From positions 1 through 61,238 of the forward strand of contig JBEAYS010000078.1 in the NCBI GenBank assembly GCA_041170505.1: a stretch of 61,238 bases of DNA, written 5' to 3'. The stretch is from Cyanobacteriota bacterium (GTDB taxonomy: Bacteria > Cyanobacteriota > Vampirovibrionia > LMEP-6097). Below, piece after piece: positions 1 to 61,238 of the stretch. A model generated the notes under the pieces. It was not told the DNA's origin. It ran no database searches and was given only the letters and a program-made list of their open reading frames with translations. The position numbers were made by a program, and so were the translations under genes. Numbering within the stretch: the first letter of the stretch is position 1; each line of letters begins with the position of its first letter.

Positions 1-198
1 AAGCGGGAGTGGGCGCGGTGGCTTCGTGAAGATTTCTTCTAGGACTTGCTGGAAGTCCTTCACTACTTGCGTAAGATTTTTCTTGATCGGTATTGAGCTG
101 ATCAAAATCTTGATACGGCCCTAAATTAAGAGGTAGTGCTTGCTTTATTTCCATTAATTTTTTAAGCTATGATTAATGTCTTTATATATTATAGCACA

Positions 199-235
199 AG
201 ACATTGTCTACGAATTATTCAAAATTCTAAATAAT
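199..235 (+). repeat. Family-2 intergenic repeat arm (AGACATTGTCTACGAATTAYNCAAAAWTCTARATAAT), solo copy upstream of fumC
   Basis: Sequence agacattgtctacgaattattcaaaattctaaataat. It matches the other copies at 1700, 1799, 7585, 7667, 47080, 47161, 54922, 60105 and 60203. Confidence 0.75.
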
Positions 236-289
236 ATCTCACTTTCCATCACCACTGCCTAGAGCTCAAAAAACTGTTAATCTAAAAAT

Positions 290-1696
290 ATGACAGAAAC
301 AATCACTGACTTCCGCATCGAAAAAGACACTATGGGCGAGATGAAGGTCCCCATGGATAAATATTACGGGTGTCAAACAGCGCGCTCGTTGATGAATTTT
401 AAAATCGGCAAGGATAAAATGCCAGTTGAGTTAATTAGAGCTTTTGGAGTGCTCAAAAAGGCTGGTGCATTGGTAAATGCTGATCTCGGTCTTCTAGATC
501 CCAATAAAGCAGAGCTAATCGCTAAAGCTTGCGACGATGTAATTGACGGCAAGCTTGATGATCACTTCCCGCTAGTGGTTTGGCAAACTGGTTCAGGGAC
601 TCAATCTAACATGAATGTCAATGAGGTCATCGCCAATAGAGCCATTGAGCTTGCTGGTGGTGTGATGGGTTCAAAAAATCCAATTCACCCTAATGACGAT
701 GTAAATATGTCACAGTCATCTAACGATACTTTTCCGACAGCGATGCATATCGCTTCTGCGACTTATACACTTTCTAGATTAGTGCCAGCGGTTTCTCGCC
801 TGAAAGACGCTCTAAATGCCAAATCTGTGGCTTTTGAAAATATTGTAAAAATCGGACGCACTCATCTTATGGACGCAACGCCGCTTACTCTCGGGCAGGA
901 ATTTTCTGGTTACACGCAACAGCTCATAAAATCAATTTCTCGCTTAGATATGGTTTTACCAGATTTGATGGAGCTTGCTCTGGGCGGAACCGCTGTAGGA
1001 ACGGGTTTGAACACTCATCCACAATTCGCTGTAAAAGTCGCAGAAAAAATTTCTGAAATTACTGGTTTTAAATTTAAAACTGCTCCAAATAAATTTGAAT
1101 CTCTAGCCGCTCACGACGCTCTCGTGATGGCACATGGCGCGCTGAAGACTATCGCTGTTAGTTTGATGAAGATCGCAAATGACATTCGCCTACTGGGTTC
1201 TGGACCACGGTGCGGAATCGGTGAGCTAAATTTACCCGAAAACGAACCTGGTTCATCAATTATGCCTGGCAAGGTGAATCCTACTCAAAGCGAGGCTATG
1301 ACTATGGTCTGCGCCCAAGTGATGGGTAATGATGTGGCAGTTAATATCGGCGGTTCTAACGGACATTTTGAGCTGAATGTTTTTAAGCCATTGATAATTT
1401 TTAATTACATGAATTCAGCAAGGTTGCTTGCTGATGCTTGCGAAAGCTTTACAGAGAACTGTGTGATTGGTATTGAGGCTAATGAAGAGAACTGCAAGAA
1501 GAATCTAGAAAATTCTCTCATGCTTGTAACAGCTCTCAATAAGCACATTGGCTATGATAAAGCCGCCAAGATCGCTAAAAACGCGCACGCAAATGGTCTC
1601 ACTTTGCGCCAATCCGCTATTGAGCTTGGCTTGCTCACCACAGAGCAATTCGATCAGTGGGTAAGAGCGGAAGATATGCTTGGCCCTACGGCTTAG
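290..1696 (+). CDS. fumC: Class II fumarate hydratase
   Basis: 468-aa ORF with the fumarate-lyase signature [16 protein letters not shown] and the conserved [10 protein letters not shown] and SSNDTFPT loops. Confidence 0.95.
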
Positions 1697-1699
1697 TTT

Positions 1700-1773
1700 C
1701 CTGGCAATTATCTAGATTTTTGCGTAATTCGTAGACATTGTCTACGAATACACATTGTTTTCAAGATAAGCGG
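1700..1773. repeat. Family-2 repeat, two arms fused back to back into a ~74-bp palindrome
   Basis: cctggcaattatctagatttttgcgtaattcgtagaca-t-tgtctacgaatacacattgttttcaagataagcgg. The centre is the perfect palindrome attcgtagaca/tgtctacgaat. Confidence 0.75.
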
Positions 1774-1798
1774 TTGTCCTGCTTGGAAACTTCCCCTT

Positions 1799-1842
1799 CC
1801 TGGCAATTATCTAGATTTTTGCGTAATTCGTAGACAATGTCC
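1799..1842 (-). repeat. Family-2 repeat arm, direct repeat of 1700-1742
   Basis: cctggcaattatctagatttttgcgtaattcgtagacaatgtcc repeats the left arm at 1700 about 100 bp downstream, with 1 mismatch. Confidence 0.75.
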
Positions 1843-1872
1843 CATAATTGGTGATAAGATCATAAAGACCAT

Positions 1873-1948
1873 GCGGAAGTAGCTCAATTGGTAGAGTACT
1901 TGCCTTCCAAGCAAGCTGTTGCGGGTTCGAGTCCCGTCTTCCGCTCCA
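1873..1948 (+). tRNA. tRNA-Gly (anticodon UCC), CCA end encoded
   Basis: Manual cloverleaf. Acceptor stem GCGGAAG/CTTCCGC, D arm GCTC-AATTGGTA-GAGT. Anticodon stem CTTGC/GCAAG with loop CTTCCAA (TCC). T arm GCGGG-TTCGAGT-CCCGT, discriminator T, then CCA. Confidence 0.93.
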
Positions 1949-1953
1949 TTTTA

Positions 1954-2080
1954 TTAAGGATCCACTGAAAAATGCGACTTCGTCGATTTTTCAACCCTGA
2001 GCCAAGAGAAAATCTTGGCTCAGGGAGTGAGTCCTTAATATTCTTGTTAGGCGGATTCCACCACAAAACCTCATTTCAAA
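1954..2080 (+). mobile_element. Family-1 MITE copy A (TTAA-flanked, 3' end degenerate), immediately downstream of tRNA-Gly
   Basis: ttaaggatccactgaaaaatgcgacttcgtcgatttttcaaccctgagccaaga-gaaaa-tcttggctcaggg... It has the same architecture as copies at 4428, 40600, 41597, 55090 and 61119. Confidence 0.8.
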
Positions 2081-2140
2081 TATTAAATTTTGCACCTAGG
2101 TCTTTAGATCTAGATTTTTTGGCCGATAAGCTTCATTAGG

Positions 2141-2344
2141 GTGTGGGGAATGAAAAAATATTATCCGTTATTGGTTTATGGTTTTATGGCTATAGTTTTT
2201 AAGCCTGTTGTCTTGCCGTTTAAGTTATTGGGTTTTGTGGGATCCAGAACCGCCAAGGTGGCTACTGGCGGCGCTAAGGCTGGACTACGAAATGTCAGTA
2301 TGCAAGCTGGTTTTGTAAAACTTAGACCTTTCGATTTTAGATAA
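2141..2344 (+). CDS. Hypothetical small membrane protein (probable start ATG at 2150)
   Basis: 67-aa ORF with one hydrophobic segment (YYPLLVYGFMAIVFKPVVLPF). No recognisable family. Confidence 0.25.
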   Translation: MWGMKKYYPLLVYGFMAIVFKPVVLPFKLLGFVGSRTAKVATGGAKAGLRNVSMQAGFVKLRPFDFR

Positions 2345-2470
2345 TGCTCGCAGGAAATCCGTTCTAGATAAGCGTTTTATTATTTCAAGAATAACAAGTT
2401 TCAGAAAGATTTTATAAATTCTAGCTTAAATTTTTGGACGAAAATTTAACTAGGTGATAGAATCTCACTC

Positions 2471-2671
2471 ATGAATAAACTATTGTTATCGTTATTAGTA
2501 ATCTTGATGCCAGCTGTAATGGCTTCTTGCGCAATGAACAAAACCTGCCCACCGAAAGATGAAGCAGCTACTGAGGAAACTACAGAAGTTCAAAGCCAAG
2601 AAATGGAAACAGAAACTCCAGCAGAAGCAACTGCTGAAGCTGCTCCAGAAGCTCACGCTGCAGGTCACTAA
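2471..2671 (+). CDS. Small putative lipoprotein with an acidic Glu/Thr/Ala-rich mature part
   Basis: Signal peptide MNKLLLSLLVILMPAVMASC with a lipobox-like MASC. The tail is low complexity. Confidence 0.45.
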   Translation: MNKLLLSLLVILMPAVMASCAMNKTCPPKDEAATEETTEVQSQEMETETPAEATAEAAPEAHAAGH

Positions 2672-3012
2672 GATTAAACGAGTATGAATTTGGCGGGAGT
2701 TTCTATGCTTTCTGGGCGCGGTTATTCCTTCCAAGCAGGGAATCGAGAATTTTTTGAGTTCCTGCAAGAGTTAATTCGCTTAGCTTGTGGCTAAGTTGAC
2801 GCTCGCCAAATTTCTATTTTTAAATCTCCTATTTACTTATAATTTTCGCGAAATAATCTCGCTATATTTTTTTTTACATTCGCCACTTACTTGGCAAATT
2901 TTTATTTTAAGCTGTCTTTTTTAGATAATTATTTTAATTAACAAATACCGCTATTCCTACATTTTTCAAATGATATAATTTTACTGTCTTTGCTTGGAAC
3001 AAGGAAAATAAT

Positions 3013-4431
3013 ATGAATACAGAATTAGAGTTATTAATGCCAGGCGGTAGCTTGGATAAAATCAAATACGCGATTGCTTACGGAGCTGATGCGGTTTATG
3101 CAGGGGTCCCCAGATATAGTTTGAGGGCGCGCGAAAATGAGTTTTTTGATGGGGAGCTTGTTCAGCAGGCTGTGGATTTTGTGCACGCGCGGGGCAAAAA
3201 AATCTATCTCACTTGCAATATCTACGCGCATAATAACAAGATCAATGGTTTTATGTCGGCGATGGAAGAGATGATGTCTTTTAAGCCCGATGCTTTTATT
3301 ATGACTGATCCAGGGCTGATCGCTTTGACTAAGGAGAAATTCCCTGATGCGGTGATTCACTTGTCGACTCAAGCGAATAATACTAACTGGGCGCAGGCGA
3401 AGTTCTGGCGTGACTATGGCGTCAAGAGAGTGATTCTGGCGCGCGAATTGAACATCGATGAGATTCGCGAGATTCACGAAAACGTGCCTGATCTTGAGCT
3501 GGAGGCTTTTGTCCATGGCTCTATTTGCATGGCTTATTCTGGAAGATGCCTTTTGTCAAATTATTTGAGCTACCGTGATGCCAATCAAGGTACTTGCTCG
3601 CACACTTGTCGTTGGGGCTTCAAAGTCAATGTTAATGATAAACCCGGCGATGATGTGGTCACAGATTATATTCCGCTAGATGGCGATTTTTACTTGGAAG
3701 AGCGTGAGCGTCCTGGTGAGATGATGCCTGTTGATGAAGATGAGTACGGCACTTATATCATGAACTCAAAAGATCTCTGCGCGATCGATTACATGGCCCA
3801 ACTTCGAGATGCTGGAGTTATAAGTTTTAAAGTCGAGGGGCGCAACAAAACTGAATATTATGCTTCCTTGGTGGCGCGCGCTTATAGACGTGGTCTTGAT
3901 GCGATGGCTGACGGTAAACCTCTGCCAAAAGAGCTCAGAGACTGGATGCTAGCTGAGGTCAGCACTACTGCTAATCGTGGTTTTATCCCTGGATTTTATG
4001 CGCGCAACGCGCGAGCGGCGGCTCAAGAGCTGGAGCGTTCTCACTGCGTGCAGACTCATTTATATGCTTGTCGTGTGGTTAATTATGATCCCTCAACCCA
4101 AGTCGCTGAGCTGGAAGTAAAAAATCGTTTTGACAAGGGTGATACTCTTACTTTTATTACTCCAGATAGAGAGTTCGAGATGATCGTCCAAGAAGCTTAC
4201 TATAAGGGGCATCCAGAGGCTTTGGAGTTTTCTAGTCGTGCTTGGAATAATTCCAAAAAAGAATTTAACGCAAATCAGATAAAACCTACTGATCATGCTC
4301 ATGGTGGCGGAGAGAATGTTTTTGTAAAACTCAGTCAAGATTTGGGTTCTGACTGGTCTACAGCGATAGTACGCATGCCTTATAAAGAGGCTGTCAGCCT
4401 AAGACAAAGAACACCAGTAGCAGTATTTTAA
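3013..4431 (+). CDS. Peptidase U32 family protein (PrtC/YegQ/RlhA-like)
   Basis: 472-aa ORF with N-terminal ELLMPGGSLDKIKYAIAYGADAVY and central EAFVHGSICMAYSGRCLLSNY, typical of the U32 family. The stop codon TAA lies inside the TTAA flank of MITE copy B. Confidence 0.9.
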   Translation: MNTELELLMPGGSLDKIKYAIAYGADAVYAGVPRYSLRARENEFFDGELVQQAVDFVHARGKKIYLTCNIYAHNNKINGFMSAMEEMMSFKPDAFIMTDPGLIALTKEKFPDAVIHLSTQANNTNWAQAKFWRDYGVKRVILARELNIDEIREIHENVPDLELEAFVHGSICMAYSGRCLLSNYLSYRDANQGTCSHTCRWGFKVNVNDKPGDDVVTDYIPLDGDFYLEERERPGEMMPVDEDEYGTYIMNSKDLCAIDYMAQLRDAGVISFKVEGRNKTEYYASLVARAYRRGLDAMADGKPLPKELRDWMLAEVSTTANRGFIPGFYARNARAAAQELERSHCVQTHLYACRVVNYDPSTQVAELEVKNRFDKGDTLTFITPDREFEMIVQEAYYKGHPEALEFSSRAWNNSKKEFNANQIKPTDHAHGGGENVFVKLSQDLGSDWSTAIVRMPYKEAVSLRQRTPVAVF

Positions 4432-4566
4432 GGATCCACTGAAAAATGCGACTTCGTCGATTTTCCAACCCTGAGCCAAGAAGGGATCTTGGCTCAGGGA
4501 GTGGATCCTTAATATTTTTGTTAGGCGGATTCCGCATCAAAACTTCGTTTTTCAGCGAATCCTTAA
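4428..4566 (+). mobile_element. Family-1 MITE copy B (full length, ~139 bp including TTAA flanks)
   Basis: The ends TTAAGGATCCACTGAAAAATGCG and CGTTTTTCAGCGAATCCTTAA are imperfect terminal inverted repeats. Inside are a 13-bp perfect hairpin CCCTGAGCCAAGA/TCTTGGCTCAGGG and a nested 10-bp inverted repeat AAGGATCCAC/GTGGATCCTT. Confidence 0.85.
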
Positions 4567-4588
4567 ACATTGGGTCGCTGGGTTTTGA

Positions 4589-6406
4589 GTGGCTCAACCA
4601 GTGAGTTGTTTCGTAAACTATAATATTAAGCGGATGCAATTTTCGTTTAGAGACAAGATTTTTAGTGATAAGTTTTTGGGCTTGGTGGTTTTTGCTTTTT
4701 TATTTTTGATATATGGGACTCATAGCTACCCGCTTTTTAGTCTTGATGAGGTGCGCTACGCCGAAACAGCGCGCGAAATGATAGAGAGAAACGATTATAT
4801 AAGCCCTTTTTGTAATTATGTTCTAAGACCAGAAAAACCAATATTTTTTTATTGGTTAGAAATTTTGGCTTTTAAAGTTTTGGGTTTTTCTGAATTATCT
4901 GCTCGCTTGCCCTCGGTTTTTATGGGCACTTTTACGGTGGCGATGGTTTTTTTGCTGGCGGAGTATTTTGGTTTTGGGTTGTTTGCTGGTCTTGTAACCC
5001 TTACTAGCATTGAGTTTGCGGTAGTGTCAAAACTATCAATCACCGACATGACTTTAAATGCTTTTATTACAGCTACTTTGATATGTCTCTTTTTTACTTA
5101 TGTTTTTTGGCGTGCTGAAGATTTAGCGCGCGCTGGTGTTTCGGCGAGCTCGGATGTTTCGGCGAGCGCTGGTGTTTCGGCGGGCGCTGAAGATTTAGCG
5201 CGCGCTGGAGATTCCGCGCGCGCGCAGGGATTGACAAAAGCGCGAAACTTTTTGTTTTTGGCGGGAGTGTTTAGTGGTCTTGGTTGTTTAGCCAAGGGTC
5301 CTGTTGCGCTTGCATTGCCGGGTTTAGTATTTTTGGTTTTTTTAGTAGTTCAGCTAAAATTCGTATGCTTCCTAAAAGCCTTTTGGCGAGAGCTTTTGCA
5401 GACCCTAGCGATTTTTTTGGTTTTGGTTGTGCCTTGGTTTTTGGCTGTGCATATGGCAACTGATGGCGAGTTTACTAGAAGATTTTTTTTCCAAGAGAAT
5501 ATAGATAGGTTTCTTGCTGTTAAGACTGGGCACTCAGCGCCTTGGTTTTATTATTTGCCGGTGTTTATGGTGGGTTTTATTCCCTGGATTTATTTTTTTC
5601 CGCAGACTTTGGGTTTTGTTTTTTCGGAGTTAAAATCTGGATCTAAAAATCCTAATTTGGGCGCTAGAAATGATTTATTAGTTTTTTGTTGTTTGTGGTT
5701 TGCTGTGATCTTTTTGTTTTTTAGTTTTGCTAAAACTAAGCTTACGACCTATATAATCGGGGTTTTTGCGCCAGCTAGTTTACTAGTCGGGGCATGGTTT
5801 TTTGGCTTAAGTGTTATAAAAACCAAAAAAATGGGAATAATATTAGGACAAGCACTTTTTTCTTTAAGCGGAATTTTAGTTTTATTCATTTGTAGTTTTT
5901 TTAAGGCCAAACTTTTGGAAGTGGATCCATTGGCTTTTGGACCACAAATTTTATTTACTTCAATTATGGTTTTGGTCTCTGGCGTCCTTGCAATCATATT
6001 GCTCATGCGCTTTTCCGTTCGCCACTCGTTTTTGTGTTTTGCGCTTGCTAATGCTCTAATCTTCGTTTATGTGAATGATAATTTTATAAAACCAATTTCG
6101 TTTTTTAGAGATTCTGGCACTCGCGAGTTTGTCCAAAAACTCAGTCCCGAAGATAGTTTGGTGAGTTATGGGATGCCACCAGAGCGATTTGAGTTTTATG
6201 GTAAGCGACAAGTTGTTCGCCTAAATGAAGGGCGTCTAAAGAAATATTTTAATGGCACTCTAAGCAAGTCCTCTAAAACAGGTTCTGGGGAAAAATATCT
6301 AGTCTTTAAGACAAAAGATTTAGATAAATTGGTCGCTATCAAAGGCTCTGATAGACTTGATTACGTGATTAAAACCAAGTTTTTTTCTGTGATTAGGTGT
6401 TTTTAA
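4589..6406 (+). CDS. ArnT/PMT_2-like (GT83-type) membrane glycosyltransferase; alternative start ATG at 4634
   Basis: Polytopic membrane ORF with N-terminal LDEVRYAETAREM...PEKPIFFYW, resembling the DExRYAE...KPP motif region of the ArnT/dolichyl-phosphate-mannose transferase family. Confidence 0.8.
   Translation: MAQPVSCFVNYNIKRMQFSFRDKIFSDKFLGLVVFAFLFLIYGTHSYPLFSLDEVRYAETAREMIERNDYISPFCNYVLRPEKPIFFYWLEILAFKVLGFSELSARLPSVFMGTFTVAMVFLLAEYFGFGLFAGLVTLTSIEFAVVSKLSITDMTLNAFITATLICLFFTYVFWRAEDLARAGVSASSDVSASAGVSAGAEDLARAGDSARAQGLTKARNFLFLAGVFSGLGCLAKGPVALALPGLVFLVFLVVQLKFVCFLKAFWRELLQTLAIFLVLVVPWFLAVHMATDGEFTRRFFFQENIDRFLAVKTGHSAPWFYYLPVFMVGFIPWIYFFPQTLGFVFSELKSGSKNPNLGARNDLLVFCCLWFAVIFLFFSFAKTKLTTYIIGVFAPASLLVGAWFFGLSVIKTKKMGIILGQALFSLSGILVLFICSFFKAKLLEVDPLAFGPQILFTSIMVLVSGVLAIILLMRFSVRHSFLCFALANALIFVYVNDNFIKPISFFRDSGTREFVQKLSPEDSLVSYGMPPERFEFYGKRQVVRLNEGRLKKYFNGTLSKSSKTGSGEKYLVFKTKDLDKLVAIKGSDRLDYVIKTKFFSVIRCF
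5114..5207 (+). repeat. GC-rich in-frame repeat block inside the GT83 gene
   Basis: The 23-bp direct repeat gctgaagatttagcgcgcgctgg occurs at 5114 and 5185. It brackets three 18-nt tandem units (..tgtttcggcgrgc..) encoding AGVSAS/SDVSAS/AGVSAG. Confidence 0.8.
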
Positions 6407-7556
6407 TTCTCAAACACTCATCGACAATTATATCAGCCAGCCTCGCACCAGCATTAGGCTTGGTGAGTTTGGCGATAGATGCTTTCATCGATTCAAAAAG
6501 TTTTTTGTCCTCGCTTAGATTTTTGATAGTACTCATAAGTTTTTGTTCAAAATCCTCTTGACCCTGGTCTAAGCTAATTGCTGAGCCACTTTCAACAAGA
6601 GACCGAGCATTTAGGTTTTGGTGGTCGTGTGCCGCCCACGGCAAAGGTACAAGTATCGGTACGATTTCGCTGGCTGTAATCTCGGCGATTGTCATAGCTC
6701 CAGCTCTAAAGACTCCACTATCAGCCCAAGCGCAGAGCGAAGGCATCTCGTGCGTGTAGTCTAAAACCTTGTAATTAGGATATTTATTGGGGTTGCCGCC
6801 GAGGTATTCTTGGATATATTCTTGGTAGGTCTTAGTACCGGTTACATGAATGATTTCGACGTTAAGCCTAGAAAGCTCTTCTAGATTGCGTCCTATCGCT
6901 TCGTTTATGCTTTGAGCGCCCTGGGAGCCGCCCGTTACCAATAGATGCATTTTATCATCAGTAGATTTTTTGGTTTGTGCTTGGGACAATTCTGTCAAAA
7001 ACCTTTTGCTGATTGGGTTTCCGCTAATGATAACTTTTTTATTTTTAGGTGCTATGCCAAGATCACAAATCCCCAAGCTCAATGCCCAAGCTGATTTTAC
7101 AAACGCACGATTGGCAAGTCCCATATGCGCGTCTAAGTTATGGATGATGTAAGGGATCTTAAGCTCTTGGCAAGCTCTAAAAACCGGTCCAGCGGCGTAT
7201 CCACCAGTTCCAAATACAAAATTTATTTTTTGCTCTAAGAGTTTTTCTTTAGCGATTTTTGTGTTTTTTTGAAATTCTAAGTACCATTTTATTAATTTAA
7301 AAACCTGAGTAAATTTTGGAAGCGCGGATGAGGGTACAGAAATAAATTTTATGTAGTCTTTGTAAGCCTGTCCCTGAGCGTCTTTTAGCTCTGGGTTGTT
7401 TAGCAGTGTGCACTCGAGCTTTTCTGGATTTCCAAAATAAAATAAATTTATTTGCGCTGATTTTTCTTTTAGATATTCAGCTAGAGCTAGGCAAGGATAT
7501 ATGTGCCCGCCCGTGCCTCCTCCTGTTAGCGCTATATTTGCATGTAAAATGCTCAT
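6393..7556 (-). CDS. murG: Undecaprenyldiphospho-muramoylpentapeptide beta-N-acetylglucosaminyltransferase
   Basis: N-terminal GGGTGGHIYPCLALAE, and LLVTGGSQGAQSIN in the C-terminal domain. Synteny with murD and ftsW nearby. Confidence 0.93.
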   Translation of the reverse strand: MSILHANIALTGGGTGGHIYPCLALAEYLKEKSAQINLFYFGNPEKLECTLLNNPELKDAQGQAYKDYIKFISVPSSALPKFTQVFKLIKWYLEFQKNTKIAKEKLLEQKINFVFGTGGYAAGPVFRACQELKIPYIIHNLDAHMGLANRAFVKSAWALSLGICDLGIAPKNKKVIISGNPISKRFLTELSQAQTKKSTDDKMHLLVTGGSQGAQSINEAIGRNLEELSRLNVEIIHVTGTKTYQEYIQEYLGGNPNKYPNYKVLDYTHEMPSLCAWADSGVFRAGAMTIAEITASEIVPILVPLPWAAHDHQNLNARSLVESGSAISLDQGQEDFEQKLMSTIKNLSEDKKLFESMKASIAKLTKPNAGARLADIIVDECLRIKNT

Positions 7557-7584
7557 CTTGTAGTTAATTCTATTGGCCCCTTCC

Positions 7585-7685
7585 AGACATTGTCTACGAA
7601 TTACGCAAATTTTAAGATAAGTTCGGACTATTTACTTTTTACAAGGAGCTTATCTTGCTTTGTGCTTAATTCGTAGACAATGTCT
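7585..7685. repeat. Family-2 repeat, inverted pair (101-bp MITE-like unit) between divergent murG and the desaturase gene
   Basis: Perfect 19-bp inverted termini agacattgtctacgaatta (7585-7603) and taattcgtagacaatgtct (7667-7685). The desaturase ATG at 7680 lies inside the right arm. Confidence 0.8.
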
Positions 7686-8894
7686 CGGGAAAACACCCAG
7701 TGGTATAATAGTGATCAGGAGCTTATTTTGAATAAAAAACGAGTAGATAAAAAATTTAACTGGGTAGTTGGCTCATACCTCCTGGTTTCACCCTTTGTGG
7801 CGATTTTTGGCCTTTATTACTGGCTGAGTGCCGGTAAGTTTAACTGGAATACCATGATCTTGCTTTTGGCTTTTATGACAGCCGCGCAAGTTAGTATTAC
7901 TGCTGGTTATCATCGTCTTTTTGCGCACCGTGCTTACCAAGCCAAATGGCCAGTGCGATTGTTTTTCTTGATTTTTGGAGCTTCTGCTTTTGAGGGTTCG
8001 GCTCTGTTGTGGTCCTTGGATCACCGTATCCATCATAATTACGTCGATGATAAGGACAAGGATCCTTACGCTATCACGCGCGGTTTTTTCTGGGCGCATA
8101 TGGGCTGGTTGCTTTATAAGCAAGATGACCAAATCGAGGATGCTAAAAACGCCGGCGATTTAGTGAATGATCCGCTTGTCATGTGGCAATACCAGTGCTG
8201 GATTCCGCTTGGAATTTTTATGGGCTTTGTGCTACCGGGCTTGATTGCTTGGTCTTGGGGCGATATGTTTGGTGGAATATTTATCGCTGGATTTGTGCGC
8301 TCGGTAATCAATCACCATGCGACTTTTCTGATTAATTCTCTTTCTCATTGTGTCGGTCAGCAAACATACTCAGACACTCACAGCGCGCGCGATAACTTGT
8401 TTACAGCGTTTTTGACTTTTGGTGAAGGTTACCATAATTACCACCACGAGTTTGCTTCTGATTATCGTAATGGTCCGCGTTGGTATGATTGGGATCCTTC
8501 TAAGTGGATCATAAAAGCCTTATCCTATGTGGGTTTGACTTATAATCTAAAAACTATTCGCGAAGAAATCATCGTGCGTAAACGTATGCAAATGAAAGAA
8601 AAACGCATGCGCAAAAAACTTGAAATTAGTAATTTTAATTTTTTTGGTTCGCAAGATTTTACTGTCCTTGAACAGCTAAAAGAAAATATGGAAAAAGCGT
8701 TTAAGGATTTATCGCGTCTGCGCGATCAGTATCAAAACCTCACTAAATCTCTAAAAATCCATGAAAAGGGTTTTAATATGCTTGAAGCTAACTTACTGCA
8801 AGACCAAATCAACGAAGCTCAGGCTAAGTTTTTTGATTATGTAAGTCAGTGGAATCTAATGCGCAAGAGAGTTTTAGCTTACGCCGGAGCCTAA
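7680..8894 (+). CDS. Acyl-CoA/acyl-lipid delta-9-type fatty acid desaturase with a C-terminal coiled-coil-like extension
   Basis: Three histidine boxes: HRLFAH, HRIHHNY and HNYHHEF. Four hydrophobic segments. The last ~100 aa are Lys/Glu/Gln-rich. Confidence 0.9.
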   Translation: MSRENTQWYNSDQELILNKKRVDKKFNWVVGSYLLVSPFVAIFGLYYWLSAGKFNWNTMILLLAFMTAAQVSITAGYHRLFAHRAYQAKWPVRLFFLIFGASAFEGSALLWSLDHRIHHNYVDDKDKDPYAITRGFFWAHMGWLLYKQDDQIEDAKNAGDLVNDPLVMWQYQCWIPLGIFMGFVLPGLIAWSWGDMFGGIFIAGFVRSVINHHATFLINSLSHCVGQQTYSDTHSARDNLFTAFLTFGEGYHNYHHEFASDYRNGPRWYDWDPSKWIIKALSYVGLTYNLKTIREEIIVRKRMQMKEKRMRKKLEISNFNFFGSQDFTVLEQLKENMEKAFKDLSRLRDQYQNLTKSLKIHEKGFNMLEANLLQDQINEAQAKFFDYVSQWNLMRKRVLAYAGA

Positions 8895-8967
8895 CTTATA
8901 AGCGAAAACACCTAATTTTACAGAAGTGTATTGACGCCATCATTGATTCCTGCTATTATCTTCAGGC

Positions 8968-10275
8968 GTGTCGAGTGTAAAAAAACCACAATTCAATCTA
9001 ACCAATCTCCAGCTAGCTCTTGCAATCTTCACTAAGAAGTCGCCAGACGACTCTGATGTTATTGAAAGTTTAATAGGAGTTACAAGATATTCACCTCGAG
9101 CTAACGGTAACTTTGAGTCTTCTAGAGAACTTATAAACGCAATTCATCAAGCAAATATCTTCCCAGAAGGCTCTCAATTGCCGGAACAAATCGCAGATGC
9201 TTTTGATTGGGTAATTAGAAGACCTGTTAGAACTTATAGTCCACAAGATTTATTGAAAAAACTAGAATCAAAGTTTGAATCTTTTTATTTGGACTTGATA
9301 CAACATTTGGAAAATAACAAAGATAAATTTCCTTTGATTGGTAATAATCAAGATTCTTATTATTTGCCTCAAAAATTAATAACATATGTTAAATTATGTT
9401 TGGTCTCTCCATCTTTGGATGATATTCGTCATCGCTGTAGTCAGTATGGAATATCCTTTGATCAATTTAACGAATTAGAGAAACATTTTAAAATATTTTC
9501 TGGTGAGGATATTATTGAAAATGAAGCTAGAAAAAACTTATTAAAATTCTATTTAAAATCAACAATTAAAGAACAAATAGATTTTGATTTTAATGTAGAG
9601 TGTTTTGGTCATCTTGTAGATCCTGATAATAATTCTGCTCCATATCTAGATTTAATGAGTGGTAGCCATCCAATTAGACATATCTCTTCTTTTATGTCCC
9701 CAGCTCATGGTAGGCAAATCATTCTGACGGATAAATCTAAAGCAGTAAAGCAACTCTATGAAATCGTAGACGAACTTACTGATGGAGAGTTTTTTAAGCG
9801 AGTGAAATTATTAAATGAGGACATCTTTAATCTCCAAGTTCATTTGAAACCTAATTCTATAGGAACTATTCGTTTATCAAATGTTGTTTCATTTATGCCA
9901 AGGGAACTGATATATGGTGAAATAAATGAATTTGATAATAAGGCCAGTAAATTGGTATCAAACTTGATGGGATTATTAAAACCGGGAGGTAAAATCGTTT
10001 TTTGTTTAAGACACCTCGACAATTCAAATTCTCAAGATATTTCTATTGATAATCTTTTAAATCCCGGCTCAGTTCATCAATTTATCAATTTTAAGCCTAA
10101 TTCTCCAAATCATGTTTTTTTTAAAATACTGTACGATAAAGCTAAACAATTAGGTTATGAGATTAAAGTAGGTCACACTGATTTGGAAGGAAATTTCATA
10201 GAAAACAAATCTGGTTTTAGTGAAGGTTATAATTATAGAGCTACAGAACTCGTTCTCATCAAACCTAGAGCCTAA
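8968..10275 (+). CDS. Hypothetical protein, possible class I SAM-methyltransferase fold in the C-terminal half (GTG start)
   Basis: Weak motif resemblance only: YLDLMSGSH (motif I-like), IILTD (motif II-like), LLKPGGKIVFCL. Confidence 0.4.
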   Translation: MSSVKKPQFNLTNLQLALAIFTKKSPDDSDVIESLIGVTRYSPRANGNFESSRELINAIHQANIFPEGSQLPEQIADAFDWVIRRPVRTYSPQDLLKKLESKFESFYLDLIQHLENNKDKFPLIGNNQDSYYLPQKLITYVKLCLVSPSLDDIRHRCSQYGISFDQFNELEKHFKIFSGEDIIENEARKNLLKFYLKSTIKEQIDFDFNVECFGHLVDPDNNSAPYLDLMSGSHPIRHISSFMSPAHGRQIILTDKSKAVKQLYEIVDELTDGEFFKRVKLLNEDIFNLQVHLKPNSIGTIRLSNVVSFMPRELIYGEINEFDNKASKLVSNLMGLLKPGGKIVFCLRHLDNSNSQDISIDNLLNPGSVHQFINFKPNSPNHVFFKILYDKAKQLGYEIKVGHTDLEGNFIENKSGFSEGYNYRATELVLIKPRA

Positions 10276-10988
10276 CCCTTCTTGAGGTTATCCCAAGTTT
10301 TATTATTGCGCTTGTAGAGCTTTTGGTTTTTGTCGTAACCATCAAAAAAGAAATGAAATAAGGTGTGCTCGATTTCGGAATCGTCTTCTTCGATTTCCAA
10401 ATACTCTTCAGCAACATAACTAATAGCGTTAGCTTTATCGACTAGCACATAGTACCAAGGCTTGTCCTTAGCGGGTTTGTCGGGGCACTTCTGGTAAAGA
10501 TCATCATCGTTAATAAAGTACATATCGTAATCTACGACTATGCCTCTAAAATTATTTAGCTTATGTTTTATCACTTGTCCGCGGCGAAATTTAGCTCTAT
10601 CGAATTCTGATAAATTTTCAGCTAGAAAAAACCGCGGGATCTCCGCTAAAAACCGCTCGCCATCCTCGTCTTCCATTTCGTAACTACCTTCCATAGTCCC
10701 AAAATTGGTCTCCAGATTACAAAAGCTGAAATATTCATGGCTTTCGCCAGGGTAAAGTATGGGCTGTTGTCCGACCACGCCGGGCCCTTGTACTTCTTCT
10801 TTTTTGGAATTAGAGTCTATGATGATCCAATGCCTGTTTAGGAGCTGTACACGCTTAGTCCCTTGGTTTTGGATTGTGATCTTGTAGCAATAAAGAAATT
10901 TATGCTCAGCAGGTTTGGAATATTCATCCAAAAAAATAGTCTTAGCAGTAACTTTTACTTTGTTTTGAGAAGATATTTTTGTGGCCAT
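10272..10988 (-). CDS. ApaG domain protein fused to a YccV/HspQ-like hemimethylated-DNA-binding domain
   Basis: N-terminal half resembles ApaG: YCYKITIQNQGTKRVQLLNRHWIIIDSN...VQGPGVVGQQPILYPGESHEY...GTMEGSYEM. C-terminal half has FRRGQVIKHKLNNFRGIVVDYD, HspQ-like. Confidence 0.75.
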   Translation of the reverse strand: MATKISSQNKVKVTAKTIFLDEYSKPAEHKFLYCYKITIQNQGTKRVQLLNRHWIIIDSNSKKEEVQGPGVVGQQPILYPGESHEYFSFCNLETNFGTMEGSYEMEDEDGERFLAEIPRFFLAENLSEFDRAKFRRGQVIKHKLNNFRGIVVDYDMYFINDDDLYQKCPDKPAKDKPWYYVLVDKANAISYVAEEYLEIEEDDSEIEHTLFHFFFDGYDKNQKLYKRNNKTWDNLKKG

Positions 10989-11028
10989 AAGCTTTACCTA
11001 CCATTTTAACATTAAACTTGGTTTAAAA

Positions 11029-12327
11029 TTATCTAGCTCCATACTTAAGCTTTCCTGAAATATAGACTTCTTTTACCCGAGTGATTTTGGTGTCCATTAC
11101 CAGCTCAAAAGGGTCCGCCAAATCAAGGTTTATGCTCGAATCTAATACCTCGAGTACTACCCAATCGGCGTTTTTGCCCGGCTCAAGAGTGCCGATTAAA
11201 TTTTGTTTATCCAGGACTTGGGCTGATCTGGAGGTGATCAGCTCGAATCTGGCGCGCGCGGAGAGCTCAGTGAGCTGGTTTGCTTCTTCACGAAGATCTA
11301 GAGAGTAATTAGAAGCCTTGCTATCAGTACCAACTCCGAAAAGTAAATTATTTTTTTGCCAAAGTTCGGTTCGCGCTTTTTGGTTTTTTAGATAAGCATT
11401 ACTGCGCGGACAAGTCACCAAGCGGGTTTTGGAGCGAGTGAGTAAATCTAGATCGTCATTGTCGATATAGCAAGCGTGCGCCAGCAAAAGATTTTCGGCA
11501 AGAAGTTTATTAGTGGCCAAAAAATCAGTAGCGCTTCTATAAGGTTTCCAGTTTTTGATCTTAGGTTCAAGCGTATTGATGCTCGCCCAAAACTCTCTAG
11601 CTAAGTGGCTTTCAGCGGAGTCCTTGTCGCGGAACCAAGCTTCTTCGTCAGCGCTTTCGCTAAGATGACTGAGAATTATTTTTTTGTATTGTTTAGCATA
11701 ATCGACACACAAGCTCCAAAGCTCACTTGAGACATCATAAGTGGCGTGCGGCGCGAGAGTAAATTCCACAAGCTCGCTTCTAGATTGAGTTTCAAGAGCA
11801 CGAAGTTTTTTGAGAGTCTCACCAAAAATCTCTTGAGCCTTATCAGGGTCAGATCCAAAAACCTCAAGCCCAATAATTCCTTGCAAGCCTGTCTCCAAAA
11901 AAGCTGATAGAGCCAGTTCTGGGTGGCTGGTGTTATCCACCACAAATGTCGTTCCCAGCGCCAAAGACTCCCGGCAACCCGCCAGATAGCTCTCGCTAAG
12001 CTTAAATTCGTTAATATTCGAGGTTTTTTCATCCTCTATTTGGGGGATTTTGTAAATTTTTTCTACTAGATCTTTTAGCCAATAAAAGAGTTTTTTTTCT
12101 TCAACTTTTAGATTAGTATATGCAAGATGTGTGTGTAAATTAATAAGGCCAGGTATAAGTATTTTTGGGAGCGCCTGGGGCTTATCTGAAGCTGGAGACT
12201 CGCTAAAATCTTCGATTTTTCCGCTTGAATTGACCCTTGGAACCCGGTTTTTTAAGATTTCCTGAGGGTTTTTAATTAGCAGTTCGTGGGTATAAAGTTT
12301 ATAGCTCATAAGAAGTAGATTAAACAA
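11029..12327 (-). CDS. Amidohydrolase superfamily protein (nucleoside/MTA-SAH deaminase-like)
   Basis: Metal-binding LIPGLINLHTHLAYT, SHLSES, GVGTDS, and C-terminal GTLEPGKNADWVVL, typical of the amidohydrolase_1 family. Confidence 0.85.
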   Translation of the reverse strand: MFNLLLMSYKLYTHELLIKNPQEILKNRVPRVNSSGKIEDFSESPASDKPQALPKILIPGLINLHTHLAYTNLKVEEKKLFYWLKDLVEKIYKIPQIEDEKTSNINEFKLSESYLAGCRESLALGTTFVVDNTSHPELALSAFLETGLQGIIGLEVFGSDPDKAQEIFGETLKKLRALETQSRSELVEFTLAPHATYDVSSELWSLCVDYAKQYKKIILSHLSESADEEAWFRDKDSAESHLAREFWASINTLEPKIKNWKPYRSATDFLATNKLLAENLLLAHACYIDNDDLDLLTRSKTRLVTCPRSNAYLKNQKARTELWQKNNLLFGVGTDSKASNYSLDLREEANQLTELSARARFELITSRSAQVLDKQNLIGTLEPGKNADWVVLEVLDSSINLDLADPFELVMDTKITRVKEVYISGKLKYGAR

Positions 12328-12341
12328 AGGATATCAGCTTA

Positions 12342-12659
12342 ATGTTAAAACTAGAAATAAGAAAAAATGATGGGCAAATTTTAGAGTTAGAAGTAGGCGG
12401 TCAATTACTTTATAGCGACGCTGAACACTTTAAAGAAACGGTTCTTGCCTGCCTAAAAGAACAATCCAAGGTCAAGGTGGACTGTTCTGATTTAAGTTTT
12501 TTAGATAGTGCTGGAATGGGTTCATTTGTCAGACTCTGGAAAGAATGTAAGATGATCGGCGCGGAATTAGAGCTTTATAATGTAATTGATGATGTTCAAA
12601 GTTTACTTAGAATCGCTCGATTACACCAGTTAACTAGAATCATATCTAAAACTAGCTAA
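12342..12659 (+). CDS. STAS-domain anti-sigma-factor antagonist (RsbV/SpoIIAA-like)
   Basis: 105-aa ORF with the phosphorylatable-serine motif FLDSAGMGSFV. Confidence 0.85.
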   Translation: MLKLEIRKNDGQILELEVGGQLLYSDAEHFKETVLACLKEQSKVKVDCSDLSFLDSAGMGSFVRLWKECKMIGAELELYNVIDDVQSLLRIARLHQLTRIISKTS

Positions 12660-12661
12660 AG

Positions 12662-15097
12662 ATGTCCAGTAAAAAACAAGCTGAAGATCTTGATTTTGAC
12701 AAGCTATCTCAACTTGAAGATAGAATTATTGAGCTTGAACAAAAACTCAATTCAGAGCGCAAGCTTAACGAAGAAAAAACAGCGATGATGCGTAAGACCA
12801 TCGCAGAGACCGAAGATTTAGCTAAGCATCTCCAAAACACGACTCTAGCTCTCATCCAAGAGCGACAAATCGCAAATGCGCGTGCCGAAAAAGAAAAGCT
12901 CGTAAATAAGTGGATAGAAAAAATCAATTCATCTTTTGATTTAAACTCACTTCTAAAGCACGCTACAAGCGAGCTTGGCAGGTTTTTTAAATCTGATCGT
13001 TGCGGGATTGTGCTGATAGAAGGCGGTCACTTACTAACGCATTATGAAACTTCTACTAAGGATTTTAATCGCGAAGATATGATCCAAAATCTTGATGTCG
13101 ATGAATTTAGGTCTAATAAGCATTTTAGAAAAATCTTTAAAACCAAGTCTAGGATTGTGCTTGATGAGATAAGCGAAGAAGGGATCTTGCTTGATGGAGT
13201 AAAAACTTTTGTCGGTTTTTTTATCTCAATAAAAAAAGAAGCTTTTGATGGTTTTGATAGATACCACGATACAGAGCTAGAAATCTCAGCTAATGAAATA
13301 GTCGGAGCTTTTTATTTTCAACAATGCTCTAATAAAAAATCCTGGCAGGATAAAGACCTAGATTTGATTCAGTCGATTATAACCCCGCTCTCAACAGCGA
13401 TAGAAAAAACTTTACTTTACCGCGATGCCCGCAAACGTACTGAATACGCTGAATTGCTCAATAGTCTCACCACGCAAATTAGATCAAGCTTGAATCTCAG
13501 TGAAATTCTAGCGCGAACAGTAAACGAACTAGGCTTGGCGATAAAAGCTTCTAGATGTTTTTTGTATTTTGATGGTTATATTAGTGATGAGTACTGCGAA
13601 GCAGGCGTGCATAGTATCGCTGATACCACTAGATTTTTGATCTTAGATAAATTTAGAGAGGATCAATCTTTTCAGGTTATATCTGTCGATAATTTATTAA
13701 GCGAAGAGAATTTTTCTCGCTTAACTGCTGAAGAGCAAGAGGAGTTACTAGCCTCAAAAGCAGTCTCAGCGCTGGCTTGCCCCTTACATTTCCAAGGAAT
13801 AATGCAGGGCTGGATAGTGTTTCATAGCTATCGGCGCCGGCAGTGGACTCGGGACGAAAAAAACTTTATTGAAGCGGCAGGCTCGCAGGTGATCGTGGCG
13901 ATGACTCAGTCACGCATGTACGAGAAGCTAAATTCTTATCAAGAAAAATTATCTCGCGAGCTTAAGCAAGCCGCTCGGGTACAGACTTCGCTGATAGGTG
14001 GTGATGTTTTTGATGTAAATATCGAGACCTCTGTTTTTTATAAGGCGCATAGTAATGTTTCGGGAGATTTTTATTGGGTCGCGGAGCTTGCTCCAGACAA
14101 GATCGGTGTCTTGATCGGTGATGTCTCTGGTAAGGGTCCAGCGGCGGCTTTGTTGACGGGATATCTGCTCGGTGAGTTTAATTCTGCTATCGCTAATTCG
14201 GCGCTGGCGTGGTTCCCGGATAAGATGATAAGTTTTTTGTGTCAGTCGATACTTTACCAAAACTCATCTTCTGATTTTTATGCTACAGCTTGGTACGGAG
14301 TAATGGATCTGTATGAAGGTAAGCTCAGATATACAAACGCCGGTCACCTAAACCCTTATATCATCCAAAACGAAACTGTCTACAAGCTTGACGGTGACAA
14401 GGATAGCGGCGTGCCCCTGGGTCTAATAAATCCTAAGGAGATCGAAGAAGCGTATGAAGCGCGTGAGATTGATTTTAGGCGCGGCGATAAAATGGTCTTG
14501 TTTACTGATGGTGTGCTTGATCAAAAAATGCCTGATGGAAGTTTCGTGCCTAAGGATTGGATTTATAAAATTCTTCAAAACGTAAAAGACAGAGATGTAA
14601 AAGATATAACTTACGAGCTAAACGAGAAGCTAAACGCGCTCAGCGGCACTTCTCCGCTCACAGACGACAGGCTGATGATTAGCCTGGAGCAGGTCTATTT
14701 TGATATTTATGATTTTGCGGCTGATGATCCTAAGGCGACTTCTGAACTGCTTGATAAGATAGTCAGAGATTGCCTTGAGCAAGATATGCCAGCTAATAAG
14801 CAACTTAACCTACGCCTCGGAATTACAGAAGCTCTAACTAATGCCGTTCGCTACGGACTCAAGCGAAACCCTTATGGCAAGATCAGGATAGGGTATTGCG
14901 TAAAAAAAGGCGCATTTAAGATGACTATAATTGACCCGGGTCCAGGGTTTAATTGGCAGGTTTATAACTATACTTTTATTGATGAAGTGCGATTTGATAA
15001 TGAAGGTGGCAGAGGGATTCCGCTCTTGCTAGAAATTTTTGATAAGGTTACCTGGAATTTTATGGGTAATCATCTAGGTCTTTTTTATTATTGGTAA
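12662..15097 (+). CDS. Multidomain partner-switching protein: coiled coil, GAF-like regions, PP2C/SpoIIE phosphatase and C-terminal RsbW-like HATPase kinase domain
   Basis: PP2C/SpoIIE motifs VSGDFYW, GDVSGKGPAAALL, YTNAGHLNPY and LFTDGV. C-terminal N-box-like EALTNAVRYG and G1-like IIDPGPGF. It follows the STAS gene by 3 nt. Confidence 0.85.
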   Translation: MSSKKQAEDLDFDKLSQLEDRIIELEQKLNSERKLNEEKTAMMRKTIAETEDLAKHLQNTTLALIQERQIANARAEKEKLVNKWIEKINSSFDLNSLLKHATSELGRFFKSDRCGIVLIEGGHLLTHYETSTKDFNREDMIQNLDVDEFRSNKHFRKIFKTKSRIVLDEISEEGILLDGVKTFVGFFISIKKEAFDGFDRYHDTELEISANEIVGAFYFQQCSNKKSWQDKDLDLIQSIITPLSTAIEKTLLYRDARKRTEYAELLNSLTTQIRSSLNLSEILARTVNELGLAIKASRCFLYFDGYISDEYCEAGVHSIADTTRFLILDKFREDQSFQVISVDNLLSEENFSRLTAEEQEELLASKAVSALACPLHFQGIMQGWIVFHSYRRRQWTRDEKNFIEAAGSQVIVAMTQSRMYEKLNSYQEKLSRELKQAARVQTSLIGGDVFDVNIETSVFYKAHSNVSGDFYWVAELAPDKIGVLIGDVSGKGPAAALLTGYLLGEFNSAIANSALAWFPDKMISFLCQSILYQNSSSDFYATAWYGVMDLYEGKLRYTNAGHLNPYIIQNETVYKLDGDKDSGVPLGLINPKEIEEAYEAREIDFRRGDKMVLFTDGVLDQKMPDGSFVPKDWIYKILQNVKDRDVKDITYELNEKLNALSGTSPLTDDRLMISLEQVYFDIYDFAADDPKATSELLDKIVRDCLEQDMPANKQLNLRLGITEALTNAVRYGLKRNPYGKIRIGYCVKKGAFKMTIIDPGPGFNWQVYNYTFIDEVRFDNEGGRGIPLLLEIFDKVTWNFMGNHLGLFYYW

Positions 15098-15118
15098 ACA
15101 GCGTTTATAATATAGATT

Positions 15119-16654
15119 GTGAGCGTTTTTGATTATAATCAATTTAGTTTGATCGGCTATGGAAAAAGTACTATTGCCGCTATTGATTTTTTGAGAGCTA
15201 ATTTTCCGTCGGCGCGAATCAGAGTCTCTGAGCTAAAAAGCGAGCAGAGCTTCTCCGCTGAGATTTTGAGTGGTTTTAAGCTGGCTGGCGTGGAGTTTGA
15301 GTTTGGGGCTCAAAGCCCTGAATTCATTGGGTTCCAGGGTGAGTGCTCTAAATTATTTATTATGATTAGTCCGGGCATACCGCCTCAATCTAGCATCATA
15401 AAAGAGATTGATAAGCTCTGCCAAAACCCTGATATAGACTGCGGTACAGACTTAGATATTTTTTCTTGGTTTGTGGGACATTCATATATCGGCATTACTG
15501 GCACTAATGGTAAGACGACTACGACAAGTTTTATCGCGCATGCCTTAGGTAATCAAGCTGTGGGTAATATCGGTAAGCCATTTCTTGAGTTTACAAGTGC
15601 TGGAAAAGGTCATGGAGATTACTTTTCAGCGGAGATAAGCTCGTTTCAGCTTTTTTATAGTAATTTTGTTACTCAGCCGGAATACAGACCGCAAGTCTCT
15701 GTGCACCTGAATCTTACTGATGATCATCTCGATTGGCATAAAGATCTTAGTGAGTATAAAAACTCAAAAGAAAAACTTTTTAGGATTCCTGAGCTTGCTG
15801 AAAAACAAGAATTTACTTGGGTGCTAAATTACGACGATGAGGTCTGTAACGCTCTTGGCAAGCGGGCTTGCGACCAGCTAAAAACTACAGGTGCTCGCAA
15901 CCTAGATATAGCATACTTCTCTACTAAGCGCGCGCTCACCGATCTTAACCCTTATAACCGCTCGAGTGCTTTTTTGGAAGATGGAACTCTTTATCTAGCT
16001 AAGTTTCTAGAACCCGGTGTGGATGATGAATACGGCGGTATTGTCGAGTCTAACTCTGAAGGGCATTACTATGTAAAAGTGCCTGTTATAAAAATCAGTG
16101 AATTAAATCTAGTCGGCGAGCACAATTACTCTAATTTACTGGCGGGGATTTTGGCGGTGCTGGCTGTAGGCGTGCCACTGGAGACTGTTATCTCTGCACT
16201 AAAATCTTTTAGGGCTGTTAAGCATAGATTAGAATTTATTGGTGAGCTGAAGGGCCATAAGTTTTTTAATGATAGTAAAGCGACTAATCCTGATTCAGCC
16301 AATAAAGCTCTTGAGGCTTTTGAAAAATCTATAGTTATTTGCGGCGGCAAAAACAAAAACCTGGATTTATCTGGATTTATTGATAAGCTTTCGCAAAAGG
16401 CTTTTGCTGTTGTGCTGATTGGGGAATTGGCTCCTGCGCTGGCTAGCGGGCTTGAGAAAAAAGGGTTTAGTAAATATGCTTTTGCGCAGGATATGGATAG
16501 CGCTGTAATAAAAGCGTTAGATTTTGGGAATAATAGTAGTTTACCTATAGTTTTGGCTCCAGCGAGTTCGAGTTTTGATATGTACAAAAACTATGAAGAG
16601 CGCGGTGATAAATTTAGAGAGTCTTTTTCAAAGCTTATAGTATCCTGTAAATAG
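15119..16654 (+). CDS. murD: UDP-N-acetylmuramoylalanine--D-glutamate ligase (GTG start)
   Basis: P-loop GITGTNGKTTTTS, Mur ligase middle and C-terminal domains (NDSKATNP). Followed by ftsW with a 1-nt overlap. Confidence 0.93.
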   Translation: MSVFDYNQFSLIGYGKSTIAAIDFLRANFPSARIRVSELKSEQSFSAEILSGFKLAGVEFEFGAQSPEFIGFQGECSKLFIMISPGIPPQSSIIKEIDKLCQNPDIDCGTDLDIFSWFVGHSYIGITGTNGKTTTTSFIAHALGNQAVGNIGKPFLEFTSAGKGHGDYFSAEISSFQLFYSNFVTQPEYRPQVSVHLNLTDDHLDWHKDLSEYKNSKEKLFRIPELAEKQEFTWVLNYDDEVCNALGKRACDQLKTTGARNLDIAYFSTKRALTDLNPYNRSSAFLEDGTLYLAKFLEPGVDDEYGGIVESNSEGHYYVKVPVIKISELNLVGEHNYSNLLAGILAVLAVGVPLETVISALKSFRAVKHRLEFIGELKGHKFFNDSKATNPDSANKALEAFEKSIVICGGKNKNLDLSGFIDKLSQKAFAVVLIGELAPALASGLEKKGFSKYAFAQDMDSAVIKALDFGNNSSLPIVLAPASSSFDMYKNYEERGDKFRESFSKLIVSCK

Positions 16655-17760
16655 TGGACGCTTTAAAACTATTTAAAAAAAATCGTGAAGGAATGGTGGA
16701 GACTATTCCGGGAATCGATCCGTTTTTTTTGCAATTAACGGTGGTCTTGATAGTCTTGGGCTGTGCGTTTATAACAAGTGCGTCTTGGCATGAATCGGTG
16801 CGCTATTACGGGCATCCATGGATTTTTATTATTAAGCATTTTATTGCTGTGGTCTTCGGGGTGAGTATTGCGACGGTCTTGAGCTTCTTGCATTATCGCT
16901 GGTGGAAGACTTGCGCTTGGCAGTGCGTGATGGGGACCTTGGTGCTATTGCTCTTGACGATTAAGTTTGGGGTGGTTTCGGGAGGTTCTAGAAGATGGCT
17001 AGCTTTAGGGTTCTTGAATTTACAATCATCTGAGTTCGCTAAAATATTTTCTGCTCTTATCGTAGCTAAGGCTATTGTCGAGCGCAAAGGATTTGTGATG
17101 GCGTTCTGCGCGACTCTGGTGATGGCTTTAATCGTGCTTAAACAGCCGGATCTAGGGACTAGTATCTTGGTGATGTCTGGTGCGCTGGCGGCTGTGTTTG
17201 CTTCGGGGTTTAATCTCGTGCTGATGATGTTGGGGATTTGTGGATGTCTGGCTCTTGGAGTCTGGCAGGTGATGAATACTCCTTACCAAATGGATCGTAT
17301 CAAGTATTGGCTCAATCCTCACGCTGATCCTTTAGGTAATGGATACAATCTAATCCAGTCTATAAAAGCGATTGGGATGGGCGGGCTCTGGGGTGCTGGC
17401 TTGGGCGCGTCTGTGCAAAAGCTAGGACCTTTACCTATTGCTTATGCCGATTTTATTTTTGCGATAGTCTGTGAAGAAATTGGCTTTATCGGTGCTGTTG
17501 CGGTATTGATGATATTTTTGATGTGGATACTTAGAGCTTTTTACTTGGTGATGAGTAATGAAGATGAGTTTGCTAGGATTTTTGGGTTTTCTTTGGTGAT
17601 GGTGTTTGCGATGCAAGTGCTCATCAATATTGGGGTTGCGACTGGATTGTTTCCGATTACAGGTATGACTCTGCCATTTGTGAGTTTTGGTGGAAGTAGT
17701 TTTTTGAGTACTTCTGTAGTAGTCGGAATTCTAATGAATATTTCTAGATTTGCTAAATAA
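16654..17760 (+). CDS. ftsW: FtsW/RodA/SpoVE (SEDS) family peptidoglycan glycosyltransferase
   Basis: Polytopic membrane ORF with QPDLGT, YADFIFAIVCEEIGFIG and PITGMTLPFVSFGGSS, typical of SEDS proteins. Assigned as ftsW from the murD-adjacent position. Confidence 0.88.
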   Translation: MDALKLFKKNREGMVETIPGIDPFFLQLTVVLIVLGCAFITSASWHESVRYYGHPWIFIIKHFIAVVFGVSIATVLSFLHYRWWKTCAWQCVMGTLVLLLLTIKFGVVSGGSRRWLALGFLNLQSSEFAKIFSALIVAKAIVERKGFVMAFCATLVMALIVLKQPDLGTSILVMSGALAAVFASGFNLVLMMLGICGCLALGVWQVMNTPYQMDRIKYWLNPHADPLGNGYNLIQSIKAIGMGGLWGAGLGASVQKLGPLPIAYADFIFAIVCEEIGFIGAVAVLMIFLMWILRAFYLVMSNEDEFARIFGFSLVMVFAMQVLINIGVATGLFPITGMTLPFVSFGGSSFLSTSVVVGILMNISRFAK

Positions 17761-18760
17761 CATCGTCGTCTATGATGTAGGAGCTGACTATGTTGTGGGC
17801 GTGATCGACATCATCAAAACTAGCGATGTGAAAAACGGCATCGCCCTTATTTACTAGCGGCAAAATCGTAGCGCCGATAATGATCCCTGGTTTATCTGCG
17901 ATGATCTCTTGGTGCACATCTCCAAAAGCAGAAATTAGAGTAGCGACTACTTCGCCTTTTTTTACTTTTTTGCCGAGTGATTTTTTGGTCTGGATGATGC
18001 CGCTCTCTGGCGCTCTGAGCCAGGAGCTGGAATTAGCGATAATGCTTTTTGATTTTTTGCGCTTAGATTTTTTTTCGAGCATTTTTATTTCGCGCATAAC
18101 ATTTAAGATGCCATTAAGACCGGTGCTGGTGATCTTAGGATGGAATCTCAGCGCGCGCCCGCCTTCGTAGACCATGTAAGCGATTTTGTGTGTCTTGACT
18201 GCGGCTCTCAGTGTGCCTTCCTTAGCTTTAGAGTCAATCACCACGGGCGCTCCAAAAGCGTTAGCTAATTGCTTAAGATCAGGATGATCACCAAAAGTAG
18301 CTCTGATCTGGGGTAGATTCTCTCGATTAGCCGCGGCTGAATGTAAATCTATTCCGTGCGTGCATTGTGAGGCGATCTCTTCCATAAAAACATTGGCGAT
18401 CTGCGCGGCTAGTGAGCCCTTGCCAGTGCCGGGAAAACTGCGATTAAGATCTCTTCGATCGGGCAAGTATCGCGAGCAGGAATTAAACCCAAAAACATTT
18501 AGGATAGGAACCGCTATTAGAGTGCCTTTTATTTTTTTTAGTTCTTTTGTTTGGAGAAGTTTGGCGATAATTTCGACTCCGTTTATTTCATCGCCGTGTA
18601 ACGCCGCTGTGGTAAACATTATAGGTCCGGGCTCCTCACCGCGTATCACTTCGACAGGGATGTCCATCTGGGTGAGGTCGTAGAGCTTAGAGATATTTAG
18701 CGAAAGTCTTTTGCGCTCACCGGGGTAGATTTTGGTTTTGTTTATTACGAGGGTGGTCAT
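17753..18760 (-). CDS. Succinylglutamate desuccinylase/aspartoacylase (AstE/AspA, M14-like) family protein
   Basis: EEPGPIMFTTAALHGDEINGVE zinc-binding region, and a C-terminal hybrid-barrel-like segment KKGEVVATL. Confidence 0.85.
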   Translation of the reverse strand: MTTLVINKTKIYPGERKRLSLNISKLYDLTQMDIPVEVIRGEEPGPIMFTTAALHGDEINGVEIIAKLLQTKELKKIKGTLIAVPILNVFGFNSCSRYLPDRRDLNRSFPGTGKGSLAAQIANVFMEEIASQCTHGIDLHSAAANRENLPQIRATFGDHPDLKQLANAFGAPVVIDSKAKEGTLRAAVKTHKIAYMVYEGGRALRFHPKITSTGLNGILNVMREIKMLEKKSKRKKSKSIIANSSSWLRAPESGIIQTKKSLGKKVKKGEVVATLISAFGDVHQEIIADKPGIIIGATILPLVNKGDAVFHIASFDDVDHAHNIVSSYIIDDDVI

Positions 18761-18825
18761 GGGATTATTCTATTGTAGATCTTGATTGGGGTTGGGGCAA
18801 GGATGGATATAAATGATAAAATTGA

Positions 18826-19774
18826 GGTATTATAGTGGTCCCTAGTTATGAAACATTGATAAATTAGCTGAGTCTATGGGCTTAAGCCAAGAAGATTTAT
18901 TAGAGAAGCTCCCTACTCAAGGACAGGCTACTTATAAAAATAGAATTGGTTAGGCTAAAACTTATTTAAAAAAGCAGGACTTTTAGAAAATACAAAAAGA
19001 GCGCATGTAAAAATTACAGATCTTGGTCTAAAGGTTCTTACTTCTGCTCCTGAAAAAATTGATAATCAATTTTTGATGCAATTCTCTTCTTTTGCTGAAT
19101 TTAGAGTGGTTAAGAATTTTGATTCTGATAAAAACTTTCAGCCTGTCGTATTAGATCTCTCTTCTCAAGGCACTCCTTGAGAGCTGATAGATAATGCTTT
19201 TGAGCTGATTAATAAAGATCTAGCTGATGAAATTCTAGACTCTATTTTTAGATGTTCGCCTAAGTTTTTTGAGAACTTGGTAGTGGATCTGATGATTAGT
19301 ATGGGTTATGGTGGTTCCAATGAGGAAGCTGGAAAAGCTATCGGACGCTCTTCTGATGGGGGTATCGATGGTGTTATAAACGAAGATAAATTAGGATTAG
19401 ATACCATTTACTTACAAGCTAAGCGCTGGACTAATACTGTAGGTGCTCCTCAAATTAGAGATTTTGTGGGAAGTCTTGTCGGGAAGCAGTCTAATAAAGG
19501 TGTATTCATAACTACTTCGAAATTCAGTGGTGAAGCCGTTACTTATGCTAATTCTGTTCAGCATAAAGTTATTTTAATAGATGGTAAAAGACTAACTGAA
19601 TTAATGATCGAATACGGAATCGGAGTATCTGAGCTAAAAACATACTCACTTAAAAAAATTGATTTTGATTATTTTAGTATAATGCTCTATCCTTTCTGCT
19701 CTATTGTTTTTAACTTGCTTGGAAATCTTTTCCATTGCGTCATTCTTTTTAGCTCTATTGAGCTTTTGGTTTGA
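18826..19774 (+). pseudogene. mrr: mrr-like type IV restriction endonuclease, decayed
   Basis: The C-terminal Mrr catalytic domain is intact in ORF 19277-19675 (GRSSDGGIDGVINEDKLGLDTIYLQAKRW...GVFITTSKFS). The N-terminal winged-helix part (18830-19270) is readable only across at least 2 frameshifts and in-frame stops. Examples: RIG-tag-AKTYL at ~18951, where W is expected, and GTP-tga-ELID at ~19179. The 3' end diverges after DYF. Confidence 0.8.
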
Positions 19775-19894
19775 CCACAGTTTAGATTTCCAATAATTAG
19801 GATGCCACTTTGTGGTGCTATTCGGTTGTCATATACATAGTACTATAGCTTTTCAAAAAGATCGCTTAATTTTTTTCATTGAATATCGATAAAA

Positions 19895-21901
19895 CTATTT
19901 TGCTACAAAATTAGCAAATGCTTCGTAGATCATAACCATCGCAAAAGTATCTAATTCACAGTATTTCAGCAAAGCTTTTGTGAGTTCTTGGCGTTCTAGC
20001 TCGCTCATCTCTGCAAACTGCATTCTTGCATAAGCTGTCATTGCCGCACCGCCGTTAGCCAGGCTAGTTTCATCAGAAAACAATTTTAGTTCGTCAAGTT
20101 CTTCGTTGCTATATCCTTGATATAAATCGGGCAGCTTTTTATAAGGATCTTGAACTAATCCATTTGCTTCAAATTCAACCCAAACATGATCCGTAAAATT
20201 TAAGCTCTTAATCCCAGAATTGGAGCCGTATATAGGCTTGGAGTATTTATTCTTCAAAAACTCCGATGAATTGAGTACAGCTGGTAATACTTGCTTAATA
20301 GAATTAGAACCTTTCATGTAAGGGTGATAATAGTAATTTTCTACGAGTTCAAGCATATCAATCATATTTCTTTCACCGACATGAACGAGCTTGCCTCGAT
20401 CATCTTTTTGCTGAGTAATTGACAATATGAAGTTAGTGATTTCTTGCTTGTTCAAGATATCCTCTTGTGAATTCCTGACCTGCTCTAGAACCTTGTTCAG
20501 CACAGTGTTTTCGTGTGTAGCATATCTAAAAATAGTTCCTTCGTGTATAGTCAAAGCCTGCTTGAGAGCTTGAATAAATTTGAAGTTAGGAAACTTGCCC
20601 GGCTCATTGTAGATAAATTGGTTAGCATGTTCAATCGTCCCATCTTTATGTGCTATGTGATGTGAGAACTGAAAGGCTATTTGCTCGTATGGTCTCATTC
20701 CCTTATTGAATGGAATAGCAACCATTGCGGTTTCAAAATCTATAAAATGCAGAGGATATTTCCAGCTATTGATTTCTCTTCTGAGACCATCTCTATCTAT
20801 ATATGCTGTATTGTCCTTGTCTTGAGCCTTTTGTACTTGTAACCATTGTCTATCAGACCTTTGTAAACCACATTTGGTATTTTTAGATGGTGATTTAGGT
20901 ATGAAGTCAGCTTGGGTAAAATCATGGATTTTAATTTTACCAGCATTGATCAAGTCTTGAGTTCTTGCATTCCATATATCAAACACACTCTGTGATTGAA
21001 AATCTTCCTCAGTCCAAGATTGATTAATGCTCCAGCATTCTTTGAAGCCGCTTTTTAAGCCAGCCTTCTCATCTTCAGTATCAGCTCTAAATTCACAGGA
21101 TTTACATGCCTTGCTTATACATATATCAGCTCTCTGATCCTTCTTGTAGAGATCAGAAAGAAACTGAATATGCTCTTCAAAAGTTCTATCAACATTAGCG
21201 TAAGTTATTGGAGTCTGATAAATCTGGTCTATATATTGCTGAACATTGATCTCTATCAACAGTTCATTTCTCAAATCATCTGCAGTAAGTTCTCCGTTTA
21301 ATACAGCTTGTTTTCTTCCGTTATTATTGATGATCTTAAATTTTTGATTTAAGCCATCGGTGATAGCATGTTTGGTTTTATCAACTAGAAGTAATTTAGG
21401 GATTATAACCTTGTCTGGGAAAGCTTTTGATGCGACATAATACTGGAATGCGATATCGTATAAATAAGGAGCCCAGCTTGTATTAATCAAGCCTTTGGCT
21501 GTTAAGAAAGGATCTTTACTGAGATCTTTAATGGCATAGGATTTGGCTTTGACTTCGATAAGATCAATGTGCCGATTAGACTTACTCAGAATATCGACCT
21601 TAATAAATAAGTCTTGGTATTTAATCGCAGCCTCATAAATAGTGGCTTTGTCTTTTTCTAGTTCTTTATTGGTAGTTGCTAAAGCTTCATCATAATCAAG
21701 AGTCTCTATATCAATTCCATTAGGATATTTATATTTAGCAAGCTCACCAACTTGAAAACCACCCTCAGCAAGTGCCTCTAGGAAAGCGTCTTCGATTTTT
21801 TGATCTTTATATTCTTTAGGCTTTGCTGTATAAAAGACTTTGACTGGACATTCAACCCCTAGTTTGAAACGGGATTTGGTGAGGTAGCGGGGTTTGGTCA
21901 T
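19895..21901 (-). CDS. DUF2779-family protein: N-terminal PD-(D/E)xK-like nuclease, Cys cluster and C-terminal DEDD/RNase H-like domain
   Basis: N-terminus YLTKSRFKLGVECPVKVFY and HIDLIEVKAKSY (ExK). CISKACKSCEF...ECW Cys cluster. C-terminal FIDFETAMVAIPF...QFSHH...THENTVL...CELDTFAM. Confidence 0.72.
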   Translation of the reverse strand: MTKPRYLTKSRFKLGVECPVKVFYTAKPKEYKDQKIEDAFLEALAEGGFQVGELAKYKYPNGIDIETLDYDEALATTNKELEKDKATIYEAAIKYQDLFIKVDILSKSNRHIDLIEVKAKSYAIKDLSKDPFLTAKGLINTSWAPYLYDIAFQYYVASKAFPDKVIIPKLLLVDKTKHAITDGLNQKFKIINNNGRKQAVLNGELTADDLRNELLIEINVQQYIDQIYQTPITYANVDRTFEEHIQFLSDLYKKDQRADICISKACKSCEFRADTEDEKAGLKSGFKECWSINQSWTEEDFQSQSVFDIWNARTQDLINAGKIKIHDFTQADFIPKSPSKNTKCGLQRSDRQWLQVQKAQDKDNTAYIDRDGLRREINSWKYPLHFIDFETAMVAIPFNKGMRPYEQIAFQFSHHIAHKDGTIEHANQFIYNEPGKFPNFKFIQALKQALTIHEGTIFRYATHENTVLNKVLEQVRNSQEDILNKQEITNFILSITQQKDDRGKLVHVGERNMIDMLELVENYYYHPYMKGSNSIKQVLPAVLNSSEFLKNKYSKPIYGSNSGIKSLNFTDHVWVEFEANGLVQDPYKKLPDLYQGYSNEELDELKLFSDETSLANGGAAMTAYARMQFAEMSELERQELTKALLKYCELDTFAMVMIYEAFANFVAK

Positions 21902-22590
21902 TTTAGCTCACCTTCTAGTATTAGTTTTGCAATATAAATGGTATGAAGTTCAAAATCTTTATCAAGCACATCTAATGCCGCTAAAGTATCTGCCTCTGCT
22001 TGATGTGTATTGGTCATTTCTTTATTACAATAGAATTTATAGGCGGCAGCAAGATCGCTAGGCTGCATTTTATTAAAAATTCTCATGCCATCGATGATCT
22101 TGGTCTCATTATTAAATAGAGGCATCAAACCTGCTTGCAGAAACTCTTCAGTGAGCATTCTTATATCAAAGGTAAAAATGTTATATCCAGCAAGATCGCA
22201 ACCTAAAAAATAATCATGGATCTCTTGTGCTTTCTCTGCAAATTTTGGTTCATTAATTAGATCTTCATCTTTGATGCCATGTACAGATGTAGCTCCTTCT
22301 GCAATCGGGATACCTGGATTGAATCTTTTGGTGATAATTTCTCGTTTGCCATCAAGAGTGATCTTGATAGAGCTTAGCTCAATAATTCGATTTTTGCGGG
22401 TGTCAGTTCCGGTGCTTTCGATGTCGAAGAAGATTAGCGTATTCTTGGTATCAAGTTTTATGTTCATTCCGTAATTCATATTATAGAAGAGGTCATCATT
22501 GCCTATTGGTATCACTAGTTTGGGCTGATTTGTCAAATCAAATTGAAAAGCATATAATATCATCATGAAAAATAAGCTAAATAAGTACAA
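21898..22590 (-). CDS. DnaQ/epsilon-like DEDDh 3'-5' exonuclease (true start probably 22479 or 22467)
   Basis: Exo I FFDIESTG, Exo II GYNIFTFDIRML, Exo III HQAEADTLA. ATGA overlap with the downstream DUF2779 gene. The upstream part of the ORF overlaps the divergent XRE gene and is probably not translated. Confidence 0.85.
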   Translation of the reverse strand: MYLFSLFFMMILYAFQFDLTNQPKLVIPIGNDDLFYNMNYGMNIKLDTKNTLIFFDIESTGTDTRKNRIIELSSIKITLDGKREIITKRFNPGIPIAEGATSVHGIKDEDLINEPKFAEKAQEIHDYFLGCDLAGYNIFTFDIRMLTEEFLQAGLMPLFNNETKIIDGMRIFNKMQPSDLAAAYKFYCNKEMTNTHQAEADTLAALDVLDKDFELHTIYIAKLILEGELK

Positions 22591-22924
22591 GCTTATAGGG
22601 TCGAAGATAAGAAAAGCAAGAGAAAGAGCAGGTCTATCTAAAAATATCTTGCCGAAGAGTTGGGTTTTGAGTCTGCTACCGAGATTTCTTTAATTGAATC
22701 GGAAAGATAGAAAAGTTTCTATTAAGGACTTAGAAAAAATTTCTAATGTATTTGCAGAAGATATAAGATTTTTTCTTGGTTATGAAATAGAGAGTGATAT
22801 TGATCTGAAAAATATTTTGAGAATTGACAAAGAGTTATCAAAATTACCAAAAGGTGAAAAAGAAAAAATCATATCTTTTGTAGAGTTTATTAAAAGTGAA
22901 AATAGACAAAAGGTGAATCAATAA
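22565..22924 (+). pseudogene. XRE-family HTH regulator disrupted by two compensating frameshifts
   Basis: The frame from ATG 22565 gives MKNKLNKYKLIGSKIRKARERAGLS and then nonsense up to TAA at 22691. The HTH core KYLAEELGFESATEISLIES is readable only in a shifted frame (~22641-22703). The original frame resumes with RKVSIKDLEKISNVFAEDIRFFLG (ORF 22694-22924). Confidence 0.7.
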
Positions 22925-22933
22925 GGTACAGGT

Positions 22934-25783
22934 ATGCAAACACTGACTAATATCAAAGTAATTGCACCAGGAGCCAGAGTTGTCATTCGTGATGCTGAGT
23001 GGCTTGTAAGGCGAGTTGACACTACTAATACTGGTGGAAAGAAATATACTTGCATTGGTATCTCAGAAATTGTCAAAGATAAGGAAGCTATATTTTTAGA
23101 TGAAGTTGAAAAAGCAGAGATTGAGGTTTTAGATCCAGCTCAAACTAAATTAGTTCAGGATCAATCTCGCTCCTACCAAGCTTCCCTTCTATATATTGAG
23201 AGTTTGATGAGACAAACTGCTCCAACTGATGATGGTTTGTATATTGGTTATAAAGCTGCTATGGATTCGGTTCCATATCAGTTTGAGCCAATTATCAAAG
23301 CCCTTGATCAAGTAAGGCAAAGAATTCTTATTGCTGATGCAGTCGGACTTGGTAAGACTCTTGAAGCAGGAATTTTGGTTAGTGAACTTATAAAGCGCGG
23401 CAAAGGGAAGAGAATTTTGGTCGTAGCAGTCAAGAGCATGCTAACTCAATTCCAAAAAGAATTTTGGTCACGTTTTACTATCCCACTTACAAGGCTTGAT
23501 TCTACTGGAATCCAAAGAGTTCGAAATCAAATCCCCTCTAATCACAATCCATTTTATTACTACGACAAATCAATAATTTCTATTGATACCTTGAAGCAAG
23601 ATGCAGAATATAGAACATTTATTGAGAATGCATACTGGGACATTATTATAATTGATGAAGCGCATAATGTTGCTGATAGAGGCACAAGTTCAAAACGCAA
23701 CAAGCTTGCAGAACTTTTAGCCCATAGATCTGACACACTGCTTCTACTCTCTGCGACTCCGCATGATGGTAAAGCTAGAAGTTTTGCGAGTTTAATGAAT
23801 ATGCTTGACCCTACAGCAATAGCAAATCCTGATGAATATACTAAAGATGATATCAAGGGACTATTTATTAGGCGCTTTAAAAAAGATATTCAAGAACAAG
23901 TCAGCTCCTCTTTTAAAGAAAGAGAAATTTCAGTAGTGAAAGTCAAGGCATCTAGACTTGAAGAAGCTGCCTTTGAATCTTTTGTAAATTTAAGCTTTAA
24001 ATTAATTGACCAAAGAAGAACAAGAGGTCAACTTTTCAAAACCACACTGGAGAAAGCTTTATTCTCAAGCCCTTATGCTTGCAGTGTTACCCTTCAAAAT
24101 AGAATAAAGAAGCTAAATAGTGAAGATCCTGATCGTTATAAAGATGATATTAACCAATTAAGCAGTTTAGATAGTGATTTAGCTCATATTGGTTTTGAGA
24201 ATTACGCGAAGTATCAAAAATTACTTTCTGTTATTAAAGATAGATTTCAATGGTCAGGCAAGGCAGTTGATGACAGAATAGTAATTTTCACAGAAAGAAT
24301 AGAGACCTTGAATAAACTAAGAGATCATCTGATTAAAGATCTAGATATTCAAGATGATCAGGTGGAAATTCTGCATGGGGGTCTTTCTGATTTAGACCAA
24401 CAAGAGATAGTAGAAAACTTTGGCAAAGAAGAAGCTCCAGTTCGAATACTTCTCGCTTCTGATGTAGCATCCGAGGGTATTAATTTGCATTATCTCTGTC
24501 ATAGGATGATACATTTCGATATTCCTTGGTCGTTAATGGTCTTCCAGCAAAGAAATGGTCGTATCGACAGATACGGACAAGAAAGAACCCCAGAGATTGT
24601 TTACCTGGTAACCGAAAGCACTAACGAAAAAATCAAAGGTGATACTCGAATATTAGAAGTCTTGATAGAGAAAGATGAACAAGCTGCAAAAAATATAGAT
24701 GATCCTTCTGCATTTGCTAAAGTCTTTGATATTGAAGAGGAAGAGGCTATTACAGCTAGAGCTATTGAGACAGGAATGAATTCAGAGCAGTTCTTGGACA
24801 ATCTCAATGCGGAGCCTAGTTTACTAGATATCCTTTTAAGTGAAGCAGAGGAAAGTACGGAAAAGTATTCTGATGATAAAAGGAAACTATTACCAGTATT
24901 GTTCAATAATGATTATGACTATTTCAAGGCTGCATTAGAGTATTTAAAAAATAATGAAGATATTCAATTCAAATTCAAGCCAGAAGCCAAGCTTGTGGAG
25001 ATTAGTGCAACAGAAGATATACGCCATCGTTTTAAGTTCATGCCGAAGGAGATTTATCCAGAGAATGGTTATTTTATTCTGTCATCAGATCAGAAAGCCA
25101 TCCAAAGAGAAATAAAAAGAAGTCGCAAAGATGCAGATACATGGCCTAACGTACAGTATCTATGGGAGCAACATCCTTTGATGACATGGGTTAATGATAA
25201 GTTGCTTGCATCTTTTGGAAGGAATGAAGCTCCTATCCTAAAATTACCAAAGAAATATATGTCTCCTAACGAGACCAAGTTCATTATTACTGCGATGAAC
25301 CCTAGTCGCAAAGGACACCCTTTGATACATTTTTGGTTGATAGTAAATTTTGTTAATAATAAATTTAGCGGCATTGAATTATTTGATGAATTCCAAAAGA
25401 AATTCCAGCTAGGGCTAAAACCTATATCTAATACTGGAAATGGTTTTGATACGAAAGCCATGGAAGCACTGCTGCCATCAGCTATCAATGAAGTGACGAA
25501 ATGGATGGAAACAGAGAGAGCTGATTTTGAAAACAGAATTAATACAAAGCTTGATAAAAAATTAGCTGAACTAGAAGCACTAAAAGGGCGACAGTATGAC
25601 TATCACCAACTTAGTTTACTGCCTGACGATTCTACTTTGCAGCAAGATGATGAAAAAGCAAAACGTAAGCGTCAGATTGATCAAATATTTGATGAGTTTA
25701 TGCAATGGGTCGAAGATAGTATGACAACAGAAAAAACACCTTATATTCAAGTTGTGGCTGCATTAGTGGGAGGCAAGCACTAA
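22934..25783 (+). CDS. SNF2-family helicase (DISARM DrmD-like)
   Basis: Motif I ADAVGLGKTLEAG, motif II IIIDEAHN, motif III LLLSATPHDG, motif V LASDVASEGINLH, motif VI FQQRNGRIDRYGQ. About 370-aa C-terminal extension. Confidence 0.9.
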   Translation: MQTLTNIKVIAPGARVVIRDAEWLVRRVDTTNTGGKKYTCIGISEIVKDKEAIFLDEVEKAEIEVLDPAQTKLVQDQSRSYQASLLYIESLMRQTAPTDDGLYIGYKAAMDSVPYQFEPIIKALDQVRQRILIADAVGLGKTLEAGILVSELIKRGKGKRILVVAVKSMLTQFQKEFWSRFTIPLTRLDSTGIQRVRNQIPSNHNPFYYYDKSIISIDTLKQDAEYRTFIENAYWDIIIIDEAHNVADRGTSSKRNKLAELLAHRSDTLLLLSATPHDGKARSFASLMNMLDPTAIANPDEYTKDDIKGLFIRRFKKDIQEQVSSSFKEREISVVKVKASRLEEAAFESFVNLSFKLIDQRRTRGQLFKTTLEKALFSSPYACSVTLQNRIKKLNSEDPDRYKDDINQLSSLDSDLAHIGFENYAKYQKLLSVIKDRFQWSGKAVDDRIVIFTERIETLNKLRDHLIKDLDIQDDQVEILHGGLSDLDQQEIVENFGKEEAPVRILLASDVASEGINLHYLCHRMIHFDIPWSLMVFQQRNGRIDRYGQERTPEIVYLVTESTNEKIKGDTRILEVLIEKDEQAAKNIDDPSAFAKVFDIEEEEAITARAIETGMNSEQFLDNLNAEPSLLDILLSEAEESTEKYSDDKRKLLPVLFNNDYDYFKAALEYLKNNEDIQFKFKPEAKLVEISATEDIRHRFKFMPKEIYPENGYFILSSDQKAIQREIKRSRKDADTWPNVQYLWEQHPLMTWVNDKLLASFGRNEAPILKLPKKYMSPNETKFIITAMNPSRKGHPLIHFWLIVNFVNNKFSGIELFDEFQKKFQLGLKPISNTGNGFDTKAMEALLPSAINEVTKWMETERADFENRINTKLDKKLAELEALKGRQYDYHQLSLLPDDSTLQQDDEKAKRKRQIDQIFDEFMQWVEDSMTTEKTPYIQVVAALVGGKH

Positions 25784-28700
25784 TGGCTATTGATTTAACA
25801 GGTATAAATAACGAAAATGAATTTTATGCACATCATTATTTGACTGCGATTCTTGAAGCTGATATTAAAGATTTTATTTCGCAGTGGAAATTTGACAACA
25901 CTGAAGTTAAGCCGCCGTATGCACAATTAAAATTCTTATCTAAGACATATTTTTCTTTTCTTAGTCAGTTTGAAAAAAAGAAATCTATAGAAGATCGTAT
26001 TGAACTACAAAACGAGTGGGACAGTCAACTTCTTAATGCTTTAGGATATGAGTACCAAGCTAAACAAAAAAATATTGATGGAGTTTTAGAACTTGGATTA
26101 GCTACTGAAATTACAAAAAACAACGGAGCACCAAATCTTTGGATTATTGAGGTGTTTAATAGTTATGAAGATGAGTCAGATCCACTCTCCTTATCGCTTG
26201 AAAATTTTCAGGCAAACATAAGTGATATTAAGTCTCAGGATGAGCTTAGTTTAGACTCTGTAATCACTAAGCATATATTTAGCTTGGATGAACCTCCTCG
26301 GTGGATAATAGTTCTCAATCATTCTCAAGTGATTCTTATTGATCGTAGCAAATGGAATGAGAAAAGATTTTTGCGCTTTGATATCAAGGAGATACTAGGG
26401 CGTAAAGAAGATAGTACGCTCAAAGCGACAATAGCCCTCTTGCATAGAGAAAGTATCTCGCCTCAAGAAGGTCTTGCTCTATTGGATTCGCTTGATGAAA
26501 ACTCACACAAGCATGCTTTTTCGGTGTCGGAAGATCTTAAGTATGCACTCAGAGAGGCAATTGAATTAATTGGCAATGAAGCTATTTACTATTTACAAGA
26601 AGTAAGGCGCAAAGGAACATACACTGGAAGCGAAAAACTAGACGAGAAAGAGCTTACGCGTGAATGTTTGCGCTATATGTACAGAATACTTTTCTTGCTA
26701 TATATAGAAGCTCGTCCTGAACTGGGCTATGTGCCAATCAGATCAGATGCTTACCGTTCTGGCTATAGCCTAGAGTCCTTGCGTGACTTGGAATTAATTA
26801 AGCTTACAAGTGAAGAATCAAAAAACGGACACTATATTCACGAGTCTATAAAATTACTTTTTGCTTTGATTTATGAAGGGGTCAAATCAGAAAAAGAACT
26901 ATTGAAATCATCTGGTGGTTATAAAACATTTGAAATACCCCCGCTAAAAACACACTTGTTTGATCCAGAAAGAACCCCAATCTTAAACAAAGTAAAGTTT
27001 AGAAATCACATATTACAAAGAGTTATAAAACTAATGTCTTTATCTAAGGCTGCCAAAGGCAAAAGCAAAAGACGAGGTCGTATTTCTTATGCACAGCTTG
27101 GTATTAATCAGCTTGGTGCTGTTTATGAAGCCTTACTCTCCTATCAAGGTTTCTTTGCTCAAACAGATTTGTACGAAGTTAAAAAAGCTGATGAGAAATA
27201 TGATGAACTAAAGAATGCGTACTTTATCAAGGCTGAAGATTTAGAGAAATACAATGAAGAAGAAAAAGTTTACAACAAAGACGGCAGTCTGAAAAAATAT
27301 GAGAAGGGAAGTTTCATATATCGCTTAGCTGGGCGAGATAGAGAGAAATCAGCTTCTTACTATACTCCTGAAGTTTTGACTAAGTGTTTGGTTAAATATT
27401 CTCTCAAAGAATTATTAAAAGACAAAACCGCAGATGATATCCTCAAGCTAAAAGTCTGTGAGCCTGCGATGGGTAGTGCAGCTTTCTTGAATGAAGCTAT
27501 AAATCAATTAGCAGAAGCTTACTTAGAAAGAAAACAAAAAGAACTAGATGAGAGAATCGCTCACGATGAGTATATTCATGAATTACAAAAAGTGAAAATG
27601 TATCTTGCTGATAATAATGTTTTTGGAGTAGATCTTAATCCAGTAGCAGTTGAACTTGCAGAGGTATCATTACTTCTCAACACTATCTCAAGAGAGAACT
27701 TTATCCCTTGGTTTGGTATGCAGTTGGTCTGTGGTAATTCTTTGATAGGTGCAAGAAGACAGGTTTTTGATACTAAACTACTTAAGCGTGAGAAAAAAGA
27801 CGGTCAACTCTGGCTAGATTCTGTTCCAGAAAGAGTCATGCCTAGTAATAAGCGAGAGGCAGATACTGTTTATCATTTTTTACTTCCTGATAATGGCATG
27901 GCTGACTACAAGGATAAAGTAATTAAAGAGCTCGCAGGTGAGGAAATAAAAAAAATAAACTCATGGAGAAAAGATTTTACTAAAGAATTTAAATCTGGTG
28001 AAATAAATAGCCTCAAATCCATATCAGCAAATATAGACAAACTATGGGACGAGCATACCAAGCTTCAAGCAGAGATGCGCGAACGAACTACAGATTATTT
28101 CCGCATATGGGGACAAAAAAATGGCAAAGAACATAAGAATCTGAGCGAAACACGTTGGAAAGATAAAGTTTTAGAACAAGAACTGCATTCAAAACAAATC
28201 CGTAATTCAAGTCCTTATCGAAGACTAAAGCTAGCCATGGATTATTGGTGCAGCTTGTGGTTTTGGCCAATAGATCAAGCTGATCTATTACCATCTAGAG
28301 CTGAGTATCTAATGGAGCTTGAGACTATTCTAGGAGGATCTCCCGTTGAAGTCTCTGCTGGACAAGATGAACAACTTGGTCTTTTTTCTGAGACCATGAG
28401 TGATGAGAATAAAGAGAAACTCAAAGGTTTAGGCTATGCTGATGTTAATAAGCTGTGTACAGAAGTACCAAGATTTAAGCTTGTAAAAGAACTTGCCGAG
28501 AAACATAGATTCTTGCATTGGGAGCTGGAGTTTGCAGATATTTTTAATAGTAATGGTGGCTTTGATTTATTACTTGGTAATCCGCCTTGGATTAGCATAA
28601 GTTGGAAAGAAAGCCACATTCTAAGCCAATATGATCCAGTAATTCAACTGAGAAATATGAAAAATATTAGTAACAGAGAGGAATTGTTATCGCTAATTGA

Positions 28701-30447
28701 GCGTAAAGTAAATTATCTCAATGAGTATGTTGAAAGTACATCATCTAGGAATTTTTTAACTAGCACCTCTTACTATCCTATTTTAAAGGGTACATTGAAT
28801 AATTTATATAAAAATTTTCTTGTTATGTGTACCTCTATTGTTAATTCTGCCGGGAAAGCAGGCTTAATAACTGATAAAAGTCTATATGAAGATCCGACAT
28901 GTAATTTGTTACGTAAAGAGATCTTTCCTAGACTTATTTACTATTTTAATTTTCAAAATCAGCTTAACTTATTTGCTGAAGAGGCTATTGGACACGCGGG
29001 CTTCTTTTGTATGAGTATCTTTTCATCTGAGAAAAAAGAGAAGGTTAATTTCGATGCAATCTTTAATCTTTTTAGTCCCAAGACCATAGATTCATCATAT
29101 GAGCATACATCATTAAGTAGCGTACCTACATTAAAAAGAATGAAAACCAAGGAGTGGAATTTAGATGGTCATAGTCAAAGACTAATAAAAATTGATAATG
29201 ATTATTTAAAATTAATGGCAGCAATTTTTGGTGAGAATCAAGATGCTGACTCCCCTTGTTTGATTTCTGTTTATAGTAATGAAATTTATAAGATTTTGGA
29301 GAAATTAGTGCTATATCCAAACCATTTCAGAGATTTTAGTTCTGAGTTTATGCATACCTCAATGTTTAATGAAACTAATGCCGAGAGAAAATTATATACC
29401 AAGAAGACGATTGATTTTGTAGAGGAGCTCCACCATTTTGTTTTTTCAGGACCTCATTTCTATGTTTCTACTCCATGGTATAAACAGCCAAGGAGATTTT
29501 GTAAAAGCAAAGGAGACTATGAAACAATAGATTTAACGAGATTACAAAAAGATCAGATACCTAGAACTTTTTATCAATTAAATGACTCTGGTATCTCTAA
29601 AATTGAAAGTTTTAAGAATCGTAAAGTTACTGACTACTATAGATTAGTTCGCAGGTCTATGGCTGGTGTTTCTAATGAAAGGACTTTAATAACAGCGATA
29701 ATACCACCTGGACCAGCGCACATCCATGGTGTCACATCTATAGTTGCAGACAATGAACTACTTTTACAAATGGCAGGAGTCTCCCACTCAATTGTGTCTG
29801 ATTTCTTGATAAGGTCTTTTGGTAAGACCAATATATCTTCTGATATAGTTGATACTCTTCCAATGTTTAAGAAAAGAAATAAGTGGCTGAACTTTAGAAC
29901 TTTACGATTAAATTGTTTGAGTTTATTTTATTCAAACTTGTGGCAGGATTGCTATGACTGTGACATTGTGTCTGATTCATTTACTAAGTTAGATAATAGA
30001 CTAAAAGACTGGTCTGGATTGACAGGTACTTATTCTGATAATGTGCCGCTTAGAACGTTTTTTGAAAGAAGGCAAGCCTTGATTGAAATTGACGTATTAG
30101 TATCATTGGATTTGGGGATTACATTAAATGAGTTAATTACATTATATAGAACACAGTTTAGTGTTTTATATGAAAATGAAAATGATACTTGGTACGACCA
30201 ACAAGGACAGATTGTATTCAGTTGCAACAAGGGGCTATCTGGGGTAGGCTTTACCCGCCCAGAATGGGAGAAAATAAAAGACATGAAAGAGGGTACTGTC
30301 TCTAGAACTATAGTTGATGACACTTTACCGGGAGGTCCTGTCAAAAGAACTATAGAATACCATGCTCCTTTTGATCGCTGTGACAGAGAGAGAGACTATG
30401 AGATAGCTTGGAAAGAATTTGAGAGGAGGTTTCAAGAAACTAAATGA
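25783..30447 (+). CDS. Large (1554 aa) N6-adenine DNA methyltransferase, Eco57I/PglX/DrmMI-like
   Basis: SAM-binding motif I VCEPAMGSAAFLNEA (~27457) and catalytic motif IV LLGNPPWISISW (NPPW at 28579-28590). The start overlaps the SNF2 stop by 1 nt (TAATG). Confidence 0.88.
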   Translation: MAIDLTGINNENEFYAHHYLTAILEADIKDFISQWKFDNTEVKPPYAQLKFLSKTYFSFLSQFEKKKSIEDRIELQNEWDSQLLNALGYEYQAKQKNIDGVLELGLATEITKNNGAPNLWIIEVFNSYEDESDPLSLSLENFQANISDIKSQDELSLDSVITKHIFSLDEPPRWIIVLNHSQVILIDRSKWNEKRFLRFDIKEILGRKEDSTLKATIALLHRESISPQEGLALLDSLDENSHKHAFSVSEDLKYALREAIELIGNEAIYYLQEVRRKGTYTGSEKLDEKELTRECLRYMYRILFLLYIEARPELGYVPIRSDAYRSGYSLESLRDLELIKLTSEESKNGHYIHESIKLLFALIYEGVKSEKELLKSSGGYKTFEIPPLKTHLFDPERTPILNKVKFRNHILQRVIKLMSLSKAAKGKSKRRGRISYAQLGINQLGAVYEALLSYQGFFAQTDLYEVKKADEKYDELKNAYFIKAEDLEKYNEEEKVYNKDGSLKKYEKGSFIYRLAGRDREKSASYYTPEVLTKCLVKYSLKELLKDKTADDILKLKVCEPAMGSAAFLNEAINQLAEAYLERKQKELDERIAHDEYIHELQKVKMYLADNNVFGVDLNPVAVELAEVSLLLNTISRENFIPWFGMQLVCGNSLIGARRQVFDTKLLKREKKDGQLWLDSVPERVMPSNKREADTVYHFLLPDNGMADYKDKVIKELAGEEIKKINSWRKDFTKEFKSGEINSLKSISANIDKLWDEHTKLQAEMRERTTDYFRIWGQKNGKEHKNLSETRWKDKVLEQELHSKQIRNSSPYRRLKLAMDYWCSLWFWPIDQADLLPSRAEYLMELETILGGSPVEVSAGQDEQLGLFSETMSDENKEKLKGLGYADVNKLCTEVPRFKLVKELAEKHRFLHWELEFADIFNSNGGFDLLLGNPPWISISWKESHILSQYDPVIQLRNMKNISNREELLSLIERKVNYLNEYVESTSSRNFLTSTSYYPILKGTLNNLYKNFLVMCTSIVNSAGKAGLITDKSLYEDPTCNLLRKEIFPRLIYYFNFQNQLNLFAEEAIGHAGFFCMSIFSSEKKEKVNFDAIFNLFSPKTIDSSYEHTSLSSVPTLKRMKTKEWNLDGHSQRLIKIDNDYLKLMAAIFGENQDADSPCLISVYSNEIYKILEKLVLYPNHFRDFSSEFMHTSMFNETNAERKLYTKKTIDFVEELHHFVFSGPHFYVSTPWYKQPRRFCKSKGDYETIDLTRLQKDQIPRTFYQLNDSGISKIESFKNRKVTDYYRLVRRSMAGVSNERTLITAIIPPGPAHIHGVTSIVADNELLLQMAGVSHSIVSDFLIRSFGKTNISSDIVDTLPMFKKRNKWLNFRTLRLNCLSLFYSNLWQDCYDCDIVSDSFTKLDNRLKDWSGLTGTYSDNVPLRTFFERRQALIEIDVLVSLDLGITLNELITLYRTQFSVLYENENDTWYDQQGQIVFSCNKGLSGVGFTRPEWEKIKDMKEGTVSRTIVDDTLPGGPVKRTIEYHAPFDRCDRERDYEIAWKEFERRFQETK

Positions 30448-33400
30448 TACCTTCGGTAATATCTAAGCAGCTCAAGCAAGGAGTGGATGATTTCCTGCGC
30501 ACTACTTTCCCTATTTCGACTAATGCTTTTTCTGGAGTTGTTGACGACATGCTCAATGAAGAGGGAAAGCTTTTCAAAGGTCCTTACGTCTCTATTAATT
30601 TGCCCTTTAAAAACCCAGAACCAGAAGGTGATTATAAAAATTTCTTTGCTGATATCCCTATGAAATATCAGCCTTATCAACACCAACTTAAGTCATTCAA
30701 GAGACTAACAGCTAATAAATCAACAATTATTGCAACAGGTACTGGTTCTGGTAAAACAGAATGTTTTTTGTATCCAGTGTTAGATTATTGTTACAAAAAA
30801 AGAAACGATAAAGGTATTAAGGCAATAATTATTTATCCAATGAATGCGCTTGCTACTGATCAAGCTAAGCGTATTGCTAAAGCTATCTACGGCAACAAAA
30901 AGCTACACGGTAATGTAACAGCTGGCTTATTCATAGGACAACAGGAAAATGACCCTAAAGATTCTATGACAAGAGAGCATGTGATTACCAATAAAGACAC
31001 ACTTAGAGAAAATCCTCCTGATATTTTGTTGACCAACTATAAAATGCTTGATTACTTGATGGTTAGAGTGAAAGACAGGGAGCTTTGGCAGCACAACAAT
31101 CCTGAAACTTTAAAATATCTAATCGTTGATGAGTTGCATACTTTTGATGGGGCACAAGGTACTGATCTCTCTTGTTTGATTAGACGTCTGAAAAATAGAC
31201 TAGAAGTCCCTGCTAATCATTTATGCTGTGTCGGTACTTCTGCAACTATAGGTAGTGAAGAAGAGATCAATAATCTACTTAGTTACATTAAAGATGTCTT
31301 TAGTGATAACTTTGATAAAGAATCTATTGTTACTGAAGATAGGGAAAGTTCTAAAGAGTTTTTAAGCGAAGATATTGTAGAATATAATGCAGTTCCAGAG
31401 CCATCTCAGGCATTCAAACTAAAGCCTGAACAATACGACAGCCCTGAGGAATTTTTACTAGCTCAATATAGATTATGGTTTGAAACAGACTTGGATATAA
31501 ACTCAGAAGAGGATAGGCTTAAGCTTGGTAAACAGCTCAAGAAACATAGGTTCTTTCAGAATTTATTGACTATTCTAGATGGACGTACTATTAGTTTACA
31601 CAACATTATTGATGAGTTTAAGCAGATAGCAGTATTCCAGAGTGATGAAGATAGAGAGTATTGTATCGATCTGATTAATAGTATGTGTGCCCTCGTCTCC
31701 CATGCTAGATCAAGTGTTGAAGGTGAGATACTTCCGTTTCTCAATGTGCGTTACCAACTTTGGATGCGTGAGTTAAGAAGAATCGTTGCAGAAACCAGCC
31801 ATTATCCAAAACTTGCATTTTCAGATGACTTAAAGGAAGACCAAGAAAATAAATTTCTTCCTATCGTGCATTGCCGCGAATGTGGCTCGACAGGATGGGG
31901 TGGAGTGAGAACGGAAGACAATACTATTAATGACAATTTGAGAGATTTTTACCATGTATTTTTTAAGAAACAACCTTGGCTTACTTTCTTGTTCCCAATA
32001 AACTCAGATGATAAAGATGATTCTAATAAAACTTCTCGATTATGCGGCAAATGTCTAACTGTAACTAATCAAACGAAAGAATGTCCTTCTTGTCATAATA
32101 AAGAACTTCTAGAAGTTTTTATTCCAGACAATACCACAAGAAATAAAGATGACAAAGTCATAACCAACAATAACTGTCCTTATTGCGGTAGCTATGGTGG
32201 GCTAACCATTATGGGTTCAAGAGCCGCAAGCTTAATTAGCGTGATGGTTGGTCAACTTTTTGCATCGCGTTATGGAGATATAAATCAAAAATTAGTTTCT
32301 TTTGCTGATTCTGTGCAAGATGTTTCTCTCTATGCTGGATTCCTTGGAGCTAGAACTTACTCGATTAATTTTAGATCAGCCTTACAGCAGCTTGTTGATG
32401 AACAGGGACAAGGTAAAACACTTTCTGAATTGCCAGAGTTGTTCGTTCAACATTGGGCTCAGAAGTTAGGTCTGGAAAAATATATCTCATACTTTATAGC
32501 CCATAATATGGAATGGTTTTCTGAATATGACTATATGAAAAAGAAAGGTCAATTACCGGCTGATTCTGATCTCAAAGAGTTAGTTGATAAAAGAATAAGT
32601 TGGGAAATCTTTAGTGAATATGGCTATAGATCCCGCATTGGAAGAACCTTAGAGAAGAGCAGTGTCTCAACGGTATTTCCTAAAACTGAATTGGTAGAGA
32701 CTGCAGCAAAAGAGCTTGCTGAAATAGTCCAGAACGAAATCGGTGCTTTTAGAGATACTACTATAGATCAGTATTTAAAATTTATCTACGGATTAATTAT
32801 GCACCTCAAAACTAAGGGAGGTGTTTCACATCCTGCTTTGGATGAATATATAAATGAAAATGGTAATTCATATCTTCTGAATCGTCAGAGTTTCATGCCT
32901 AGCTTTTGGGATCGTGCTCCAGTGTTCCTGACCAGTCGCAAAAGGGGCAAGAGTAGATTTGAAACTATATTGAGTAACCAAGGTAGACAAGCTACTTGGT
33001 ATGAGAAATGGTTGTTTAAATTATTTGGTACAGATCTAAATTTTGTTAAAAGTTATGCCGAGGATTTTTATAAAATTGCTCTATCCAAGCTAGAAGAAAA
33101 TGGACTCCTAGATAAATATGCTATTAACAATGAACAATTCACCTGGGGTCTTAAACCTGATAACTTAGAACTCACGTTAAAGGTTGCTCAGTTGCGTTGT
33201 GACAAATGTAGCCATTCAGTATCTACTGCTGATGAAGAATTAAAGAGTTGGGTATCTATGCCATGTATGAGACCAAGTTGTAATGGCAAATATCAAGAAG
33301 ATAAAGTCAGAGACGACTATTACGGCAAACTTTATTCAAGTGCAAATATATATAGAATCCATGCTGAAGAACATACCAGTCTCTTGGGTAGGGATGAACG

Positions 33401-36400
33401 TGAAACTGTTGAGAAGAGTTTTATTAATAATGAAAATCCATGGGATCCTAATTTACTCTCTGCCACACCTACATTAGAGATGGGGATAAATATAGGTGAT
33501 TTGTCATCAGTGTTCTTGTGCTCTGTACCTCCAGCTCAATCTAATTATATCCAAAGAATTGGTAGAGCTGGAAGAACAGATGGTAATGCTTTTACTTTTA
33601 CCATGGCGGAGGGAGTATCTCATGACTTGTACTTTTTTGCTGAGCCTGAGGAAATGATTAATGGACAAGTTAATCCACCAGGCGTTTACTTGAATGCTTC
33701 TGCAATATTGGAAAGACAGTTTGTAGCTTTTTGTTTTGATAAGTGGGTATCAACAGGAATCAATGAAAAAGCCATACCTGAGAAACTGGGACCAGTATTG
33801 AATAACGTTGAAGCTGCTAAGTCTGCAAGCTTTCCATATACTTTTTTGAGATTTACACAAAAACAAAAAGATACACTGTTGCAAGAATTCTTTGAATTGT
33901 TTCAGGATGTATTAGATGATGATTCTCGCAAGCATATACAAATATATGTTGAAGGTGATAAGCAGCATGAAGGTAGCTTTGAGCATAAGCTCATCAATTC
34001 ACTAGAGTTTGTCTCTAAGGAAAGAGATACTTATAAGAAAAAGGCTGCTAAATTAAGACTTGCAATTAACAAGAAAGAAGATGACCCTGCTCAAAGAGAC
34101 AAGAATTTTGAGGATGACTTAGATGAATTAATAAACCAAAGAAAAGGACTAGAGAAATTAATTAGAGGAATAAACGATAAGGATATTCTCAATTTCTTTA
34201 CTGATGAAGGTTTCTTGCCAAATTATGCTTTCCCTGAAGCTGGTGTAATACTCAAATCTCTAATTTTTAGACGCAAACAAAAAAATCGTGCTTCGGACGA
34301 AGAGCCAAATTCTAATTATGATACTTGGACCTATGAATATGAAAGACCGGCTATGAGTGCGATACAAGAACTTGCACCAGCTAACACTTTCTATGCAAAT
34401 GGACGTAAGGTTGAAATAGATCAAGTAGATCTTAGTTTGACAGAACCTCAGATGTGGAGATTCTGTGATGAGTGTTCTTATAGTGAAGCGGCTGAAACTA
34501 ATACCGCCAGTAGTAGCTGCCCTAAATGCGGTAGCGTAATGTGGGGTGATATTGGTCAGCAGAGAAAAATGCTGAAACTTAGACAAGTATATGCAAGCTC
34601 CTCTGATAAGAAAAGTCGTATAGGTGATGATGCAGAGGAAAGAACGCCAGTCTTCTACAACAAGCAGATGTTGGTTGATTTTACTGAAGACAATATACAA
34701 GATGCTTTTAGAGTTACTGACGAATCGTTCCCTTTTGGTTTTGAGTTTATTAAAAAAGCTATTTTTAGAGAGATAAACTTTGGTGAAAGAACTCTCGATG
34801 GTGACTCATTTAAAGTAGCAGGAGTTGAATCTACCAGAAACGGATTCAAACTGTGTAAGCATTGTGGGAAAATACAAAAGGAAAAACCTCTGGGTGATAT
34901 TAAATCTGATGATATTAAACGATTACATGATATAAATTGTCCACTAAGAGGGAAAGAAATTAATTCTGCTGACTTTATCGACTGTGTTTATTTATACAGA
35001 GAGTTTCATTCTGAAGCAATTAGGATGCTTTTACCAATATTGCAAGAATTAGAGTCACCACAAAAGCTTCATTCGTTTATTGCAGCTCTACAACTGGGTC
35101 TCAAAAGTAAATTTGGTGGTGCTGTTGATCATTTGCAAATAACTACTTACAACGAACCTGATGAGGATTCTGATCAACGCAAACAGTTTCTGATGCTTTA
35201 TGACAGGATTCCTGGCGGGACTGGCTATTTGAAACAATTGATGCGAAATGAGAAACCACTTTTTGAGGTTTTTGAATTAGCATTAGATAAATTGAAAAGA
35301 TGTACTTGTGCTAATGATCCAGATAAAGACGGATGCTATCGCTGTATTTATGCATATCGTAATAGCTATGATATGCCTCTAACTTCTAGAGAAACTGCTA
35401 TCAAGCTTCTAACTGAAGCTCTAGATCATAAGGATAAGCTAAGTAAAATTGAGTCTCTTCGCAAAGTTAGCCTAAATGCTTTATCTGGTAGTGTCTTAGA
35501 GAGTAATTTTATTGACGCGTTCAGGAAATATAAAAAGGAGGGCACGCCAATCCAAGTATCTCAAGAAATTGTCAATAAAAAGCCAGGCTATTTTATAAAA
35601 ATAGGAGAGCGTGGTTATTACGTGGAGCCGCAAGTGAGCCTCAATGACTCTTCTCGCGTTTCAGTACCATCTAAAGCTGATTTTGTTTTTTACCCAGCAG
35701 AGTCACGATCGCCACAAAAACCAATAGTAGTTTTCACTGATGGCTTTAAATATCATAAAGATAGACTTGGCTACGATACTGCACAGAGAATGGCTTTGGT
35801 TCAAAGTGGAAAGTTTTGGACTTGGTCTATAACTTGGAAAGATGTGCAGTCCATTCTGGATAATTTTGATAAAAAATATTTTATTGACTTGTTCAACTGT
35901 GGTGTGACGCAAAATGAAGCTAAGCTTGGTAAGTTTTTGGCAAGCTTTGGAATAGATCAGTTTAAATCACTGGCAAAAAATACTAGTAATTTTGACCTAT
36001 TAGTTAGTTTCCTTGCTGAACCAGATGAAGATTCTTGGGCTAAGCATGCTTTTGTTAGATCATTAATGTGGCTTGACTTGAAGGCAACTGATCATAAAGC
36101 TTTTGATAAGGAGGTTTTGAAGCATTTACCTTCTGAGATGAAGGGTATTTATGATGAGTTGTCGGAAGACAAATTTATTGGTCAGTATGATCATCAAAAA
36201 AATAACAGTAACGTCATTCAGGTTTTTGTTTCGGTTCCAAAAAATGACTTGAAGGAAAACAAATACAACAATGCTTTTGCTATGTGTGCACTGCTTGATG
36301 GAAAGCAAGGAAATGACTTTGAAAGTGATTGGGTTAGCTTTTTGAGAGTGTATAATTTTATGCAATTTTTGCCAATGTCTTTTTGTTTCACCTCTAGCGG

Positions 36401-36785
36401 TATAGAAGCTCTTGAATATGAGAAATTACACTTGGATAGAATTTTAAGAAGAAACGATAGTAAAGCAGAGATAGCGACCGAGGAGTGGGCAGAAGTGCTA
36501 GAGCTATCTGATGAAAGTTTCTCTGGTTTAATCAGCAAATTGCGAATCCAGTTGAACATGGTGCCAGAAGTTGGATTCGAGCTGCAAAATACAGATGATG
36601 AGATTATTGCAGAAGCCGAGCTGGCTTGGAAAGACGGTCGAATCGCTATTTTGGCTAGTTTTCAGGCTGATTATAAAATTATTTTCAGCAATTATGGGTG
36701 GAAAGTTTATATGATTGAAGAGGCTCTGGACAATATGTCTGAACTTATCTCTTCAATAGAGAAAAAGGAAATGAATAGATTATGA
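30444..36785 (+). CDS. Giant (2113 aa) DExH helicase, Zn-ribbon insertion, DUF1998/MZB-like region and C-terminal restriction-endonuclease-like region (DrmA+DrmB fusion-like / DruE-like)
   Basis: Walker A ATGTGSGKT (30738), DELH (31128-31139), GTSAT, QRIGRAGR (33552-33575). CxxC pairs: CRECGS, CGKC..CPSCHN, CPYCGS, CDEC..CPKCGS, CKHCGK, CTCAN..DGCYRC. C-terminal ADFVFYP..VVFTDGFKYHKD and EAELAWKDGRIAIL. ATGA overlaps with both neighbours. Confidence 0.85.
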   Translation: MIPSVISKQLKQGVDDFLRTTFPISTNAFSGVVDDMLNEEGKLFKGPYVSINLPFKNPEPEGDYKNFFADIPMKYQPYQHQLKSFKRLTANKSTIIATGTGSGKTECFLYPVLDYCYKKRNDKGIKAIIIYPMNALATDQAKRIAKAIYGNKKLHGNVTAGLFIGQQENDPKDSMTREHVITNKDTLRENPPDILLTNYKMLDYLMVRVKDRELWQHNNPETLKYLIVDELHTFDGAQGTDLSCLIRRLKNRLEVPANHLCCVGTSATIGSEEEINNLLSYIKDVFSDNFDKESIVTEDRESSKEFLSEDIVEYNAVPEPSQAFKLKPEQYDSPEEFLLAQYRLWFETDLDINSEEDRLKLGKQLKKHRFFQNLLTILDGRTISLHNIIDEFKQIAVFQSDEDREYCIDLINSMCALVSHARSSVEGEILPFLNVRYQLWMRELRRIVAETSHYPKLAFSDDLKEDQENKFLPIVHCRECGSTGWGGVRTEDNTINDNLRDFYHVFFKKQPWLTFLFPINSDDKDDSNKTSRLCGKCLTVTNQTKECPSCHNKELLEVFIPDNTTRNKDDKVITNNNCPYCGSYGGLTIMGSRAASLISVMVGQLFASRYGDINQKLVSFADSVQDVSLYAGFLGARTYSINFRSALQQLVDEQGQGKTLSELPELFVQHWAQKLGLEKYISYFIAHNMEWFSEYDYMKKKGQLPADSDLKELVDKRISWEIFSEYGYRSRIGRTLEKSSVSTVFPKTELVETAAKELAEIVQNEIGAFRDTTIDQYLKFIYGLIMHLKTKGGVSHPALDEYINENGNSYLLNRQSFMPSFWDRAPVFLTSRKRGKSRFETILSNQGRQATWYEKWLFKLFGTDLNFVKSYAEDFYKIALSKLEENGLLDKYAINNEQFTWGLKPDNLELTLKVAQLRCDKCSHSVSTADEELKSWVSMPCMRPSCNGKYQEDKVRDDYYGKLYSSANIYRIHAEEHTSLLGRDERETVEKSFINNENPWDPNLLSATPTLEMGINIGDLSSVFLCSVPPAQSNYIQRIGRAGRTDGNAFTFTMAEGVSHDLYFFAEPEEMINGQVNPPGVYLNASAILERQFVAFCFDKWVSTGINEKAIPEKLGPVLNNVEAAKSASFPYTFLRFTQKQKDTLLQEFFELFQDVLDDDSRKHIQIYVEGDKQHEGSFEHKLINSLEFVSKERDTYKKKAAKLRLAINKKEDDPAQRDKNFEDDLDELINQRKGLEKLIRGINDKDILNFFTDEGFLPNYAFPEAGVILKSLIFRRKQKNRASDEEPNSNYDTWTYEYERPAMSAIQELAPANTFYANGRKVEIDQVDLSLTEPQMWRFCDECSYSEAAETNTASSSCPKCGSVMWGDIGQQRKMLKLRQVYASSSDKKSRIGDDAEERTPVFYNKQMLVDFTEDNIQDAFRVTDESFPFGFEFIKKAIFREINFGERTLDGDSFKVAGVESTRNGFKLCKHCGKIQKEKPLGDIKSDDIKRLHDINCPLRGKEINSADFIDCVYLYREFHSEAIRMLLPILQELESPQKLHSFIAALQLGLKSKFGGAVDHLQITTYNEPDEDSDQRKQFLMLYDRIPGGTGYLKQLMRNEKPLFEVFELALDKLKRCTCANDPDKDGCYRCIYAYRNSYDMPLTSRETAIKLLTEALDHKDKLSKIESLRKVSLNALSGSVLESNFIDAFRKYKKEGTPIQVSQEIVNKKPGYFIKIGERGYYVEPQVSLNDSSRVSVPSKADFVFYPAESRSPQKPIVVFTDGFKYHKDRLGYDTAQRMALVQSGKFWTWSITWKDVQSILDNFDKKYFIDLFNCGVTQNEAKLGKFLASFGIDQFKSLAKNTSNFDLLVSFLAEPDEDSWAKHAFVRSLMWLDLKATDHKAFDKEVLKHLPSEMKGIYDELSEDKFIGQYDHQKNNSNVIQVFVSVPKNDLKENKYNNAFAMCALLDGKQGNDFESDWVSFLRVYNFMQFLPMSFCFTSSGIEALEYEKLHLDRILRRNDSKAEIATEEWAEVLELSDESFSGLISKLRIQLNMVPEVGFELQNTDDEIIAEAELAWKDGRIAILASFQADYKIIFSNYGWKVYMIEEALDNMSELISSIEKKEMNRL

Positions 36786-38896
36786 GTATACCTGCAGTAA
36801 AAGTTGCTATCTCAGCTGATTTTTTATCAGCTTTTTCAAAGATACCTAAACCACAACAATCAAAGGTCATGAAATTTGTTGAGGAATTTAAAGAGAATCC
36901 TCAATCATCAGCGATCAATTATGAAAAAATACACAACGTTAAAGATAGTAAATTTCGTTCTGTTCGTATTGATCAGGCCTATAGGGGGATAATTGTAAAG
37001 CCCGATGAAGGTAATGTTTATGTTTTACTTTGGGTTGATCACCATGATGAAGCTTATGCGTGGGCTGAAAAAAGAACTTGCAAAATTAACCCAGAGACAG
37101 GAAGTTTGCAGATATATTCAGTTGACGAGCAAGATCTAGTCATTAAAAAAGATAAGCAAGAAAAGGTTGAAGGCTTATTTGATGAAATTCGAACCAAGCA
37201 ATTACTGAGACTTGGAGTTCCAGAGGAATTAGTTGATTTAGTTAGAAGTATTAGTACTGATGTTGAATTAGAAAAATTAGAAAGTAAATTGCCTCAAGAA
37301 GCTTTTGAAGCCTTGTATATGCTTGCAGCAGGATTTAGTTTACAGGACGTATTTAACGAGCTTGATAAAAAGGATGAAGATGTTGTTGTTGATCTTAATG
37401 ACTATGTCAAAGCTATCGATCAAGTGGATTCTAAGAGAAGGTTCTATGTTATTGAAAACGAATTGGAGATGGAAGCTATTTTGAATGCTCCACTAGAAAA
37501 GTGGAGGGTATTTTTACATCCGTCTCAAAGACGGCTGGTTGATAAAGATTGGAATGGTCCAGTGCGAGTACTTGGAGGTGCAGGTACTGGCAAGACAGTG
37601 GTTGCAATGCATAGAGCCAAATGGCTTGCTAGTAAAGGAGAAAGGATTCTTTTCACTACGTTTACAAAAAATCTTGCAAAAGACATCGAAAGTAATCTTG
37701 GTAAGATTTGCTCTCCAGAATTAATGAAGAAAATAGAAGTCGTAAATATTGATCAGTGGGTATCTGATTTCCTCAAGAAAAATGGTTACGATTATAAAAT
37801 TGTCTATGATAAAGAGACAGAGAAATATTGGCAGGGCGTGCTTACTTTAGCTAATACTCAAAACAATTTATCGGAAGAATTCTATAGAGAAGAGTGGGAA
37901 AAAGTTATTCAAGCTCAGGGGATTAGAAGTTTGAATGAGTATCTAAAGGCTTCTAGGGTTGGAAGAGGTATACAGCTTAACAGAAAACTGCGCAAAGAAG
38001 TTTGGTCTGTTTTTGAAGAATATATTAGACGTTTAAAAGAGAATCATCTCAAGGAACGTGAGGATGCAATTCGAGACTGTCGTCATATTTTGGAACAAAA
38101 TCCAAATGCTATCTCATATTTTTCGGTTATCGTTGATGAAGCTCAAGACATGGGAATGGAGGCTTTTAAACTTATTAGAACAATCATTCCTGAAGAAAGA
38201 GTAAACGATATTTTTATTGTTGGTGATGCTCATCAGAAAATATATTCAAATAAAGTTGTTCTTAGCCAATGTGGGATTAACATACGAGGTAGAAGTAGGA
38301 AACTTAGAATAAACTATCGCACAACTGAAGAGATTAGAAAATGGTCAGTCGCTATTTTGGAGGGTGTTAAAGTAGATGATCTTGATGGGTCTGAAGACGA
38401 TCAAAAAGGTTACCGCTCCTTGCTCCACGGTTCTGAGCCAATTGTAAAAGAGTTTAAAAGTTTTGAAGAAGAGGTTGCTTTTATAAGTGCTTTTCTGAAT
38501 TCGGCAGAAGTGAATACTGATGAAAAATTAAAGTCAACTTGCTTGGTTGTTCGGACCAATAATTTGGTAGATAAATACAAAGAAGCCTTAGAGAAAGAAG
38601 GTGTTTCTTCATATAAAATTAGCAGAAGTTCTGCAGAAGATAGGAAACGTCCTGGTGTGAGGATTGCAACAATGCATCGTGTGAAAGGACTTGAATTTGA
38701 TAACGTTATAATTGCTGGACTTGATGATGGCAGTGCACTGTTGCTTAAGAAGGCAAATAAATCTGAGGATTCTGTCATAAAAAGAGAATATGAGCAGATA
38801 GAGCGCAGCCTAATTCATGTATCTGCCACTAGAGCAAAAAGACAACTGTTTATAACCTCGCCAAGAAAATTATCGCCACTTTTAAGTAAAAACTGA
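36782..38896 (+). CDS. SF1 UvrD/Rep-like helicase with N-terminal RelE/ParE-like small domain
   Basis: Walker A VLGGAGTGKTVVAMHRA (~37574), Walker B VIVDEAQD, C-terminal IATMHRVKGLEFDNVII. The N-terminal ~100 aa (QAYRGIIVKPDEGNVYVLLWVDHHDEAYAWA) resembles toxin-fold domains. Confidence 0.85.
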   Translation: MSIPAVKVAISADFLSAFSKIPKPQQSKVMKFVEEFKENPQSSAINYEKIHNVKDSKFRSVRIDQAYRGIIVKPDEGNVYVLLWVDHHDEAYAWAEKRTCKINPETGSLQIYSVDEQDLVIKKDKQEKVEGLFDEIRTKQLLRLGVPEELVDLVRSISTDVELEKLESKLPQEAFEALYMLAAGFSLQDVFNELDKKDEDVVVDLNDYVKAIDQVDSKRRFYVIENELEMEAILNAPLEKWRVFLHPSQRRLVDKDWNGPVRVLGGAGTGKTVVAMHRAKWLASKGERILFTTFTKNLAKDIESNLGKICSPELMKKIEVVNIDQWVSDFLKKNGYDYKIVYDKETEKYWQGVLTLANTQNNLSEEFYREEWEKVIQAQGIRSLNEYLKASRVGRGIQLNRKLRKEVWSVFEEYIRRLKENHLKEREDAIRDCRHILEQNPNAISYFSVIVDEAQDMGMEAFKLIRTIIPEERVNDIFIVGDAHQKIYSNKVVLSQCGINIRGRSRKLRINYRTTEEIRKWSVAILEGVKVDDLDGSEDDQKGYRSLLHGSEPIVKEFKSFEEEVAFISAFLNSAEVNTDEKLKSTCLVVRTNNLVDKYKEALEKEGVSSYKISRSSAEDRKRPGVRIATMHRVKGLEFDNVIIAGLDDGSALLLKKANKSEDSVIKREYEQIERSLIHVSATRAKRQLFITSPRKLSPLLSKN

Positions 38897-39112
38897 TTGG
38901 GCTCACGTATAACAAAGAGCTTGATCTTATTGCTCTAAGAAGCTAACCTTATAACGGAGCTAGAAATGGCTCTGGGTTTTAATCGCCCTGTCACAAGCCG
39001 TCTCAGAGATACGTTTTTGCATGTCCAGAGCTTTCGGGCTTAAAGATTGCAGTAGTCATCCTTGTGACCGATTGATAAACTCCTGGTTACTTTTTATTCA
39101 AATTAAGTAACT

Positions 39113-39145
39113 AAAAATCTCTCCCTTTGGAGGGATTTTTGTTTT
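39113..39145. terminator. Putative bidirectional intrinsic terminator
   Basis: aaaaatctctcc-cttt-ggagggattttt forms a 12-bp stem (one G-U pair) with a 4-nt loop. A T-run follows on both strands. It sits between convergent transcription units. Confidence 0.5.
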
Positions 39146-39187
39146 AAAGGAGTTAATCAAGCACAGTGAGTAATATTTTCTTAGTAT

Positions 39188-39487
39188 TTATAACCTTTCG
39201 GTATAAAAATCTACTTTGATATTTTCAATGAATAATCTTTTATGCTTGTCATTTAAAGCATTAAATAAATCATCCTCGTGAGCCGTTCCAGTGTATTTGA
39301 TTTTTACATCCAAGTCAGAATTCTTTCTAGGCTGTCCAAAAATTCTACTACCAAAAAGCTGGATACCTTGGATATCAAAATCTAAGCCTTCAAAATGCAA
39401 CTCATTATTTAACTGTTTAATATGTGAATGAATTATGCTAAGTATTTCCATTTCAGTATAATCTGGCAATCCTAAAACGGTAAGCAT
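39188..39487 (-). CDS. Minimal Pol-beta-fold nucleotidyltransferase (MNT-like)
   Basis: 99-aa ORF with the GS-x10-DLDV pattern (LFGSRIFGQPRKNSDLDVKI), characteristic of minimal nucleotidyltransferases. Confidence 0.6.
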   Translation of the reverse strand: MLTVLGLPDYTEMEILSIIHSHIKQLNNELHFEGLDFDIQGIQLFGSRIFGQPRKNSDLDVKIKYTGTAHEDDLFNALNDKHKRLFIENIKVDFYTERL

Positions 39488-39524
39488 AGAAACTATTTTA
39501 GTCTATTGTAGGCATCTAAAACCC

Positions 39525-40127
39525 CTACCCAACATCTTCCAAATCCTTCAGCTTCTTACCATTGTACTGCCAGTATGCCGCTCCTTGGTAGGCACCGCTG
39601 GCGTTTAGCTTACCTTTCATCTCCTGTATCTTGTAAGTCAAGGGCGAAAGCTTCCAGATCTGCTCACCGTACTCTACTTCCCGCTCCCCGACTACCTTTG
39701 CTGTAATTGTCGCATCACTAATAAAAACAATTTCCGCACCGTCCTTTATCCCTTTTTTGTAAAAGCTAAATCGCACACCTTGCTCTCTGGCTTGCGTAAC
39801 CTCATCAAATTCTTGGTCTTTATTCATATCTTGTGGATAAATCACCTTACACTCAAAACACAATAAAAGCTGTCGCACCAAATCATAATCAAGAGCAAAC
39901 AGTTCACTATTGCCTACTCGATGCTTGTCAAAAATCTCTATCAAAAGCTTTTCTTTGGCTGTATAATCTTTTAGCTCGACTGCAAAAAATCTTTTTAGAC
40001 CTGAGACATTGTAATAACCATTCGCCTCAAGGAACCGCATTCTTTCTTGAAAATTATCGGTGCCGCTTTGACCGATTTTGATCAAGCCCGAAACAGCGGT
40101 AGTCATGATGTAAATAATTCCCTGCAT
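39525..40127 (-). CDS. GIY-YIG superfamily (T5orf172/MUG113-like) domain protein with a small C-terminal domain
   Basis: N-terminal GIIYIMTT...LIKIGQS...RMRFL...EKLLIEIFDKHRVGNSELF follows the T5orf172 pattern. The C-terminal ~90 aa are unassigned. Confidence 0.6.
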   Translation of the reverse strand: MQGIIYIMTTAVSGLIKIGQSGTDNFQERMRFLEANGYYNVSGLKRFFAVELKDYTAKEKLLIEIFDKHRVGNSELFALDYDLVRQLLLCFECKVIYPQDMNKDQEFDEVTQAREQGVRFSFYKKGIKDGAEIVFISDATITAKVVGEREVEYGEQIWKLSPLTYKIQEMKGKLNASGAYQGAAYWQYNGKKLKDLEDVG

Positions 40128-40135
40128 AATAATTA

Positions 40136-40187
40136 TTAAGGATACACTGAAAAATTCGACTTCGTCGATTTTGCAACGAATCCTTAA
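40136..40187 (+). mobile_element. Family-1 MITE, internally deleted 52-bp relic
   Basis: ttaaggatacactgaaaaattcgacttcgtcgattttgcaa-cgaatccttaa keeps both ends but lacks the central hairpin. A further isolated end, cagtggatccttaa, lies at 40360-40373 in inverted orientation. Confidence 0.7.
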
Positions 40188-40192
40188 AGCAC

Positions 40193-40225
40193 GGGCTGGC
40201 TAATTGTAATAATGTAACAATTAGA
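40193..40225. repeat. Family-3 palindrome (CTAATTGTAAYAATGTAACAATTAG), copy 1
   Basis: gggctggctaattgtaataatgtaacaattaga. It recurs at 40271-40301, 53323-53347 and 54977-55006. Confidence 0.7.
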
Positions 40226-40270
40226 GTGAGCCTTTATGAGGGTTTCTGGCGGTTTTACTAGGGTTTTGAG

Positions 40271-40301
40271 CCGGGCTAATTGTAATAATGTAACAATTAG
40301 A
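40271..40301. repeat. Family-3 palindrome, copy 2 (direct repeat of copy 1)
   Basis: ccgggctaattgtaataatgtaacaattaga. Confidence 0.7.
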
Positions 40302-40369
40302 AAGTGCTGGTTTAGCTGAGGGCGCACGATGTTTTACTTAAACACTATATTTACTCAGCCAGTGGATCC

Positions 40370-41332
40370 TTAATAACCAGCAAGTTCTTTTTCTAGCTCT
40401 TCGATGCTTGGTAAGCTGGATTTTAGATGTTCGGGAAATGCTTTAGAGAGCTGGTATTCAGAGATCCCGATGGGCTTACCGATATCTTGCAGTGCGTATT
40501 CTGCGACTATTTTGTTTTTGTTCTTGCAAATAATAATCCCAATAGAAGGCTGATCCTCACTGGTTTTGAGCGTCTTGTCGATAGCTGATAGATAAAAAAT
40601 TAAAGATCCACTGAAAAATGCGACTTCGTCGATTTTCCAACCCTGAGCCAAGAAGGGATCTTGGCTCAGGGAGTGGATCCTTAATATTTTTGTTAAGCGG
40701 ATTCCGCCTCAAAACTTCGTTTTTCAGCGAATCCTTAATTTACCTGCGTATTCTGGCTTAAAATCACTTAGCTTCAGCTCGATCACGATATAGGCATGCA
40801 AGCGAGTATGATAAAAAAGCAAATCTATATAAAAATCTTGATTATCTATTTCTAAGTGATACTGCCGCCCAATAAAAGCAAACCCAGCTCCTAATTCTAA
40901 TAAGAACTTTGTAATATGCTCTACTAGAGCGTTCTCAATGTCTCTTTCTTGGGCTTCCTTGCCAAGGCTCAGAAAATCAAAGTTATAAGGGTCCTTGAGT
41001 ATTTGATGAGCTAAATCGGATAGGGGCTGAGTTAGAGTAGTCTTAAAATTATGAGTTTTGTCGGATAGGGATTGTCTCTGGTAAAGTTTGCTCTCGATTT
41101 GGTGGACCATTGCGTTGCGTGACCAGCCGTTTTTGATGGTCTCATTGATATAAAATTCTCTTTCTTTTTTATCTTTGATTTTGGCTAGAAGGGTTATATT
41201 GTGATACCAGCTAATTTGTGCAAGTACCTCTTGCACAAAGCTTAAATCCTTATAATGTTCGGCAAAAGCCCGCATGTACTTTAGGTTTCTTGTAGAGAAC
41301 TCTTTTAATGAGTGACTACCGCCGAAACGCAC
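40370..41332 (-). pseudogene. DUF1016 (YhcG-like PD-(D/E)xK nuclease) paralog, 5'-truncated and interrupted by MITE copy C
   Basis: ORFs 40724-41332 and 40370-40651 are the two halves. Removing 40600-40738 while keeping one TTAA restores ...PEYAGKLNFYLSAIDKTLKTSEDQPSIGIIIC. The first ~70 codons are missing relative to the intact paralog. Confidence 0.8.
40600..40738 (+). mobile_element. Family-1 MITE copy C, inside DUF1016 paralog
   Basis: ttaaagatccactg...cagcgaatccttaa, flanked by TTAA on both sides. Confidence 0.85.
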
Positions 41333-41366
41333 TCGGGAAGCGCTTTTTGCTGGGGTTTTGTGTGGG
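41316..41366 (-). promoter_or_regulatory. Conserved DUF1016-cassette 5' leader, copy 1 of 4
   Basis: ctaccgccgaaacgcactcgggaagcgctttttgctggggttttgtgtggg. Homologous blocks lie at 42488-42529, 43916-43967 and 45031-45093, each just upstream (on the minus strand) of a cassette start. Confidence 0.55.
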
Positions 41367-41381
41367 TTGATTGGTTAGACC

Positions 41382-42477
41382 TCATTTCCATGCTTTTAGC
41401 TCTTTTAGAATAAAAGCTTCTAACTCTTCTTTCTGAGGTAGTTTCACCAAGTATTTTGCTACAAACAATTGTTTATCCATGCCGGCTGTAGCGTATTCGA
41501 CAAGTTTTTGTCCTTTTTCGGTGCATAGTAAAATACCGATGGCGGGATTGTCATCGGCTCGCTTCACTTCGGCGTTGTAATAGGCGACGTACGTGTTTAA
41601 GGATCCACTGAAAAATGCGTCTTCGACGATTTTTCAACCCTGAGCCAAGAATGAATCTTGGCTCAGGGAGTGAATCCTTAATATTTTTGTTAAGCGGATT
41701 CCGCCTCAAAACTTCGTTTTTCAGCGAATCCTTTACTGAGAAAGATACTCATGCTTAAAAGCGTCTACTTTTAGTTCTATAACCACATGGCATTTTAGTA
41801 CACGATGATAAAAAACCAAGTCTATAAAAAAATATTCATCATCGATCAAAATTCGTTTCTGGCGATACTCAAAACAAAAACCCAAACCAAGCTCACTAAT
41901 AAAATCCTGCAAATGATTTAATAGACCTGTTTCTAGATCTTTTTCTTCAATTAATTTATCAGTTTTTAATCCTAAAAAATCAAACAAAAAAACAGATTTA
42001 ATCGCATCTAACTGACCAAGTCCCTTTTATCGCAGAACTCTCATAAAAATTGCGTTTTAGGGGGTCTTGTATAGTTAATAATTGTTCTATGTGGGTATAG
42101 GATAGGTTGTTTACAATTTTTTCTGCAGGTACACACAAATTAGGATTAAAAAGTGGGGTTGATGACCCCACTTTTGCGAAATCTGGGAAATAGGCAGAAA
42201 CATAGGATTTAATCTGAGGGTAGCATTTATAGAATTCTTTAAATCGATACATCGCTCTGCGATCGATCCCTTTTATGTGCTTGAATCGCTGAGCTAAAGC
42301 TGAGAAGAGCTTCTCACCATAAACAGCACGATCTTCCCCTTTTTGTTCAAATTCAACTATATAAAAACCGATCAACCAATTCCTAATCGTTAGTGATATA
42401 TTGACTGCTTTAAAAGCTTGTTGTTGCAGTCGTTCATGTGTTTGCTCAATAAAAGATACTAACGACTCGAAATTCAT
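41382..42477 (-). pseudogene. DUF1016 (YhcG-like nuclease) paralog with a frameshift/stop near 41990 and MITE copy D insertion
   Basis: ORFs 41998-42477, 41733-41987 and 41382-41567 are colinear with the intact paralog. Removing 41597-41735 while keeping one TTAA restores ...FKHEYLSQLNTYVAYYNAEVKRADDNPAIGILLC. Confidence 0.8.
41597..41735 (+). mobile_element. Family-1 MITE copy D, inside DUF1016 paralog
   Basis: ttaaggatccactgaaaaatgcgtcttcgacg...cagcgaatccttta. The right flank is TTTA rather than TTAA. Confidence 0.85.
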
Positions 42478-42540
42478 AGCGTAATTCTACCGCCGAAACG
42501 CACTAGGGAAGGGATTTTTGCGCTTAACATCTTGTCACGA

Positions 42541-43695
42541 TTACTTTTTATTGACTTGCAAAGATTTTTGTCTAAACAGATCCAAGTATTCTTTTAGTTC
42601 AAATATTCTATTTCTACTGCCGCCAGTTTTCTCTTGAAAAATTCCTAGCGCCAAAAATTTCTTAGCAATAGCACTTGCTGTTGGGAAACTTACTTGAATT
42701 AAATCTTGGATCTCATTTATAGTAACAACCGGTTTCGAAAATAATTTTTGTAATAGATCCAAGCTACTACCTGCTCTCTTGCCCATATTTTTTGTAATGA
42801 TATTTTTGTATTTTTCTTTTAGCTTCAGAATAGCTAAAAAGATCTTCTTAGAATCGTCCGTGGTTAGAATCATACCTTCTAAAAAAAACATAACCCAATG
42901 CTCTAGATTGTTTTGGGTTCGTACATAAGTTAAAGCGTCATAGTAATCTTGCCTATATTCTTCGAAATATGATGATAGATATAGGGCTGGTTTTTTTAAT
43001 AAGCCAAAATTGATTAAATACAAAATTATTAGTAACCTACCAGTTCTTCCATTACCATCTAAAAACGGATGTATGGTTTCAAACTGATAGTGTGTCACGG
43101 CTGCTTTAATTAAATGAGGGGTTTTATCAAGTTCAGAGTGCCAAAATTTTTCTAGATCACTCAATAAATCTGGTAAATCTCCTGGATGTGGTGGTACAAA
43201 GAAAGCACTATTTACCGTTGCACCGCCAATCCAATTTTGAGATTTTCTAATTTGACCTGGTAATTTTGTTTTACCGCAAACCCCGGCAAGGAGTTTTTTA
43301 TGAGCACCTTTTATTAATCTCATAGAGAGAGGGATATTGTTCAGTTCTTCGACAGACCAATTAAGTGCTTCAATGTAATTTAAAACCTCGTTTCTATCAT
43401 CTCTCTGCTCTAAAGGGATATCTTCTTCTTGAATAAATAGTTCATCGATTTCAGTTTTAGTACCTTCAATTTTTGAGGAGCTTGAAGCTTCTTTTGCAAT
43501 ATGCATTTTAACAAAGAAGTCTATGTCAGGTATTAACTCGGCATAAGCATTTAATTCACCAAGCTTCAGCATAGTTTTTTCCAAGAGTTGATTTATATCT
43601 TTATTGTGGAAATCAAAATCCAAATCCTTAAGCAGTGTTGGGTAAAAACTTTTATAACCTCCTTGTTTTTTATAAATTCCTGATTTAAACTTCAT
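42541..43695 (-). CDS. Fic-family protein (AMPylase-type) with N-terminal inhibitory-helix motif and C-terminal wHTH-like tail
   Basis: Catalytic motif HPFLDGNGRTGR (HxFx[D/E]GNGRxxR). SSKIEG matches the [S/T]xxxE[G/N] autoinhibition motif. Confidence 0.92.
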   Translation of the reverse strand: MKFKSGIYKKQGGYKSFYPTLLKDLDFDFHNKDINQLLEKTMLKLGELNAYAELIPDIDFFVKMHIAKEASSSSKIEGTKTEIDELFIQEEDIPLEQRDDRNEVLNYIEALNWSVEELNNIPLSMRLIKGAHKKLLAGVCGKTKLPGQIRKSQNWIGGATVNSAFFVPPHPGDLPDLLSDLEKFWHSELDKTPHLIKAAVTHYQFETIHPFLDGNGRTGRLLIILYLINFGLLKKPALYLSSYFEEYRQDYYDALTYVRTQNNLEHWVMFFLEGMILTTDDSKKIFLAILKLKEKYKNIITKNMGKRAGSSLDLLQKLFSKPVVTINEIQDLIQVSFPTASAIAKKFLALGIFQEKTGGSRNRIFELKEYLDLFRQKSLQVNKK

Positions 43696-43822
43696 GTTTT
43701 AACCTTTAATAAGCATCTTCTTTATTAAGAGTTTAGCTTCTAACCTTTAATAAGTCAAATTCTTATTAAAAGTTATTTTATCGCTTATTTGTTGGATATC
43801 CAGAAAACTACCGAGAGTACAA

Positions 43823-43866
43823 TGAAAAACGAAGTTTTGAAGCGAAGCCTTAAGCAGAATAAGATT
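43823..43866 (-). mobile_element. Family-1 MITE end fragment
   Basis: tgaaaaacgaagttttgaagcgaagccttaagcagaataagatt resembles the reverse complement of the MITE 3' end. It abuts a remnant of a DUF1016 gene start (43866-43905), where ATG has decayed to GCG. Confidence 0.55.
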
Positions 43867-43974
43867 AGATTTATCATTGATACTCACCGCAGCTTGAATA
43901 TCATTCTACCGCCCAAACACACTGGGGAAGGGATTTTTGCGCTTGATGCTGGGGGTTTGCTGTGGGGCGGGCTC

Positions 43975-45015
43975 TCACTGCTCTTGTGTGTGCAATCTAT
44001 GACGCGCTATTTCAAGAGATTGATGAAGCTTGGCTTGTAGGATTTCTTTTGGCGGTAATTGCGTTAGATATTCAGCTAATCTAATATTGCTCTTATCGAG
44101 CCCAAGAAGCTCTATGTGCTCTGCGTTTTTTCCGGCACACAGAATTAGACCAATAGGAGAATTTTCACCTTCGACCTGTTCATATTTTTCTAGATAGCGT
44201 AAGTAAAGCTCCATCTGCCCTTTGTAACCAGCCTCAAAATCACCAAGCTTAAGGTCTATGACCACTAGCGATTTTAGTCTGCGATGATAAAAGAGTAGGT
44301 CGATATAGTAATCACGGTTATCAATACTGATGCGCTTTTGGCGAGCTAAGAATGCAAAATCTTGTCCAAGCTCGGTGATGAATTTTTGTAATTCTACCAG
44401 GATAGCTGATTCTAAATCCTTTTCTGAATACTCACTTGTCAATCCCAAAAAATCCAAAAAATAAGGATCTCTAAAAACAAGATCTGGTGATAGTTTATCT
44501 TCGTCTTGTAACTGCTTAAGATCATTTTTTATAAGCTCTTCAGATTTTTTTGCGATGGCGGTTCTTTCGTAAAGCATTGAATTGATACGCTCACGCAGTT
44601 GCCGAACGCTCCAATTTTCAAGCTGACACATATGAGCATAAAAATCTCTTTTTAGCGGGTCTTGAAGTGGCATTAACGCTATTATATGAGTCCAGCTCAA
44701 TTGTCGTATCAGTGATACGACAATTTGTTCATTAGGAAAAACCTCGGCAAACTGAGTCATTCTTCTAAGGTTTTTCTCAGAAAAGGTTTTACCATAATCA
44801 TGGGTTAATTGACTAGCAAGCTTAATGATTGTTTGTTTACCATATTCAGCCCTATTCTCCTTAAGTATTTCCGTATAGATGCGCTTACCTATTTGCCAAT
44901 ACAGCAGTGTCATTGTCGAATTGATAGTTTTTGCTACAGACTTGCGTGCAGAATCAATTAGTTTTCGTAAATCTTCAAGCAGAATAATATTGGATTCATC
45001 ATTGATGCTCACCAT
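43975..45015 (-). CDS. DUF1016 / YhcG-like PD-(D/E)xK nuclease family protein (the only intact paralog)
   Basis: 346-aa ORF with YWQIGKRI, WSVRQLRERI, YYIDLLFYHRRLKSLVVIDLKLGDF...GQMELYLRYL and SPIGLILCAGKN, typical of the family. Confidence 0.85.
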   Translation of the reverse strand: MVSINDESNIILLEDLRKLIDSARKSVAKTINSTMTLLYWQIGKRIYTEILKENRAEYGKQTIIKLASQLTHDYGKTFSEKNLRRMTQFAEVFPNEQIVVSLIRQLSWTHIIALMPLQDPLKRDFYAHMCQLENWSVRQLRERINSMLYERTAIAKKSEELIKNDLKQLQDEDKLSPDLVFRDPYFLDFLGLTSEYSEKDLESAILVELQKFITELGQDFAFLARQKRISIDNRDYYIDLLFYHRRLKSLVVIDLKLGDFEAGYKGQMELYLRYLEKYEQVEGENSPIGLILCAGKNAEHIELLGLDKSNIRLAEYLTQLPPKEILQAKLHQSLEIARHRLHTQEQ

Positions 45016-45174
45016 GGCTTGGACATCATTCTACCTACTAAACGCACTCTGGAAGCGAGTTTTGCGTTTAATACTGGGAGTCTTGTTGTTGGGTGGAATT
45101 ATCTAGGTTTTTGTGGAAACGGTAAGTGCGGCCCCACAGGGAGCCCGCCGAAAGGGTAAGTGCGCTCCTAGAGC

Positions 45175-46128
45175 TTAAAAACTCAAAACCCAAGGAATAT
45201 AAACTAAAGCGATTAGAGTGCTGATCAGCACAGTGATTGAGGCGGTGTCAGTGTCAAGCCCAAGCTCGGTGGCTATCGATATGGTGTTAGCGCCGATCGG
45301 CACTATCGACATCAAAAAAATTATCTCTAGAGCTCTTGAGGAATAAAAATGCAAGTAAGTAGAATCTAGATACATAAAACCCACTGCTAGAGCGGGAAAC
45401 ACAGCTAGCTTAGCAATCAAGCTCAGAGAGATAAACTTAAAATCAAAATAGGCTTTTTTGATTTTTGCAAGCCCTAGCCCTATCATAAGCATCCCCAAAA
45501 ACGAATACGCTCCAATAAATTTATCTGCCATATCAAGCAAGCTCTGAATCACAGGATCCAAGAGGGTTCCAGGCTGGTAATAATATTTATAAGCCAGGTT
45601 CGCTATTACAGCAAGCATACTAGTATAAATCGTGGGCAGTCTGAGAGTCTTTTGCAGAGCGTCTTTTAGGTGATACTTGCCGCGCGCCGCAATCAAAAAA
45701 GCCGTAAAGCTCTCATGTAGAGCTAATCCTAAGACTAGTAACACCGTTATGCCAAGAGCTTCCGGTCCATAAATCGCAAACACAAGTGGCAATCCAAAAT
45801 ATCCTACATTTGCTAAACTCGCTGATAGAGACAGTAAGCCGGCTTGCTCGCGAGACCCCAAAAATATTTTGCCGATATAAAAAAAGCTTATCGCCATAAA
45901 AGTCCCCGCCACCAAAAAATAAAAAGGATAACTAAAAGTCTGGGCACTTAAATCCGTTAGGAAAATCCCCTTAAAAGTTACTACCGGCACTACAATATAA
46001 AGCAAGAGCGGAGCGATGCTTTCGGCTTGGACTTTTAGCTTTTTGCCTGCAATCCAGCCAAAAATAATCATTATATATAAAGGAATTAGTTTTATTAATA
46101 GGTCGCTAAATAGGTTAGGTGGAGCCAT
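45175..46128 (-). CDS. AEC (auxin efflux carrier) family membrane transporter
   Basis: 317-aa polytopic ORF, about 10 hydrophobic segments. The N-terminus LIKLIPLYIMIIFGWIAGKKL is typical of the family. Confidence 0.72.
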   Translation of the reverse strand: MAPPNLFSDLLIKLIPLYIMIIFGWIAGKKLKVQAESIAPLLLYIVVPVVTFKGIFLTDLSAQTFSYPFYFLVAGTFMAISFFYIGKIFLGSREQAGLLSLSASLANVGYFGLPLVFAIYGPEALGITVLLVLGLALHESFTAFLIAARGKYHLKDALQKTLRLPTIYTSMLAVIANLAYKYYYQPGTLLDPVIQSLLDMADKFIGAYSFLGMLMIGLGLAKIKKAYFDFKFISLSLIAKLAVFPALAVGFMYLDSTYLHFYSSRALEIIFLMSIVPIGANTISIATELGLDTDTASITVLISTLIALVYIPWVLSF

Positions 46129-46159
46129 TTAACTTCATTATAGTAGACTTATATTTATC

Positions 46160-47071
46160 GTGAAACACCGATCACTAAAAGATTACTTAAAATCACGTTT
46201 TAATTCTCGGGTCCAAAGAGTGACTCTTGAGGGCGGCTTTACTTGTCCGAATATCGACGGCACAAAATCTGTCGGGGGTTGTACTTTTTGTACTGAAGAT
46301 GGTTCCAGCTCAGGCGCGCAGAACGCCACCCATACCATCAGGCGTCAGCTTGAAGATGGTATCGCCAAGCAAAGCAAACGCTTTCGCTGTGATAAATTTA
46401 TCGCTTATTTTCAGTCTTTTACAAATACTTATGCTGATGTCGCTTACCTAAAGTCTCTCTATGATCAAGTCGTAGATCACCCTCAGGTAGTGGTTTTGGC
46501 GGTGGGGACGCGTCCAGATTGTGTCTCTGAGGAAGTTATAGACCTGCTTGAGAGTTACACTGCGCGCGGGCTTGAAATATGGGTGGATATTGGGGTTCAG
46601 ACTTCTCACAATCAAACTCTAGAAAAAATCAATCGCGCTCACAGCTACGAGGATTTTGTGGATTGCGCTGAGCGAATCGCGCGCCGCCAAAATCCATTAA
46701 TTAGAATTTGTACTCATGTGATTATTGGCTTGCCCGGAGAAAGCCCTGAGATGATTTGGCAGACCGCTGAAAAGCTCTCCCAGACACCGATTCATGATCT
46801 TAAAATCCACCAGCTCTGTGTGCTAAAAGGTACTGCCATGGAAATAGACTATCTAAATGGCGAGCTTGTTGTCTATGAAAATATGGAGGATTATATCAAA
46901 GTCTTGGCAGGATTCTTGGAACGCCTGCGCTCAGATATTGTCATACAGCGGCTTATGGGCGAAGGTAAAGTTGGCGAACTGGTTGCACCTGCTTGGGCTG
47001 ACACCCATAAGCATAAAGGCAACAAAAACAAATTCCTAAACTTACTTGCAGAGAGCCTGGTCGGGTGTTAA
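46160..47071 (+). CDS. TIGR01212-type radical SAM protein (YtqA-like), GTG start
   Basis: GGFTCPNIDGTKSVGGCTFC cluster motif characteristic of this radical SAM subgroup. Confidence 0.88.
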   Translation: MKHRSLKDYLKSRFNSRVQRVTLEGGFTCPNIDGTKSVGGCTFCTEDGSSSGAQNATHTIRRQLEDGIAKQSKRFRCDKFIAYFQSFTNTYADVAYLKSLYDQVVDHPQVVVLAVGTRPDCVSEEVIDLLESYTARGLEIWVDIGVQTSHNQTLEKINRAHSYEDFVDCAERIARRQNPLIRICTHVIIGLPGESPEMIWQTAEKLSQTPIHDLKIHQLCVLKGTAMEIDYLNGELVVYENMEDYIKVLAGFLERLRSDIVIQRLMGEGKVGELVAPAWADTHKHKGNKNKFLNLLAESLVGC

Positions 47072-47079
47072 GCGCAATT

Positions 47080-47184
47080 GCAGACATTGTCTACGAATGT
47101 CCACTTAATAACAATAATACTCAGAACAAAGCGTCAATCAATCGTGTTATTTATACAAAATGGACATTCGTAGACAATGTCTGC
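47080..47184. repeat. Family-2 repeat, inverted pair (105-bp MITE-like unit) between convergent genes
   Basis: Perfect 24-bp inverted termini gcagacattgtctacgaatgtcca (47080-47103) and tggacattcgtagacaatgtctgc (47161-47184). Confidence 0.82.
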
Positions 47185-47188
47185 AAGA

Positions 47189-48181
47189 CTAAGATAACCC
47201 AGGATTCGGTCCCGCCCAAATAGCTTTTTTGGAGCTAATTTCTATCATGCGATCAATAGTGAGCTTCGCTGGCGTGAGTATAGATTCCGGAATTGTGATT
47301 TCGGTAAATTCTTGCTCGATAGCCGCGTAGAGATTTTCTAGGTTGTGATATTTCATATTAGGGCAGAGCGGCAGAGGAAAAACCGTGAGTATATCTTTTT
47401 CAGGGAAGTCAGCCTGCATGCGGGCTACCAGTCCTTGCTCGGAGAGAATTATAAATTTGCGCCCAGGAGAATTTTCGATAAATTTATAAATCTCAGAAGT
47501 GCTTCCGATAAAATCTGCTCTGCGCCATACATCTGGATCGCACTCAGGATGCGCGATTATGACCGCTTCAGGGTGCAAGTCTCTTTGCTTATCGACTTCA
47601 GAAGCTGTTATTTGCCAGTGTGTCGGGCAAAACCCATCATAAATATGTAGAATTTTTTCAGGCACATTGTACTGAACCCACTCGCCAAGCCCTTTGTCGG
47701 GCACAAAAATTACTTCTTGAGAATCCAGTGATCTGACTATATCGACAGCATTTGTGCTGGTACAGCAAATATCAGATTCTGCTTTTACAGCCGCTGAGCT
47801 GTTTACATAGCAAACCACGGGCGCGCCGGGGTGCTCAGCTTTGAAGGCTTTTAGGTCATCTACATTGATCATGTCTGCCATCGGGCATCCTGACTGGATA
47901 TCAGGGAGTAAAACTTTTTTACTGGGGTTAAGAAGCTTGGCTGTCTCGGCCATAAAATGCACACCACAAAAAACAATCAAGTCAGCATCCGTTTCCTGAG
48001 CGCGTTTTGAGAGCATGAGGCTATCACCCACAAAATCAGCCACTCTCTGCACTTCGAGTCTTTGGTAGATATGAGTCAAAATTACGGCGTTTTTTTGTTT
48101 GGCAAGCGCGCGCACTTTTTCAAAAAGCTCCATTTTTTCTGAGCTTCGGTCTATTACTGATCTTGCCATGTAACTGGTCAT
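47189..48181 (-). CDS. nadA: Quinolinate synthase
   Basis: THIYQRLEVQRVADFVGDSL, FCGVHFMAETAKLL, and conserved Cys ligands (CPMA, CYVNSS..., CPNM). Confidence 0.93.
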   Translation of the reverse strand: MTSYMARSVIDRSSEKMELFEKVRALAKQKNAVILTHIYQRLEVQRVADFVGDSLMLSKRAQETDADLIVFCGVHFMAETAKLLNPSKKVLLPDIQSGCPMADMINVDDLKAFKAEHPGAPVVCYVNSSAAVKAESDICCTSTNAVDIVRSLDSQEVIFVPDKGLGEWVQYNVPEKILHIYDGFCPTHWQITASEVDKQRDLHPEAVIIAHPECDPDVWRRADFIGSTSEIYKFIENSPGRKFIILSEQGLVARMQADFPEKDILTVFPLPLCPNMKYHNLENLYAAIEQEFTEITIPESILTPAKLTIDRMIEISSKKAIWAGPNPGLS

Positions 48182-48339
48182 ACGGGTTCCTTCTTGTTGT
48201 TATAAAACAAATAAATTGGGAATAATAGGATATTATACAATTTCTTAGTCTTGAATTAATACGTAATACTTGATACTGTCATTAAATTATTGCTATTATT
48301 AAAGGCCGCTTTAATTTTAAAGCTTGTGAGGTTAAATAC

Positions 48340-48525
48340 ATGCCAGTACCAAAGAAAAATCAATCGCGTCAAAGACAAAACACCAGAAGAGCTAATTGGA
48401 AAGGTAAAGTTGTAGCTCTAGTAGCTTGCAATAACTGCGGCGCTCAGAAAAAGCCTCACCACGTTTGCCGTGAGTGCGGTTATTATAACGGTAAACAATT
48501 TATTGAAGTTTCAGCTAGCGAATAA
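48340..48525 (+). CDS. rpmF: 50S ribosomal protein L32
   Basis: MPVPKKNQSRQRQNTRRANW... with the zinc-ribbon CNNCG..CRECG. Confidence 0.93.
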   Translation: MPVPKKNQSRQRQNTRRANWKGKVVALVACNNCGAQKKPHHVCRECGYYNGKQFIEVSASE

Positions 48526-48530
48526 CGCCA

Positions 48531-49445
48531 ATGCTCAAGCTGGTTTTAGCTAAGATTTTTACTTTTGCTTTTACTTTTTTTTGTTTAGTTTCAGCTTCGT
48601 TTTTTTTGCTCAGGCTTTTGCCTGGAAGTCCTTTTGATGAAGGAAGATTTTTATCGCCCGAGATCCTGGCTAATATGGAAGCTAAATACGGTCTAGATCA
48701 GGATTTGCTCACCCAATATTTTAGATATATCTCAAAACTTTTTTTACATGCAGATTTAGGTCCTAGCCTTAAATATCCCAACCGCGATGTAAATGATATC
48801 CTGCTTAATGCTCTGCCCATATCTCTACAGCTCGGTCTCTGTGCGTTTTTGATCGCTCTTGTCGGCGGTGTCGTACTTGGAGTTTTATCAGCTCTCTATC
48901 CTCAGAAATTTATAGGGCGCGCGGTAAGCACGATTAGCGGAGTTTTTATGTCGATTCCAAGTTTTGTGTTTGCTGGGATTTTGATTGCGATTTTTGGTCT
49001 GTGGCTAAACCTGCTTCCTGTGGCGCTTTGGGAGGGACCAGAGTATATAATCCTGCCAGCGCTTACGCTTGCTATTGCTCCCCTTGCTTATATCACGCGC
49101 ATCACTCGATCGACAGTGATCGATGTGCTGAATAAAGAATTTGTCAAAACCGCTCTAGCTAAGGGTCAGAGCGAACTAAAAATTATCATCAAACATGTTT
49201 TGCCTAATAGCCTGATTCCGATTTTGACTGTGGCTGGCCCTTTGGTGGCGATTTTGATTACTGGTTCGTTTGTGGTGGAGTATATTTTTGCTCTGCCGGG
49301 TATGGGTAAGTATTTTGTGACAGCTTTTATTAATAGAGATTATTTTTTGGTCTCCGGTACGGTGGTGATTTTTTCGATAATTTTATTGACGGTTAATACC
49401 CTTGTGGATTTATTGATCGTGGCTATTAGTCCTAAGGCGGATTAG
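48531..49445 (+). CDS. ABC transporter permease, peptide/nickel (DppB/OppB-like) family
   Basis: Six hydrophobic segments, N-terminal RLLPGSPF, and the EAA-like region FVKTALAKGQSELKIIIKHVLPNSLIP. Confidence 0.88.
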   Translation: MLKLVLAKIFTFAFTFFCLVSASFFLLRLLPGSPFDEGRFLSPEILANMEAKYGLDQDLLTQYFRYISKLFLHADLGPSLKYPNRDVNDILLNALPISLQLGLCAFLIALVGGVVLGVLSALYPQKFIGRAVSTISGVFMSIPSFVFAGILIAIFGLWLNLLPVALWEGPEYIILPALTLAIAPLAYITRITRSTVIDVLNKEFVKTALAKGQSELKIIIKHVLPNSLIPILTVAGPLVAILITGSFVVEYIFALPGMGKYFVTAFINRDYFLVSGTVVIFSIILLTVNTLVDLLIVAISPKAD

Positions 49446-50329
49446 CTAGCTAAATAATCTAACATCGCTTTAATCAGCTTGCCATCTGCAACTTGATCAA
49501 AGCCCGCAAACATTGGTGATGAGTTAGCTTCCAGAAGTAAGAACTCTCCGGTTTTTGGACAAGTTTTAAAATCTAGAGCCGAAAAATTTAGCCCAAGTTC
49601 ATCAGTGAGTTTTATTACTTGCTCTTGCATTGCTGGTTTTAGTTCTACTAGTTCTAGCTTGGCATTTTTATCTAATCGATAATCTAGGTAGTCAGAATTG
49701 ACCAAAAATCCAAAACATTTATTATCAATTCTAAATACTCTTAATTCAGGCATAATGAGTTTTTCTTGAACTATAAGCGGGTAATCATAGAGCTTGACAT
49801 TAAATTTATCAAGTTTTGCTCTATCAAAAATTTGGGTGTAAGCCCCTCCCATAAAGGGTTTGTAGATATACTCTTGAGCTTGTGGTAACGTTTGCAAAAA
49901 TTCATAATTATTAGTGATGTGAGTTTCTGGGATTTTTATATCAAGAGATTTAGCAATTAATAAGGTTTTGAATTTATTAGCTTCTGATTTCTTAGAAAAG
50001 TTTCTATTAAAAATTTTTATATGCGGATTAGCAAGTAGCCAGCCAGTCAAAAGCTCATGCCAATTGCTTGCGATTACTTGATCGTTATCATCGTTAGATT
50101 CTAGATATTCAAAAACATCATATCTGATAAATGCACTACTTACATTTATTTTTTTGTTATCAATCAATAAATCATTATTGGGGAAGTCGTACCTTACGCT
50201 GGGTACGCCGGTCTTGCCGATTAAAACGATCTCTGCTGGTATGTCCTGGCTAAAACAATGTTTAATCAGTCTAATTATATTAAAATCTTTATCACCACCA
50301 AATATCAAAACTTTTTTTTGGAGTTCCAT
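49442..50329 (-). CDS. ATP-grasp family ligase (RimK/MvdD-like)
   Basis: IVQEKLIMPELRVFRIDNKCFGF...DYR...ALDFK...EFLLLEANSSPMF follows the ATP-grasp C-terminal half pattern of RimK and graspetide ligases. Confidence 0.72.
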   Translation of the reverse strand: MELQKKVLIFGGDKDFNIIRLIKHCFSQDIPAEIVLIGKTGVPSVRYDFPNNDLLIDNKKINVSSAFIRYDVFEYLESNDDNDQVIASNWHELLTGWLLANPHIKIFNRNFSKKSEANKFKTLLIAKSLDIKIPETHITNNYEFLQTLPQAQEYIYKPFMGGAYTQIFDRAKLDKFNVKLYDYPLIVQEKLIMPELRVFRIDNKCFGFLVNSDYLDYRLDKNAKLELVELKPAMQEQVIKLTDELGLNFSALDFKTCPKTGEFLLLEANSSPMFAGFDQVADGKLIKAMLDYLAS

Positions 50330-50364
50330 AGAATCATCTTATCAGAAGCATTTTAGATGATTTT

Positions 50365-51027
50365 TTAGATCTCATTATTATTTACTTGTGCTTCATTGAT
50401 CATGCTTGTTGGAACAAAATCAGAATGAATTCTTCCAAAACGAGACCCTAGTCTATCTTCTTCACCTATAGCTTGAGTAGAGAATTGAGGTAAAGGTTTT
50501 TGACCTTTGGGTGGAACAGAATATCTATCAGGTGGATGGGAATCTGGGGCATGTTGCGAATCATGAACTGAGTCATCATGATGTTGCCCATGGTCCTCTA
50601 CAGCCGCCTGATCAGGTGAATATCTTAAGTGGGTTCTTTGATCTTCGCCCATACAATTTGATGGAGGAATCTCTCTTTCTTGTAACATTCTTTCAGTAGA
50701 ATCTGAAGATTGTCGAGAGTCAGTTCTTTGACTTGTAATGGTTGTCTTTAAAGATTGAGCTTGACTTTTAATATCATGGACTTTACTTTCTAATCTTAAT
50801 TCTGGAGCAATCTGGTCAGAACAAACCCCAATTCCTGGGGTAAAAGCAAGACGTCCGCTTGGTGCCCATGGAACGATTACAGTAGGGATTCTAGAACCTG
50901 GAGGGATTCTATAACCTGTTCTAGAGCCACTAGTACCAAAGTCGGGCTGAGTCCTTATCGAGGAAGGAAGTCCAGCTCTATCAGGTCTACCAAATCTTGA
51001 CGAAAATCTCATAGGATTATCTATCAA
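50365..51027 (-). CDS. Hypothetical low-complexity (Ser/Arg/Pro/Asp/Gln-rich) protein; ATG at 51012 is the more likely start
   Basis: Long ORF directly upstream of the ATP-grasp gene on the same strand. SRFGR motif near both termini. No recognisable fold, so coding status is uncertain. Confidence 0.35.
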   Translation of the reverse strand: MIDNPMRFSSRFGRPDRAGLPSSIRTQPDFGTSGSRTGYRIPPGSRIPTVIVPWAPSGRLAFTPGIGVCSDQIAPELRLESKVHDIKSQAQSLKTTITSQRTDSRQSSDSTERMLQEREIPPSNCMGEDQRTHLRYSPDQAAVEDHGQHHDDSVHDSQHAPDSHPPDRYSVPPKGQKPLPQFSTQAIGEEDRLGSRFGRIHSDFVPTSMINEAQVNNNEI

Positions 51028-51154
51028 ATTTAAGTTAATAGATGATTATAAAGTCATTTTTTTTGCTAGGTTATATAGTGGATTTTTGTGTAGTTGATAA
51101 TTTGTAGCAAATTTCAAAATTGCTTTCTTTAGGAACTAGCATTATAATAAAACA

Positions 51155-51568
51155 ATGCCTGATAAGCTAAACGGTAAAGCCCAAGCCTTTTTGCTCATAT
51201 TGAGATGGACTTTGGCAATAATATTTTTTGCTAATGGTGTGCCTAAGCTAAGCGATCCAGGTTTTGGGGCGAATGCTGATAGTTTTTTTGCCAGCTTGCG
51301 TGATGATGTGATTTTTGGACCCTATAAAACAGTTTTTAAAGACGTTATCATCCCTAACGCTTTTATTATTGCTAGTTTTGTGAAGTACGCTGAGATCGCT
51401 GTAGGTGCGATGTTTTTTGTGGGGTTTCCACTGAGATTTGCTTCGCTTTTGGCGACATTTTTGCATTTGAATTATTTGTGCATCGCAAGTTTTCCTACTT
51501 TTATTTATTTAAATGTCTTAATGATAGTCTGCGAGTGGTTTATAAGAAGTGCTCATGAAAAGCAGTAA
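51155..51568 (+). CDS. DoxX-family membrane protein
   Basis: 137 aa with four hydrophobic segments. The N-terminal FLLILRWTLAIIFFANGVPKL resembles DoxX. Confidence 0.65.
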   Translation: MPDKLNGKAQAFLLILRWTLAIIFFANGVPKLSDPGFGANADSFFASLRDDVIFGPYKTVFKDVIIPNAFIIASFVKYAEIAVGAMFFVGFPLRFASLLATFLHLNYLCIASFPTFIYLNVLMIVCEWFIRSAHEKQ

Positions 51569-53315
51569 ACTGCTAGTAATTTTTTTACTTAGTTTTTTTT
51601 GTGTGGCTTGTTTAAGGCTTCCTGACCAGTACAAAGACAGGCATACAGGCGGCTCTCTGCGGCTTTTACATAAGGGGCAAGATCCTAAGACCTTTAATCC
51701 TTGGATTGCAAGTGATTCTACTAGTTCATCTTTTGCAGGTATTTTATACGAAGGTTTAATTACCTTTGATCCTGATACTGACGAGCCTCTGCCGCATCTT
51801 GCAGAAAAATTTCTCATCCAAGAAGGCGGCAAAAAAATCACTATTAAGCTCAGAGACGATATTCTATGGAGTGATGGTAAACCTATTAGTGCTGATGATG
51901 TTTTATTTACTTGGCAAACCCTCATCAGAGACGGGGTTGCAACGAGCTCATTAAAAGATATTCTTGAAATTGATGGTAAATTTCCCGAGCTAAAAAAAAT
52001 TGATGATAAAACTGTAGAATTTCGTACCATCAAAGTCTTTGCTCCTTTTTTGCGTACTCTTGCTATCGAGATCGCACCCAAACACGATATCGAAAAATAT
52101 TTTTTAGATCACGGCGCTAAAAGTTTTCAAGAAAAACAAAATCTTTTTAACAATTTTCTAAACGTCCACACAGAGCCCTCATCAATAGTGAGTTCTGGGG
52201 CTTTTAAACTCAAGTCTATTCGCCACGGTGAACGTATCATCTTCCAAAAAAACCCCCTTTATTTTAAGACTGATAAATCGGGTCGCAAACTTCCTTATTT
52301 AGATCAAATAATTTATTCTTATGTGCAGGATCCGAGTGCTGAGATTTTTAGATTCTTGGCTGGAGATGCACTAACTATGAGTGTTTCACCATCAAACTCT
52401 GCTTTGATAAAAACTCTTGAAAAAAAGTATTCTTACAAGCTATATGATCTAGGTCCTAGTAGCGGTACGAATTTTATTTGGTTTAATATGAGCAAAAATG
52501 TATCAGAGCCTAAGTATTCATGGTTTAATAATAAATACTTTAGGCGTGCTGTCTCTTACGCACTTGACCGTGAAAGTATCGTAAATAACGTGTTTCAGGG
52601 TATGGGCACGCCGTTATTTACGGCTGAGTCTTTGCGCTCACCCTATTTACACCCCACTTTAAAATCTGGCTATAAGCAAGATTTGAAGCGTGCTCGAGAG
52701 CTTCTGCGCGCTTCTGGATTTAGTTATAAAAAAATTAATGGTGAAGATGTTTTGTTCGATCAAAAAGGTAATAGAGTAGAGTTTGATCTATTTACTAATG
52801 CTGGTAATACCGAGCGCGAGCTAATCGGGGTGATAGTTGTAAGTAATTTAAAAGCTATTGGTATAAAAGCTAATTTTAAATTGCTTGAGTTTAATAATTT
52901 TGTAGGCCGTCTAATGCAGGGCAAGGACTACGATGCAGGCATAATGGGGCTTACAGGAGATAATGAGCCTAATAACGGTGCCAATGTCTGGAAGAGCAAT
53001 GGGCGTTTGCATTTGTTTGATATAAAAAGCTCACAAGATCAGCCCCTGGTGCGTGATTGGGAAAAAGAGGTAGATATCCTTTTTAATGAAGGTGTCCAGC
53101 ATATGGATTTTCAATCTCGCAAAAAATACTACGATAGATTCCAAGAAATAATCGCTGAGGAGAATCCCCTAATTTATTTGGCCTCGCCTAATACTCTTTC
53201 GGCCATATCTTATAAGATCATTGATGTTAAACCGACCAAATATGGGGGCTTGATTCCGTATTTATCCGAGGTGAAACTTGAAGGCTTGGATTTTGGCGGG
53301 ATGTTGGTAAGATAA
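51549..53315 (+). CDS. ABC transporter substrate-binding protein, family 5 (OppA/DppA-like)
   Basis: Signal peptide with Cys (FFCVAC). Length and blocks typical of SBP_bac_5: WSDGKPISADDVLFTW, NPLYFK, RRAVSYALDRE. Confidence 0.88.
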   Translation: MLMKSSKLLVIFLLSFFCVACLRLPDQYKDRHTGGSLRLLHKGQDPKTFNPWIASDSTSSSFAGILYEGLITFDPDTDEPLPHLAEKFLIQEGGKKITIKLRDDILWSDGKPISADDVLFTWQTLIRDGVATSSLKDILEIDGKFPELKKIDDKTVEFRTIKVFAPFLRTLAIEIAPKHDIEKYFLDHGAKSFQEKQNLFNNFLNVHTEPSSIVSSGAFKLKSIRHGERIIFQKNPLYFKTDKSGRKLPYLDQIIYSYVQDPSAEIFRFLAGDALTMSVSPSNSALIKTLEKKYSYKLYDLGPSSGTNFIWFNMSKNVSEPKYSWFNNKYFRRAVSYALDRESIVNNVFQGMGTPLFTAESLRSPYLHPTLKSGYKQDLKRARELLRASGFSYKKINGEDVLFDQKGNRVEFDLFTNAGNTERELIGVIVVSNLKAIGIKANFKLLEFNNFVGRLMQGKDYDAGIMGLTGDNEPNNGANVWKSNGRLHLFDIKSSQDQPLVRDWEKEVDILFNEGVQHMDFQSRKKYYDRFQEIIAEENPLIYLASPNTLSAISYKIIDVKPTKYGGLIPYLSEVKLEGLDFGGMLVR

Positions 53316-53322
53316 TAGAGGT

Positions 53323-53347
53323 CTAATTGTAACAATGTTTCAATTAG
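53323..53347. repeat. Family-3 palindrome, copy 3
   Basis: ctaattgtaacaatgtttcaattag, immediately after the SBP stop codon. Confidence 0.65.
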
Positions 53348-53510
53348 GAACTGCTCTCCTTAATTTATCATGGATAATATAAACCTATTTAGCCTAAAAG
53401 TTTTTTGCTAATCTAATAATTTTACCCTTTTGGTGAAAGAAAAAAACTCAAATTATTGAGAACTGGCCTGGATTATTTGTTATTGATGATAAATTAAGGA
53501 GAGCAGTTCC
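53347..53510. repeat. 24-bp perfect inverted repeat pair flanking ~115 bp
   Basis: ggaactgctctccttaatttatca (53347-53370) and tgataaattaaggagagcagttcc (53487-53510) are exact reverse complements. Confidence 0.8.
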
Positions 53511-53601
53511 TCAGGAGAGAAATTCAAACCTGTAATACAGCCATACTTAATAGTATAATTATTTCTATATATTCTTTGAAGTCCAACGACTCTAAAGCTT
53601 A

Positions 53602-54402
53602 TTGAGCATAACAATGTTAGGTCTGCCTGATTTAAATATTCGTAACCAAGTGAGTAGTCTTTTATCTGCTGGCACTGCGCAGTTTTTAAATCAAGTTATA
53701 CCTGGTTATACTGGTATCTCTGAGTATCTAAGAAAAACTGTTTTTCAAAAGAACCTTCACAAAGAACGGCCCCAAACCGTATTAAATACTATGGATATAT
53801 CTGGTTACAATTCAGCTGTAAACCAAATCGCCTACACGGTTTCAGGCACTTATAATCCCTTGAAAAGAGTTTGGTATTTATTGCAAAGTTTATTTGGATA
53901 TAGTTATTCAGCAAGAATTCAAGATTCGCTTAAGGTGATTACTGATGGTGCTAATAAATATGATTCCTATCAATTTGCAAACCGCTCCCTGAGCCTCTTG
54001 GTGACTCAAATGAAAGCCCGAATCTCAAAGATACAGGGTACATTGTCCTGGCTGGGATTGAGTTTAAACAAAAAAGTTATGCAGGACCCTGCGGTGCAGG
54101 GTTTTAAAAACGCGATAAATTCTTGGTTACAACCCTTTACTGAATTGATACATGGCGGGGTAAAAGGTTTTGGGTTTACCAAAAACGACTGGCAATTTTT
54201 AAAGGATCTGCGCGACGGTCTAGCTTATGGAGTTTTTGCCCCTTATGTAAAAGATGTGGTGGCACAGTTTGATGGCGTGCTCAAAGAAGCTCAATCTGTT
54301 TGGCAAGCTCAGTTTAACGCTCAAGAGCGTGCCAATTATCAAGCACAAAGGCCTTTAGCCCAGGCATCTAGTCAGATGAAATCCACTCAGCAAGCGGCTT
54401 AA
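53602..54402 (+). CDS. Hypothetical protein (probable start ATG at 53614)
   Basis: 266-aa ORF, Gln-rich C-terminus, no recognised motifs. Confidence 0.4.
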   Translation: MSITMLGLPDLNIRNQVSSLLSAGTAQFLNQVIPGYTGISEYLRKTVFQKNLHKERPQTVLNTMDISGYNSAVNQIAYTVSGTYNPLKRVWYLLQSLFGYSYSARIQDSLKVITDGANKYDSYQFANRSLSLLVTQMKARISKIQGTLSWLGLSLNKKVMQDPAVQGFKNAINSWLQPFTELIHGGVKGFGFTKNDWQFLKDLRDGLAYGVFAPYVKDVVAQFDGVLKEAQSVWQAQFNAQERANYQAQRPLAQASSQMKSTQQAA

Positions 54403-54761
54403 ATGATTTTATTGAGGAGACCTTCTAGCTCGTTTTTGATATCTTGGTAAGTAAAAATATCAAAACTTGGTTTAACGCTAATTACTACTAATCCTAATTT
54501 TTTGAGTTTGCCAGATTTACTGTCTTTTAGGCGATAGAGGCGATAAACTTCTCTAATTTTTCTTTTGATGTGGTTGCGAACTACTGCGTATTTGGAAAAA
54601 TTCTTAGATACCACAAAACCAACTAGGGGCATACGGTCAACAAGCTGAGGCAAAGAGCTGGTGTATTTGATTTTAAAATTTTTAGAACTTACGATTTTAC
54701 CTTTTTGGTAAGCCTGTTGAAATAGCCCGTTTAGTTTAAGCCTTTCGTTCTGGGGTAGCAT
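54399..54761 (-). CDS. rnpA: Ribonuclease P protein component
   Basis: 120-aa basic protein directly downstream of rpmH. KYAVVRNHIKRKIRE matches the RNR motif region. Confidence 0.88.
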   Translation of the reverse strand: MLPQNERLKLNGLFQQAYQKGKIVSSKNFKIKYTSSLPQLVDRMPLVGFVVSKNFSKYAVVRNHIKRKIREVYRLYRLKDSKSGKLKKLGLVVISVKPSFDIFTYQDIKNELEGLLNKII

Positions 54762-54763
54762 AA

Positions 54764-54898
54764 CTAGACAGCTAGTTTTTTGCGACCTTTAGCGCGTCTA
54801 CGAGACAAAACAGCTCTGCCGCCTGGTGTGGCCATTCTTGCTCTAAAACCACTGGTTCTTTTACGTTTTCTTTGGGAGCCTTCAAGAGTTCTTCTCAT
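54764..54898 (-). CDS. rpmH: 50S ribosomal protein L34 (not in the supplied ORF track, under 60 aa)
   Basis: Manual translation gives [44 protein letters not shown]. Classic rpmH-rnpA order. Confidence 0.92.
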
Positions 54899-54921
54899 AA
54901 TATATGTATATTAGCATTTTT

Positions 54922-54960
54922 GTAGACATTGTCTACGAATTACTCAAAAATCAAGATAAT
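54922..54960 (+). repeat. Family-2 repeat arm, solo copy upstream of rpmH
   Basis: gtagacattgtctacgaattactcaaaaatcaagataat. The core GTAGACA-T-TGTCTAC is a perfect 7-1-7 palindrome. Confidence 0.75.
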
Positions 54961-54976
54961 TAATTCTTGACTCTTG

Positions 54977-55006
54977 CTCTAATTGTAACATTATTACAAT
55001 TAGAGC
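54977..55006. repeat. Family-3 palindrome, copy 4
   Basis: gctctaattgtaacattattacaattagagc, a 13-bp perfect stem. Confidence 0.7.
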
Positions 55007-55089
55007 AATTTTTTATAAGTTTTATGATGATATTTTGCAGGGTATTCTAAGGTTTTGGGGTTATTTCTTGGGTATTGCTGGGGTATTAT

Positions 55090-55228
55090 TTAAGGATTCG
55101 CTGAAAAACGAAGTTTTGAGGCGGATTCCGCCTAACAAAGATATTAAGGATCCACTCCCTGAGCCAAGAAAAAATCTTGGCTCAGGGTTGAAAAAGCGAC
55201 GAAGTCGCATTTTTCAGTGGATACTTAA
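55090..55228 (-). mobile_element. Family-1 MITE copy E (reverse orientation, full length)
   Basis: ttaaggattcgctgaaaaacgaagttttgaggcggattccgcc...ccctgagccaagaaaaaatcttggctcaggg...cagtggatacttaa. Confidence 0.85.
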
Positions 55229-55286
55229 ACAAGGGCTGGTTCCTAGAAATGTCTGTAGTATGTAAAATTAGATCAGGCTGTTTTTC

Positions 55287-56408
55287 ATGAAAGACGATAA
55301 ACTAACCGAAATCATGTTTAGGTCTCTTAAAAGAGATCCTAGCTTGGCTAGTTTTGATGACTGGAAAAACGCTGGGCTCTGGGCCCTGGAGATGAGGTTT
55401 TTTCCTCATGCGCTCACTTGCTTTCAAATGGCGCATCAATTACATAAAACCGATGAAATTATTCTTAATCAAATCAACGACACACTTGATCGCATCACTA
55501 ATGTTTTGGAATTCATACCAGTCAAGATCAAGGCTCAAGTAGAAGAAATTCGCCTTAATAATCCTCTTGATCCAGCGCGCTGGTTGGCAATAGCCAATTC
55601 CATGCTAAAAGATTTAACTTCATCAATGGCAGTATCCAAGGTAGATGCAGAGCTTTTAAGTGCGGCTAGATTTGCGCTTGCCTTCTCTGCTTACTGTGCA
55701 GGTAGGTCGGGTGTAGAGATCGAACCGATTAATTCTGTGCTGAAAGAACTCAATCCTAGTGTGGATTTGAGATCATTTGTTTGTCCAAAATTAAATTTTA
55801 GTAGTTTACCTAATACTGGCCTAAAAGCTGTTGCTTTGGGAGATAATGTTACGCTTGGGCTTCAGCCAAATTTTGAAATAAAATTCCAAGAAACTTATCA
55901 TTATCTCTGGTCTAAATCTTTGCAGAGACCTTTGTCTTTGGCTTGTAATGCGGTTTCTGGCTCGGGTGTCTTGGATTTAGCCTTGTATCTCGGGCGCGAT
56001 GTGATTTATTTTAAGCCTGATATTGCCCTTATAAATTTTGGTACTACTGATATTTGGTTAGGCAAGGATATTGCTCTTGCCTACGAAGTTTTATTAGAGG
56101 AGTGCGTAAAAATTCTAAAAGCTCATTCAATAAAAGTCATTATTATTACTCCTACACCGCATATCCCATCAGCCTGCCCGCCTGACCAAAGACCAAGTGG
56201 CTTAAATGATGCTGATCTTAGTGTCAAGCCTCTAGCAGAAGCTTGTCGAAGAGTGGCTTTTAGGACTAATACGGTTCTTGCCGATGCTTACGCTAAATTT
56301 CCAGAAGATCAAAACTTACTAAAAAGATATTTGGTCAATGGCTTCAATCAGCCTAATTTAGAAGGACAAAAGCTGATAAAATCAGCCCTAGATGAAGTCA
56401 CAATTTAA
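55287..56408 (+). CDS. Hypothetical protein with C-terminal SGNH/GDSL-hydrolase-like domain lacking the canonical catalytic residues
   Basis: Block I-like VALGDNVTLG (Asn where the Ser nucleophile is expected). Block III-like INFGTTD. Block V-like NGFNQPNLEG (Gln where His is expected). Confidence 0.5.
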   Translation: MKDDKLTEIMFRSLKRDPSLASFDDWKNAGLWALEMRFFPHALTCFQMAHQLHKTDEIILNQINDTLDRITNVLEFIPVKIKAQVEEIRLNNPLDPARWLAIANSMLKDLTSSMAVSKVDAELLSAARFALAFSAYCAGRSGVEIEPINSVLKELNPSVDLRSFVCPKLNFSSLPNTGLKAVALGDNVTLGLQPNFEIKFQETYHYLWSKSLQRPLSLACNAVSGSGVLDLALYLGRDVIYFKPDIALINFGTTDIWLGKDIALAYEVLLEECVKILKAHSIKVIIITPTPHIPSACPPDQRPSGLNDADLSVKPLAEACRRVAFRTNTVLADAYAKFPEDQNLLKRYLVNGFNQPNLEGQKLIKSALDEVTI

Positions 56409-57822
56409 AATTAAAAAAATGTCTAATGGTCCCTTTGCTATTGCTTTTGATAGTAATGAAAAAGTCGTCTTCATCGAAAATGCTTGTCCGGGCGATGAAG
56501 TGATGGCTGAAGTTTATGATGAACGAAAAGATTTTTCTTATGCTAATCTTAGTGAAATCCTCTCGCCAAGTGAACTTAGAGATTCTGATCCACCGTGTAA
56601 AATCCATAAAATCTGTGGATCATGTCAATGGCAACACATTAGTTATTCTGAGCAAATAAAGTTTAAAAAACAAAATCTAGAAGAGATGATAATTCAATCT
56701 AAACTCGATACTTCTATGATGACACAAGGCATCGAGGATTTTATCGGCATGGATGAGCCTTGGCACTTTAGAAACAAAATTACCTATCCTGTAAAAACCG
56801 TAAAAAGCACTGGCAGACTGCAAGCAGGGTATTTTAAACGTAACTCTAACGAGCTGATAAATGTAAAATTTTGTCCGATTCAGTATGATATTTTTGATGA
56901 GATCATGGAACGCGCTAAGGATCTTTGCTCTGAGCAATCCGTTACAGATCAGGCTCTTAGGCATATTCTCATTAGATCTAATGTCGATAAGACAGAGCTT
57001 TTACTTTGTTTTATTGTGCGTAAAGAATTATTTATCAGAGCTCAAAAGCATGCTATCACTAGAGTGCTTGAACAGCTCGCTAGCGAGTTTAAACAAATAA
57101 AAACAGTAACTATTAATTTTAATGATGGCTCGACTAACGTGATCCTTGGTGATGAAACTCACATCATAAAAGGCTCTGGCATGATTATAGAAAGTTTTGG
57201 AGATCTAAAACTTAAGATTTCTACTACTAGTTTTTTTCAGGTGAATACCAGTCAGTTTTTAAAAATCATTGATTTCATAAAAGATCACGTCTCCAGAAGC
57301 GAGCTTCCTAAAAGGGTTTTAGATCTTTATTGTGGGATTGGTACTATTTCGCTGAGTTTAGCTAAATCTATACCAGGGCTAAAAATTATTGGTGTCGAGG
57401 AAGTGAGCTCCGCGATTGAAAACGCTAGGTTAAACGCGAAGATTAATTCTATTGAGCATGCTGAATTTGTTTGTATGACGGCTGAGGAGTTTTTTGCTCA
57501 GGCTGGTTTTGGGCGCACTAATTTTGCGCATGCTGAAAATTCTGGACAAGCTAACCCTGCGCAAACCAAGATGCTGACTGATTTAGATCTAGATTGCGTT
57601 ATTGTCAATCCACCACGCAAGGGCTGTACCAATTCAGTTTTGGAGGCGATAGCTACAAGCTCAGTCAGGGAGCTGATTTACGTGAGCTGTAATCCGACTA
57701 CTTTGATTCGTGATATTAAGTTTTTGGAGAAGCATGGTTATGCCCTTAGATCTATAAAAGGGATTGATATGTTTCCGCATAGTTATCATTTTGAGACTCT
57801 GGCGATAATAGCGAAAAAATAG
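56392..57822 (+). CDS. rlmD: 23S rRNA (uracil-5-)-methyltransferase RlmD/RumA family (start may be ATG at 56419)
   Basis: TRAM-like N-terminus, Fe-S Cys cluster CKIHKICGSCQWQH, FFQVN, SAM motif DLYCGIGT, VNPPRKG, and C-terminal YVSCNP. Confidence 0.88.
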   Translation: MKSQFKIKKMSNGPFAIAFDSNEKVVFIENACPGDEVMAEVYDERKDFSYANLSEILSPSELRDSDPPCKIHKICGSCQWQHISYSEQIKFKKQNLEEMIIQSKLDTSMMTQGIEDFIGMDEPWHFRNKITYPVKTVKSTGRLQAGYFKRNSNELINVKFCPIQYDIFDEIMERAKDLCSEQSVTDQALRHILIRSNVDKTELLLCFIVRKELFIRAQKHAITRVLEQLASEFKQIKTVTINFNDGSTNVILGDETHIIKGSGMIIESFGDLKLKISTTSFFQVNTSQFLKIIDFIKDHVSRSELPKRVLDLYCGIGTISLSLAKSIPGLKIIGVEEVSSAIENARLNAKINSIEHAEFVCMTAEEFFAQAGFGRTNFAHAENSGQANPAQTKMLTDLDLDCVIVNPPRKGCTNSVLEAIATSSVRELIYVSCNPTTLIRDIKFLEKHGYALRSIKGIDMFPHSYHFETLAIIAKK

Positions 57823-57825
57823 TTC

Positions 57826-57880
57826 AATGTTTTTTGTTAAGAGGATTCCGTCTCAAAACTTTGTTTTAAGTAAATCCTTA
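57826..57880 (+). mobile_element. Family-1 MITE 3'-half relic
   Basis: ttttttgttaagaggattccgtctcaaaactttgttttaagtaaatccttaa. Its terminal TTAA contains the tsaD stop codon (minus strand). Confidence 0.65.
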
Positions 57881-58894
57881 ACTAGCTCTAGCGTAAACTT
57901 CTTGCTGAAGGGCTTTTGGATCAGCAGGCACGTGTGATTGTGATCCATGCTTGTATAAAAAATATCCAGCTGATGCGATCATCGCAGCATTATCAGTGCA
58001 GTATTTTAGAGATGGAACTATTAGATTAAATCCATTTTCTTGAGTAAATTCTTCTTTAAATTTAGCTCTAATAGCGGAATTGGCGGCGACTCCTCCAGCT
58101 AGTACTATTGAGCGCAGTTGAGTGTTTTGGCTTGCAAGCAAAACTTTTTCAAACAGAGTCCTTGCGATACACTCCTGAAAAGCTTTTGCTATTTGGGCTT
58201 TATCGCTCTGCCATTGTTCTGGTGAGATTTTTTCTTTTAGGCGTAGTACGGCAGTCTTAAGTCCAGAAAAACTAAAATTATAATCGCCCACTTTTGGGAC
58301 AGGGAAACGATAGGAGCCAGTATCTGTAGCTGTTTGAGCAAGCTTATCTAAATGAGGACCCCCTGGATAAGCCAAGTCCATAAGGCGTGCTACTTTATCA
58401 AAAGCCTCTCCAGCAGCGTCATCCACAGTCTCACCCATGATCTGCATATTAGTAAAATCAGGCATAGCGATTACCTGGGTATGTCCGCCACTTGCCAGCA
58501 TACACAAAAACGGTGGCTCTAAATCTGTCTCCAAAAAATTAGCGCAAACATGCCCGTAGAGATGGTTTACAGGTATTAGGGGTTTTTGGTGGATCCAAGC
58601 AAGAGTCTTGGCCACATTGAAACCTACCATTAGCGAGCCCACTAAGCCCGGTCCCTGAGTGACGGCGATGGCTGTAATATCTTTTATTGTGATTTGGGCT
58701 TCGGCTAGAGCGTCGTGAATTAGTCTGTTAATAGTCTCAAGGTGCATTCTAGACGCCACTTCTGGAATCACTCCGCCCCATTGTTTATGCTTGAAAATCT
58801 GTGAAAAAACTTTTGAGCTCAGGGCTTGACGGCCGTCTTTTATTACAGCTACAGCCGTTTCATCACAACTAGTCTCTATGCCTAATACGATCAT
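57878..58894 (-). CDS. tsaD: tRNA N6-adenosine threonylcarbamoyltransferase
   Basis: ILGIETSCDETAVAV, HLYGHV and SGGHTQ motifs of the Kae1/TsaD family. Confidence 0.95.
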   Translation of the reverse strand: MIVLGIETSCDETAVAVIKDGRQALSSKVFSQIFKHKQWGGVIPEVASRMHLETINRLIHDALAEAQITIKDITAIAVTQGPGLVGSLMVGFNVAKTLAWIHQKPLIPVNHLYGHVCANFLETDLEPPFLCMLASGGHTQVIAMPDFTNMQIMGETVDDAAGEAFDKVARLMDLAYPGGPHLDKLAQTATDTGSYRFPVPKVGDYNFSFSGLKTAVLRLKEKISPEQWQSDKAQIAKAFQECIARTLFEKVLLASQNTQLRSIVLAGGVAANSAIRAKFKEEFTQENGFNLIVPSLKYCTDNAAMIASAGYFLYKHGSQSHVPADPKALQQEVYARAS

Positions 58895-59690
58895 CCTGAG
58901 TTATAATATTACTATGTCTGAATTAACAAATATAGAAGCGGTTATTCTTGATAAAGATGGGGTTTTTGTAAATTTTCACAAGCTCTGGCTCCGCTTGATA
59001 GCTTATAGAGCTCAGTTGATAGCTGAGCGCGCGGCTGAGACCTCGGAAATGCTAATTAAGATTAGGACCAATTGTATTCGTGCGATGGGTATCGATGAAG
59101 ATGATGAAGCAATCGATCCTTATGGTCCTTGCTCATTGCCTGCTCAAGAAGTGAGAGTGGCTCTTGCGACTGCTTTGTTTATCACTTGTAACGAGCTTGA
59201 TCCTACATATAGTTGGAGAACAGCTTTTATGGTAGTCGATGAATCTATGAATCAAGCAAAAAACGAATTGAGCTTAGTTGATCTCAGCGAGTCGATTCCA
59301 GGCTCTATAGAAAAAATCCAAGAGCTAGCAAAATCTGGTTTTAAGATCGGTGTTTTTACTTCTGATTCCACCGAAAATATTAATTCTACTCTTGAAAAAT
59401 TTGGTATCAAAAATTTGATTTCTGTAATTCAAGCTGGCGAAATTAAGACTCAGGCTCTTTATGAAGAACTCTGCCAAAAATTAGGAGTAAAACCTTCTAA
59501 AACCCTTTTGGTGACTGATTCTCCGATCGATCTTAGCGTGGCACATAAAGCTGGTGCTAAAACTGTTGCGGTGCTTTCAGGAGTGATTGAAGCAAGCTCA
59601 GCTAGTTCTATGACTAAGGGCATCGCTGATCAAGTGATTCAATCTCTTGCTGAATTGAATATTAGTAATCCAAAAAAAGTAAAAGCTTGA
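58878..59690 (+). CDS. HAD-superfamily hydrolase (likely start ATG at 58914)
   Basis: Motif I VILDKDGVF, motif II GVFTSDS, motif IV-like LVTDSPIDL. Confidence 0.8.
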   Translation: MPNTIILSYNITMSELTNIEAVILDKDGVFVNFHKLWLRLIAYRAQLIAERAAETSEMLIKIRTNCIRAMGIDEDDEAIDPYGPCSLPAQEVRVALATALFITCNELDPTYSWRTAFMVVDESMNQAKNELSLVDLSESIPGSIEKIQELAKSGFKIGVFTSDSTENINSTLEKFGIKNLISVIQAGEIKTQALYEELCQKLGVKPSKTLLVTDSPIDLSVAHKAGAKTVAVLSGVIEASSASSMTKGIADQVIQSLAELNISNPKKVKA

Positions 59691-60091
59691 GTTCCTTTAC
59701 TGATCAAGTTTTAGAAATATATAGTGATGGAGCGTCTAAGGGCAATCCAGGCAGAGCCTCTATAGGTGCGGTTTTACTCTTAGATGGCAAGGAAGTTGCT
59801 CAAGTCTCAAAATCTATCGGAATCGCTACTAATAATATTGCTGAATATACCGCTTTGCTTGAGGCTCTAAAACTAGCTGGGCAAATGGGTTTTACCCGAA
59901 TTCACGTAAAAGCTGATTCAGAATTAATGATTCGCCAATTAAACGGTATCTATAAAGTAAAAAATTCCGATATAAAAGTTTTGTTTGATCAAATAGTTTT
60001 ACTAAAGATGGATTTTTCGACAATTTCGTTTACTCATGTGCCTCGCGAGCAAAACAAAAGAGCAGATTTCTTGGCTAACAAGGCTCTTTAA
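59687..60091 (+). CDS. rnhA: Ribonuclease HI family protein (TTG start)
   Basis: IYSDGASKGNPGRASIG, NNIAEYTALLEAL, ADSELMIRQL and REQNKRADFLAN supply the DEDD catalytic pattern. Confidence 0.88.
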   Translation: MSSFTDQVLEIYSDGASKGNPGRASIGAVLLLDGKEVAQVSKSIGIATNNIAEYTALLEALKLAGQMGFTRIHVKADSELMIRQLNGIYKVKNSDIKVLFDQIVLLKMDFSTISFTHVPREQNKRADFLANKAL

Positions 60092-60104
60092 TTCCCCTGA
60101 CTCT

Positions 60105-60230
60105 GCAGACATTGTCTACGAATTATTCGTTTGTCTAAATAATCCACCTCCAATTGGAATATAGTTACAATTGGGACCTTTATATTAGGTAATTATTTTG
60201 ATTTTTGCGTAATTCGTAGACAATGTCTAC
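60105..60230. repeat. Family-2 repeat, inverted pair (126-bp MITE-like unit) between convergent genes
   Basis: Perfect 19-bp inverted termini agacattgtctacgaatta (60107-60125) and taattcgtagacaatgtct (60210-60228). The stop codon of ORF 60227-61066 lies at the right end. Confidence 0.8.
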
Positions 60231-61066
60231 TTTAGCTCATGCTCGATGCTAACAGGCATTTCTTGGTATTTTAAAAAATTAGGATCTTTAATAATTGGAT
60301 TAGTTGGATCTGAAGGGTTGTAATTACTGTATGTTATTGGGTGCTCAACATAGCTTGGGACGCCTCTCTCTTGCTTATAGGTATCATAATCTCTTTTGTT
60401 AGCTTTTGCGCGGTTACGAGCAACGATAAACGAACCGATATGTGGAATTACTCCCAGACCGTAAGCCCATGTAAGATTGTGCTGATCAAAATTACCAGGA
60501 TAATTTAGCGGTCCTACTGTATCTAGAGGTGCATAATTTAAAAAATCTACTACTAGACTTCGTTTTGATTGAGGTTTATTAAAATCACTGTTATAGCCCC
60601 AGCCAGCTTTTAATTGTTTGTTGTCTTGCCTGTCTCCAAGCGGTCCGCTGGCGGCATAAGGATCTATTCTTCCACCAGTGATATAACCTTTATCAAATTG
60701 TTCTTTATAGACTAGATCTTGATTGGCGGGTGGAATTAAGTCAGGATTTGGTTTTTGGAGGTCTGTAAATAACTCGATGTTTCTTACAAGATCTCCGTTT
60801 GGAGTATATAGCCCTGTAAAACCATTATTATGTTTGATTATCACTTCATCAGCTTCAGTTTTTTTGATAGTGTCCTGCCAGTTATCGGTAAAACTAACTT
60901 CTATAACCCTTTTGCCATGCAGGATTCCACGTTCTTTGTCACTGATCTCTAGAGCTTTTAGACCGACAAGTAAAATTATATTTTCATCATAAATAGCTAT
61001 ATTATTGGCCCAGGCCAAATTAAAATTAAAAAAAATAATTATTATTAAGCAAAAAAATTTAGTCAT
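60227..61066 (-). CDS. Hypothetical secreted protein
   Basis: N-terminal signal peptide MTKFFCLIIIIFFNFNLAWA. No recognised family. Confidence 0.5.
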   Translation of the reverse strand: MTKFFCLIIIIFFNFNLAWANNIAIYDENIILLVGLKALEISDKERGILHGKRVIEVSFTDNWQDTIKKTEADEVIIKHNNGFTGLYTPNGDLVRNIELFTDLQKPNPDLIPPANQDLVYKEQFDKGYITGGRIDPYAASGPLGDRQDNKQLKAGWGYNSDFNKPQSKRSLVVDFLNYAPLDTVGPLNYPGNFDQHNLTWAYGLGVIPHIGSFIVARNRAKANKRDYDTYKQERGVPSYVEHPITYSNYNPSDPTNPIIKDPNFLKYQEMPVSIEHELK

Positions 61067-61118
61067 TAACTCCCCATGTTTTGTAAATTAAGTCTAATAT
61101 TTCTAGGTTATTAATTGA

Positions 61119-61238
61119 TTAAGGATCCACTGAAAAATGCGACTTCGTCGATTTTTCAACCCTGAGCCAAGAGAAAATCTTGGCTCAGGGAGTGGATCCT
61201 TAATATTTTTGTTAGGCGGATTCCGCCTCAAAACTTCG
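61119..61238 (+). mobile_element. Family-1 MITE copy F (truncated by the window end)
   Basis: ttaaggatccactgaaaaatgcgacttcgtcgatttttcaaccctgagccaagagaaaatcttggctcaggg... Confidence 0.85.

Follow-up and report, generated by a model that had tools for sequence, protein, structure and literature searches.

Among the described bacterial repeats, the Correia elements of Neisseria and the RUP elements of Streptococcus pneumoniae resemble the repeat studied here in being abundant, intergenic MITEs of ca. 100 to 160 bp, in having inverted ends that fold into long hairpins, and in inserting into one another or clustering. Both Correia and RUP duplicate TA. RUP is associated with an element of the IS630 type, and for Correia we know of no autonomous partner. 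The present repeat differs from both in its 4-bp TTAA duplication and its IS5-type partner. ERIC-type elements of enterobacteria are described as flanked by a 5'-TA-3' motif (review). The closest parallel is Nezha of Anabaena/Nostoc, a MITE of ca. 130 to 170 bp from the cyanobacterial lineage with very stable predicted folds. Its mobility was deduced by comparing filled with empty orthologous sites, and its ends and duplication match those of ISNpu3, an IS known from a different species only (PMC3184786). The same situation, with the IS found elsewhere, and the same reasoning from filled and empty sites apply here, but Nezha differs from the present MITE in its ends, its sequence, and its host lineage, which here is the nonphotosynthetic Melainabacteria. 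In the literature on MITEs in Melainabacteria and Caenarcaniphilales, we found no description of this repeat family.

As for the machinery, Escherichia coli IS5 inserts at Py-T-A-Pu, and TTAA is among its documented sites (PMC5493358). The partner IS described below has in common with the IS5 group a single-ORF DDE transposase with DUF772 and DDE_Tnp_1 domains, a length of ca. 1.2 kb, short inverted ends that start with GG, and a 4-bp duplication at Py-T-A-Pu. Compared with the mix of CTAG, CTAA, and TTAG listed for IS5 (PMC5493358), the target here (TTAA) is far narrower, and the element in our DNA is a nonautonomous derivative, not an IS. Eukaryotic piggyBac, with its strict TTAA target duplication, resembles it in the target tetranucleotide and nothing else: the ends here do not start CCC...GGG, and the partner transposase fits IS5-family and not piggyBac-type models.

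The window, that is, the whole stretch of 61,238 nucleotides analyzed here, is contig C78 of assembly G000 (1.70 Mb, 181 contigs, 85.6% complete). Its fumarase has the nearest match (82%) in a MAG labeled Candidatus Melainabacteria. The repeat in the window has a core of 131 bp (139 bp with both TTAA tetramers) and no element-specific ORF. Judging from the sequence comparisons that follow, it is a noncoding, TTAA-duplicating MITE, very probably moved in trans by the transposase of a 1.17-kb IS of the IS5 family. The parts of the element and its occurrences in the window are listed in Table 1, together with the corresponding sites in the same-genus genome G001.

Table 1. Anatomy of the element in its full copy at 4428 and occurrences of the repeat in the window
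Feature	Position	Strand	Remarks	Site in G001
Full copy	4428-4566	+	BLAST; sequence read as first described	Empty, single TTAA; its TAA is the U32 peptidase stop in both genomes
Left TTAA duplication copy	4428..4431	+	TAA doubles as stop codon of the peptidase U32 gene (3013-4431)	
Left terminal inverted repeat GGATCCACTGAAAAATGCG	4432..4450	+	Alignment boundary	
Hairpin 1	4440..4467	+	Pairs the left end's inner part with an inverted copy of it; folds	
Hairpin 2	4469..4499	+	13-bp perfect stem, 5-nt loop	
Inner inverted copy of left end (AGTGGATCC), then internal TTAA	4500..4512	+	Closes 13-bp outer stem	
T-rich spacer with third TTA(A/G)	4513..4526	+		
Right hairpin	4527..4562	+	Right terminal inverted repeat (4546-4562) forms its 3' arm	
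Right TTAA duplication copy	4563..4566	+	Flank alignment and empty site	
tRNA-adjacent copy	1954..2086	+	Left 93 bp near consensus; right hairpin degenerate	Right hairpin shared
Derivative	40136..40187	+	44 bp (ends and hairpin 1) plus two TTAA	Missing; empty, single TTAA
Full copy	40600..40738	+		Exact empty site, one TTAA
Full copy	41597..41735	+	Right flank is TTTA	
Fragment of right hairpin and end	43819..43853	-	BLAST match of 22 bp, inverted, at 43823	
Full copy, inverted	55090..55228	-		Empty, single TTCA
Right module alone	57830..57881	+	BLAST, starts at 57831	
Copy truncated by contig end	61119..61238	+	BLAST	

The original prediction counted nine copies or relics in the window, and a BLAST search with the 139-bp query matched all nine places, the match at 40136 covering 42 bp of the left end. 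A tRNA gene (1873-1945) lies 8 bp upstream of the first copy, at 1954. The imperfect terminal inverted repeats, the inner 13-bp stem with its variable 5-nt loop, and the outer stem described at the outset were all recovered in the sequence, the alignment, and the folds; the 13-bp stem pattern with any 5-nt loop occurred 6 times in the window and not once in 100 shuffles. The claim that every complete copy is bounded by TTAA was right for most copies, but the copy at 41597 has a different right flank (Table 1) and that at 1954 lacks a clean right end.

The inverted ends are imperfect, 17 to 19 bp long (GGATYCRCTGAAAAA), and the terminal repeats GGATCCACTGAAAAATGCG and GGATTCGCTGAAAAACG are conserved at the very edges of the alignment, as in a MITE. 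Between them, the element is modular. The left module (left end, hairpins 1 and 2, and the inverted outer end) folds as a three-way junction whose 13-bp closing stem includes TTAA. It is also found by itself between two TTAA tetramers, and the segment at 4500..4512 is at the same time the right end of this 77-bp "A-solo" subelement. Hairpin 2 was seen within the element only, and a few copies lack exactly this hairpin. Its loops read GAAAA (15 copies), ATGAA (15), and AGGGA (14), along with the reverse complements TTTTC (6) and TTCAT (5); the presence of both orientations means that whole-hairpin inversions took place and spread afterward. Of ca. 110 copies of the right hairpin, 3 are inverted; as a 36-bp unit with TTAA flanks, this hairpin stands alone ca. 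20 times in the genome. Other pieces that contain the right module alone have ragged left edges and no left end, and these look like products of decay rather than of transposition.

A genome-wide BLAST count, proposed together with the original prediction, gave 58 matches of at least 125 bp in the whole assembly and more than 120 partial matches besides. Together, they cover 174 merged intervals on 95 of the 181 contigs, or 0.89% of the assembly DNA, so that the repeat has the many dispersed copies typical of a MITE. Divergence from the consensus had a median of 4.8% and a minimum of 0.8%. Among other genomes, 13 of the 24 from this bacterial family contained matches to the repeat, as opposed to 0 of 16 from elsewhere.

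To locate the limits of the element, we aligned 56 full copies together with 20 bp of flanking DNA. At both ends, similarity breaks off sharply at TTAA: the eight flanking positions are each 93 to 100% conserved, and the sequence farther outward is random. In 42 of the 56 copies, the flanks are TTAA/TTAA, contrary to the outcome (genome-wide copies without TTAA flanks) that was named beforehand as fatal to the idea; one copy is flanked by TTCA/TTCA. The comparison with G001 agrees with these boundaries. The two genomes are 83 to 98% identical over the window, with breaks at four element sites, and when the element and one TTAA were removed in silico, the window became collinear with G001, with flanks 83 to 97% identical. 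At each of these sites, G001 has a single tetramer (Table 1). The 4-bp TTAA target duplication put forward originally is thus borne out by exact empty sites, as well as by an IS with the same ends and duplication (see below). Two further places are less simple. At 1954, G001 keeps the degenerate right hairpin and lacks the near-consensus 93-bp left part, so either the left 93 bp was inserted beside an old right hairpin or it was lost from G001. The right module at 57830-57881 lies within a stretch that G001 matches unbroken at 98% identity and is therefore probably an older insertion common to both genomes, as seen from the stretch as a whole and not from a base-by-base alignment of the site itself.

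No transposase for the element had been seen in the window, and none was found there or in the rest of the assembly. The search for a longer element with the same ends and a transposase failed in the genome itself, where 17 inverted end pairs 200 to 4,000 bp apart all enclosed ordinary genes and no transposase, but it succeeded in relatives. An end-pattern search in five genomes of the same family revealed end pairs separated by ca. 1,177 bp in G019, which belongs to another genus and is assembled in 10 contigs. They delimit an IS of 1,169 bp with inverted ends GGATGCACTGAAAA and a single ORF of 317 amino acids, present in at least eight copies that are 98 to 99.7% identical. The protein matched the NCBIfam model NF033581 (transpos_IS5_4) with 265.7 bits (cutoff, 140), as well as the Pfam domains DDE_Tnp_1 (PF01609; 101 bits) and DUF772 (PF05598; 71 bits). 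Related IS were found in genomes G020 (67% amino acid identity, intact) and G004 (79%, broken), and a protein search added relatives at 84 to 88% identity on short metagenome contigs. Two metagenome contigs, L149 (1,257 bp) and L150 (53 kb), carry the IS with ends TTAA followed by GGATCCACTGAAAAATG, and their transposases are 87% identical to that of G019. The ribosomal protein genes of L150 are syntenic with those of contig C108 of G000, at ca. 73% nucleotide identity.

The ends of the L150 IS are 100% identical to bases 1 to 21 and 1 to 20 of the MITE, TTAA included; for L149, the values are 100% (bases 1 to 21) and 95% (bases 1 to 20). The flanks of the IS are equally informative. Ten copies have matched 4-bp flanks (TTAA/TTAA in six and TAAA/TAAA, TTAT/TTAT, GTAA/GTAA, and TTAC/TTAC in one each), and an eleventh, truncated by a contig end, retains its left TTAA. 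The partner IS therefore makes the 4-bp duplication of the IS5 family, whose published target is Py-T-A-Pu, and the TTAA targeting seen here is a narrow version of this family preference. The MITE and the autonomous IS share ends and duplication, but since the match is confined to the outer ca. 20 bp, the MITE is no simple deletion derivative of the IS; its right end, GGATTCGCTGAAAAACG, matches the IS end less well than the left. The nearest named plasmid-borne relative among the best 5,000 matches (all below 60% identity) is ISXfu1-like, at 37.7% identity, and the partner IS is therefore itself undescribed. The family that was originally left unnamed, with piggyBac as a well-known case of TTAA specificity, is IS5, and there is nothing piggyBac-like about it: the partner protein matches IS5-, IS4-, and IS1182-type models only, and the ends of the element start with GGAT.

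The partner IS was located in G019, G020, G004, and the two metagenome contigs, and it was not found in the assembly that harbors the MITE copies studied here. Searches of this assembly with the G019 IS (tblastn and blastn) and with the Pfam model DDE_Tnp_1 gave no match, and neither G000 (85.6% complete) nor G001 yielded an IS5-type transposase or IS DNA, both assemblies being fragmented and 76 to 86% complete. The partner may be unassembled, may have been lost, or may never have been resident. Its transposase, with the gene missing from the assembly, would have moved the copies in this genome.

Two other kinds of transposase have to be weighed against this one. Had we had only the TTAA-flanked copies and the single-TTAA empty sites, a TA-duplicating family of the IS630/Tc1-mariner type, as in pneumococcal RUP, would have fitted equally well, with the central TA alone being duplicated and the outer T and A representing a preference or a part of the element. 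The decisive evidence comes from the off-consensus sites. The matched repeats GTAA, TTAC, TTAT, and TAAA around the partner IS and TTCA/TTCA around one MITE copy imply that all four bases are duplicated and that TTAA is target DNA, not element; they exclude a TA-duplicating family, and the partner transposase is in any case of the IS5 and not the IS630 type. The probability left to an IS630/Tc1-mariner derivation is practically nil. The abundance of hairpins in the element could also point to a REP-like or IS200/IS605-type palindrome, moved by a tyrosine (Y1/HUH) transposase for which TTAA would be the recognition tetranucleotide instead of a duplication. The assembly does contain a single Y1 transposase-like gene (contig C82, 5076-5411), with a copy of the MITE 114 bp upstream. 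This gene, however, is bracketed by inverted repeats of its own (GGTCGTAGATCGACATTCGACAAA and its complement), which are unlike the MITE and carry the GTAG motif of the second repeat family of the genome, as in a REP/REPtron (RAYT-associated) arrangement that does not involve our element. The MITE copy lies between the Y1 gene and its GTAG repeat as an insertion at TTAA. Moreover, the MITE has true inverted ends in common with a DDE-type IS, and its off-target copies show real duplications, which makes mobilization by a Y1 enzyme very improbable.

A different alternative accepts mobility and adds a role for the host, which would have co-opted the element as a structured RNA or DNA signal (a terminator or a stabilizer of mRNA ends) and thereby conserved its three-hairpin layout and length. 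The structure is certainly well kept. Copies from six genomes in five genera are all ca. 139 bp long with the same layout, even in one genus in which divergence of the inner sequence is almost complete. Of the cells in the 50 proposed pairs, 82.8% form standard pairs in an alignment of 17 sequences, against 31 to 52% in controls in which the partner was slid by 1 to 3 columns, and 14 pairs have changed on both sides. For instance, the A24-T30 pair of hairpin 1 has become T-A in 6 of the 17 sequences, and the outer stem exists as GGATCCAC/GTGGATCC, as GGATCCGC/GCGGATCC, and, in a third group, as GGACCCGC/GCGGGTCC. The element folds far below shuffled sequences (z of ca. -9 as DNA and of -7.5 and -9.2 as RNA for the two strands), a T-run follows the outer stem on its 3' side, and many copies lie just past gene ends. 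This T-run had suggested a terminator, a suggestion that did not hold up: with respect to the gene reading into the element, 14 copies have the same orientation and 16 the opposite one, and such random orientation leaves a terminator role unsupported. Along similar lines, a consensus terminator scan of positions 4300 to 4700, around the copy at 4428, flagged nothing, and the sole match at gathering score in an Rfam search over the window was the tRNA at 1873-1945, the element being unmatched. Given that almost every compensatory change is of the Watson-Crick kind, G-U intermediates being few, and that the loops flip, we infer that the hairpins are DNA palindromes whose arms evolve in concert and not working RNAs. 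Shared descent, together with the upkeep of transposase-binding ends, can also account for conservation across genera. A host function on top of mobility is thus without positive support, and we regard it as quite unlikely. Also unlikely is the broader notion that the three-hairpin layout of 131 bp is functional instead of a by-product, either through a transposase of this IS5 branch that needs folded ends or subterminal hairpins on very short substrates or through host use of a bidirectional RNA-end structure. In the folded-end variant of this notion, the ends would be cruciform or single stranded.

We then considered where the copies of this MITE lie with respect to genes, approximated as nonoverlapping ORFs of at least 100 amino acids. 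Outside such ORFs were 48 of the 58 full copies, compared with 18% of the 14,976 TTAA sites of the genome. At ten copies, the TAA stop of a neighboring ORF comes from one or both of the flanking TTAA tetramers, and two of these ten lie between convergent genes, with the duplicated tetramers serving as both stops. TTAA contains TAA on both strands, so a stop survives an insertion onto it, even where convergent genes have the tetramer in common. Stop codon tetramers are occupied by 10 of the ca. 50 nondisruptive copies, against the 11% expected among harmless TTAA sites. This amounts at most to a mild enrichment, attributable to the duplication leaving both stops intact. Under the mechanism that we propose, the DDE transposase of the 1.17-kb IS5-family IS would act in trans by binding the MITE ends and would make 4-bp-staggered cuts at TTAA, and repair of the gaps would duplicate the tetramer. 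The copies that persist are almost all intergenic, some of them on a stop-containing TTAA where the duplication has left the stop intact.

The shorter forms (the 77-bp left module, the 36-bp hairpin, and the 44-bp derivative) are probably mobile too, because each of them keeps two end-like sequences beside TTAA. For the 36-bp form, the comparison with G001 gave mixed evidence of mobility. Among these minielements, one is shared and one is absent, with G001 reading TTAGGTAATTAG and not a clean TTAA at the site; at another site G001 has unrelated DNA, and at another a diverged element. For the two-ended deletion derivative on contig C71 (position 13133), G001 retains an 11-bp remnant only. Elements of 36 to 44 bp, with little beyond two ends placed back to back, have clean TTAA flanks, and the 44-bp form has an empty site as well.

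For the annotation of Melainabacteria, these results define a repeat family together with its IS. Assemblies are broken by the repeat, with five contig ends of this MAG lying inside it, and it also marks recent insertions between sister species. As for its target, the TTAA specificity seen here is ordinary IS5-family behavior and not that of a bacterial piggyBac.

In two places of the own genome, contigs C64 and C44, a full MITE copy was found precisely between convergent ORFs, whose TAA stops correspond to the two duplicated TTAA. Therefore, a single TTAA was common to both genes prior to each insertion, serving them as overlapping stop codons.

Within the window, the MITE copy at position 1954 lies 8 bp past the end of a tRNA gene, and at this site the same-genus sister genome (G001) retains only a degenerate right hairpin, with the rest of the copy absent. 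The mini-element, that is, the 36-bp right hairpin alone, is present between two TTAA in C141, while the matching site of the sister genome (L157, G001:C193) reads TTAG-GTAA-TTAG, which could be an excision footprint or merely divergence.

Location of the features described
Feature	Position	Remarks
Full MITE copy exactly between convergent ORFs	G000:C64:1902-2040	Own genome
Full MITE copy exactly between convergent ORFs	G000:C44:13494-13632	Own genome
tRNA gene	Window 1873-1945	Rfam match, 72 bits
Mini-element	G000:C141:9005-9044	Own genome
Y1 (HUH) transposase-like gene with flanking inverted repeats	G000:C82:4800-6083	Outside the window
IS5-type element inside another transposase-like gene	G019:C5:1028269-1030445	L087; another genus, same family

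The own genome also encodes a Y1 transposase-like product of ca. 320 amino acids. The gene is bracketed by the inverted repeats GGTCGTAGATCGACATTCGACAAA and TTTGTCGAATGTCTATCTACGACC, containing the GTAG motif of the second (GTAG-palindrome) repeat family of this genome, and the whole unit looks like a REPtron. A TTAA-MITE copy has inserted between its left inverted repeat and the gene.

The IS5-type element in L087 is a nested insertion: its target was a TTAA within another transposase-like gene, the reading frame of which runs on, on the minus strand, at both sides. Different MITE families were found in other genera of the same bacterial family (L124-L128 and L141-L146; genomes G008, G012, and G015), with lengths of ca. 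108 to 110, 119 to 120, and 177 to 178 bp plus one TTAA per side. The longest form is the 108- to 110-bp one with an extra block within the central hairpin. In these families the ends are again GGAYNCNCTGAAAAA and each side is again flanked by TTAA, but the interiors are unrelated.

Follow-up and report, generated by a model that had tools for sequence, protein, structure and literature searches.

The window, by which we mean the whole stretch of 61,238 nt that was analyzed, belongs to an uncultured bacterium labelled Cyanobacteriota. Between positions 22934 and 38896, it carries four co-directional open reading frames on the plus strand (ORF1 to ORF4: 22934-25783, 25783-30447, 30444-36785, and 36782-38896), each without internal stops, so that the reading frames are uninterrupted across the 15,963 nt of the operon. 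The products comprise 949, 1554, 2113, and 704 aa in 5' to 3' order, and successive frames overlap by 1, 4, and 4 nt. The junctions read ...CTAATGG... (ORF1/ORF2), ...AAATGATA... (ORF2/ORF3), and ...TTATGAGT... (ORF3/ORF4). An earlier note on this DNA had described four overlapping co-directional frames (TAATG, ATGA, ATGA); the exact coordinates and overlaps confirmed this description, and all motifs listed in the note were located in the four translations. The genes are named here after the system to which they are assigned below. The region contains the following features:

22530..22558, plus strand: candidate promoter (tentative), sigma-70-like TTGTCA-17-TATAAT, 11/12, the best match upstream of armA
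22934..25783, plus strand: armA, RapA/BrxHII-like SNF2 helicase, 949 aa
25783..30447, plus strand: armB, predicted PglX/DrmMI-like N6-adenine DNA methyltransferase, 1554 aa
30444..36785, plus strand: armC, YprA-like DExH helicase fused to OB-CON-DUF1998, with a C-terminal nuclease-like region, 2113 aa
35493..35861, plus strand: putative Vsr-type PD-(D/E)xK-like domain of ArmC, about aa 1684-1806, assigned at motif level
36441..36752, plus strand: last ArmC domain, about aa 2000-2103, motif 'PEvGYEL...AEAELAW'
36782..38896, plus strand: armD, GajB-like UvrD/SF1 helicase, 704 aa
36800..37120, plus strand: RelE-like domain at the ArmD N-terminus, aa 7-113, assigned with AF2 and Foldseek
38955..38974, plus strand: terminator-like hairpin (tentative), 59 nt past the armD stop

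The promoter and terminator assignments are tentative because promoter-like sites in the region did not exceed the number expected from shuffled sequence. The hairpin has an 8-bp stem with four GC pairs, followed by GGTTTTAATC.

The ATPase core of ArmA extends over approximately aa 119-566 (nt 23288-24631), with K141 in Walker A and D241 in Walker B; the motifs GLGKT (138), DEAHN (241), SATP (273), and QQRNGRIDRYGQ (538) were located in ORF1. Profile searches recovered Pfam SNF2-rel_dom (2.3e-17) and Helicase_C (9.6e-17) as well as NCBIfam RapA (1.4e-45). The catalytic region of ArmB lies at about aa 505-955 (nt 27295-28647). It contains EPAMGSAAF at position 560, with the SAM-binding motif PAMG(564)S, and the catalytic motif N(933)PPW, and ORF2 matched Pfam Eco57I (2e-13) and N6_Mtase (1.5e-5). 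The earlier note was right in reading the SNF2 and N6-methyltransferase genes as DISARM class 1-like. ArmC combines RecA1 (nt 30678-31256), Helicase_C (nt 33354-33578), and MZB/DUF1998 (nt 35082-35348) domains with K104 in Walker A, D229 in Walker B, nine CxxC motifs, and the motifs GTGSGKT (99), DELH (229), QRIGRAGR (1037), and DGCYRC (1629). Pfam assigned DEAD (1.8e-24), Helicase_C (6.3e-10), and MZB/DUF1998 (1e-11) to ORF3. The last match, at aa 1547-1635, falls within the interval of aa ~1250-1640 for which DUF1998 had been predicted, and the note correctly proposed that a single helicase of DruE size unites the functions of DrmA and DrmB. In ArmD, the helicase core covers about aa 245-695 (nt 37514-38866), with K271 in Walker A, D452 in Walker B, and the motifs GGAGTGKT (265), VDEAQD (451), and MHRVKGLEFD (631). 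The Pfam matches UvrD-helicase (7.8e-26) and UvrD_C (1.2e-22), together with the 4-nt overlap, support a UvrD-type helicase translationally coupled at the 3' end of the operon. The isolated ArmA C-terminus, both ArmB ends, the ArmC C-terminus, and the ArmD N-terminus gave no meaningful Pfam match.

Bell et al. defined ARMADA type II in 2025 (PMC12458937), and a study in mBio tested it again in 2026 (PMC13463889). The definition includes the strict order ArmA-ArmB-ArmC-ArmD, a Vsr-type nuclease in ArmC, and a RelE-like and GajB-like ArmD; described E. coli systems include those of NCTC 12900, EDL933 (z5899-z5902), and ATCC 8739 (PMC12458937, PMC13463889). In E. coli, the operon protects against many phages without cell killing or arrest, each of the four genes is required, any single deletion abolishing defense, and the ATPase motifs of ArmA, ArmC, and ArmD as well as the NPPW motif of ArmB are needed (PMC12458937, PMC13463889). 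Our comparison locus, the armABCD genes of E. coli SMS-3-5, was reached through a weak blastn match. It has the order druH-druE-armA-armB-armC-armD and encodes Arm products of 952, 1640, 2113, and 704 aa. Over their full length, the window proteins are 51% (ArmA), 43% (ArmB), 37% (ArmC), and 48% (ArmD) identical to their E. coli counterparts, the ArmA value referring to WP_001041505.1, the reference ArmA in Table S2 of Bell et al. (PMC12458937). ArmC and ArmD have the same length in both organisms, whereas ArmB is 86 aa shorter in the window and second only to ArmC in divergence. All eight residues shown to be important by mutation in E. coli are conserved in the window: ArmA K141 and D241 align with K136 and D236, ArmB G564 and N933 with G605 and N971, ArmC K104 and D229 with K110 and D234, and ArmD K271 and D452 with K266 and D454, the ATPase, SAM-binding, and NPPW residues being identical. 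The start-stop overlaps at the B/C and C/D junctions are the same as well. The four window genes are full-length orthologues of E. coli armABCD with the same order and translational coupling.

The window shows four co-directional genes in the order armA-armB-armC-armD, as in E. coli SMS-3-5. They encode a BrxHII/RapA-like SNF2 helicase as ArmA, a PglX-like N6-methyltransferase with a SAM-binding GxG and NPPW as ArmB, a YprA-like DExH helicase that is fused to OB-CON-DUF1998 and carries a weakly supported Vsr-like motif behind it as ArmC, and a GajB-like helicase with a RelE-like N-terminus as ArmD. Judged from its sequence, the locus is very probably an intact ARMADA type II (armABCD) anti-phage defense operon in a defense island of an uncultured, Cyanobacteriota-labelled bacterium. 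The 2023 PADLOC and 2026 NCBIfam libraries contain no ARMADA model. The best names they offered were DrmD, REase_MTase_IIG, DruE, and GajB, and none of them reached an NCBIfam cut-off. ARMADA type I, as described (PMC12458937), has three core proteins in common with the window, namely a BrxHII-like helicase, a PglX-like methyltransferase, and a YprA-like helicase to which a Vsr-type nuclease, putative in the window, is attached; in that type, however, the helicase gene usually comes first and ArmD is missing, whereas in the window ArmD is present and the genes follow the order A-B-C-D. The earlier note had proposed a variant methylation-linked anti-phage system with an effector unlike that of canonical DISARM. 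This holds in substance, but the system is already ARMADA type II. The note had itself named a catalogued four-gene architecture as grounds against its proposal; since exactly this architecture has been published (PMC12458937, PMC13463889), the novelty it implied is unsupported.

In the Vsr-like region of ArmC, a 42-sequence alignment revealed S1683, E1686, D1746, D1766, G1767, H1771, and D1778 as invariant. With hhalign, ArmC 1738-1771 was placed on E. coli Vsr 43-69 (P=5e-4, probability 31%, 27 columns); this weak alignment pairs ArmC D1746, TDG1765-1767, and H1771 with Vsr D51, T63-H64-G65, and H69. Pfam REase_MTES_1575 matched 7 of the 42 family members weakly, and for the E. coli ArmC orthologue an HHpred match to Vsr is listed at 5.2e-5 (Table S2, PMC12458937). 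Domain alignments for structure modelling were built from fragments of homology-search proteins. The AF2 model of the 454-aa ArmC C-terminus was confident (pLDDT 84.9) and showed an alpha/beta structure. A Foldseek search of this model against the PDB yielded no significant match, the weak restriction-fold/EEP-like entries TnsA, R.BspD6I, PaqCI, and DNase I all having E > 0.5, and the three domain alignments used as profiles gave no credible match to PDB sequences. The Vsr-type domain of ArmC is a predicted, weakly supported effector nuclease. The last ArmC domain, in which a DG..H motif is missing, is similar to the C-terminal part of Zorya ZorE. PADLOC ZorE2 (6.5e-16) matched ArmC aa 2001-2103 at model positions 273-371 of 375, and NCBIfam ZorE matched at 2.7e-8. 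Type II ArmC is described as having a second, degenerate Vsr-like domain, which this one probably represents; between the first and the last ArmC C-terminal domain, hhalign detected no similarity and no internal duplication.

The AF2 model of ArmD aa 1-235 reached a pLDDT of 87.7. RelE/YoeB/YafQ/HigB/ParE-type toxins accounted for 46 of the top 50 Foldseek matches in the PDB (2khe, E=6e-4, TM 0.76; 3bpq_D, E=1.1e-3), the remaining four being three Cami1 chains and Txp40. The domain has the conserved residues R62, R68, H88, D89, Y92, and W94, with R62, R68, H88, and Y92 kept across phyla, and ArmD homologues carry the JGI annotation 'mRNA-degrading endonuclease RelE'. The structural model confirmed a RelE fold for the ArmD N-terminus. 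Two nuclease-type modules had been overlooked in the earlier note, the confirmed RelE-like N-terminus of ArmD and the Vsr-type domain of ArmC, which is assigned at motif level.

A survey of gene order covered 80 species-representative genomes, drawn from many phyla. The gene immediately 3' of ArmC is ArmD in 56 of 62 informative loci, and ArmB is located upstream, in matching orientation, in 41 of 47 informative loci. ArmA is directly 5' of ArmB in all 19 contiguous loci, while 22 loci with an insert were left unscored for ArmA. The best match among the species-representative genomes scanned had 47% identity. In the window, SoFic, YhcG/PDC-S02, T5orf172/PDC-S57, and a truncated Mrr lie near the operon, and the island has a GC content of 35-36% compared with 40-43% in its flanks. 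Besides the truncated Mrr, its pseudogenes include fragments of YhcG and, immediately 5' of armA, an XRE-type gene with a frameshift. This decayed gene distinguishes the window from the E. coli loci, as do the lack of an adjacent Druantia III or Zorya II and the host, an uncultured 'Cyanobacteriota bacterium' MAG of about 36% GC rather than an enterobacterium. The scanned ORFs of the island included neither a tRNA gene nor an integrase, the sole Rfam match was a tRNA-Gly at 1873-1945, and a direct-repeat search revealed no convincing att-like repeats flanking the low-GC island.

A DISARM class 1 variant, in which DrmD and DrmMI act with a fused DrmA-DrmB after loss of DrmC and gain of a UvrD helicase, would account for DrmD as the best PADLOC match of ORF1 (9.3e-106) and for the match of ORF2 to DrmMI (3.8e-58). 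DISARM class 1 (DrmD, DrmMI, DrmA, DrmB, DrmC) shares with the window an SNF2 helicase, an N6-adenine methyltransferase, and a YprA-family helicase with DUF1998, and ARMADA is described as DISARM-related with the DrmD-like and DrmMI-like components in common (PMC12458937, PMC13463889). However, ORF1 scored 373.6 bits against NCBIfam DISARM_DrmD (NF038317), under the cut-off of 610, the better of two stretches covering only aa 10-402. ORF3 matched DrmA models weakly (4.8e-18) compared with DruE models (1e-114), and its helicase core and MZB/DUF1998 reside in one 2113-aa ORF, whereas DrmA and DrmB are separate proteins. Its similarity to E. coli ArmC also counts against DISARM, as does the published YprA phylogeny, in which ARMADA helicases fall with Druantia and not with DISARM (PMC12458937). 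Where DISARM has a PLD nuclease, the window has the putative Vsr-type domain on its helicase, plus the UvrD/RelE protein: Pfam and PADLOC gave no match to the PLD family, DrmC included, in the four proteins or their neighbors, and no H.K.{4}D motif occurs in ORFs of at least 80 aa in the six frames of 19000-45100, which bears out the earlier note's remark that the island lacks a PLD motif. The four-gene set is, moreover, a conserved family with its own name, and a DISARM variant is highly improbable. An even smaller chance is left for a Druantia variant centered on DruE with new accessory genes. ORF3 resembles DruE of Druantia type III (DruH-DruE) in being a very large YprA-like helicase that has DUF1998 and zinc-binding inserts; it is DruE-sized and matched PADLOC DruE1 (4.7e-114) and DruE3 (7.3e-104). 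Yet these matches are split into two to five separate stretches per model, the likeness is limited to the helicase core and DUF1998, and ORF3 scored 1467 bits against E. coli ArmC but only 119 + 84 bits against E. coli DruE. No homologue of DruH, DruA-D, or DruM/F/G was found among the neighbors scanned. Type III DruE has tandem PLD domains, which ORF3 lacks, and acts with DruH but without a methyltransferase, SNF2, or UvrD partner.

Equally remote is the notion that ORF2 is a stand-alone type IIG restriction-modification enzyme merely adjacent to unrelated helicase genes. REase_MTase_IIG (PDLC03614) covers ORF2 from end to end (3.4e-284), and Pfam recognized Eco57I-type and MmeI-type methylase regions; but no Pfam nuclease domain was found in aa 1-500 or aa 1000-1554, the start and stop codons of the four genes overlap, the genes stay together across phyla, and defense in E. 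coli is lost upon deletion of any one of them (PMC12458937, PMC13463889). On this evidence, we rejected an assignment to DISARM, Druantia, or type IIG enzymes. Further partial likenesses concern Gabija and BREX, since the ArmD helicase core resembles GajB (PADLOC 7.8e-33), ArmA resembles BrxHII (PADLOC 6.4e-65), and ArmB weakly resembles PglX (PADLOC); the locus, however, lacks GajA, PglZ, BrxC, and BrxL, and GajB is devoid of the RelE-like domain present in ArmD. The pseudogenes of the island might suggest that the operon itself is a decaying, non-functional ARMADA II relic. Its uninterrupted frames and the retention of all tested catalytic residues and family-invariant columns make this very unlikely.

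For the preferred assignment to ARMADA type II, no molecular mechanism of the E. coli system was found published in the literature searched, and the steps proposed here are inferred from DISARM, BREX, and Druantia. ArmB would act as the sequence-specificity subunit that N6-methylates adenines of the host DNA, and it may also be needed for recognizing unmarked DNA, like PglX in BREX. If so, the greater variability of armB than of any other gene across E. coli islands (PMC13463889) is expected, because it would encode the specificity subunit. ArmA would be a RapA/BrxHII-like SNF2 translocase working with ArmB on duplex DNA. ArmC may act as a YprA/MrfA-type 3'-to-5' helicase that loads, under an OB-CON-DUF1998 canopy, onto phage DNA that is single-stranded or has overhangs, and its C-terminal Vsr-type nuclease would cut DNA, standing in for the DISARM PLD nuclease DrmC. 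The best available mechanistic model for ArmC is the biochemistry of DruE from Druantia III: the purified E. coli protein binds ssDNA and has 3'-to-5' DNA helicase activity, and Druantia III is reported to recognize exposed ssDNA in order to clear phage. ArmD, a GajB-like SF1 helicase with a RelE-fold domain, might assist in DNA-end processing or sensing.

A further reading, which we regard as unlikely but less so than the alternatives above, is that ARMADA type II is two-armed. ArmABC would restrict unmethylated phage DNA, and the RelE-fold domain of ArmD could supply a second, ribosome-dependent mRNA-cleaving arm or an anti-anti-defense trigger that fires upon a block of the DNA arm. As a separate part of this reading, other defense systems appear to dock preferentially at the armB-armC junction; if true, ARMADA II would serve as a scaffold on which immunity systems are nested.

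Earlier publications already cover this type of system, how it relates to DISARM and Druantia, and its activity against phages, and the locus opens no new question. It adds a diverged ARMADA type II instance, whose proteins are 37-51% identical to those of E. coli, from an uncultured Cyanobacteriota-labelled bacterium. Since the experimentally important residues are all conserved, the four-protein design is maintained across phyla. This conservation guides the choice of invariant positions for mechanistic work, in particular D1746 and H1771 of ArmC and R62, R68, and Y92 of ArmD.

The locus comprises four co-directional ORFs, none of which contains an internal stop. Their products carry the following Pfam domains:

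22934-25783, + strand: ORF1 (armA), 949 aa, SNF2-related domain and Helicase_C
25783-30447, + strand: ORF2 (armB), 1554 aa, Eco57I and N6_Mtase
30444-36785, + strand: ORF3 (armC), 2113 aa, DEAD, Helicase_C and MZB/DUF1998
36782-38896, + strand: ORF4 (armD), 704 aa, UvrD-helicase and UvrD_C

The observation made in the earlier note was, as a whole, confirmed in full. The junction sequences bore out the start/stop overlaps of 1, 4, and 4 nt at the three ORF junctions, all motifs that had been listed were found, each at a sensible position in ORF1 to ORF4, and Pfam agreed with the SNF2, N6-MTase, DExH, and UvrD assignments. The DUF1998 region proposed for ORF3 was recovered as MZB/DUF1998 at aa 1547-1635 (E=1e-11). 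The reported absence of a PLD nuclease also held for the island, the low-GC stretch at ~19000-45100 that contains the operon: ORFs of at least 80 aa at positions 19000-45100 of the window revealed no HxKxxxxD motif, and none of the 22 proteins scanned (those of armABCD and their neighbors) matched a PLD family.

On PADLOC-DB 2023 and NCBIfam alone, the locus looks like a chimera of DISARM, Druantia, and Gabija, matching what the earlier note had inferred. In PADLOC-DB 2023, ORF1 matched DrmD (9e-106), and ORF2 matched a "type IIG REase-MTase" model over its full length (3e-284), with DrmMI as the second among distinct families (4e-58). ORF3 was assigned to DruE models (5e-114) with a ZorE-like C-terminus, and ORF4 to GajB (8e-33). 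None of the four ORFs reached a curated NCBIfam cut-off. DISARM class 1 was rejected as an assignment for the window locus, which lacks both the split DrmA/DrmB and the DrmC PLD nuclease, and whose ORF1 stays below the DrmD equivalog score (373.6 bits vs. a cut-off of 610). Druantia was likewise rejected, its required partner genes being missing among the flanking ORFs scanned.

A weak blastn match led to E. coli SMS-3-5, which was used as the comparison locus. Its gene order is druH-druE-armA-armB-armC-armD, the arm products comprise 952, 1640, 2113, and 704 aa, and its ArmA (WP_001041505.1) is the reference ArmA in Table S2 of PMC12458937. End-to-end alignments of the window proteins with those of SMS-3-5 gave identities of 51% for ArmA, 43% for ArmB, 37% for ArmC, and 48% for ArmD. 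Window ArmC scored 1467 bits against E. coli ArmC, compared to 119 + 84 bits against DruE, whose gene immediately precedes the arm genes in that E. coli island. All eight mutation-tested residues are kept in identical motifs, namely K141 and D241 of ArmA, G564 and N933 of ArmB, K104 and D229 of ArmC, and K271 and D452 of ArmD. At the level of sequence, orthology, intactness, and conservation of the catalytic residues are established for the window armABCD. The locus shares every tested feature of ARMADA type II, the armABCD anti-phage system named by Bell et al. (2025; PMC12458937), except for the Vsr-type nuclease assignment, which is a motif-level match. We conclude that it is very probably a diverged member of ARMADA type II, a kind already known and experimentally validated in E. 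coli. The anatomy and inference of the earlier note were sound; the novelty it implied did not survive, since the exact four-gene architecture is already a catalogued subtype, one of the refuting conditions named in the note itself.

In ARMADA type II, the genes occur in the strict order ArmA, ArmB, ArmC, ArmD: ArmA is an SNF2 helicase (BrxHII/RapA-like), ArmB a PglX-like methyltransferase, ArmC a YprA-like helicase to which OB-CON-DUF1998 and, at the C-terminus, a Vsr-type nuclease are fused, and ArmD a GajB-like helicase with a RelE-like N-terminus (PMC12458937). Without killing the host cell, the operon of E. coli NCTC 12900 protected against 13 of 80 phages, and each single-gene deletion of armABCD eliminated defense (PMC12458937). 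The exchanges ArmA K136A, ArmA D236N, ArmC K110A, ArmC D234N, ArmD K266A, and ArmB N971A abolished defense, and ArmD D454N and ArmB G605A caused partial loss (PMC12458937). An independent study of EHEC EDL933 z5899-z5902 (mBio 2026) reached the same conclusions; DefenseFinder called this system ARMADA II, and armB varied most from one E. coli island to another (PMC13463889). Loss of ArmB in E. coli abolishes defense and is not reported as lethal.

Defense by the E. coli orthologue is broad and non-abortive and depends on all four proteins, on their ATPase motifs, and on the NPPW motif of ArmB (PMC12458937, PMC13463889). In a corresponding mechanism, ArmB would place an m6A mark on self DNA and contribute sequence recognition, and ArmA may be the translocase partner on duplex DNA, in the manner of BREX and DISARM. 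If ArmC behaves like MrfA, DrmAB, and the recently characterized DruE, it would be a YprA-type helicase of 3'-to-5' polarity that loads onto ssDNA or overhangs and degrades the invader with its fused, putative Vsr-type nuclease. ArmD might process DNA ends or sense interference.

Two regions had been missed in the earlier note, a Vsr-like region at the C-terminus of ArmC and a RelE-like domain at the N-terminus of ArmD. In an alignment of 42 ArmC sequences, S1683, E1686, D1746, D1766-G1767, H1771, and D1778 are invariant after DUF1998. Residues 1738-1771 aligned with positions 43-69 of E. coli Vsr, a segment containing D51, T63-H64-G65, and H69 (hhalign, P=5e-4, probability 31%), and Pfam REase_MTES_1575 weakly matched 7 of the 42 family members. 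The AF2 model of aa 1660-2113 was confident (pLDDT 84.9). Because this model had no significant Foldseek match in the PDB and profile searches of the region against PDB sequences came back empty, the Vsr-type nuclease of window ArmC is rated as putative and motif-supported. The last ~100 residues resemble the ZorE C-terminus (PADLOC, NCBIfam), do not contain the DG..H motif, and would fit the second, degenerate Vsr-like domain that type II ArmC has been described to carry.

Pfam recognized no domain at the ArmD N-terminus. An AlphaFold2 model of aa 1-235 (28 homologues, pLDDT 87.7) matched 2khe RelE best (E=6e-4, TM 0.76), with 3bpq_D at E=1.1e-3; the HHpred match for ArmD in the ARMADA paper is likewise 3BPQ_D (PMC12458937). 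RelE/YoeB/YafQ/HigB/ParE-type toxins made up 46 of the best 50 Foldseek PDB matches, the other four being three Cami1 chains and Txp40. Across phyla, the alignment shows full or almost full conservation of R62, R68, H88, D89, Y92, and W94.

A synteny scan in which each species was represented by a single genome yielded 80 loci, which belong to Proteobacteria, Firmicutes, Cyanobacteria, Bacteroidota, Acidobacteria, Planctomycetes, Verrucomicrobia, Thermotogae, and others. ArmD lies directly 3' of ArmC in 56 of 62 informative loci, and of the 47 loci informative for ArmB, 41 have it upstream of ArmC and co-oriented. A contiguous A-B-C arrangement as in the window was found in 19 of these 41 loci, with ArmA directly before ArmB in these 19; the position of ArmA was scored in the contiguous loci only, the other 22 having an insert. 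Exactly between armB and armC, 22 of 47 informative loci (L008, L017-L019, L022, L025, L027, L028, L033, L038, L044, L049, L051, L058, L063, L064, L066, L067, L071, and L076-L078 of the scan) carry an insert of 0.76-9.2 kb; in the window and in E. coli, the armB stop and armC start overlap. The cargo includes a complete Gabija in Lacrimispora (L025; GajA 4.8e-90, GajB 1.8e-42), PsyrA (L027, 4e-131), GmrSD/HEC-06 (L028), Schlafen-AlbA_2 ATPases (L019, L027, L057), a ResIII helicase (L018), an SMC/AAA_21 ATPase (L038), a protein kinase (L049), and Hsp70 (L022). Insertions between armB and armC go unmentioned in the main text of the ARMADA paper, which refers to a "strict gene order" (PMC12458937).

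The island has a GC content of 35-36%, compared to 40-43% in the flanking housekeeping genes. No integrase was found among the island ORFs scanned, no tRNA gene within the island, and no att-like repeats bounding it. The window locus has neither Druantia III nor Zorya II, which accompany ARMADA II in E. coli. Outside the island, an ORF at 8968-10275 (+ strand, 435 aa) that matched neither Pfam nor PADLOC lies where GC falls locally to 34-36%. The neighbors of armABCD are:

19277-19774, + strand: truncated Mrr, 165 aa, matching positions 180-315 of 317 of PADLOC mREase_IV
19895-21901, - strand: DUF2779 protein, 668 aa, Cas4/RecB-like nuclease domain at aa 385-534
21898-22590, - strand: DEDDh (RNase T-like) exonuclease, 230 aa
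22565-22927, + strand: decayed XRE-type helix-turn-helix gene, ~120 codons, ending 8 nt before the armA ATG
39188-39487, - strand: Pol-beta/MNT-like nucleotidyltransferase
39525-40127, - strand: T5orf172/PDC-S57
40370-40651, 40724-41332, and 41998-42477, - strand: broken YhcG/DUF1016 copies with 192-nt and 43-nt internal repeats
42541-43695, - strand: SoFic (PADLOC 7e-113)
43975-45015, - strand: intact YhcG/PDC-S02
41313-41354, 42484-42525, 43903-43944, and 45028-45069: ~40-nt conserved element

The ORF at 19277-19774 matches an Mrr-type type IV restriction enzyme in its catalytic, C-terminal half only; it is a truncated remnant on the left border of the island. The DUF2779 and DEDDh genes overlap by 4 nt and are divergent from armA. 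Homologues of the DUF2779 protein (~50% identity), for which PADLOC has no model, are widespread; in all three loci checked they lie in defense islands, near WYL regulators, BREX PglZ/BrxL, and a type I R-M system, and the DEDDh partner is not conserved there. The frame of the XRE-type gene is broken by two frameshifts and one in-frame stop. As a recognizable homologue was present in only one of the 80 related loci (L036), this gene does not belong to the conserved components of ARMADA.

Downstream of the operon, the island (39188-45015, - strand) consists of a row of small defense-type genes. The ~40-nt element, without a match in Rfam, lies just 5' of four consecutive minus-strand genes, namely two YhcG fragments, SoFic, and the intact YhcG. 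Its coding-strand sequence is GCGCAAAAATCCCTTCCCnAGTGCGTTTCGGCGGTAGAAT, with a -10-like TAGAAT at its 3' end, and it resembles a promoter or operator common to these genes, or else the boundary of a cassette.

What the first reader, a model, noticed from the sequence alone, without database searches (positions are those of the whole stretch)
30444..36785. 2113-aa protein: helicase core split by a ~690-aa Zn-ribbon-rich insertion, with a possible in-cis nuclease tail
Seen: helicase motifs I-III lie at aa ~99-268 (nt 30738-31250), while the RecA2 lobe starts near aa ~965 and ends with QRIGRAGR at aa 1037-1044 (nt 33552-33575). The intervening ~690 aa contain CxxC pairs (CRECGS, CGKC...CPSCHN, CPYCGS). 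Residues ~1250-1640 hold further CxxC pairs (CDEC..CPKCGS, CKHCGK, CTCAN..DGCYRC), consistent with DUF1998/MZB. The last ~400 aa contain ADFVFYP...VVFTDGFKYHKD (nt ~35673-35765) and EAELAWKDGRIAIL. Both patterns are reminiscent of restriction-endonuclease-like (PD-(D/E)xK, Vsr/DUF559-type) cores. Inference: an in-cis nuclease-like module could substitute for the missing PLD nuclease DrmC. The nuclease call rests only on short motif resemblance.
Basis: partly seen in the sequence, partly recalled or inferred. Interest (0 to 1): 0.7.

Follow-up and report, generated by a model that had tools for sequence, protein, structure and literature searches.

The report
ArmC helicase-nuclease of ARMADA II
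The 2113-residue protein is ArmC, the large helicase with a built-in nuclease-like tail of a four-gene anti-phage system called ARMADA type II that was described in 2025, so this is a divergent new copy of a known system and not a new kind of thing.

Summary
It is the third gene of a translationally coupled operon, 22934-38896. The operon encodes an SNF2 helicase, a PglX-like methyltransferase, this YprA/MrfA-family helicase and a UvrD/GajB-like helicase. That is the defining gene order of ARMADA type II (Bell et al. 2025, PMC12458937).

All four proteins are colinear orthologues of the E. coli reference locus, at 51, 43, 37 and 48% identity. ArmC is 2113 aa and ArmD 704 aa in both.

The roughly 690-aa split of the helicase core is confirmed. 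It consists of a helical domain, a Cys-rich beta module, helical/wHTH-like parts and a Zn ribbon. Twenty-three Cys and one His are invariant.

The tail folds confidently (pLDDT 88.7) into three domains:
- **D1** carries a Vsr-type motif. D1746, D1766, G1767 and H1771 are conserved in 76-77 of 77 species-level loci and align in register with Vsr D51/H64/H69. My profile and fold matches are only weak to moderate.
- **D3** is a degenerate nuclease-like domain also found at the C-terminus of ZorE.

Nuclease activity has not been tested by anyone. Verdict: new member of a known kind; interest is low to moderate.

The parts
22934..25783 (+). armA: SNF2/RapA/BrxHII-like helicase, 949 aa
   Evidence: Pfam SNF2-rel_dom and Helicase_C. 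PADLOC DrmD 9.3e-106. NCBIfam DISARM_DrmD 2.7e-111, below its cutoff. 51% identity over the full length to E. coli ArmA, WP_001041505.1.
25783..30447 (+). armB: PglX/DrmMI-like N6-adenine DNA methyltransferase, 1554 aa. Its stop overlaps the armC start by 4 nt.
   Evidence: Pfam Eco57I and N6_Mtase. PADLOC type IIG REase-MTase 3.4e-284 and DrmMI 3.8e-58. 43% identity to E. coli ArmB; the NPPW and AMGSAAF motifs are present in the alignment.
30444..36785 (+). armC: YprA/MrfA-family helicase with C-terminal nuclease-like tail, 2113 aa (the finding)
   Evidence: 37% identity, colinear, to the 2113-aa E. coli ArmC. PADLOC best hits are DruE1 (4.7e-114) and DruE3 (7.3e-104).
30669..31256 (+). RecA1 lobe, aa 76-271, motifs I-III (K104, D229-E230-x-H232, S266-A267-T268)
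   Evidence: Pfam DEAD 1.8e-24. Motif residues are invariant. K104 and D229 align with E. coli K110 and D234, whose mutation abolishes defence.
31257..31703 (+). Insert part 1, aa ~272-420: all-helical domain (BrxA-like according to Bell et al.)
   Evidence: The AF2 model of aa 265-991 has pLDDT 83.4; residues 8-156 are helical. The BrxA-like label is from the literature only; Foldseek gave no significant match.
31704..32213 (+). Insert part 2, aa ~421-590: beta-rich Zn-binding module with invariant C477, C480, C534, C537, C547, C550, C578 and C581
   Evidence: Beta strands at model residues 158-325. Invariant cysteines.
32214..33323 (+). Insert part 3, aa ~591-960: helical region with wHTH/MarR-like elements, possibly including the first RecA2 elements, followed by a Zn-ribbon beta module (C919, C922, C941, C946)
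   Evidence: Model secondary structure. Only weak Foldseek matches to Fur/MarR/RosR wHTH regulators, E 0.8-4. Invariant cysteines. The MarR-like label is from Bell et al..
33324..33743 (+). RecA2 lobe C-terminal part, aa ~961-1100, motifs V-VI including QRIGRAGR (aa 1037-1044)
   Evidence: Pfam Helicase_C, aa 971-1045, 6.3e-10. Q1037, R1038, G1040, R1041, G1043 and R1044 are invariant.
33744..34193 (+). aa ~1101-1250: helical/coiled-coil finger between RecA2 and the canopy module
   Evidence: Read from the sequence (charged heptad-like stretch, aa ~1185-1245) and from the description of ArmC in Bell et al.. Not modelled here.
34194..35363 (+). aa ~1251-1640: OB-CON-DUF1998 'canopy' with three Zn clusters (C1341/1344/1359/1362; C1471/1474/H1495/C1499; C1620/1622/1631/1634)
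   Evidence: Pfam MZB, aa 1547-1635, 1e-11. Invariant Cys and His. The architecture is described.
35472..35858 (+). Tail domain D1, aa ~1677-1805: Vsr-type PD-(D/E)xK-superfamily endonuclease-like domain. Candidate catalytic residues are D1746, D1766 and H1771, with T1765, D1778 and R1782.
   Evidence: AF2 tail model pLDDT 88.7. hhalign against 11 Vsr sequences gives P = 3.1e-4, in register with the Vsr catalytic motif. Pfam MTES_1575 matches 4 of 20 homologues, best E = 5.4e-4. BFVD Foldseek finds DUF559 (prob 0.97) and Vsr (prob 0.47), but E >= 0.07. The residues are conserved in 76-77 of 77 loci.
35916..36458 (+). Tail domain D2, aa ~1825-2005: poorly conserved alpha/beta domain of unknown role ('inactive EEP?' in Bell et al.)
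36462..36782 (+). Tail domain D3, aa ~2007-2113: degenerate Vsr-like, 'nuclease-like' domain (E2046, E2059, W2062, W2086), also present at the C-terminus of ZorE
   Evidence: PADLOC ZorE2 6.5e-16. NCBIfam ZorE 2.7e-08. BLASTP against E. coli ZorE 1e-12. hhalign against Vsr matches only the GWKV strand, P = 0.03.
36782..38896 (+). armD: UvrD/GajB-like SF1 helicase with an N-terminal ~100-aa RelE-like domain, 704 aa. Its start overlaps the armC stop by 4 nt.
   Evidence: Pfam UvrD-helicase and UvrD_C. PADLOC GajB 7.8e-33. 48% identity over the full length to the 704-aa E. coli ArmD. Directly downstream of armC in 61 of 63 loci. The RelE label is from the literature only; Pfam found nothing in aa 1-240.

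Best explanation
The window carries an ARMADA type II anti-phage operon, armA-armB-armC-armD (22934-38896), and the finding is ArmC.

ArmC is a YprA/MrfA-family SF2 DNA helicase. Its RecA2 lobe is interrupted by DNA-binding and Zn-binding inserts. Its OB-CON-DUF1998 'canopy' is fused in cis, whereas in DISARM it is the separate protein DrmB. Its C-terminus carries a Vsr-type metal-dependent endonuclease domain (D1) followed by two accessory domains (D2, D3).

Most likely mechanism:
1. ArmB, the PglX-like methyltransferase, marks or reads host DNA. ArmA is an SNF2 translocase.
2. ArmC loads on phage DNA that exposes single-stranded or junction structures and translocates using ATP.
3. ArmC's D1 nuclease cuts the invading DNA. 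The outcome is direct, non-abortive clearance.
4. ArmD (RelE-like domain plus UvrD) assists or backs this up.

Shown, in the E. coli orthologue by others: all four genes are required; the ATPase motifs of ArmA, ArmC and ArmD are required; the NPPW motif of ArmB is required; defence is non-abortive.

Shown here: orthology, architecture, conservation of the required motifs and of the D1 catalytic-type residues, and a nearly universal gene order.

Inferred: that D1 cleaves DNA, what the substrate is, the polarity of translocation (by analogy with DruE), and the role of methylation.
For: **Context and orthology.**
- The four genes lie on one strand with 1-4-nt overlaps.
- Full-length colinear similarity to the E. 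coli SMS-3-5 locus: ArmA 51%, ArmB 43%, ArmC 37% (2113 vs 2113 aa), ArmD 48% (704 vs 704 aa). The ArmA of that locus is the accession used as reference by Bell et al..
- In 80 species-level loci, ArmD lies directly downstream in 61 of 63 and ArmB upstream in 45 of 50.

**Function in the E. coli orthologue.**
- ARMADA II protects against many phages.
- Infected cells stay viable; confirmed independently in EHEC.
- Window K104 and D229 align with those residues.

**Nuclease tail.**
- The AF2 model has pLDDT 88.7 and three domains. In D1, a strand carries D1746, the next strand ends in T1765-D1766, and a helix starts near H1771.
- hhalign against a Vsr family alignment gives P = 3.1e-4, aligning D1746=D51, T1765=T63, D1766=H64 and H1771=H69. 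Several bona fide Vsr proteins also have D at the H64 position (FxDGxFWH).
- Pfam MTES_1575, a restriction-endonuclease-fold family, matches 4 of 20 homologues.
- BFVD Foldseek matches include DUF559 (prob 0.97), DUF2726, a Vsr and restriction endonucleases.
- D1746 is conserved in 76 of 77 loci, and D1766, G1767, H1771, D1778 and R1782 in 77 of 77, at 26-52% D1 identity.

**Analogy.** The closest solved structure is DruE (9TU7, E = 4.2e-47). DruE is a 3'-to-5' DNA helicase and a helicase-coupled nuclease acting on ssDNA-dsDNA junctions.
Against: - No nuclease activity of any ArmC has been measured. The published mutagenesis did not touch the Vsr residues.
- My structure searches gave no match at E <= 0.001 in PDB or BFVD. 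The profile match to Vsr covers only 26 columns, with probability 39%.
- The window's own D1 has no Pfam hit, and a D1 profile finds no Vsr in PDB sequences.
- D1 lacks the Zn-binding Cys/His of E. coli Vsr.
- Whether ArmB methylation provides self-protection is unknown.
- The labels for the inserts (BrxA-like, MarR-like) rest on weak published scores. My Foldseek search did not reproduce them significantly.
Confidence: 0.85

Rival explanations
1. The tail is not catalytic. D1-D3 are DNA-binding or protein-docking modules derived from nucleases. In this reading the killing activity lies elsewhere, for example in the RelE-like domain of ArmD, in a partner system, or in helicase-driven stripping or blocking of replication without cleavage.
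For: - Related DruE proteins of Druantia I and II carry Vsr domains predicted to be inactivated.
- In one study of Druantia III-A, the DruE PLD domains appear to have had no detected role in the assays used; the authors speculate they matter outside those experiments.
- My fold and profile matches are weak.
- D3 lacks the DG...H motif.
Against: D1746 is conserved in 76 of 77 loci, and D1766, G1767, H1771, D1778 and R1782 in 77 of 77, while most surrounding positions vary. This is the pattern expected of an active site. Bell et al. predict the domain to be active.
Confidence: 0.1
2. It is a Druantia DruE, that is, part of a Druantia system variant, not ARMADA.
For: The best PADLOC models are DruE1 (4.7e-114) and DruE3 (7.3e-104). 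The closest solved structure is DruE. PADLOC-DB v2.0.0 (2023) predates ARMADA and has no ArmC model.
Against: - No large DruH-sized ORF and no second large helicase were seen in the window, and no Druantia partner turned up among the flanking ORFs scanned.
- The tail has no PLD domain.
- The neighbours are ArmA, ArmB and ArmD orthologues.
- In E. coli, DruE and ArmC are separate genes in the same island, and the window protein matches ArmC in length and over its full length.
Confidence: 0.03
3. It is a DISARM class 1 variant in which DrmA and DrmB are fused and DrmC has been lost.
For: The DrmD-like and DrmMI-like neighbours give strong PADLOC hits (9.3e-106 and 3.8e-58). ArmC gives a weak DrmA hit (4.8e-18).
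Against: - The DrmA match is far weaker than the DruE match.
- NCBIfam DISARM_DrmD is below its cutoff (373.6 against 610 bits).
- No EVE-like N-terminal domain, separate DrmB or PLD DrmC was detected. ArmC's RecA1 lobe starts at about aa 76, which leaves little room for such an N-terminal domain.
- A fourth gene, armD, is conserved in 61 of 63 loci.
- Bell et al. separate ARMADA from DISARM phylogenetically.
Confidence: 0.02

Closest known systems
ARMADA type II ArmC of E. coli (WP_000937966.1 / WP_000937974.1; Bell et al. 2025, bioRxiv 10.1101/2025.09.15.676423)
   Same: Same length (2113 aa) and colinear over the full length. Same four-gene operon with overlapping stop and start codons. Same Walker A and B residues shown to be essential. 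Same order of inserts, canopy and three-domain tail.
   Different: Only 37% identical. The window comes from an uncultivated bacterium in a JGI metagenome, in a chromosomal defence island without Zorya II or Druantia III next to it. The E. coli ArmB is 86 aa longer.
DruE of Druantia type III (E. coli EDL933; PDB 9TU7-9TUC; also 9WAE)
   Same: YprA-family helicase of about 2100 aa with DUF1998 and a C-terminal nuclease. It is the closest solved structure by sequence (E = 4.2e-47). It is a helicase-coupled nuclease that clears phage without detectable host toxicity.
   Different: DruE has two PLD domains instead of Vsr-type domains and works with DruH, with no methyltransferase, SNF2 or UvrD partners. 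Sequence similarity is confined to the helicase lobes.
DISARM class 1 (DrmD, DrmMI, DrmA, DrmB, DrmC)
   Same: It shares an SNF2 helicase, an N6-adenine methyltransferase and a YprA-like helicase with the DUF1998 module.
   Different: In DISARM the DUF1998 module is a separate protein (DrmB), the nuclease is a separate PLD protein (DrmC), and there is no ArmD.
Vsr very-short-patch-repair endonuclease (PF03852; PDB 1VSR, 1CW0) and the DUF559 / MTES_1575 relatives
   Same: The motifs are colinear: an N-terminal S/T-x-x-E helix, a (P/A)DF strand, an F-T-(H/D)-G...H element and a W-containing strand. D51, T63, H64 and H69 align with D1746, T1765, D1766 and H1771.
   Different: The Vsr Zn site is absent. 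A 7-residue insertion follows the DF strand. There is no Pfam Vsr hit at any threshold for the window sequence. D1 is a domain of a giant helicase, not a stand-alone repair enzyme.
MrfA/YprA DNA-repair helicase of Bacillus subtilis (PDB 6ZNP/6ZNS)
   Same: Founding member of the helicase family: DEXH core plus the OB-CON-MZB canopy (E = 1.3e-16).
   Different: 751 aa, with no RecA2 inserts and no nuclease tail. It works with the separate exonuclease MrfB in repair, not in defence.

Membership tests
ARMADA type II | Gene order: BrxHII/RapA-like SNF2 helicase, PglX-like methyltransferase, YprA-like helicase, GajB-like helicase, all co-directional | tested here: met
   ORFs 22934-25783, 25783-30447, 30444-36785 and 36782-38896, all on the + strand. 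Family hits.
ARMADA type II | Orthology of each of the four proteins to the experimentally validated E. coli system | tested here: met
   BLASTP over the full length: 51%, 43%, 37% and 48% identity. No phylogenetic tree was built.
ARMADA type II | ArmC has inserts between RecA1 and the end of RecA2 (BrxA-like domain, beta-barrel Zn module, MarR-like domain) | tested here: inconclusive
   The AF2 model (pLDDT 83.4) shows a helical domain, a beta-rich Cys module, a helical region and a Zn ribbon in that order. Foldseek gives only weak wHTH matches (E about 1) and no BrxA match.
ARMADA type II | ArmC has the OB-CON-DUF1998 module fused in cis | tested here: met
   Pfam MZB, aa 1547-1635, 1e-11. 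The four Cys of the cluster are invariant.
ARMADA type II | A C-terminal Vsr-type nuclease domain predicted to be active, often followed by further inactivated domains | tested here: met
   The catalytic motif aligns in register. The residues are conserved in 76-77 of 77 loci. The tail has three domains. The strength of the fold evidence is only moderate.
ARMADA type II | ArmD carries an N-terminal RelE-like domain | tested here: inconclusive
   The N-terminal 116 aa align with E. coli ArmD. Pfam finds nothing in aa 1-240. The RelE label is from the literature (3BPQ, 0.0085).
ARMADA type II | Confers phage resistance that requires all four genes | not testable with these tools
   Shown only for the E. 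coli systems.
Druantia (types I-III) | DruE accompanied by DruA-D, DruM/F/G or DruH | tested here: not met
   Apart from ArmB, no second ORF over 1000 aa and no large DruH-sized ORF is present in the window. The flanking ORFs that I scanned gave other families. Not every ORF of the window was scanned.
Druantia type III | Two C-terminal PLD domains in DruE | tested here: not met
   No PLD family hit in the whole protein or in the tail.
DISARM class 1 | Separate DrmB (DUF1998) gene and a PLD nuclease DrmC | tested here: not met
   DUF1998 is fused in ArmC. No PLD gene was found among the ORFs of the operon or the flanks that I scanned.
Vsr endonuclease family (Pfam PF03852) | Catalytic Asp (D51), Thr63-His64 and His69 in the order strand-strand-helix | tested here: met
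   hhalign register. Secondary structure. D replaces H64, as it does in several genuine Vsr proteins.
Vsr endonuclease family (Pfam PF03852) | Sequence match above the family threshold, and the Vsr Zn site (Cys/His after H69) | tested here: not met
   No PF03852 hit for any of 20 D1 sequences at E <= 10. The CFWHxH...C residues are absent from D1. D1 is Vsr-like, not a Vsr.

The most novel reading that the evidence does not exclude
The extreme C-terminal domain of ArmC (D3) is the same module as the 'C-terminal nuclease-like extension' of ZorE, which is reported to mark the ZorE proteins that co-occur with Druantia III. If D3 is a portable docking or DNA-lesion-sensing module shared between effectors of different systems, it could be the physical basis of the synergy seen in Zorya II - Druantia III - ARMADA II islands. 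Its presence in ArmC proteins with no Zorya nearby would make ARMADA the likely donor. Separately, the armB-armC junction appears to be a recurrent landing site for other defence cassettes.
Probability: 0.12. Interest if true: 0.5.

Novelty: new member of a known kind. Interest (0 to 1): 0.25.

Why it matters
ARMADA was named only in 2025 and its mechanism is still open. Nobody has shown what its effector does.

This divergent orthologue, together with 77 species-level relatives, shows which tail residues are under absolute constraint: D1746, D1766, G1767, H1771, D1778 and R1782. It also shows which published candidates are not constrained. That gives a precise mutagenesis target for testing whether ArmC is the nuclease of the system.

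As a genome-scan finding it is ordinary: a correctly read instance of a described defence system.

Tried and rejected
- **Foldseek, tail model against PDB.** No match at E <= 0.001. The top hits (OprM/TolC) are spurious. Restriction-endonuclease-fold proteins appear only weakly (TnsA E = 0.35, R2 RLE 0.87, PaqCI 1.6).
- **Foldseek, insert model against PDB.** Only weak wHTH hits. The DruE structures are apparently not in that library copy (entries up to April 2026).
- **D1 profile against PDB sequences.** Nothing relevant.
- **phmmer, tail against PDB.** Nothing.
- **Pfam on the window's D1, D2, D3 and the ArmD N-terminus.** Nothing usable.
- **The search for homologous proteins with E. coli Vsr.** It returned only near-identical enterobacterial Vsr proteins, useless for a diverse profile. 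I built one from 10 plasmid-borne Vsr genes instead.
- **hhalign D1 against D3 and D2 against Vsr.** No relationship detected.
- **First genome-contig scan with the single protein.** It found nothing. The alignment-based scan worked.
- **Both structure-prediction jobs were used on multi-domain pieces.** D1 therefore could not be searched as an isolated domain, which probably cost sensitivity.
- **Rejected readings.** Druantia, DISARM and a housekeeping MrfA-like repair helicase (see rivals).
- **Antisense ORFs inside armC** (30432-30686, 34260-34700, 36218-36559). I took these as chance ORFs inside a strongly conserved coding region and did not test them further.

Full report
**1. Observation.**

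The window has one uninterrupted ORF at 30444-36785 on the + strand, 2113 aa.
- Walker A TGTGSGKT at aa 98-105.
- DELH at aa 229-232 and SAT at aa 266-268.
- QRIGRAGR at aa 1037-1044 (nt 33552-33575).
- The CxxC pairs.
- ADFVFYP...VVFTDGFKYH at aa 1745-1771.
- EAELAW at aa 2057-2062.

Pfam places DEAD at aa 79-271, Helicase_C at aa 971-1045 and the MrfA Zn-binding domain (DUF1998) at aa 1547-1635. The two halves of the helicase core are therefore about 700 residues apart.

The protein is not an oddity of this contig. 7815 database proteins match at E <= 1e-20, and the best 120 are almost all about 2100 aa and cover the whole query. In a 40-sequence alignment, 23 cysteines and one histidine are invariant.

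**2. What it is.**

The gene is the third of four co-directional genes with 1-4-nt overlaps:

| Gene | Coordinates | Product |
|---|---|---|
| armA | 22934-25783 | SNF2 helicase, DrmD/BrxHII-like |
| armB | 25783-30447 | N6-adenine methyltransferase, PglX/DrmMI/type IIG-like |
| armC | 30444-36785 | the finding |
| armD | 36782-38896 | UvrD/GajB-like helicase |

PADLOC (2023) calls the big protein DruE, at 4.7e-114. However, the gene set is exactly the one Bell et al. (2025) defined as ARMADA type II, ArmA-ArmB-ArmC-ArmD.

I fetched an E. coli locus whose ArmA is the accession used as reference in that paper (NC_010498.1). All four window proteins align with it end to end: 51, 43, 37 and 48% identity. 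ArmC is 2113 aa in both and ArmD 704 aa in both. The residues whose mutation abolished defence in E. coli ArmC, K110 and D234, correspond to window K104 and D229. The NPPW motif of ArmB and the Walker motifs of ArmA and ArmD are also present.

A scan of one genome per species found at least 594 relatives. I examined 80 loci:
- ArmD follows ArmC directly in 61 of 63 loci with enough flank.
- ArmB lies upstream on the same strand in 45 of 50.

The window itself is a JGI metagenome contig. The operon sits in a chromosomal defence island near nadA and rpmF, with no Zorya or Druantia next to it.

**3. Anatomy of the insertion.**

An AlphaFold2 model of aa 265-991 (pLDDT 83.4) shows four parts in order:
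- an all-helical domain, aa ~272-420;
- a beta-rich module, aa ~422-590, carrying eight invariant Cys;
- a long helical region, aa ~590-885;
- a small beta Zn-ribbon, aa ~889-952, with C919/C922/C941/C946.

The Helicase_C part then resumes. This order fits the published description: a BrxA-like domain, a beta-barrel Zn module and a MarR-like domain with a further Zn module, the last two inserted in RecA2.

My Foldseek search reproduced only weak matches to winged-helix regulators (Fur, MarR, RosR; E 0.8-4) and none to BrxA. Those labels therefore stay literature-based.

**4. Anatomy of the tail.**

A model of aa 1661-2113 is confident (pLDDT 88.7, pTM 0.75) and has three domains.

*D1, aa ~1677-1805.* Its elements run helix, three strands, a strand carrying A-D1746-F, a strand ending F-T1765-D1766-G, a helix beginning near H1771, a strand (WTWSITW) and a helix. 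This is the order of elements in Vsr.

A profile of 20 D1 sequences compared with an alignment of E. coli Vsr plus 10 diverse plasmid-borne Vsr proteins gives a local match with P = 3.1e-4 and probability 39%. It aligns D1746 with D51, T1765 with T63, D1766 with H64 and H1771 with H69. Several genuine Vsr proteins themselves read FxDGxFWH at this point.

Other evidence on the D1 fold:
- Pfam finds the restriction-endonuclease-fold family MTES_1575 in 4 of 20 D1 sequences (best E = 5.4e-4), but nothing in the window's own copy.
- Foldseek finds nothing at E <= 0.001.
- In PDB the restriction-fold proteins TnsA and the R2 endonuclease appear at E 0.35-0.9.
- Among viral models, a DUF559 protein (prob 0.97), DUF2726, a Vsr (prob 0.47) and restriction endonucleases appear at E 0.07-0.9.

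I conclude that D1 is a Vsr-like member of the PD-(D/E)xK superfamily with an intact active-site signature. It is not a Vsr proper: it has no Vsr Zn site and no family-level sequence hit.

*D3, aa ~2007-2113.* It keeps E2046, E2059, W2062 and W2086 but lacks the DG...H element. It matches Vsr only over the GWKV strand, P = 0.03.

**5. Mechanism.**

Established by others in E. coli:
- The system protects against many phages.
- It needs all four genes.
- It needs the ATPase motifs of ArmA, ArmC and ArmD.
- It needs the NPPW motif of ArmB.
- It leaves infected cells viable.

The closest solved relative, DruE (9TU7), is a 3'-to-5' DNA helicase and helicase-coupled nuclease that acts on ssDNA-dsDNA junctions and forks.

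My best reading is that ArmC is the translocating effector that cuts phage DNA with D1. ArmB would provide methylation-based discrimination or target recognition, and ArmA and ArmD would act as auxiliary motors. DNA cleavage by ArmC, its substrate and the role of methylation are inferences. The published mutagenesis did not include the Vsr residues.

**6. Comparison and novelty.**

The protein passes the tests for ARMADA type II that can be run in silico:
- gene order;
- four-fold orthology;
- the fused DUF1998 module;
- the Vsr-type tail.

It fails the defining features of the alternatives:
- Druantia: no partner genes and no PLD domains.
- DISARM: no separate DrmB and no DrmC.

It needs three corrections. 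The system has a name and a fourth gene. The K of FKYH is not conserved. The second motif lies in a degenerate domain.

This is a new, divergent member of a known kind. Interest is low to moderate, because the effector chemistry of ARMADA remains untested and the conserved-residue set found here defines the experiment.

**7. Side observations.**

- *D3 and ZorE.* D3 is homologous to the C-terminal region of ZorE: PADLOC 6.5e-16, BLASTP 1e-12 for the window and 4e-9 for E. coli ArmC. A 2026 preprint describes that ZorE region as a 'nuclease-like extension' enriched in ZorE proteins that co-occur with Druantia III. I found no statement linking it to ArmC.
- *The armB-armC junction.* In 28 of 45 related loci the armB-armC junction contains more than 500 nt of extra DNA. 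In the two cases I inspected it encodes other defence modules: a Gabija-like OLD-TOPRIM ATPase plus a UvrD helicase, and an SMC-like ATPase plus AbiEi/AbiEii.

Noticed in passing
window 36462-36782 (ArmC aa ~2007-2113); L003 9288-10388 (-) (E. coli ZorE): The last domain of ArmC is homologous to the C-terminal 'nuclease-like extension' of the Zorya II effector ZorE. Scores: PADLOC ZorE2 6.5e-16; BLASTP 1e-12 for the window protein and 4e-9 for E. coli ArmC. The acidic residues and the Trp are shared (E2046/D, E2059/E, W2062/W). I found no paper stating the ArmC-ZorE link.
   Followed up: partly
L021 6816-10001; L026 4841-10001; 28 of 45 loci: Many ARMADA II loci carry extra genes between armB and armC. 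L021 has an OLD-TOPRIM ATPase plus a UvrD helicase (Gabija-like). L026 has an SMC-like ATPase plus AbiEi/AbiEii. The junction looks like a hotspot for nested defence cargo. The window has no insert there, only a 4-nt overlap. Gap sizes are estimated from tblastn HSP ends.
   Followed up: partly
L045 (MAG labelled Methanococcoides sp.), L053 (MAG labelled Woesearchaeota): ARMADA II-like loci occur in MAGs labelled archaeal. L045 has armB, armC with all three tail domains, and armD at 50-60% identity. [quoted passage not shown] These are short contigs, so mis-binning is possible.
   Followed up: no
window 19277-19774 (+): A 165-aa ORF matches only the C-terminal half (profile positions 180-315 of 317) of a type IV methyl-directed Mrr-like restriction enzyme. 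It is probably an N-terminally truncated remnant.
   Followed up: no
window 19895-22590 (-): A two-gene pair lies immediately upstream of armA, divergently oriented: a DEDDh (RNase_T-type) exonuclease of 230 aa overlapping a 668-aa DUF2779 protein. Among the PADLOC models at E <= 1e-5, only the exonuclease has hits (CRISPR-associated DEDDh; candidate PDC-S48). It may be an uncharacterised defence pair.
   Followed up: no
window 39188-45015 (-): A further defence-island stretch downstream of armD. It holds a Polbeta nucleotidyltransferase (99 aa), a T5orf172/PDC-S57 protein, several decayed fragments of YhcG/DUF1016 PD-(D/E)xK nuclease genes (40370-42477), SoFic (7.2e-113) and one intact YhcG (PDC-S02).
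   Followed up: partly
window 35688-35702 (ArmC aa 1749-1753) and the D1 alignment: Relative to Vsr, D1 has a 7-residue insertion between the DF strand and the FTDG strand (YPAESRSPQKP against DEYR). T1765 varies freely (T/L/C/M/V/A) in 77 loci. This fits a backbone-carbonyl metal ligand, as in Vsr T63.
   Followed up: partly

What the first reader, a model, noticed from the sequence alone, without database searches (positions are those of the whole stretch)
40370..42477. The same MITE sits at the homologous Leu-Asn codon pair of two divergent DUF1016 paralogs; in-silico excision restores both ORFs
Seen: deleting 40600-40738 but keeping one TTAA gives ...PEYAGK-LN-FYLSAIDKTLKTSEDQPSIGIIIC. Deleting 41597-41735 likewise gives ...FKHEYLSQ-LN-TYVAYYNAEVKRADDNPAIGILLC. 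Both restore the conserved family block. The two host genes are highly divergent around the site, while the two MITE copies are nearly identical. The intact paralog (43975-45015) has ...GQMELYLRYL at this position, with no TTAA. Inference: these are independent recent hits on the same TTA-AAY site (target preference beyond TTAA), or MITE-mediated gene conversion, rather than duplication of an already interrupted gene.
Basis: seen in the sequence. Interest (0 to 1): 0.65.

Follow-up and report, generated by a model that had tools for sequence, protein, structure and literature searches.

The report
Same small transposon hit two nuclease paralogs
A 131-bp non-coding mobile element that always lands in the sequence TTAA inserted twice, independently, at the same conserved Leu-Asn codon pair of two very different copies of a putative defence nuclease gene; this is ordinary gene decay in a defence island, with a coincidence of about 1-4%.

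Summary
Two copies of one MITE (131-bp core, TTAA duplication, about 19-bp terminal inverted repeats, 12-bp hairpin) sit at 40600-40738 and 41597-41735. Both lie at the same nucleotide column and codon phase (TTA|A), and in the same orientation, in two YhcG/DUF1016 genes that share only 52% nt identity. The MITEs are 94% identical.

A related metagenome contig (L001, about 96% identical) carries both genes side by side with both sites empty: one TTAA each, reading Leu-Asn. The two MITEs belong to different subfamilies, each closer to copies elsewhere than to each other. So these are two independent, recent transpositions. They are not duplication of an interrupted gene, and not copying between paralogs.

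Thirty-four distinct insertion sites show no target consensus beyond TTAA. Leu-Asn is a conserved family motif that an AT-rich genome writes as TTA-AAY, so it gives a shared TTAA. Chance of a same-site hit is about 1-4%.

Both genes are also damaged elsewhere, so excision restores only the local frame. The array lies in a fast-changing defence island of a Caenarcanales-like (Melainabacteria) genome and holds half of the window's MITE-related ends. This is a new MITE family, but a known kind of event.

The parts
40600..40738 (+). MITE copy m1 in paralog A: TTAA + 131-bp core + TTAA. Belongs to the subfamily of the copy at 4428.
   Evidence: Empty site GGTAAA-TTAA-ATTTTTATC in L001 and L002.
41597..41735 (+). 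MITE copy m2 in paralog B: TTAA + core + TTTA (mutated duplication). Belongs to the subfamily with the compensatory T23/A29 change.
   Evidence: Empty site TCTCAG-TTAA-ACACGTACG in L001.
40370..40599 (-). Paralog A (YhcG/DUF1016), 3' part downstream of the MITE.
40739..41318 (-). Paralog A, 5' part. Lacks about 75 N-terminal codons; the break abuts the conserved upstream element.
   Evidence: The full-length ortholog P0001 in L001 is 338 aa.
41382..41596 (-). Paralog B, 3' part downstream of the MITE.
41736..42477 (-). Paralog B, middle and N-terminal parts. An out-of-frame deletion of about 40 codons lies near 41990-42010.
43975..45015 (-). Paralog C, intact YhcG/DUF1016 (346 aa). Has ATG GAG at the homologous position, with no TTAA.
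   Evidence: Matches PADLOC PDC-S02.
43747..43887 (-). N-terminal DUF1016 fragment D. It follows C's 5' end, then breaks at a MITE terminal-repeat-like end (43835-43853).
42541..43695 (-). Fic-domain gene (SoFic-like) between B and fragment D.
40136..40187 (+). 52-bp internally deleted mini-copy of the MITE, flanked by TTAA.
40360..40373 (-). Isolated left terminal repeat (CAGTGGATCCTTAA on the + strand) at the TTAA that overlaps A's stop codon.
4428..4566 (+). Intergenic MITE copy, the closest relative of m1 in the window (3 differences).
55090..55228 (-). Intergenic MITE copy.
61119..61238 (+). MITE copy that runs off the end of the window.
1954..2076 (+). MITE copy with a diverged right end, immediately after tRNA-Gly (1873-1948).

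Best explanation
A non-autonomous transposon (MITE) that inserts only into TTAA and duplicates it landed twice, in separate events from different source copies. Both times it hit the TTAA formed by the Leu-Asn codons (TTA-AAY) of the conserved G-K/Q-L-N-x-Y motif in the PD-(D/E)XK nuclease domain, in two divergent YhcG/DUF1016 genes.

The site is shared because the protein motif is conserved and a 38% G+C genome writes it as TTA-AAY. It is one of only two TTAA positions common to both genes. Each insertion adds 135 bp and brings a stop codon into the reading frame, so both genes are knocked out. Both also carry other lesions.

The array sits in a dispensable, fast-changing part of a defence island, where insertions are tolerated and accumulate.

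Shown: element structure, TTAA duplication, empty sites, subfamily membership, gene divergence, and lack of an extended target motif. Inferred: that tolerance of insertions explains the clustering, and that the same-site hit is motif-aided chance.
For: - Empty sites: L001 (JGI 3300057121) matches the window at 95.5-99.1% and carries B's 3' half, the intergenic element and a full-length A. It has a single TTAA at each site. L002 also has the A site empty.
- Filled sites occur only in near-identical strains: L060 (99.99%) and L062 (99%).
- Divergence: A vs B is 52% nt and 41% aa identical, against 94% for the MITEs.
- Subfamilies: m1 differs by 3 positions from window copy 4428 and from L041_6006. 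m2 is closest to L024_5117 (5 differences) and carries the T23/A29 pair found in 4 copies. m1 and m2 differ at 8 positions and share no derived change.
- Target: across 34 distinct sites, TTAA is on the left in 31 and on the right in 23, and the rest are 1-2-nt variants. There is no flank consensus.
- Motif: Leu-Asn is present at this position in 63 of the 99 A-type homologs in which the motif was located, and in all aligned B-type homologs.
- TTAA counts: 8 in full-length A and 10 in B, with 2 shared columns.
- Clustering: 5 of 10 MITE-related ends in the window lie within 40128-45100, binomial P about 0.002 given that region's share of TTAA sites. All other copies are intergenic.
- Context: YhcG matches PADLOC PDC-S02, Fic matches SoFic, and neighbouring genes are DrmD-like, type IIG restriction-modification, DruE-like and UvrD-like. 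DUF1016 genes are enriched next to restriction-modification loci (PMC9881135).
Against: - Under uniform use of TTAA sites, the same-site coincidence is still unlikely. It is 2/(8x10) = 2.5% given one hit in each gene, about 1.9% for 5 hits among the 47 TTAA sites of the array, and half of either figure if the shared orientation is counted.
- The transposase was not found, so its true target rules are unknown.
- Only 34 sites were available, so a weak structural or extended preference would be missed.
- The empty alleles come from short metagenome contigs of about 96% identical relatives, so the order and timing of the two insertions are not resolved.
Confidence: 0.8

Rival explanations
1. The site is a true hot spot. 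Either the unknown transposase prefers something beyond TTAA that both sites share (local DNA shape, transcription or replication context), or selection favours disruption at exactly this point of the nuclease domain. For example, the truncated product might be harmless or useful while other truncations are toxic.
For: The chance estimate is only about 1-4%. Both copies have the same orientation. Three DUF1016 copies in the array are associated with MITE ends.
Against: There is no flank consensus in 34 sites. The two sites share only TTAA plus A. None of the 54 other MITE-bearing loci contains a DUF1016 gene. The third DUF1016 hit is at a different position, about codon 13. Both genes carry other inactivating lesions, so there is no sign that a particular truncated product is preserved.
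Confidence: 0.12
2. The MITE in one paralog was copied into the other by ectopic recombination or gene conversion between the paralogs.
For: The paralogs are only about 1 kb apart. Segment swapping does occur in this locus: 99%-identical strains carry an unrelated 255-bp in-frame segment inside B.
Against: m1 and m2 belong to different subfamilies, and each is closer to copies elsewhere. B's flanks are identical to the empty B allele up to the TTAA. Flanks at 46% identity offer no homology to start recombination.
Confidence: 0.04
3. A single ancestral insertion was followed by gene duplication, with the MITE kept similar by selection or homogenisation.
For: The position, codon phase and orientation are the same in both genes.
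Against: Both sites are empty in a relative about 96% identical that already has the divergent A and B side by side. The genes share 52% nt identity against 94% for the inserts. A and B have their nearest homologs in different clades: Vampirovibrionia/Margulisiibacteriota-type for A and Bacteroidota-type short forms for B.
Confidence: 0.01

Closest known systems
Bacterial MITEs in general (e.g. Correia elements of Neisseria, Nezha of cyanobacteria, MITEAba12)
   Same: Short and non-coding, with terminal inverted repeats, a target-site duplication, internal hairpins and many copies. Mostly intergenic and mobilised in trans. Occasionally disrupts genes.
   Different: Its sequence family appears undescribed. 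There was no Rfam hit, and among species-representative genomes it was found only in a Candidatus Caenarcanales MAG. It uses a strict 4-bp palindromic TTAA target rather than TA or longer duplications. The named examples are recalled from memory and from the reviews listed; they were not compared by sequence.
TTAA-targeting transposons (eukaryotic piggyBac) and IS5- or IS630-type insertion sequences that use YTAR or TA targets
   Same: Insertion at TTAA, with one TTAA present on each side of the element.
   Different: No transposase was found in the window or the fetched loci, so family assignment is open. The data cannot tell a 4-bp TTAA duplication from a TA duplication with an A...T element end. 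These family target rules are recalled, not tested.
Rickettsia palindromic elements (in-frame coding MITEs)
   Same: The net insertion is a multiple of three (135 bp = 45 codons), and one frame of the element is stop-free.
   Different: In the phase and orientation used in both genes, a stop codon follows within 0-4 codons. The open frame is kept in only 16 of 29 copies. The insertions therefore truncate the proteins rather than extend them.
YhcG/DUF1016 PD-(D/E)XK nucleases (PADLOC candidate defence family PDC-S02)
   Same: The host genes match both Pfam domains and the PADLOC models. They sit in a defence island, as this family typically does next to restriction-modification genes (PMC9881135).
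   Different: Here there is a tandem array of divergent copies: one intact, two broken by MITEs plus other lesions, and one stub.

Membership tests
MITE (non-autonomous DNA transposon) | Short length with no coding capacity for a transposase | tested here: met
   131-bp core, 139 bp with both TTAAs. The only stop-free frame is 45 codons long and is kept in 16 of 29 copies.
MITE (non-autonomous DNA transposon) | Terminal inverted repeats | tested here: met
   TTAAGGATCCACTGAAAAA against TTAAGGATTCGCTGAAAAA. 14 matches in the window against 0.24 expected.
MITE (non-autonomous DNA transposon) | Target-site duplication shown by comparing filled and empty sites | tested here: met
   L001 and L002 have one TTAA where the window has TTAA-core-TTAA, at both gene sites. 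34 sites are flanked by TTAA or 1-2-nt variants.
MITE (non-autonomous DNA transposon) | Multiple dispersed copies in unrelated contexts | tested here: met
   About 7 copies in the window, 4 loci in one MAG and 50 metagenome contigs.
MITE (non-autonomous DNA transposon) | A related autonomous element with matching ends | tested here: inconclusive
   No transposase lies near any isolated terminal repeat in the fetched loci or in the window. Collection scans were capped, so absence is not shown.
YhcG/DUF1016 nuclease (host genes) | A DUF1016_N domain plus a YhcG_C PD-(D/E)XK domain above Pfam cut-offs, continuous across the restored junction | tested here: met
   Restored A: YhcG_C 2-157/157 at 221 bits, and DUF1016_N 62-137. 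Restored B: YhcG_C 10-152/157 at 164 bits, with the N-terminal part matching DUF1016_N at 79 bits. C matches both domains.
YhcG/DUF1016 nuclease (host genes) | Nuclease activity or a defence phenotype | not testable with these tools
   Only sequence matches are available (PADLOC PDC-S02 is a candidate family).
In-frame coding MITE (RPE-like) | The element is translated through as part of the host protein | tested here: not met
   A's frame reads ...AGKLRIR then a stop. B's reads ...LSQ then a stop.
piggyBac-like, IS5-like or IS630-like element | A cognate transposase of that family with matching terminal repeats | not testable with these tools
   No transposase was recovered. Only the TTAA target is known.

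The most novel reading that the evidence does not exclude
The MITE belongs to a bacterial TTAA-specific cut-and-paste system that excises seamlessly, as piggyBac does. Its repeated insertion at the Leu-Asn TTAA of YhcG nucleases would then be a reversible off-switch for costly or toxic defence nucleases, or a true site preference of an undescribed transposase. Under this reading the empty alleles could partly reflect precise excision.
Probability: 0.07. Interest if true: 0.65.

Novelty: new member of a known kind. Interest (0 to 1): 0.3.

Why it matters
- It is a clean, fully documented case of parallel insertion, with filled and empty alleles for both sites on one contig. A conserved protein motif plus codon bias creates a shared transposon target in paralogs that are otherwise unalignable at the DNA level.
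- It defines a previously undescribed TTAA-specific MITE family in non-photosynthetic relatives of cyanobacteria (Caenarcanales).
- It shows MITEs taking part in the erosion and rearrangement of a defence island, through gene knock-outs, truncations and a 21.5-kb indel that ends in a MITE.
- It does not reveal a new mechanism.

Tried and rejected
- **Extended target motif.** Position counts for 10 nt either side of 34 distinct sites show nothing consistent or palindromic. The only oddity is 0 of 34 G at position -1, with no mirror-image signal on the other side.
- **Hot spot in other DUF1016 genes.** tblastn of A, B and C against the 54 other MITE-bearing loci gave no hit.
- **Autonomous partner.** I scanned for terminal repeats across all loci and inspected ORFs next to isolated ends. 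Pfam found only housekeeping or unknown proteins. The window has no transposase.
- **Known RNA family.** Rfam at E<=1 over 39000-46000 gave only a sub-threshold Phe-leader hit elsewhere.
- **MITE on viral contigs.** None found.
- **In-frame coding insertion (RPE-like).** Rejected because a stop codon follows immediately in both genes. Read-through ORFs at other copies look like upstream extensions of neighbouring genes.
- **Intermediate haplotype (one site filled, one empty).** Exact-protein look-ups of the two truncated products found only near-identical strains with both sites filled. The search with restored B found no ortholog above 87% identity.
- **Literature.** No paper was found on a bacterial TTAA-specific MITE. 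DUF1016 appears only as a neighbour of restriction-modification genes.
- **Promoter scan of the conserved upstream element.** No sigma-70-type consensus hit.

Full report
**What is there**

All genes of the region are on the minus strand.
- Gene A runs from 40370 to about 41318.
- Gene B runs from 41382 to 42477.
- A Fic gene lies at 42541-43695.
- A 46-codon N-terminal DUF1016 stub (D) lies at 43747-43887.
- An intact 346-aa paralog (C) lies at 43975-45015.

A, B and C are YhcG/DUF1016 PD-(D/E)XK nucleases by Pfam. C matches the PADLOC candidate defence family PDC-S02, and the Fic gene matches SoFic.

A 139-bp unit lies at 40600-40738 in A and at 41597-41735 in B. The two copies match at 131 of 139 positions.

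**The element**

It is a MITE with these features:
- a 131-bp core;
- terminal inverted repeats TTAAGGATCCACTGAAAAA and TTAAGGATTCGCTGAAAAA, with 14 matches in the window against 0.24 expected;
- a perfect 12-bp-stem hairpin, plus smaller hairpins;
- a DNA fold energy of -41 kcal/mol, z-score -10.

Further copies lie at 4428-4566, 55090-55228 (minus strand), 61119 to the window end, and 1954-2076 just after tRNA-Gly. There is also a 52-bp mini-copy at 40136-40187.

Among species-representative genomes, the hairpin pattern was found only in a MAG titled Candidatus Caenarcanales bacterium, which is in Melainabacteria, class Vampirovibriophyceae. It was also found in 50 metagenome contigs and in no viral contig. 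There is no Rfam match. No transposase was found in the window or near isolated ends in the fetched loci.

**Checking the observation**

- Removing each unit while keeping one TTAA (a net 135 bp) restores the frame. A then reads ...FKPEYAGK-LI-FYLSAIDKTLK... and B reads ...FKHEYLSQ-LN-TYVAYYNAEVK....
- Restored A covers YhcG_C positions 2-157 of 157 (221 bits). Restored B covers positions 10-152 of 157 (164 bits).
- In a codon alignment the two TTAAs occupy the same nucleotide column in the same phase. C has ATG GAG there.

1. A now reads Leu-Ile, because one flank base changed. The empty alleles read TTA AAT, which is Leu-Asn.
2. B's right-hand duplication is now TTTA.
3. Neither gene is made whole by excision. 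A has lost about 75 N-terminal codons. B has an out-of-frame deletion of about 40 codons relative to its closest homologs.

**Empty sites**

The restored A protein retrieved two near-identical uninterrupted orthologs (95-96% aa).

Contig L001 (JGI 3300057121, 1501 bp) aligns to the window at 95.5-99.1%. It contains the 3' half of B, the intergenic element and a full-length A, without either MITE. The B site reads TCTCAG-TTAA-ACACGTACG and the A site reads GGTAAA-TTAA-ATTTTTATC. Contig L002 (ENA ERZ17175165) also has the A site empty.

This proves that TTAA is the target and is duplicated. A TA duplication with A...T element ends would look the same. It also proves that both insertions are far younger than the split between A and B. 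Strains 99-99.99% identical to the window (L060, L062, L063) have the insertions.

**Independent events or copying**

- A and B share 52% nt and 41% aa identity, and 46% nt within 20 codons either side of the site. The inserts are 94% identical.
- Their nearest database homologs differ. A's are Vampirovibrionia/Margulisiibacteriota-type full-length proteins. B's are short forms best matched in Bacteroidota.
- Among 37 full-length copies, m1 groups with window copy 4428 and with L041_6006 (3 differences each), sharing C37, G55 and G57.
- m2 groups with L024_5117 and carries the compensatory T23/A29 pair seen in 4 copies.
- m1 and m2 differ at 8 positions and share no derived base.
- B's flanks are identical to the empty B allele right up to the TTAA.

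Duplication after one insertion is therefore refuted. Conversion from one paralog to the other is very unlikely.

**Is the same-site hit more than chance?**

Thirty-four distinct insertion sites all have TTAA or a 1-2-nt variant of it. No flank consensus appears. The two gene sites share only TTAA plus one A.

None of the other 54 MITE-bearing loci contains a DUF1016 gene.

Leu-Asn is the commonest residue pair here. It is in 63 of the 99 A-type hits in which the motif was located, and in all aligned B-type homologs. In a 38% G+C genome it is naturally written TTA-AAY.

Full-length A has 8 TTAAs and B has 10. Only two columns are shared: Phe-Lys (TTT AAG) and Leu-Asn. That gives three estimates:
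- 2/80 = 2.5% for a same-site hit, given one insertion in each gene;
- about 1.9% for 5 hits among the 47 TTAAs of the array;
- half of either figure if the shared orientation is counted.

This is a modest coincidence, found by a reader who was looking for oddities. It is not strong evidence for an extra layer of specificity.

**Why this locus**

Five of the ten MITE-related ends in the window lie in 40128-45100 (P about 0.002). These are the two full copies, the mini-copy, an isolated terminal repeat at the TTAA of A's stop codon (40360-40373), and the terminal-repeat-like end where stub D breaks off. All other copies are intergenic, between housekeeping genes.

The array is the edge of a defence island. 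The island holds Mrr-like, DEDDh, DrmD-like SNF2, type IIG restriction-modification, a 2113-aa DruE-like protein, a UvrD-like helicase, an NTase and a T5orf172 gene. The 99%-identical strain L062 lacks 21.5 kb of it (18806-40136), and the junction falls inside a truncated MITE.

The simplest reading, which is an inference, is that these genes are dispensable. Insertions therefore persist here and are followed by deletions.

**Effect on the genes**

The 135-bp insertion preserves the downstream frame. However, the element brings a stop codon into the frame used...AGKLRIR then stop in A, and ...LSQ then stop in B. Both proteins end just after the catalytic E-x-K strand. This is not an RPE-like coding insertion.

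**Verdict**

The 'preference beyond TTAA' and 'gene conversion' options are not supported.

This is a new MITE family behaving as known MITEs do, in a decaying tandem array of candidate defence nucleases.

Noticed in passing
window 43747-43887, with the terminal-repeat-like end at 43835-43853: A third DUF1016 copy survives only as a 5' stub. It follows paralog C's first ~13 codons and then runs straight into a MITE right-end repeat (TTAAGGCTTCGCT). This suggests a MITE hit followed by deletion of the rest of the gene.
   Followed up: partly
window 18806-40136, compared with L062 4719-4786: A 99%-identical strain (NCBI GCA_964856935.1) lacks this 21.5-kb stretch of defence genes: Mrr-like, DEDDh, DrmD-like SNF2, type IIG restriction-modification, a 2113-aa DruE-like helicase, UvrD, an NTase and T5orf172. 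In that strain the junction is a truncated MITE; the window has a 52-bp mini-MITE at the same place.
   Followed up: partly
window 42072-42305, compared with L062 2662-2916 and L063 99-353: Inside B's DUF1016_N domain, strains that are otherwise 99% identical carry a completely unrelated in-frame 255-bp segment in place of the window's 234 bp. The swap is bounded by the conserved AVYGEKLF and IQDPLKR motifs, so it looks like a module exchange between alleles.
   Followed up: partly
window 41313-41381, 42484-42540, 43903-43974 and 45028-45100: A conserved ~45-nt element (GCAAAAA.C.CTTC...AG.G.GTTT.G..GGTAGAAT) precedes every DUF1016 copy. A's 5' deletion begins exactly at its GGTAG end. L002 has A truncated within about 10 nt of the same point but joined to different DNA. 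The element is absent upstream of the 82%-identical ortholog in L057. It could be a promoter or a recombination site; the simple sigma-70 scan does not hit it.
   Followed up: partly
window 40360-40373: An isolated MITE left terminal repeat sits at the TTAA that overlaps A's stop codon. In L001 and L002 the sequence after the same TTAA instead resembles the MITE's right half (GCGCATTCCGCCTCAAAAC). This second TTAA of gene A was therefore also used by MITE-related elements.
   Followed up: partly
window 199-243, 1698-1841, 7585-7684, 54924-54968 and 60107-60227: A second, unrelated short repeat family is built around the palindromic core GACATTGTCTACGAATTA and occurs in both orientations in intergenic regions.
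   Followed up: no
MITE copies in the window and in loci L003-L056: Among copies, the loop of the 12-bp hairpin occurs in both orientations (e.g. AAGGGAT and ATCCCTT), and a small stem shows an A-T to T-A compensatory swap (T23/A29) in 4 copies. One frame of the element is stop-free in 16 of 29 copies, and no other frame ever is. The 139-bp unit looks composite: an 85-bp TTAA-bounded part with perfect GGATCCACT/AGTGGATCC ends, plus a 54-bp right part.
   Followed up: partly
window 5101-5224: An 18-nt tandem repeat, about 7 units of TG(T/G)TTTCGGCG(A/G)GC(T/G)C-like sequence, lies inside the ORF 4589-6406. That ORF has a PMT_2 glycosyltransferase-like domain.
   Followed up: no
window 40195-40300: A perfect palindrome, CTAATTGTTACATTATTACAATTAG, occurs twice about 80 bp apart downstream of gene A. 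The 99%-identical strain L062 has only one copy.
   Followed up: no
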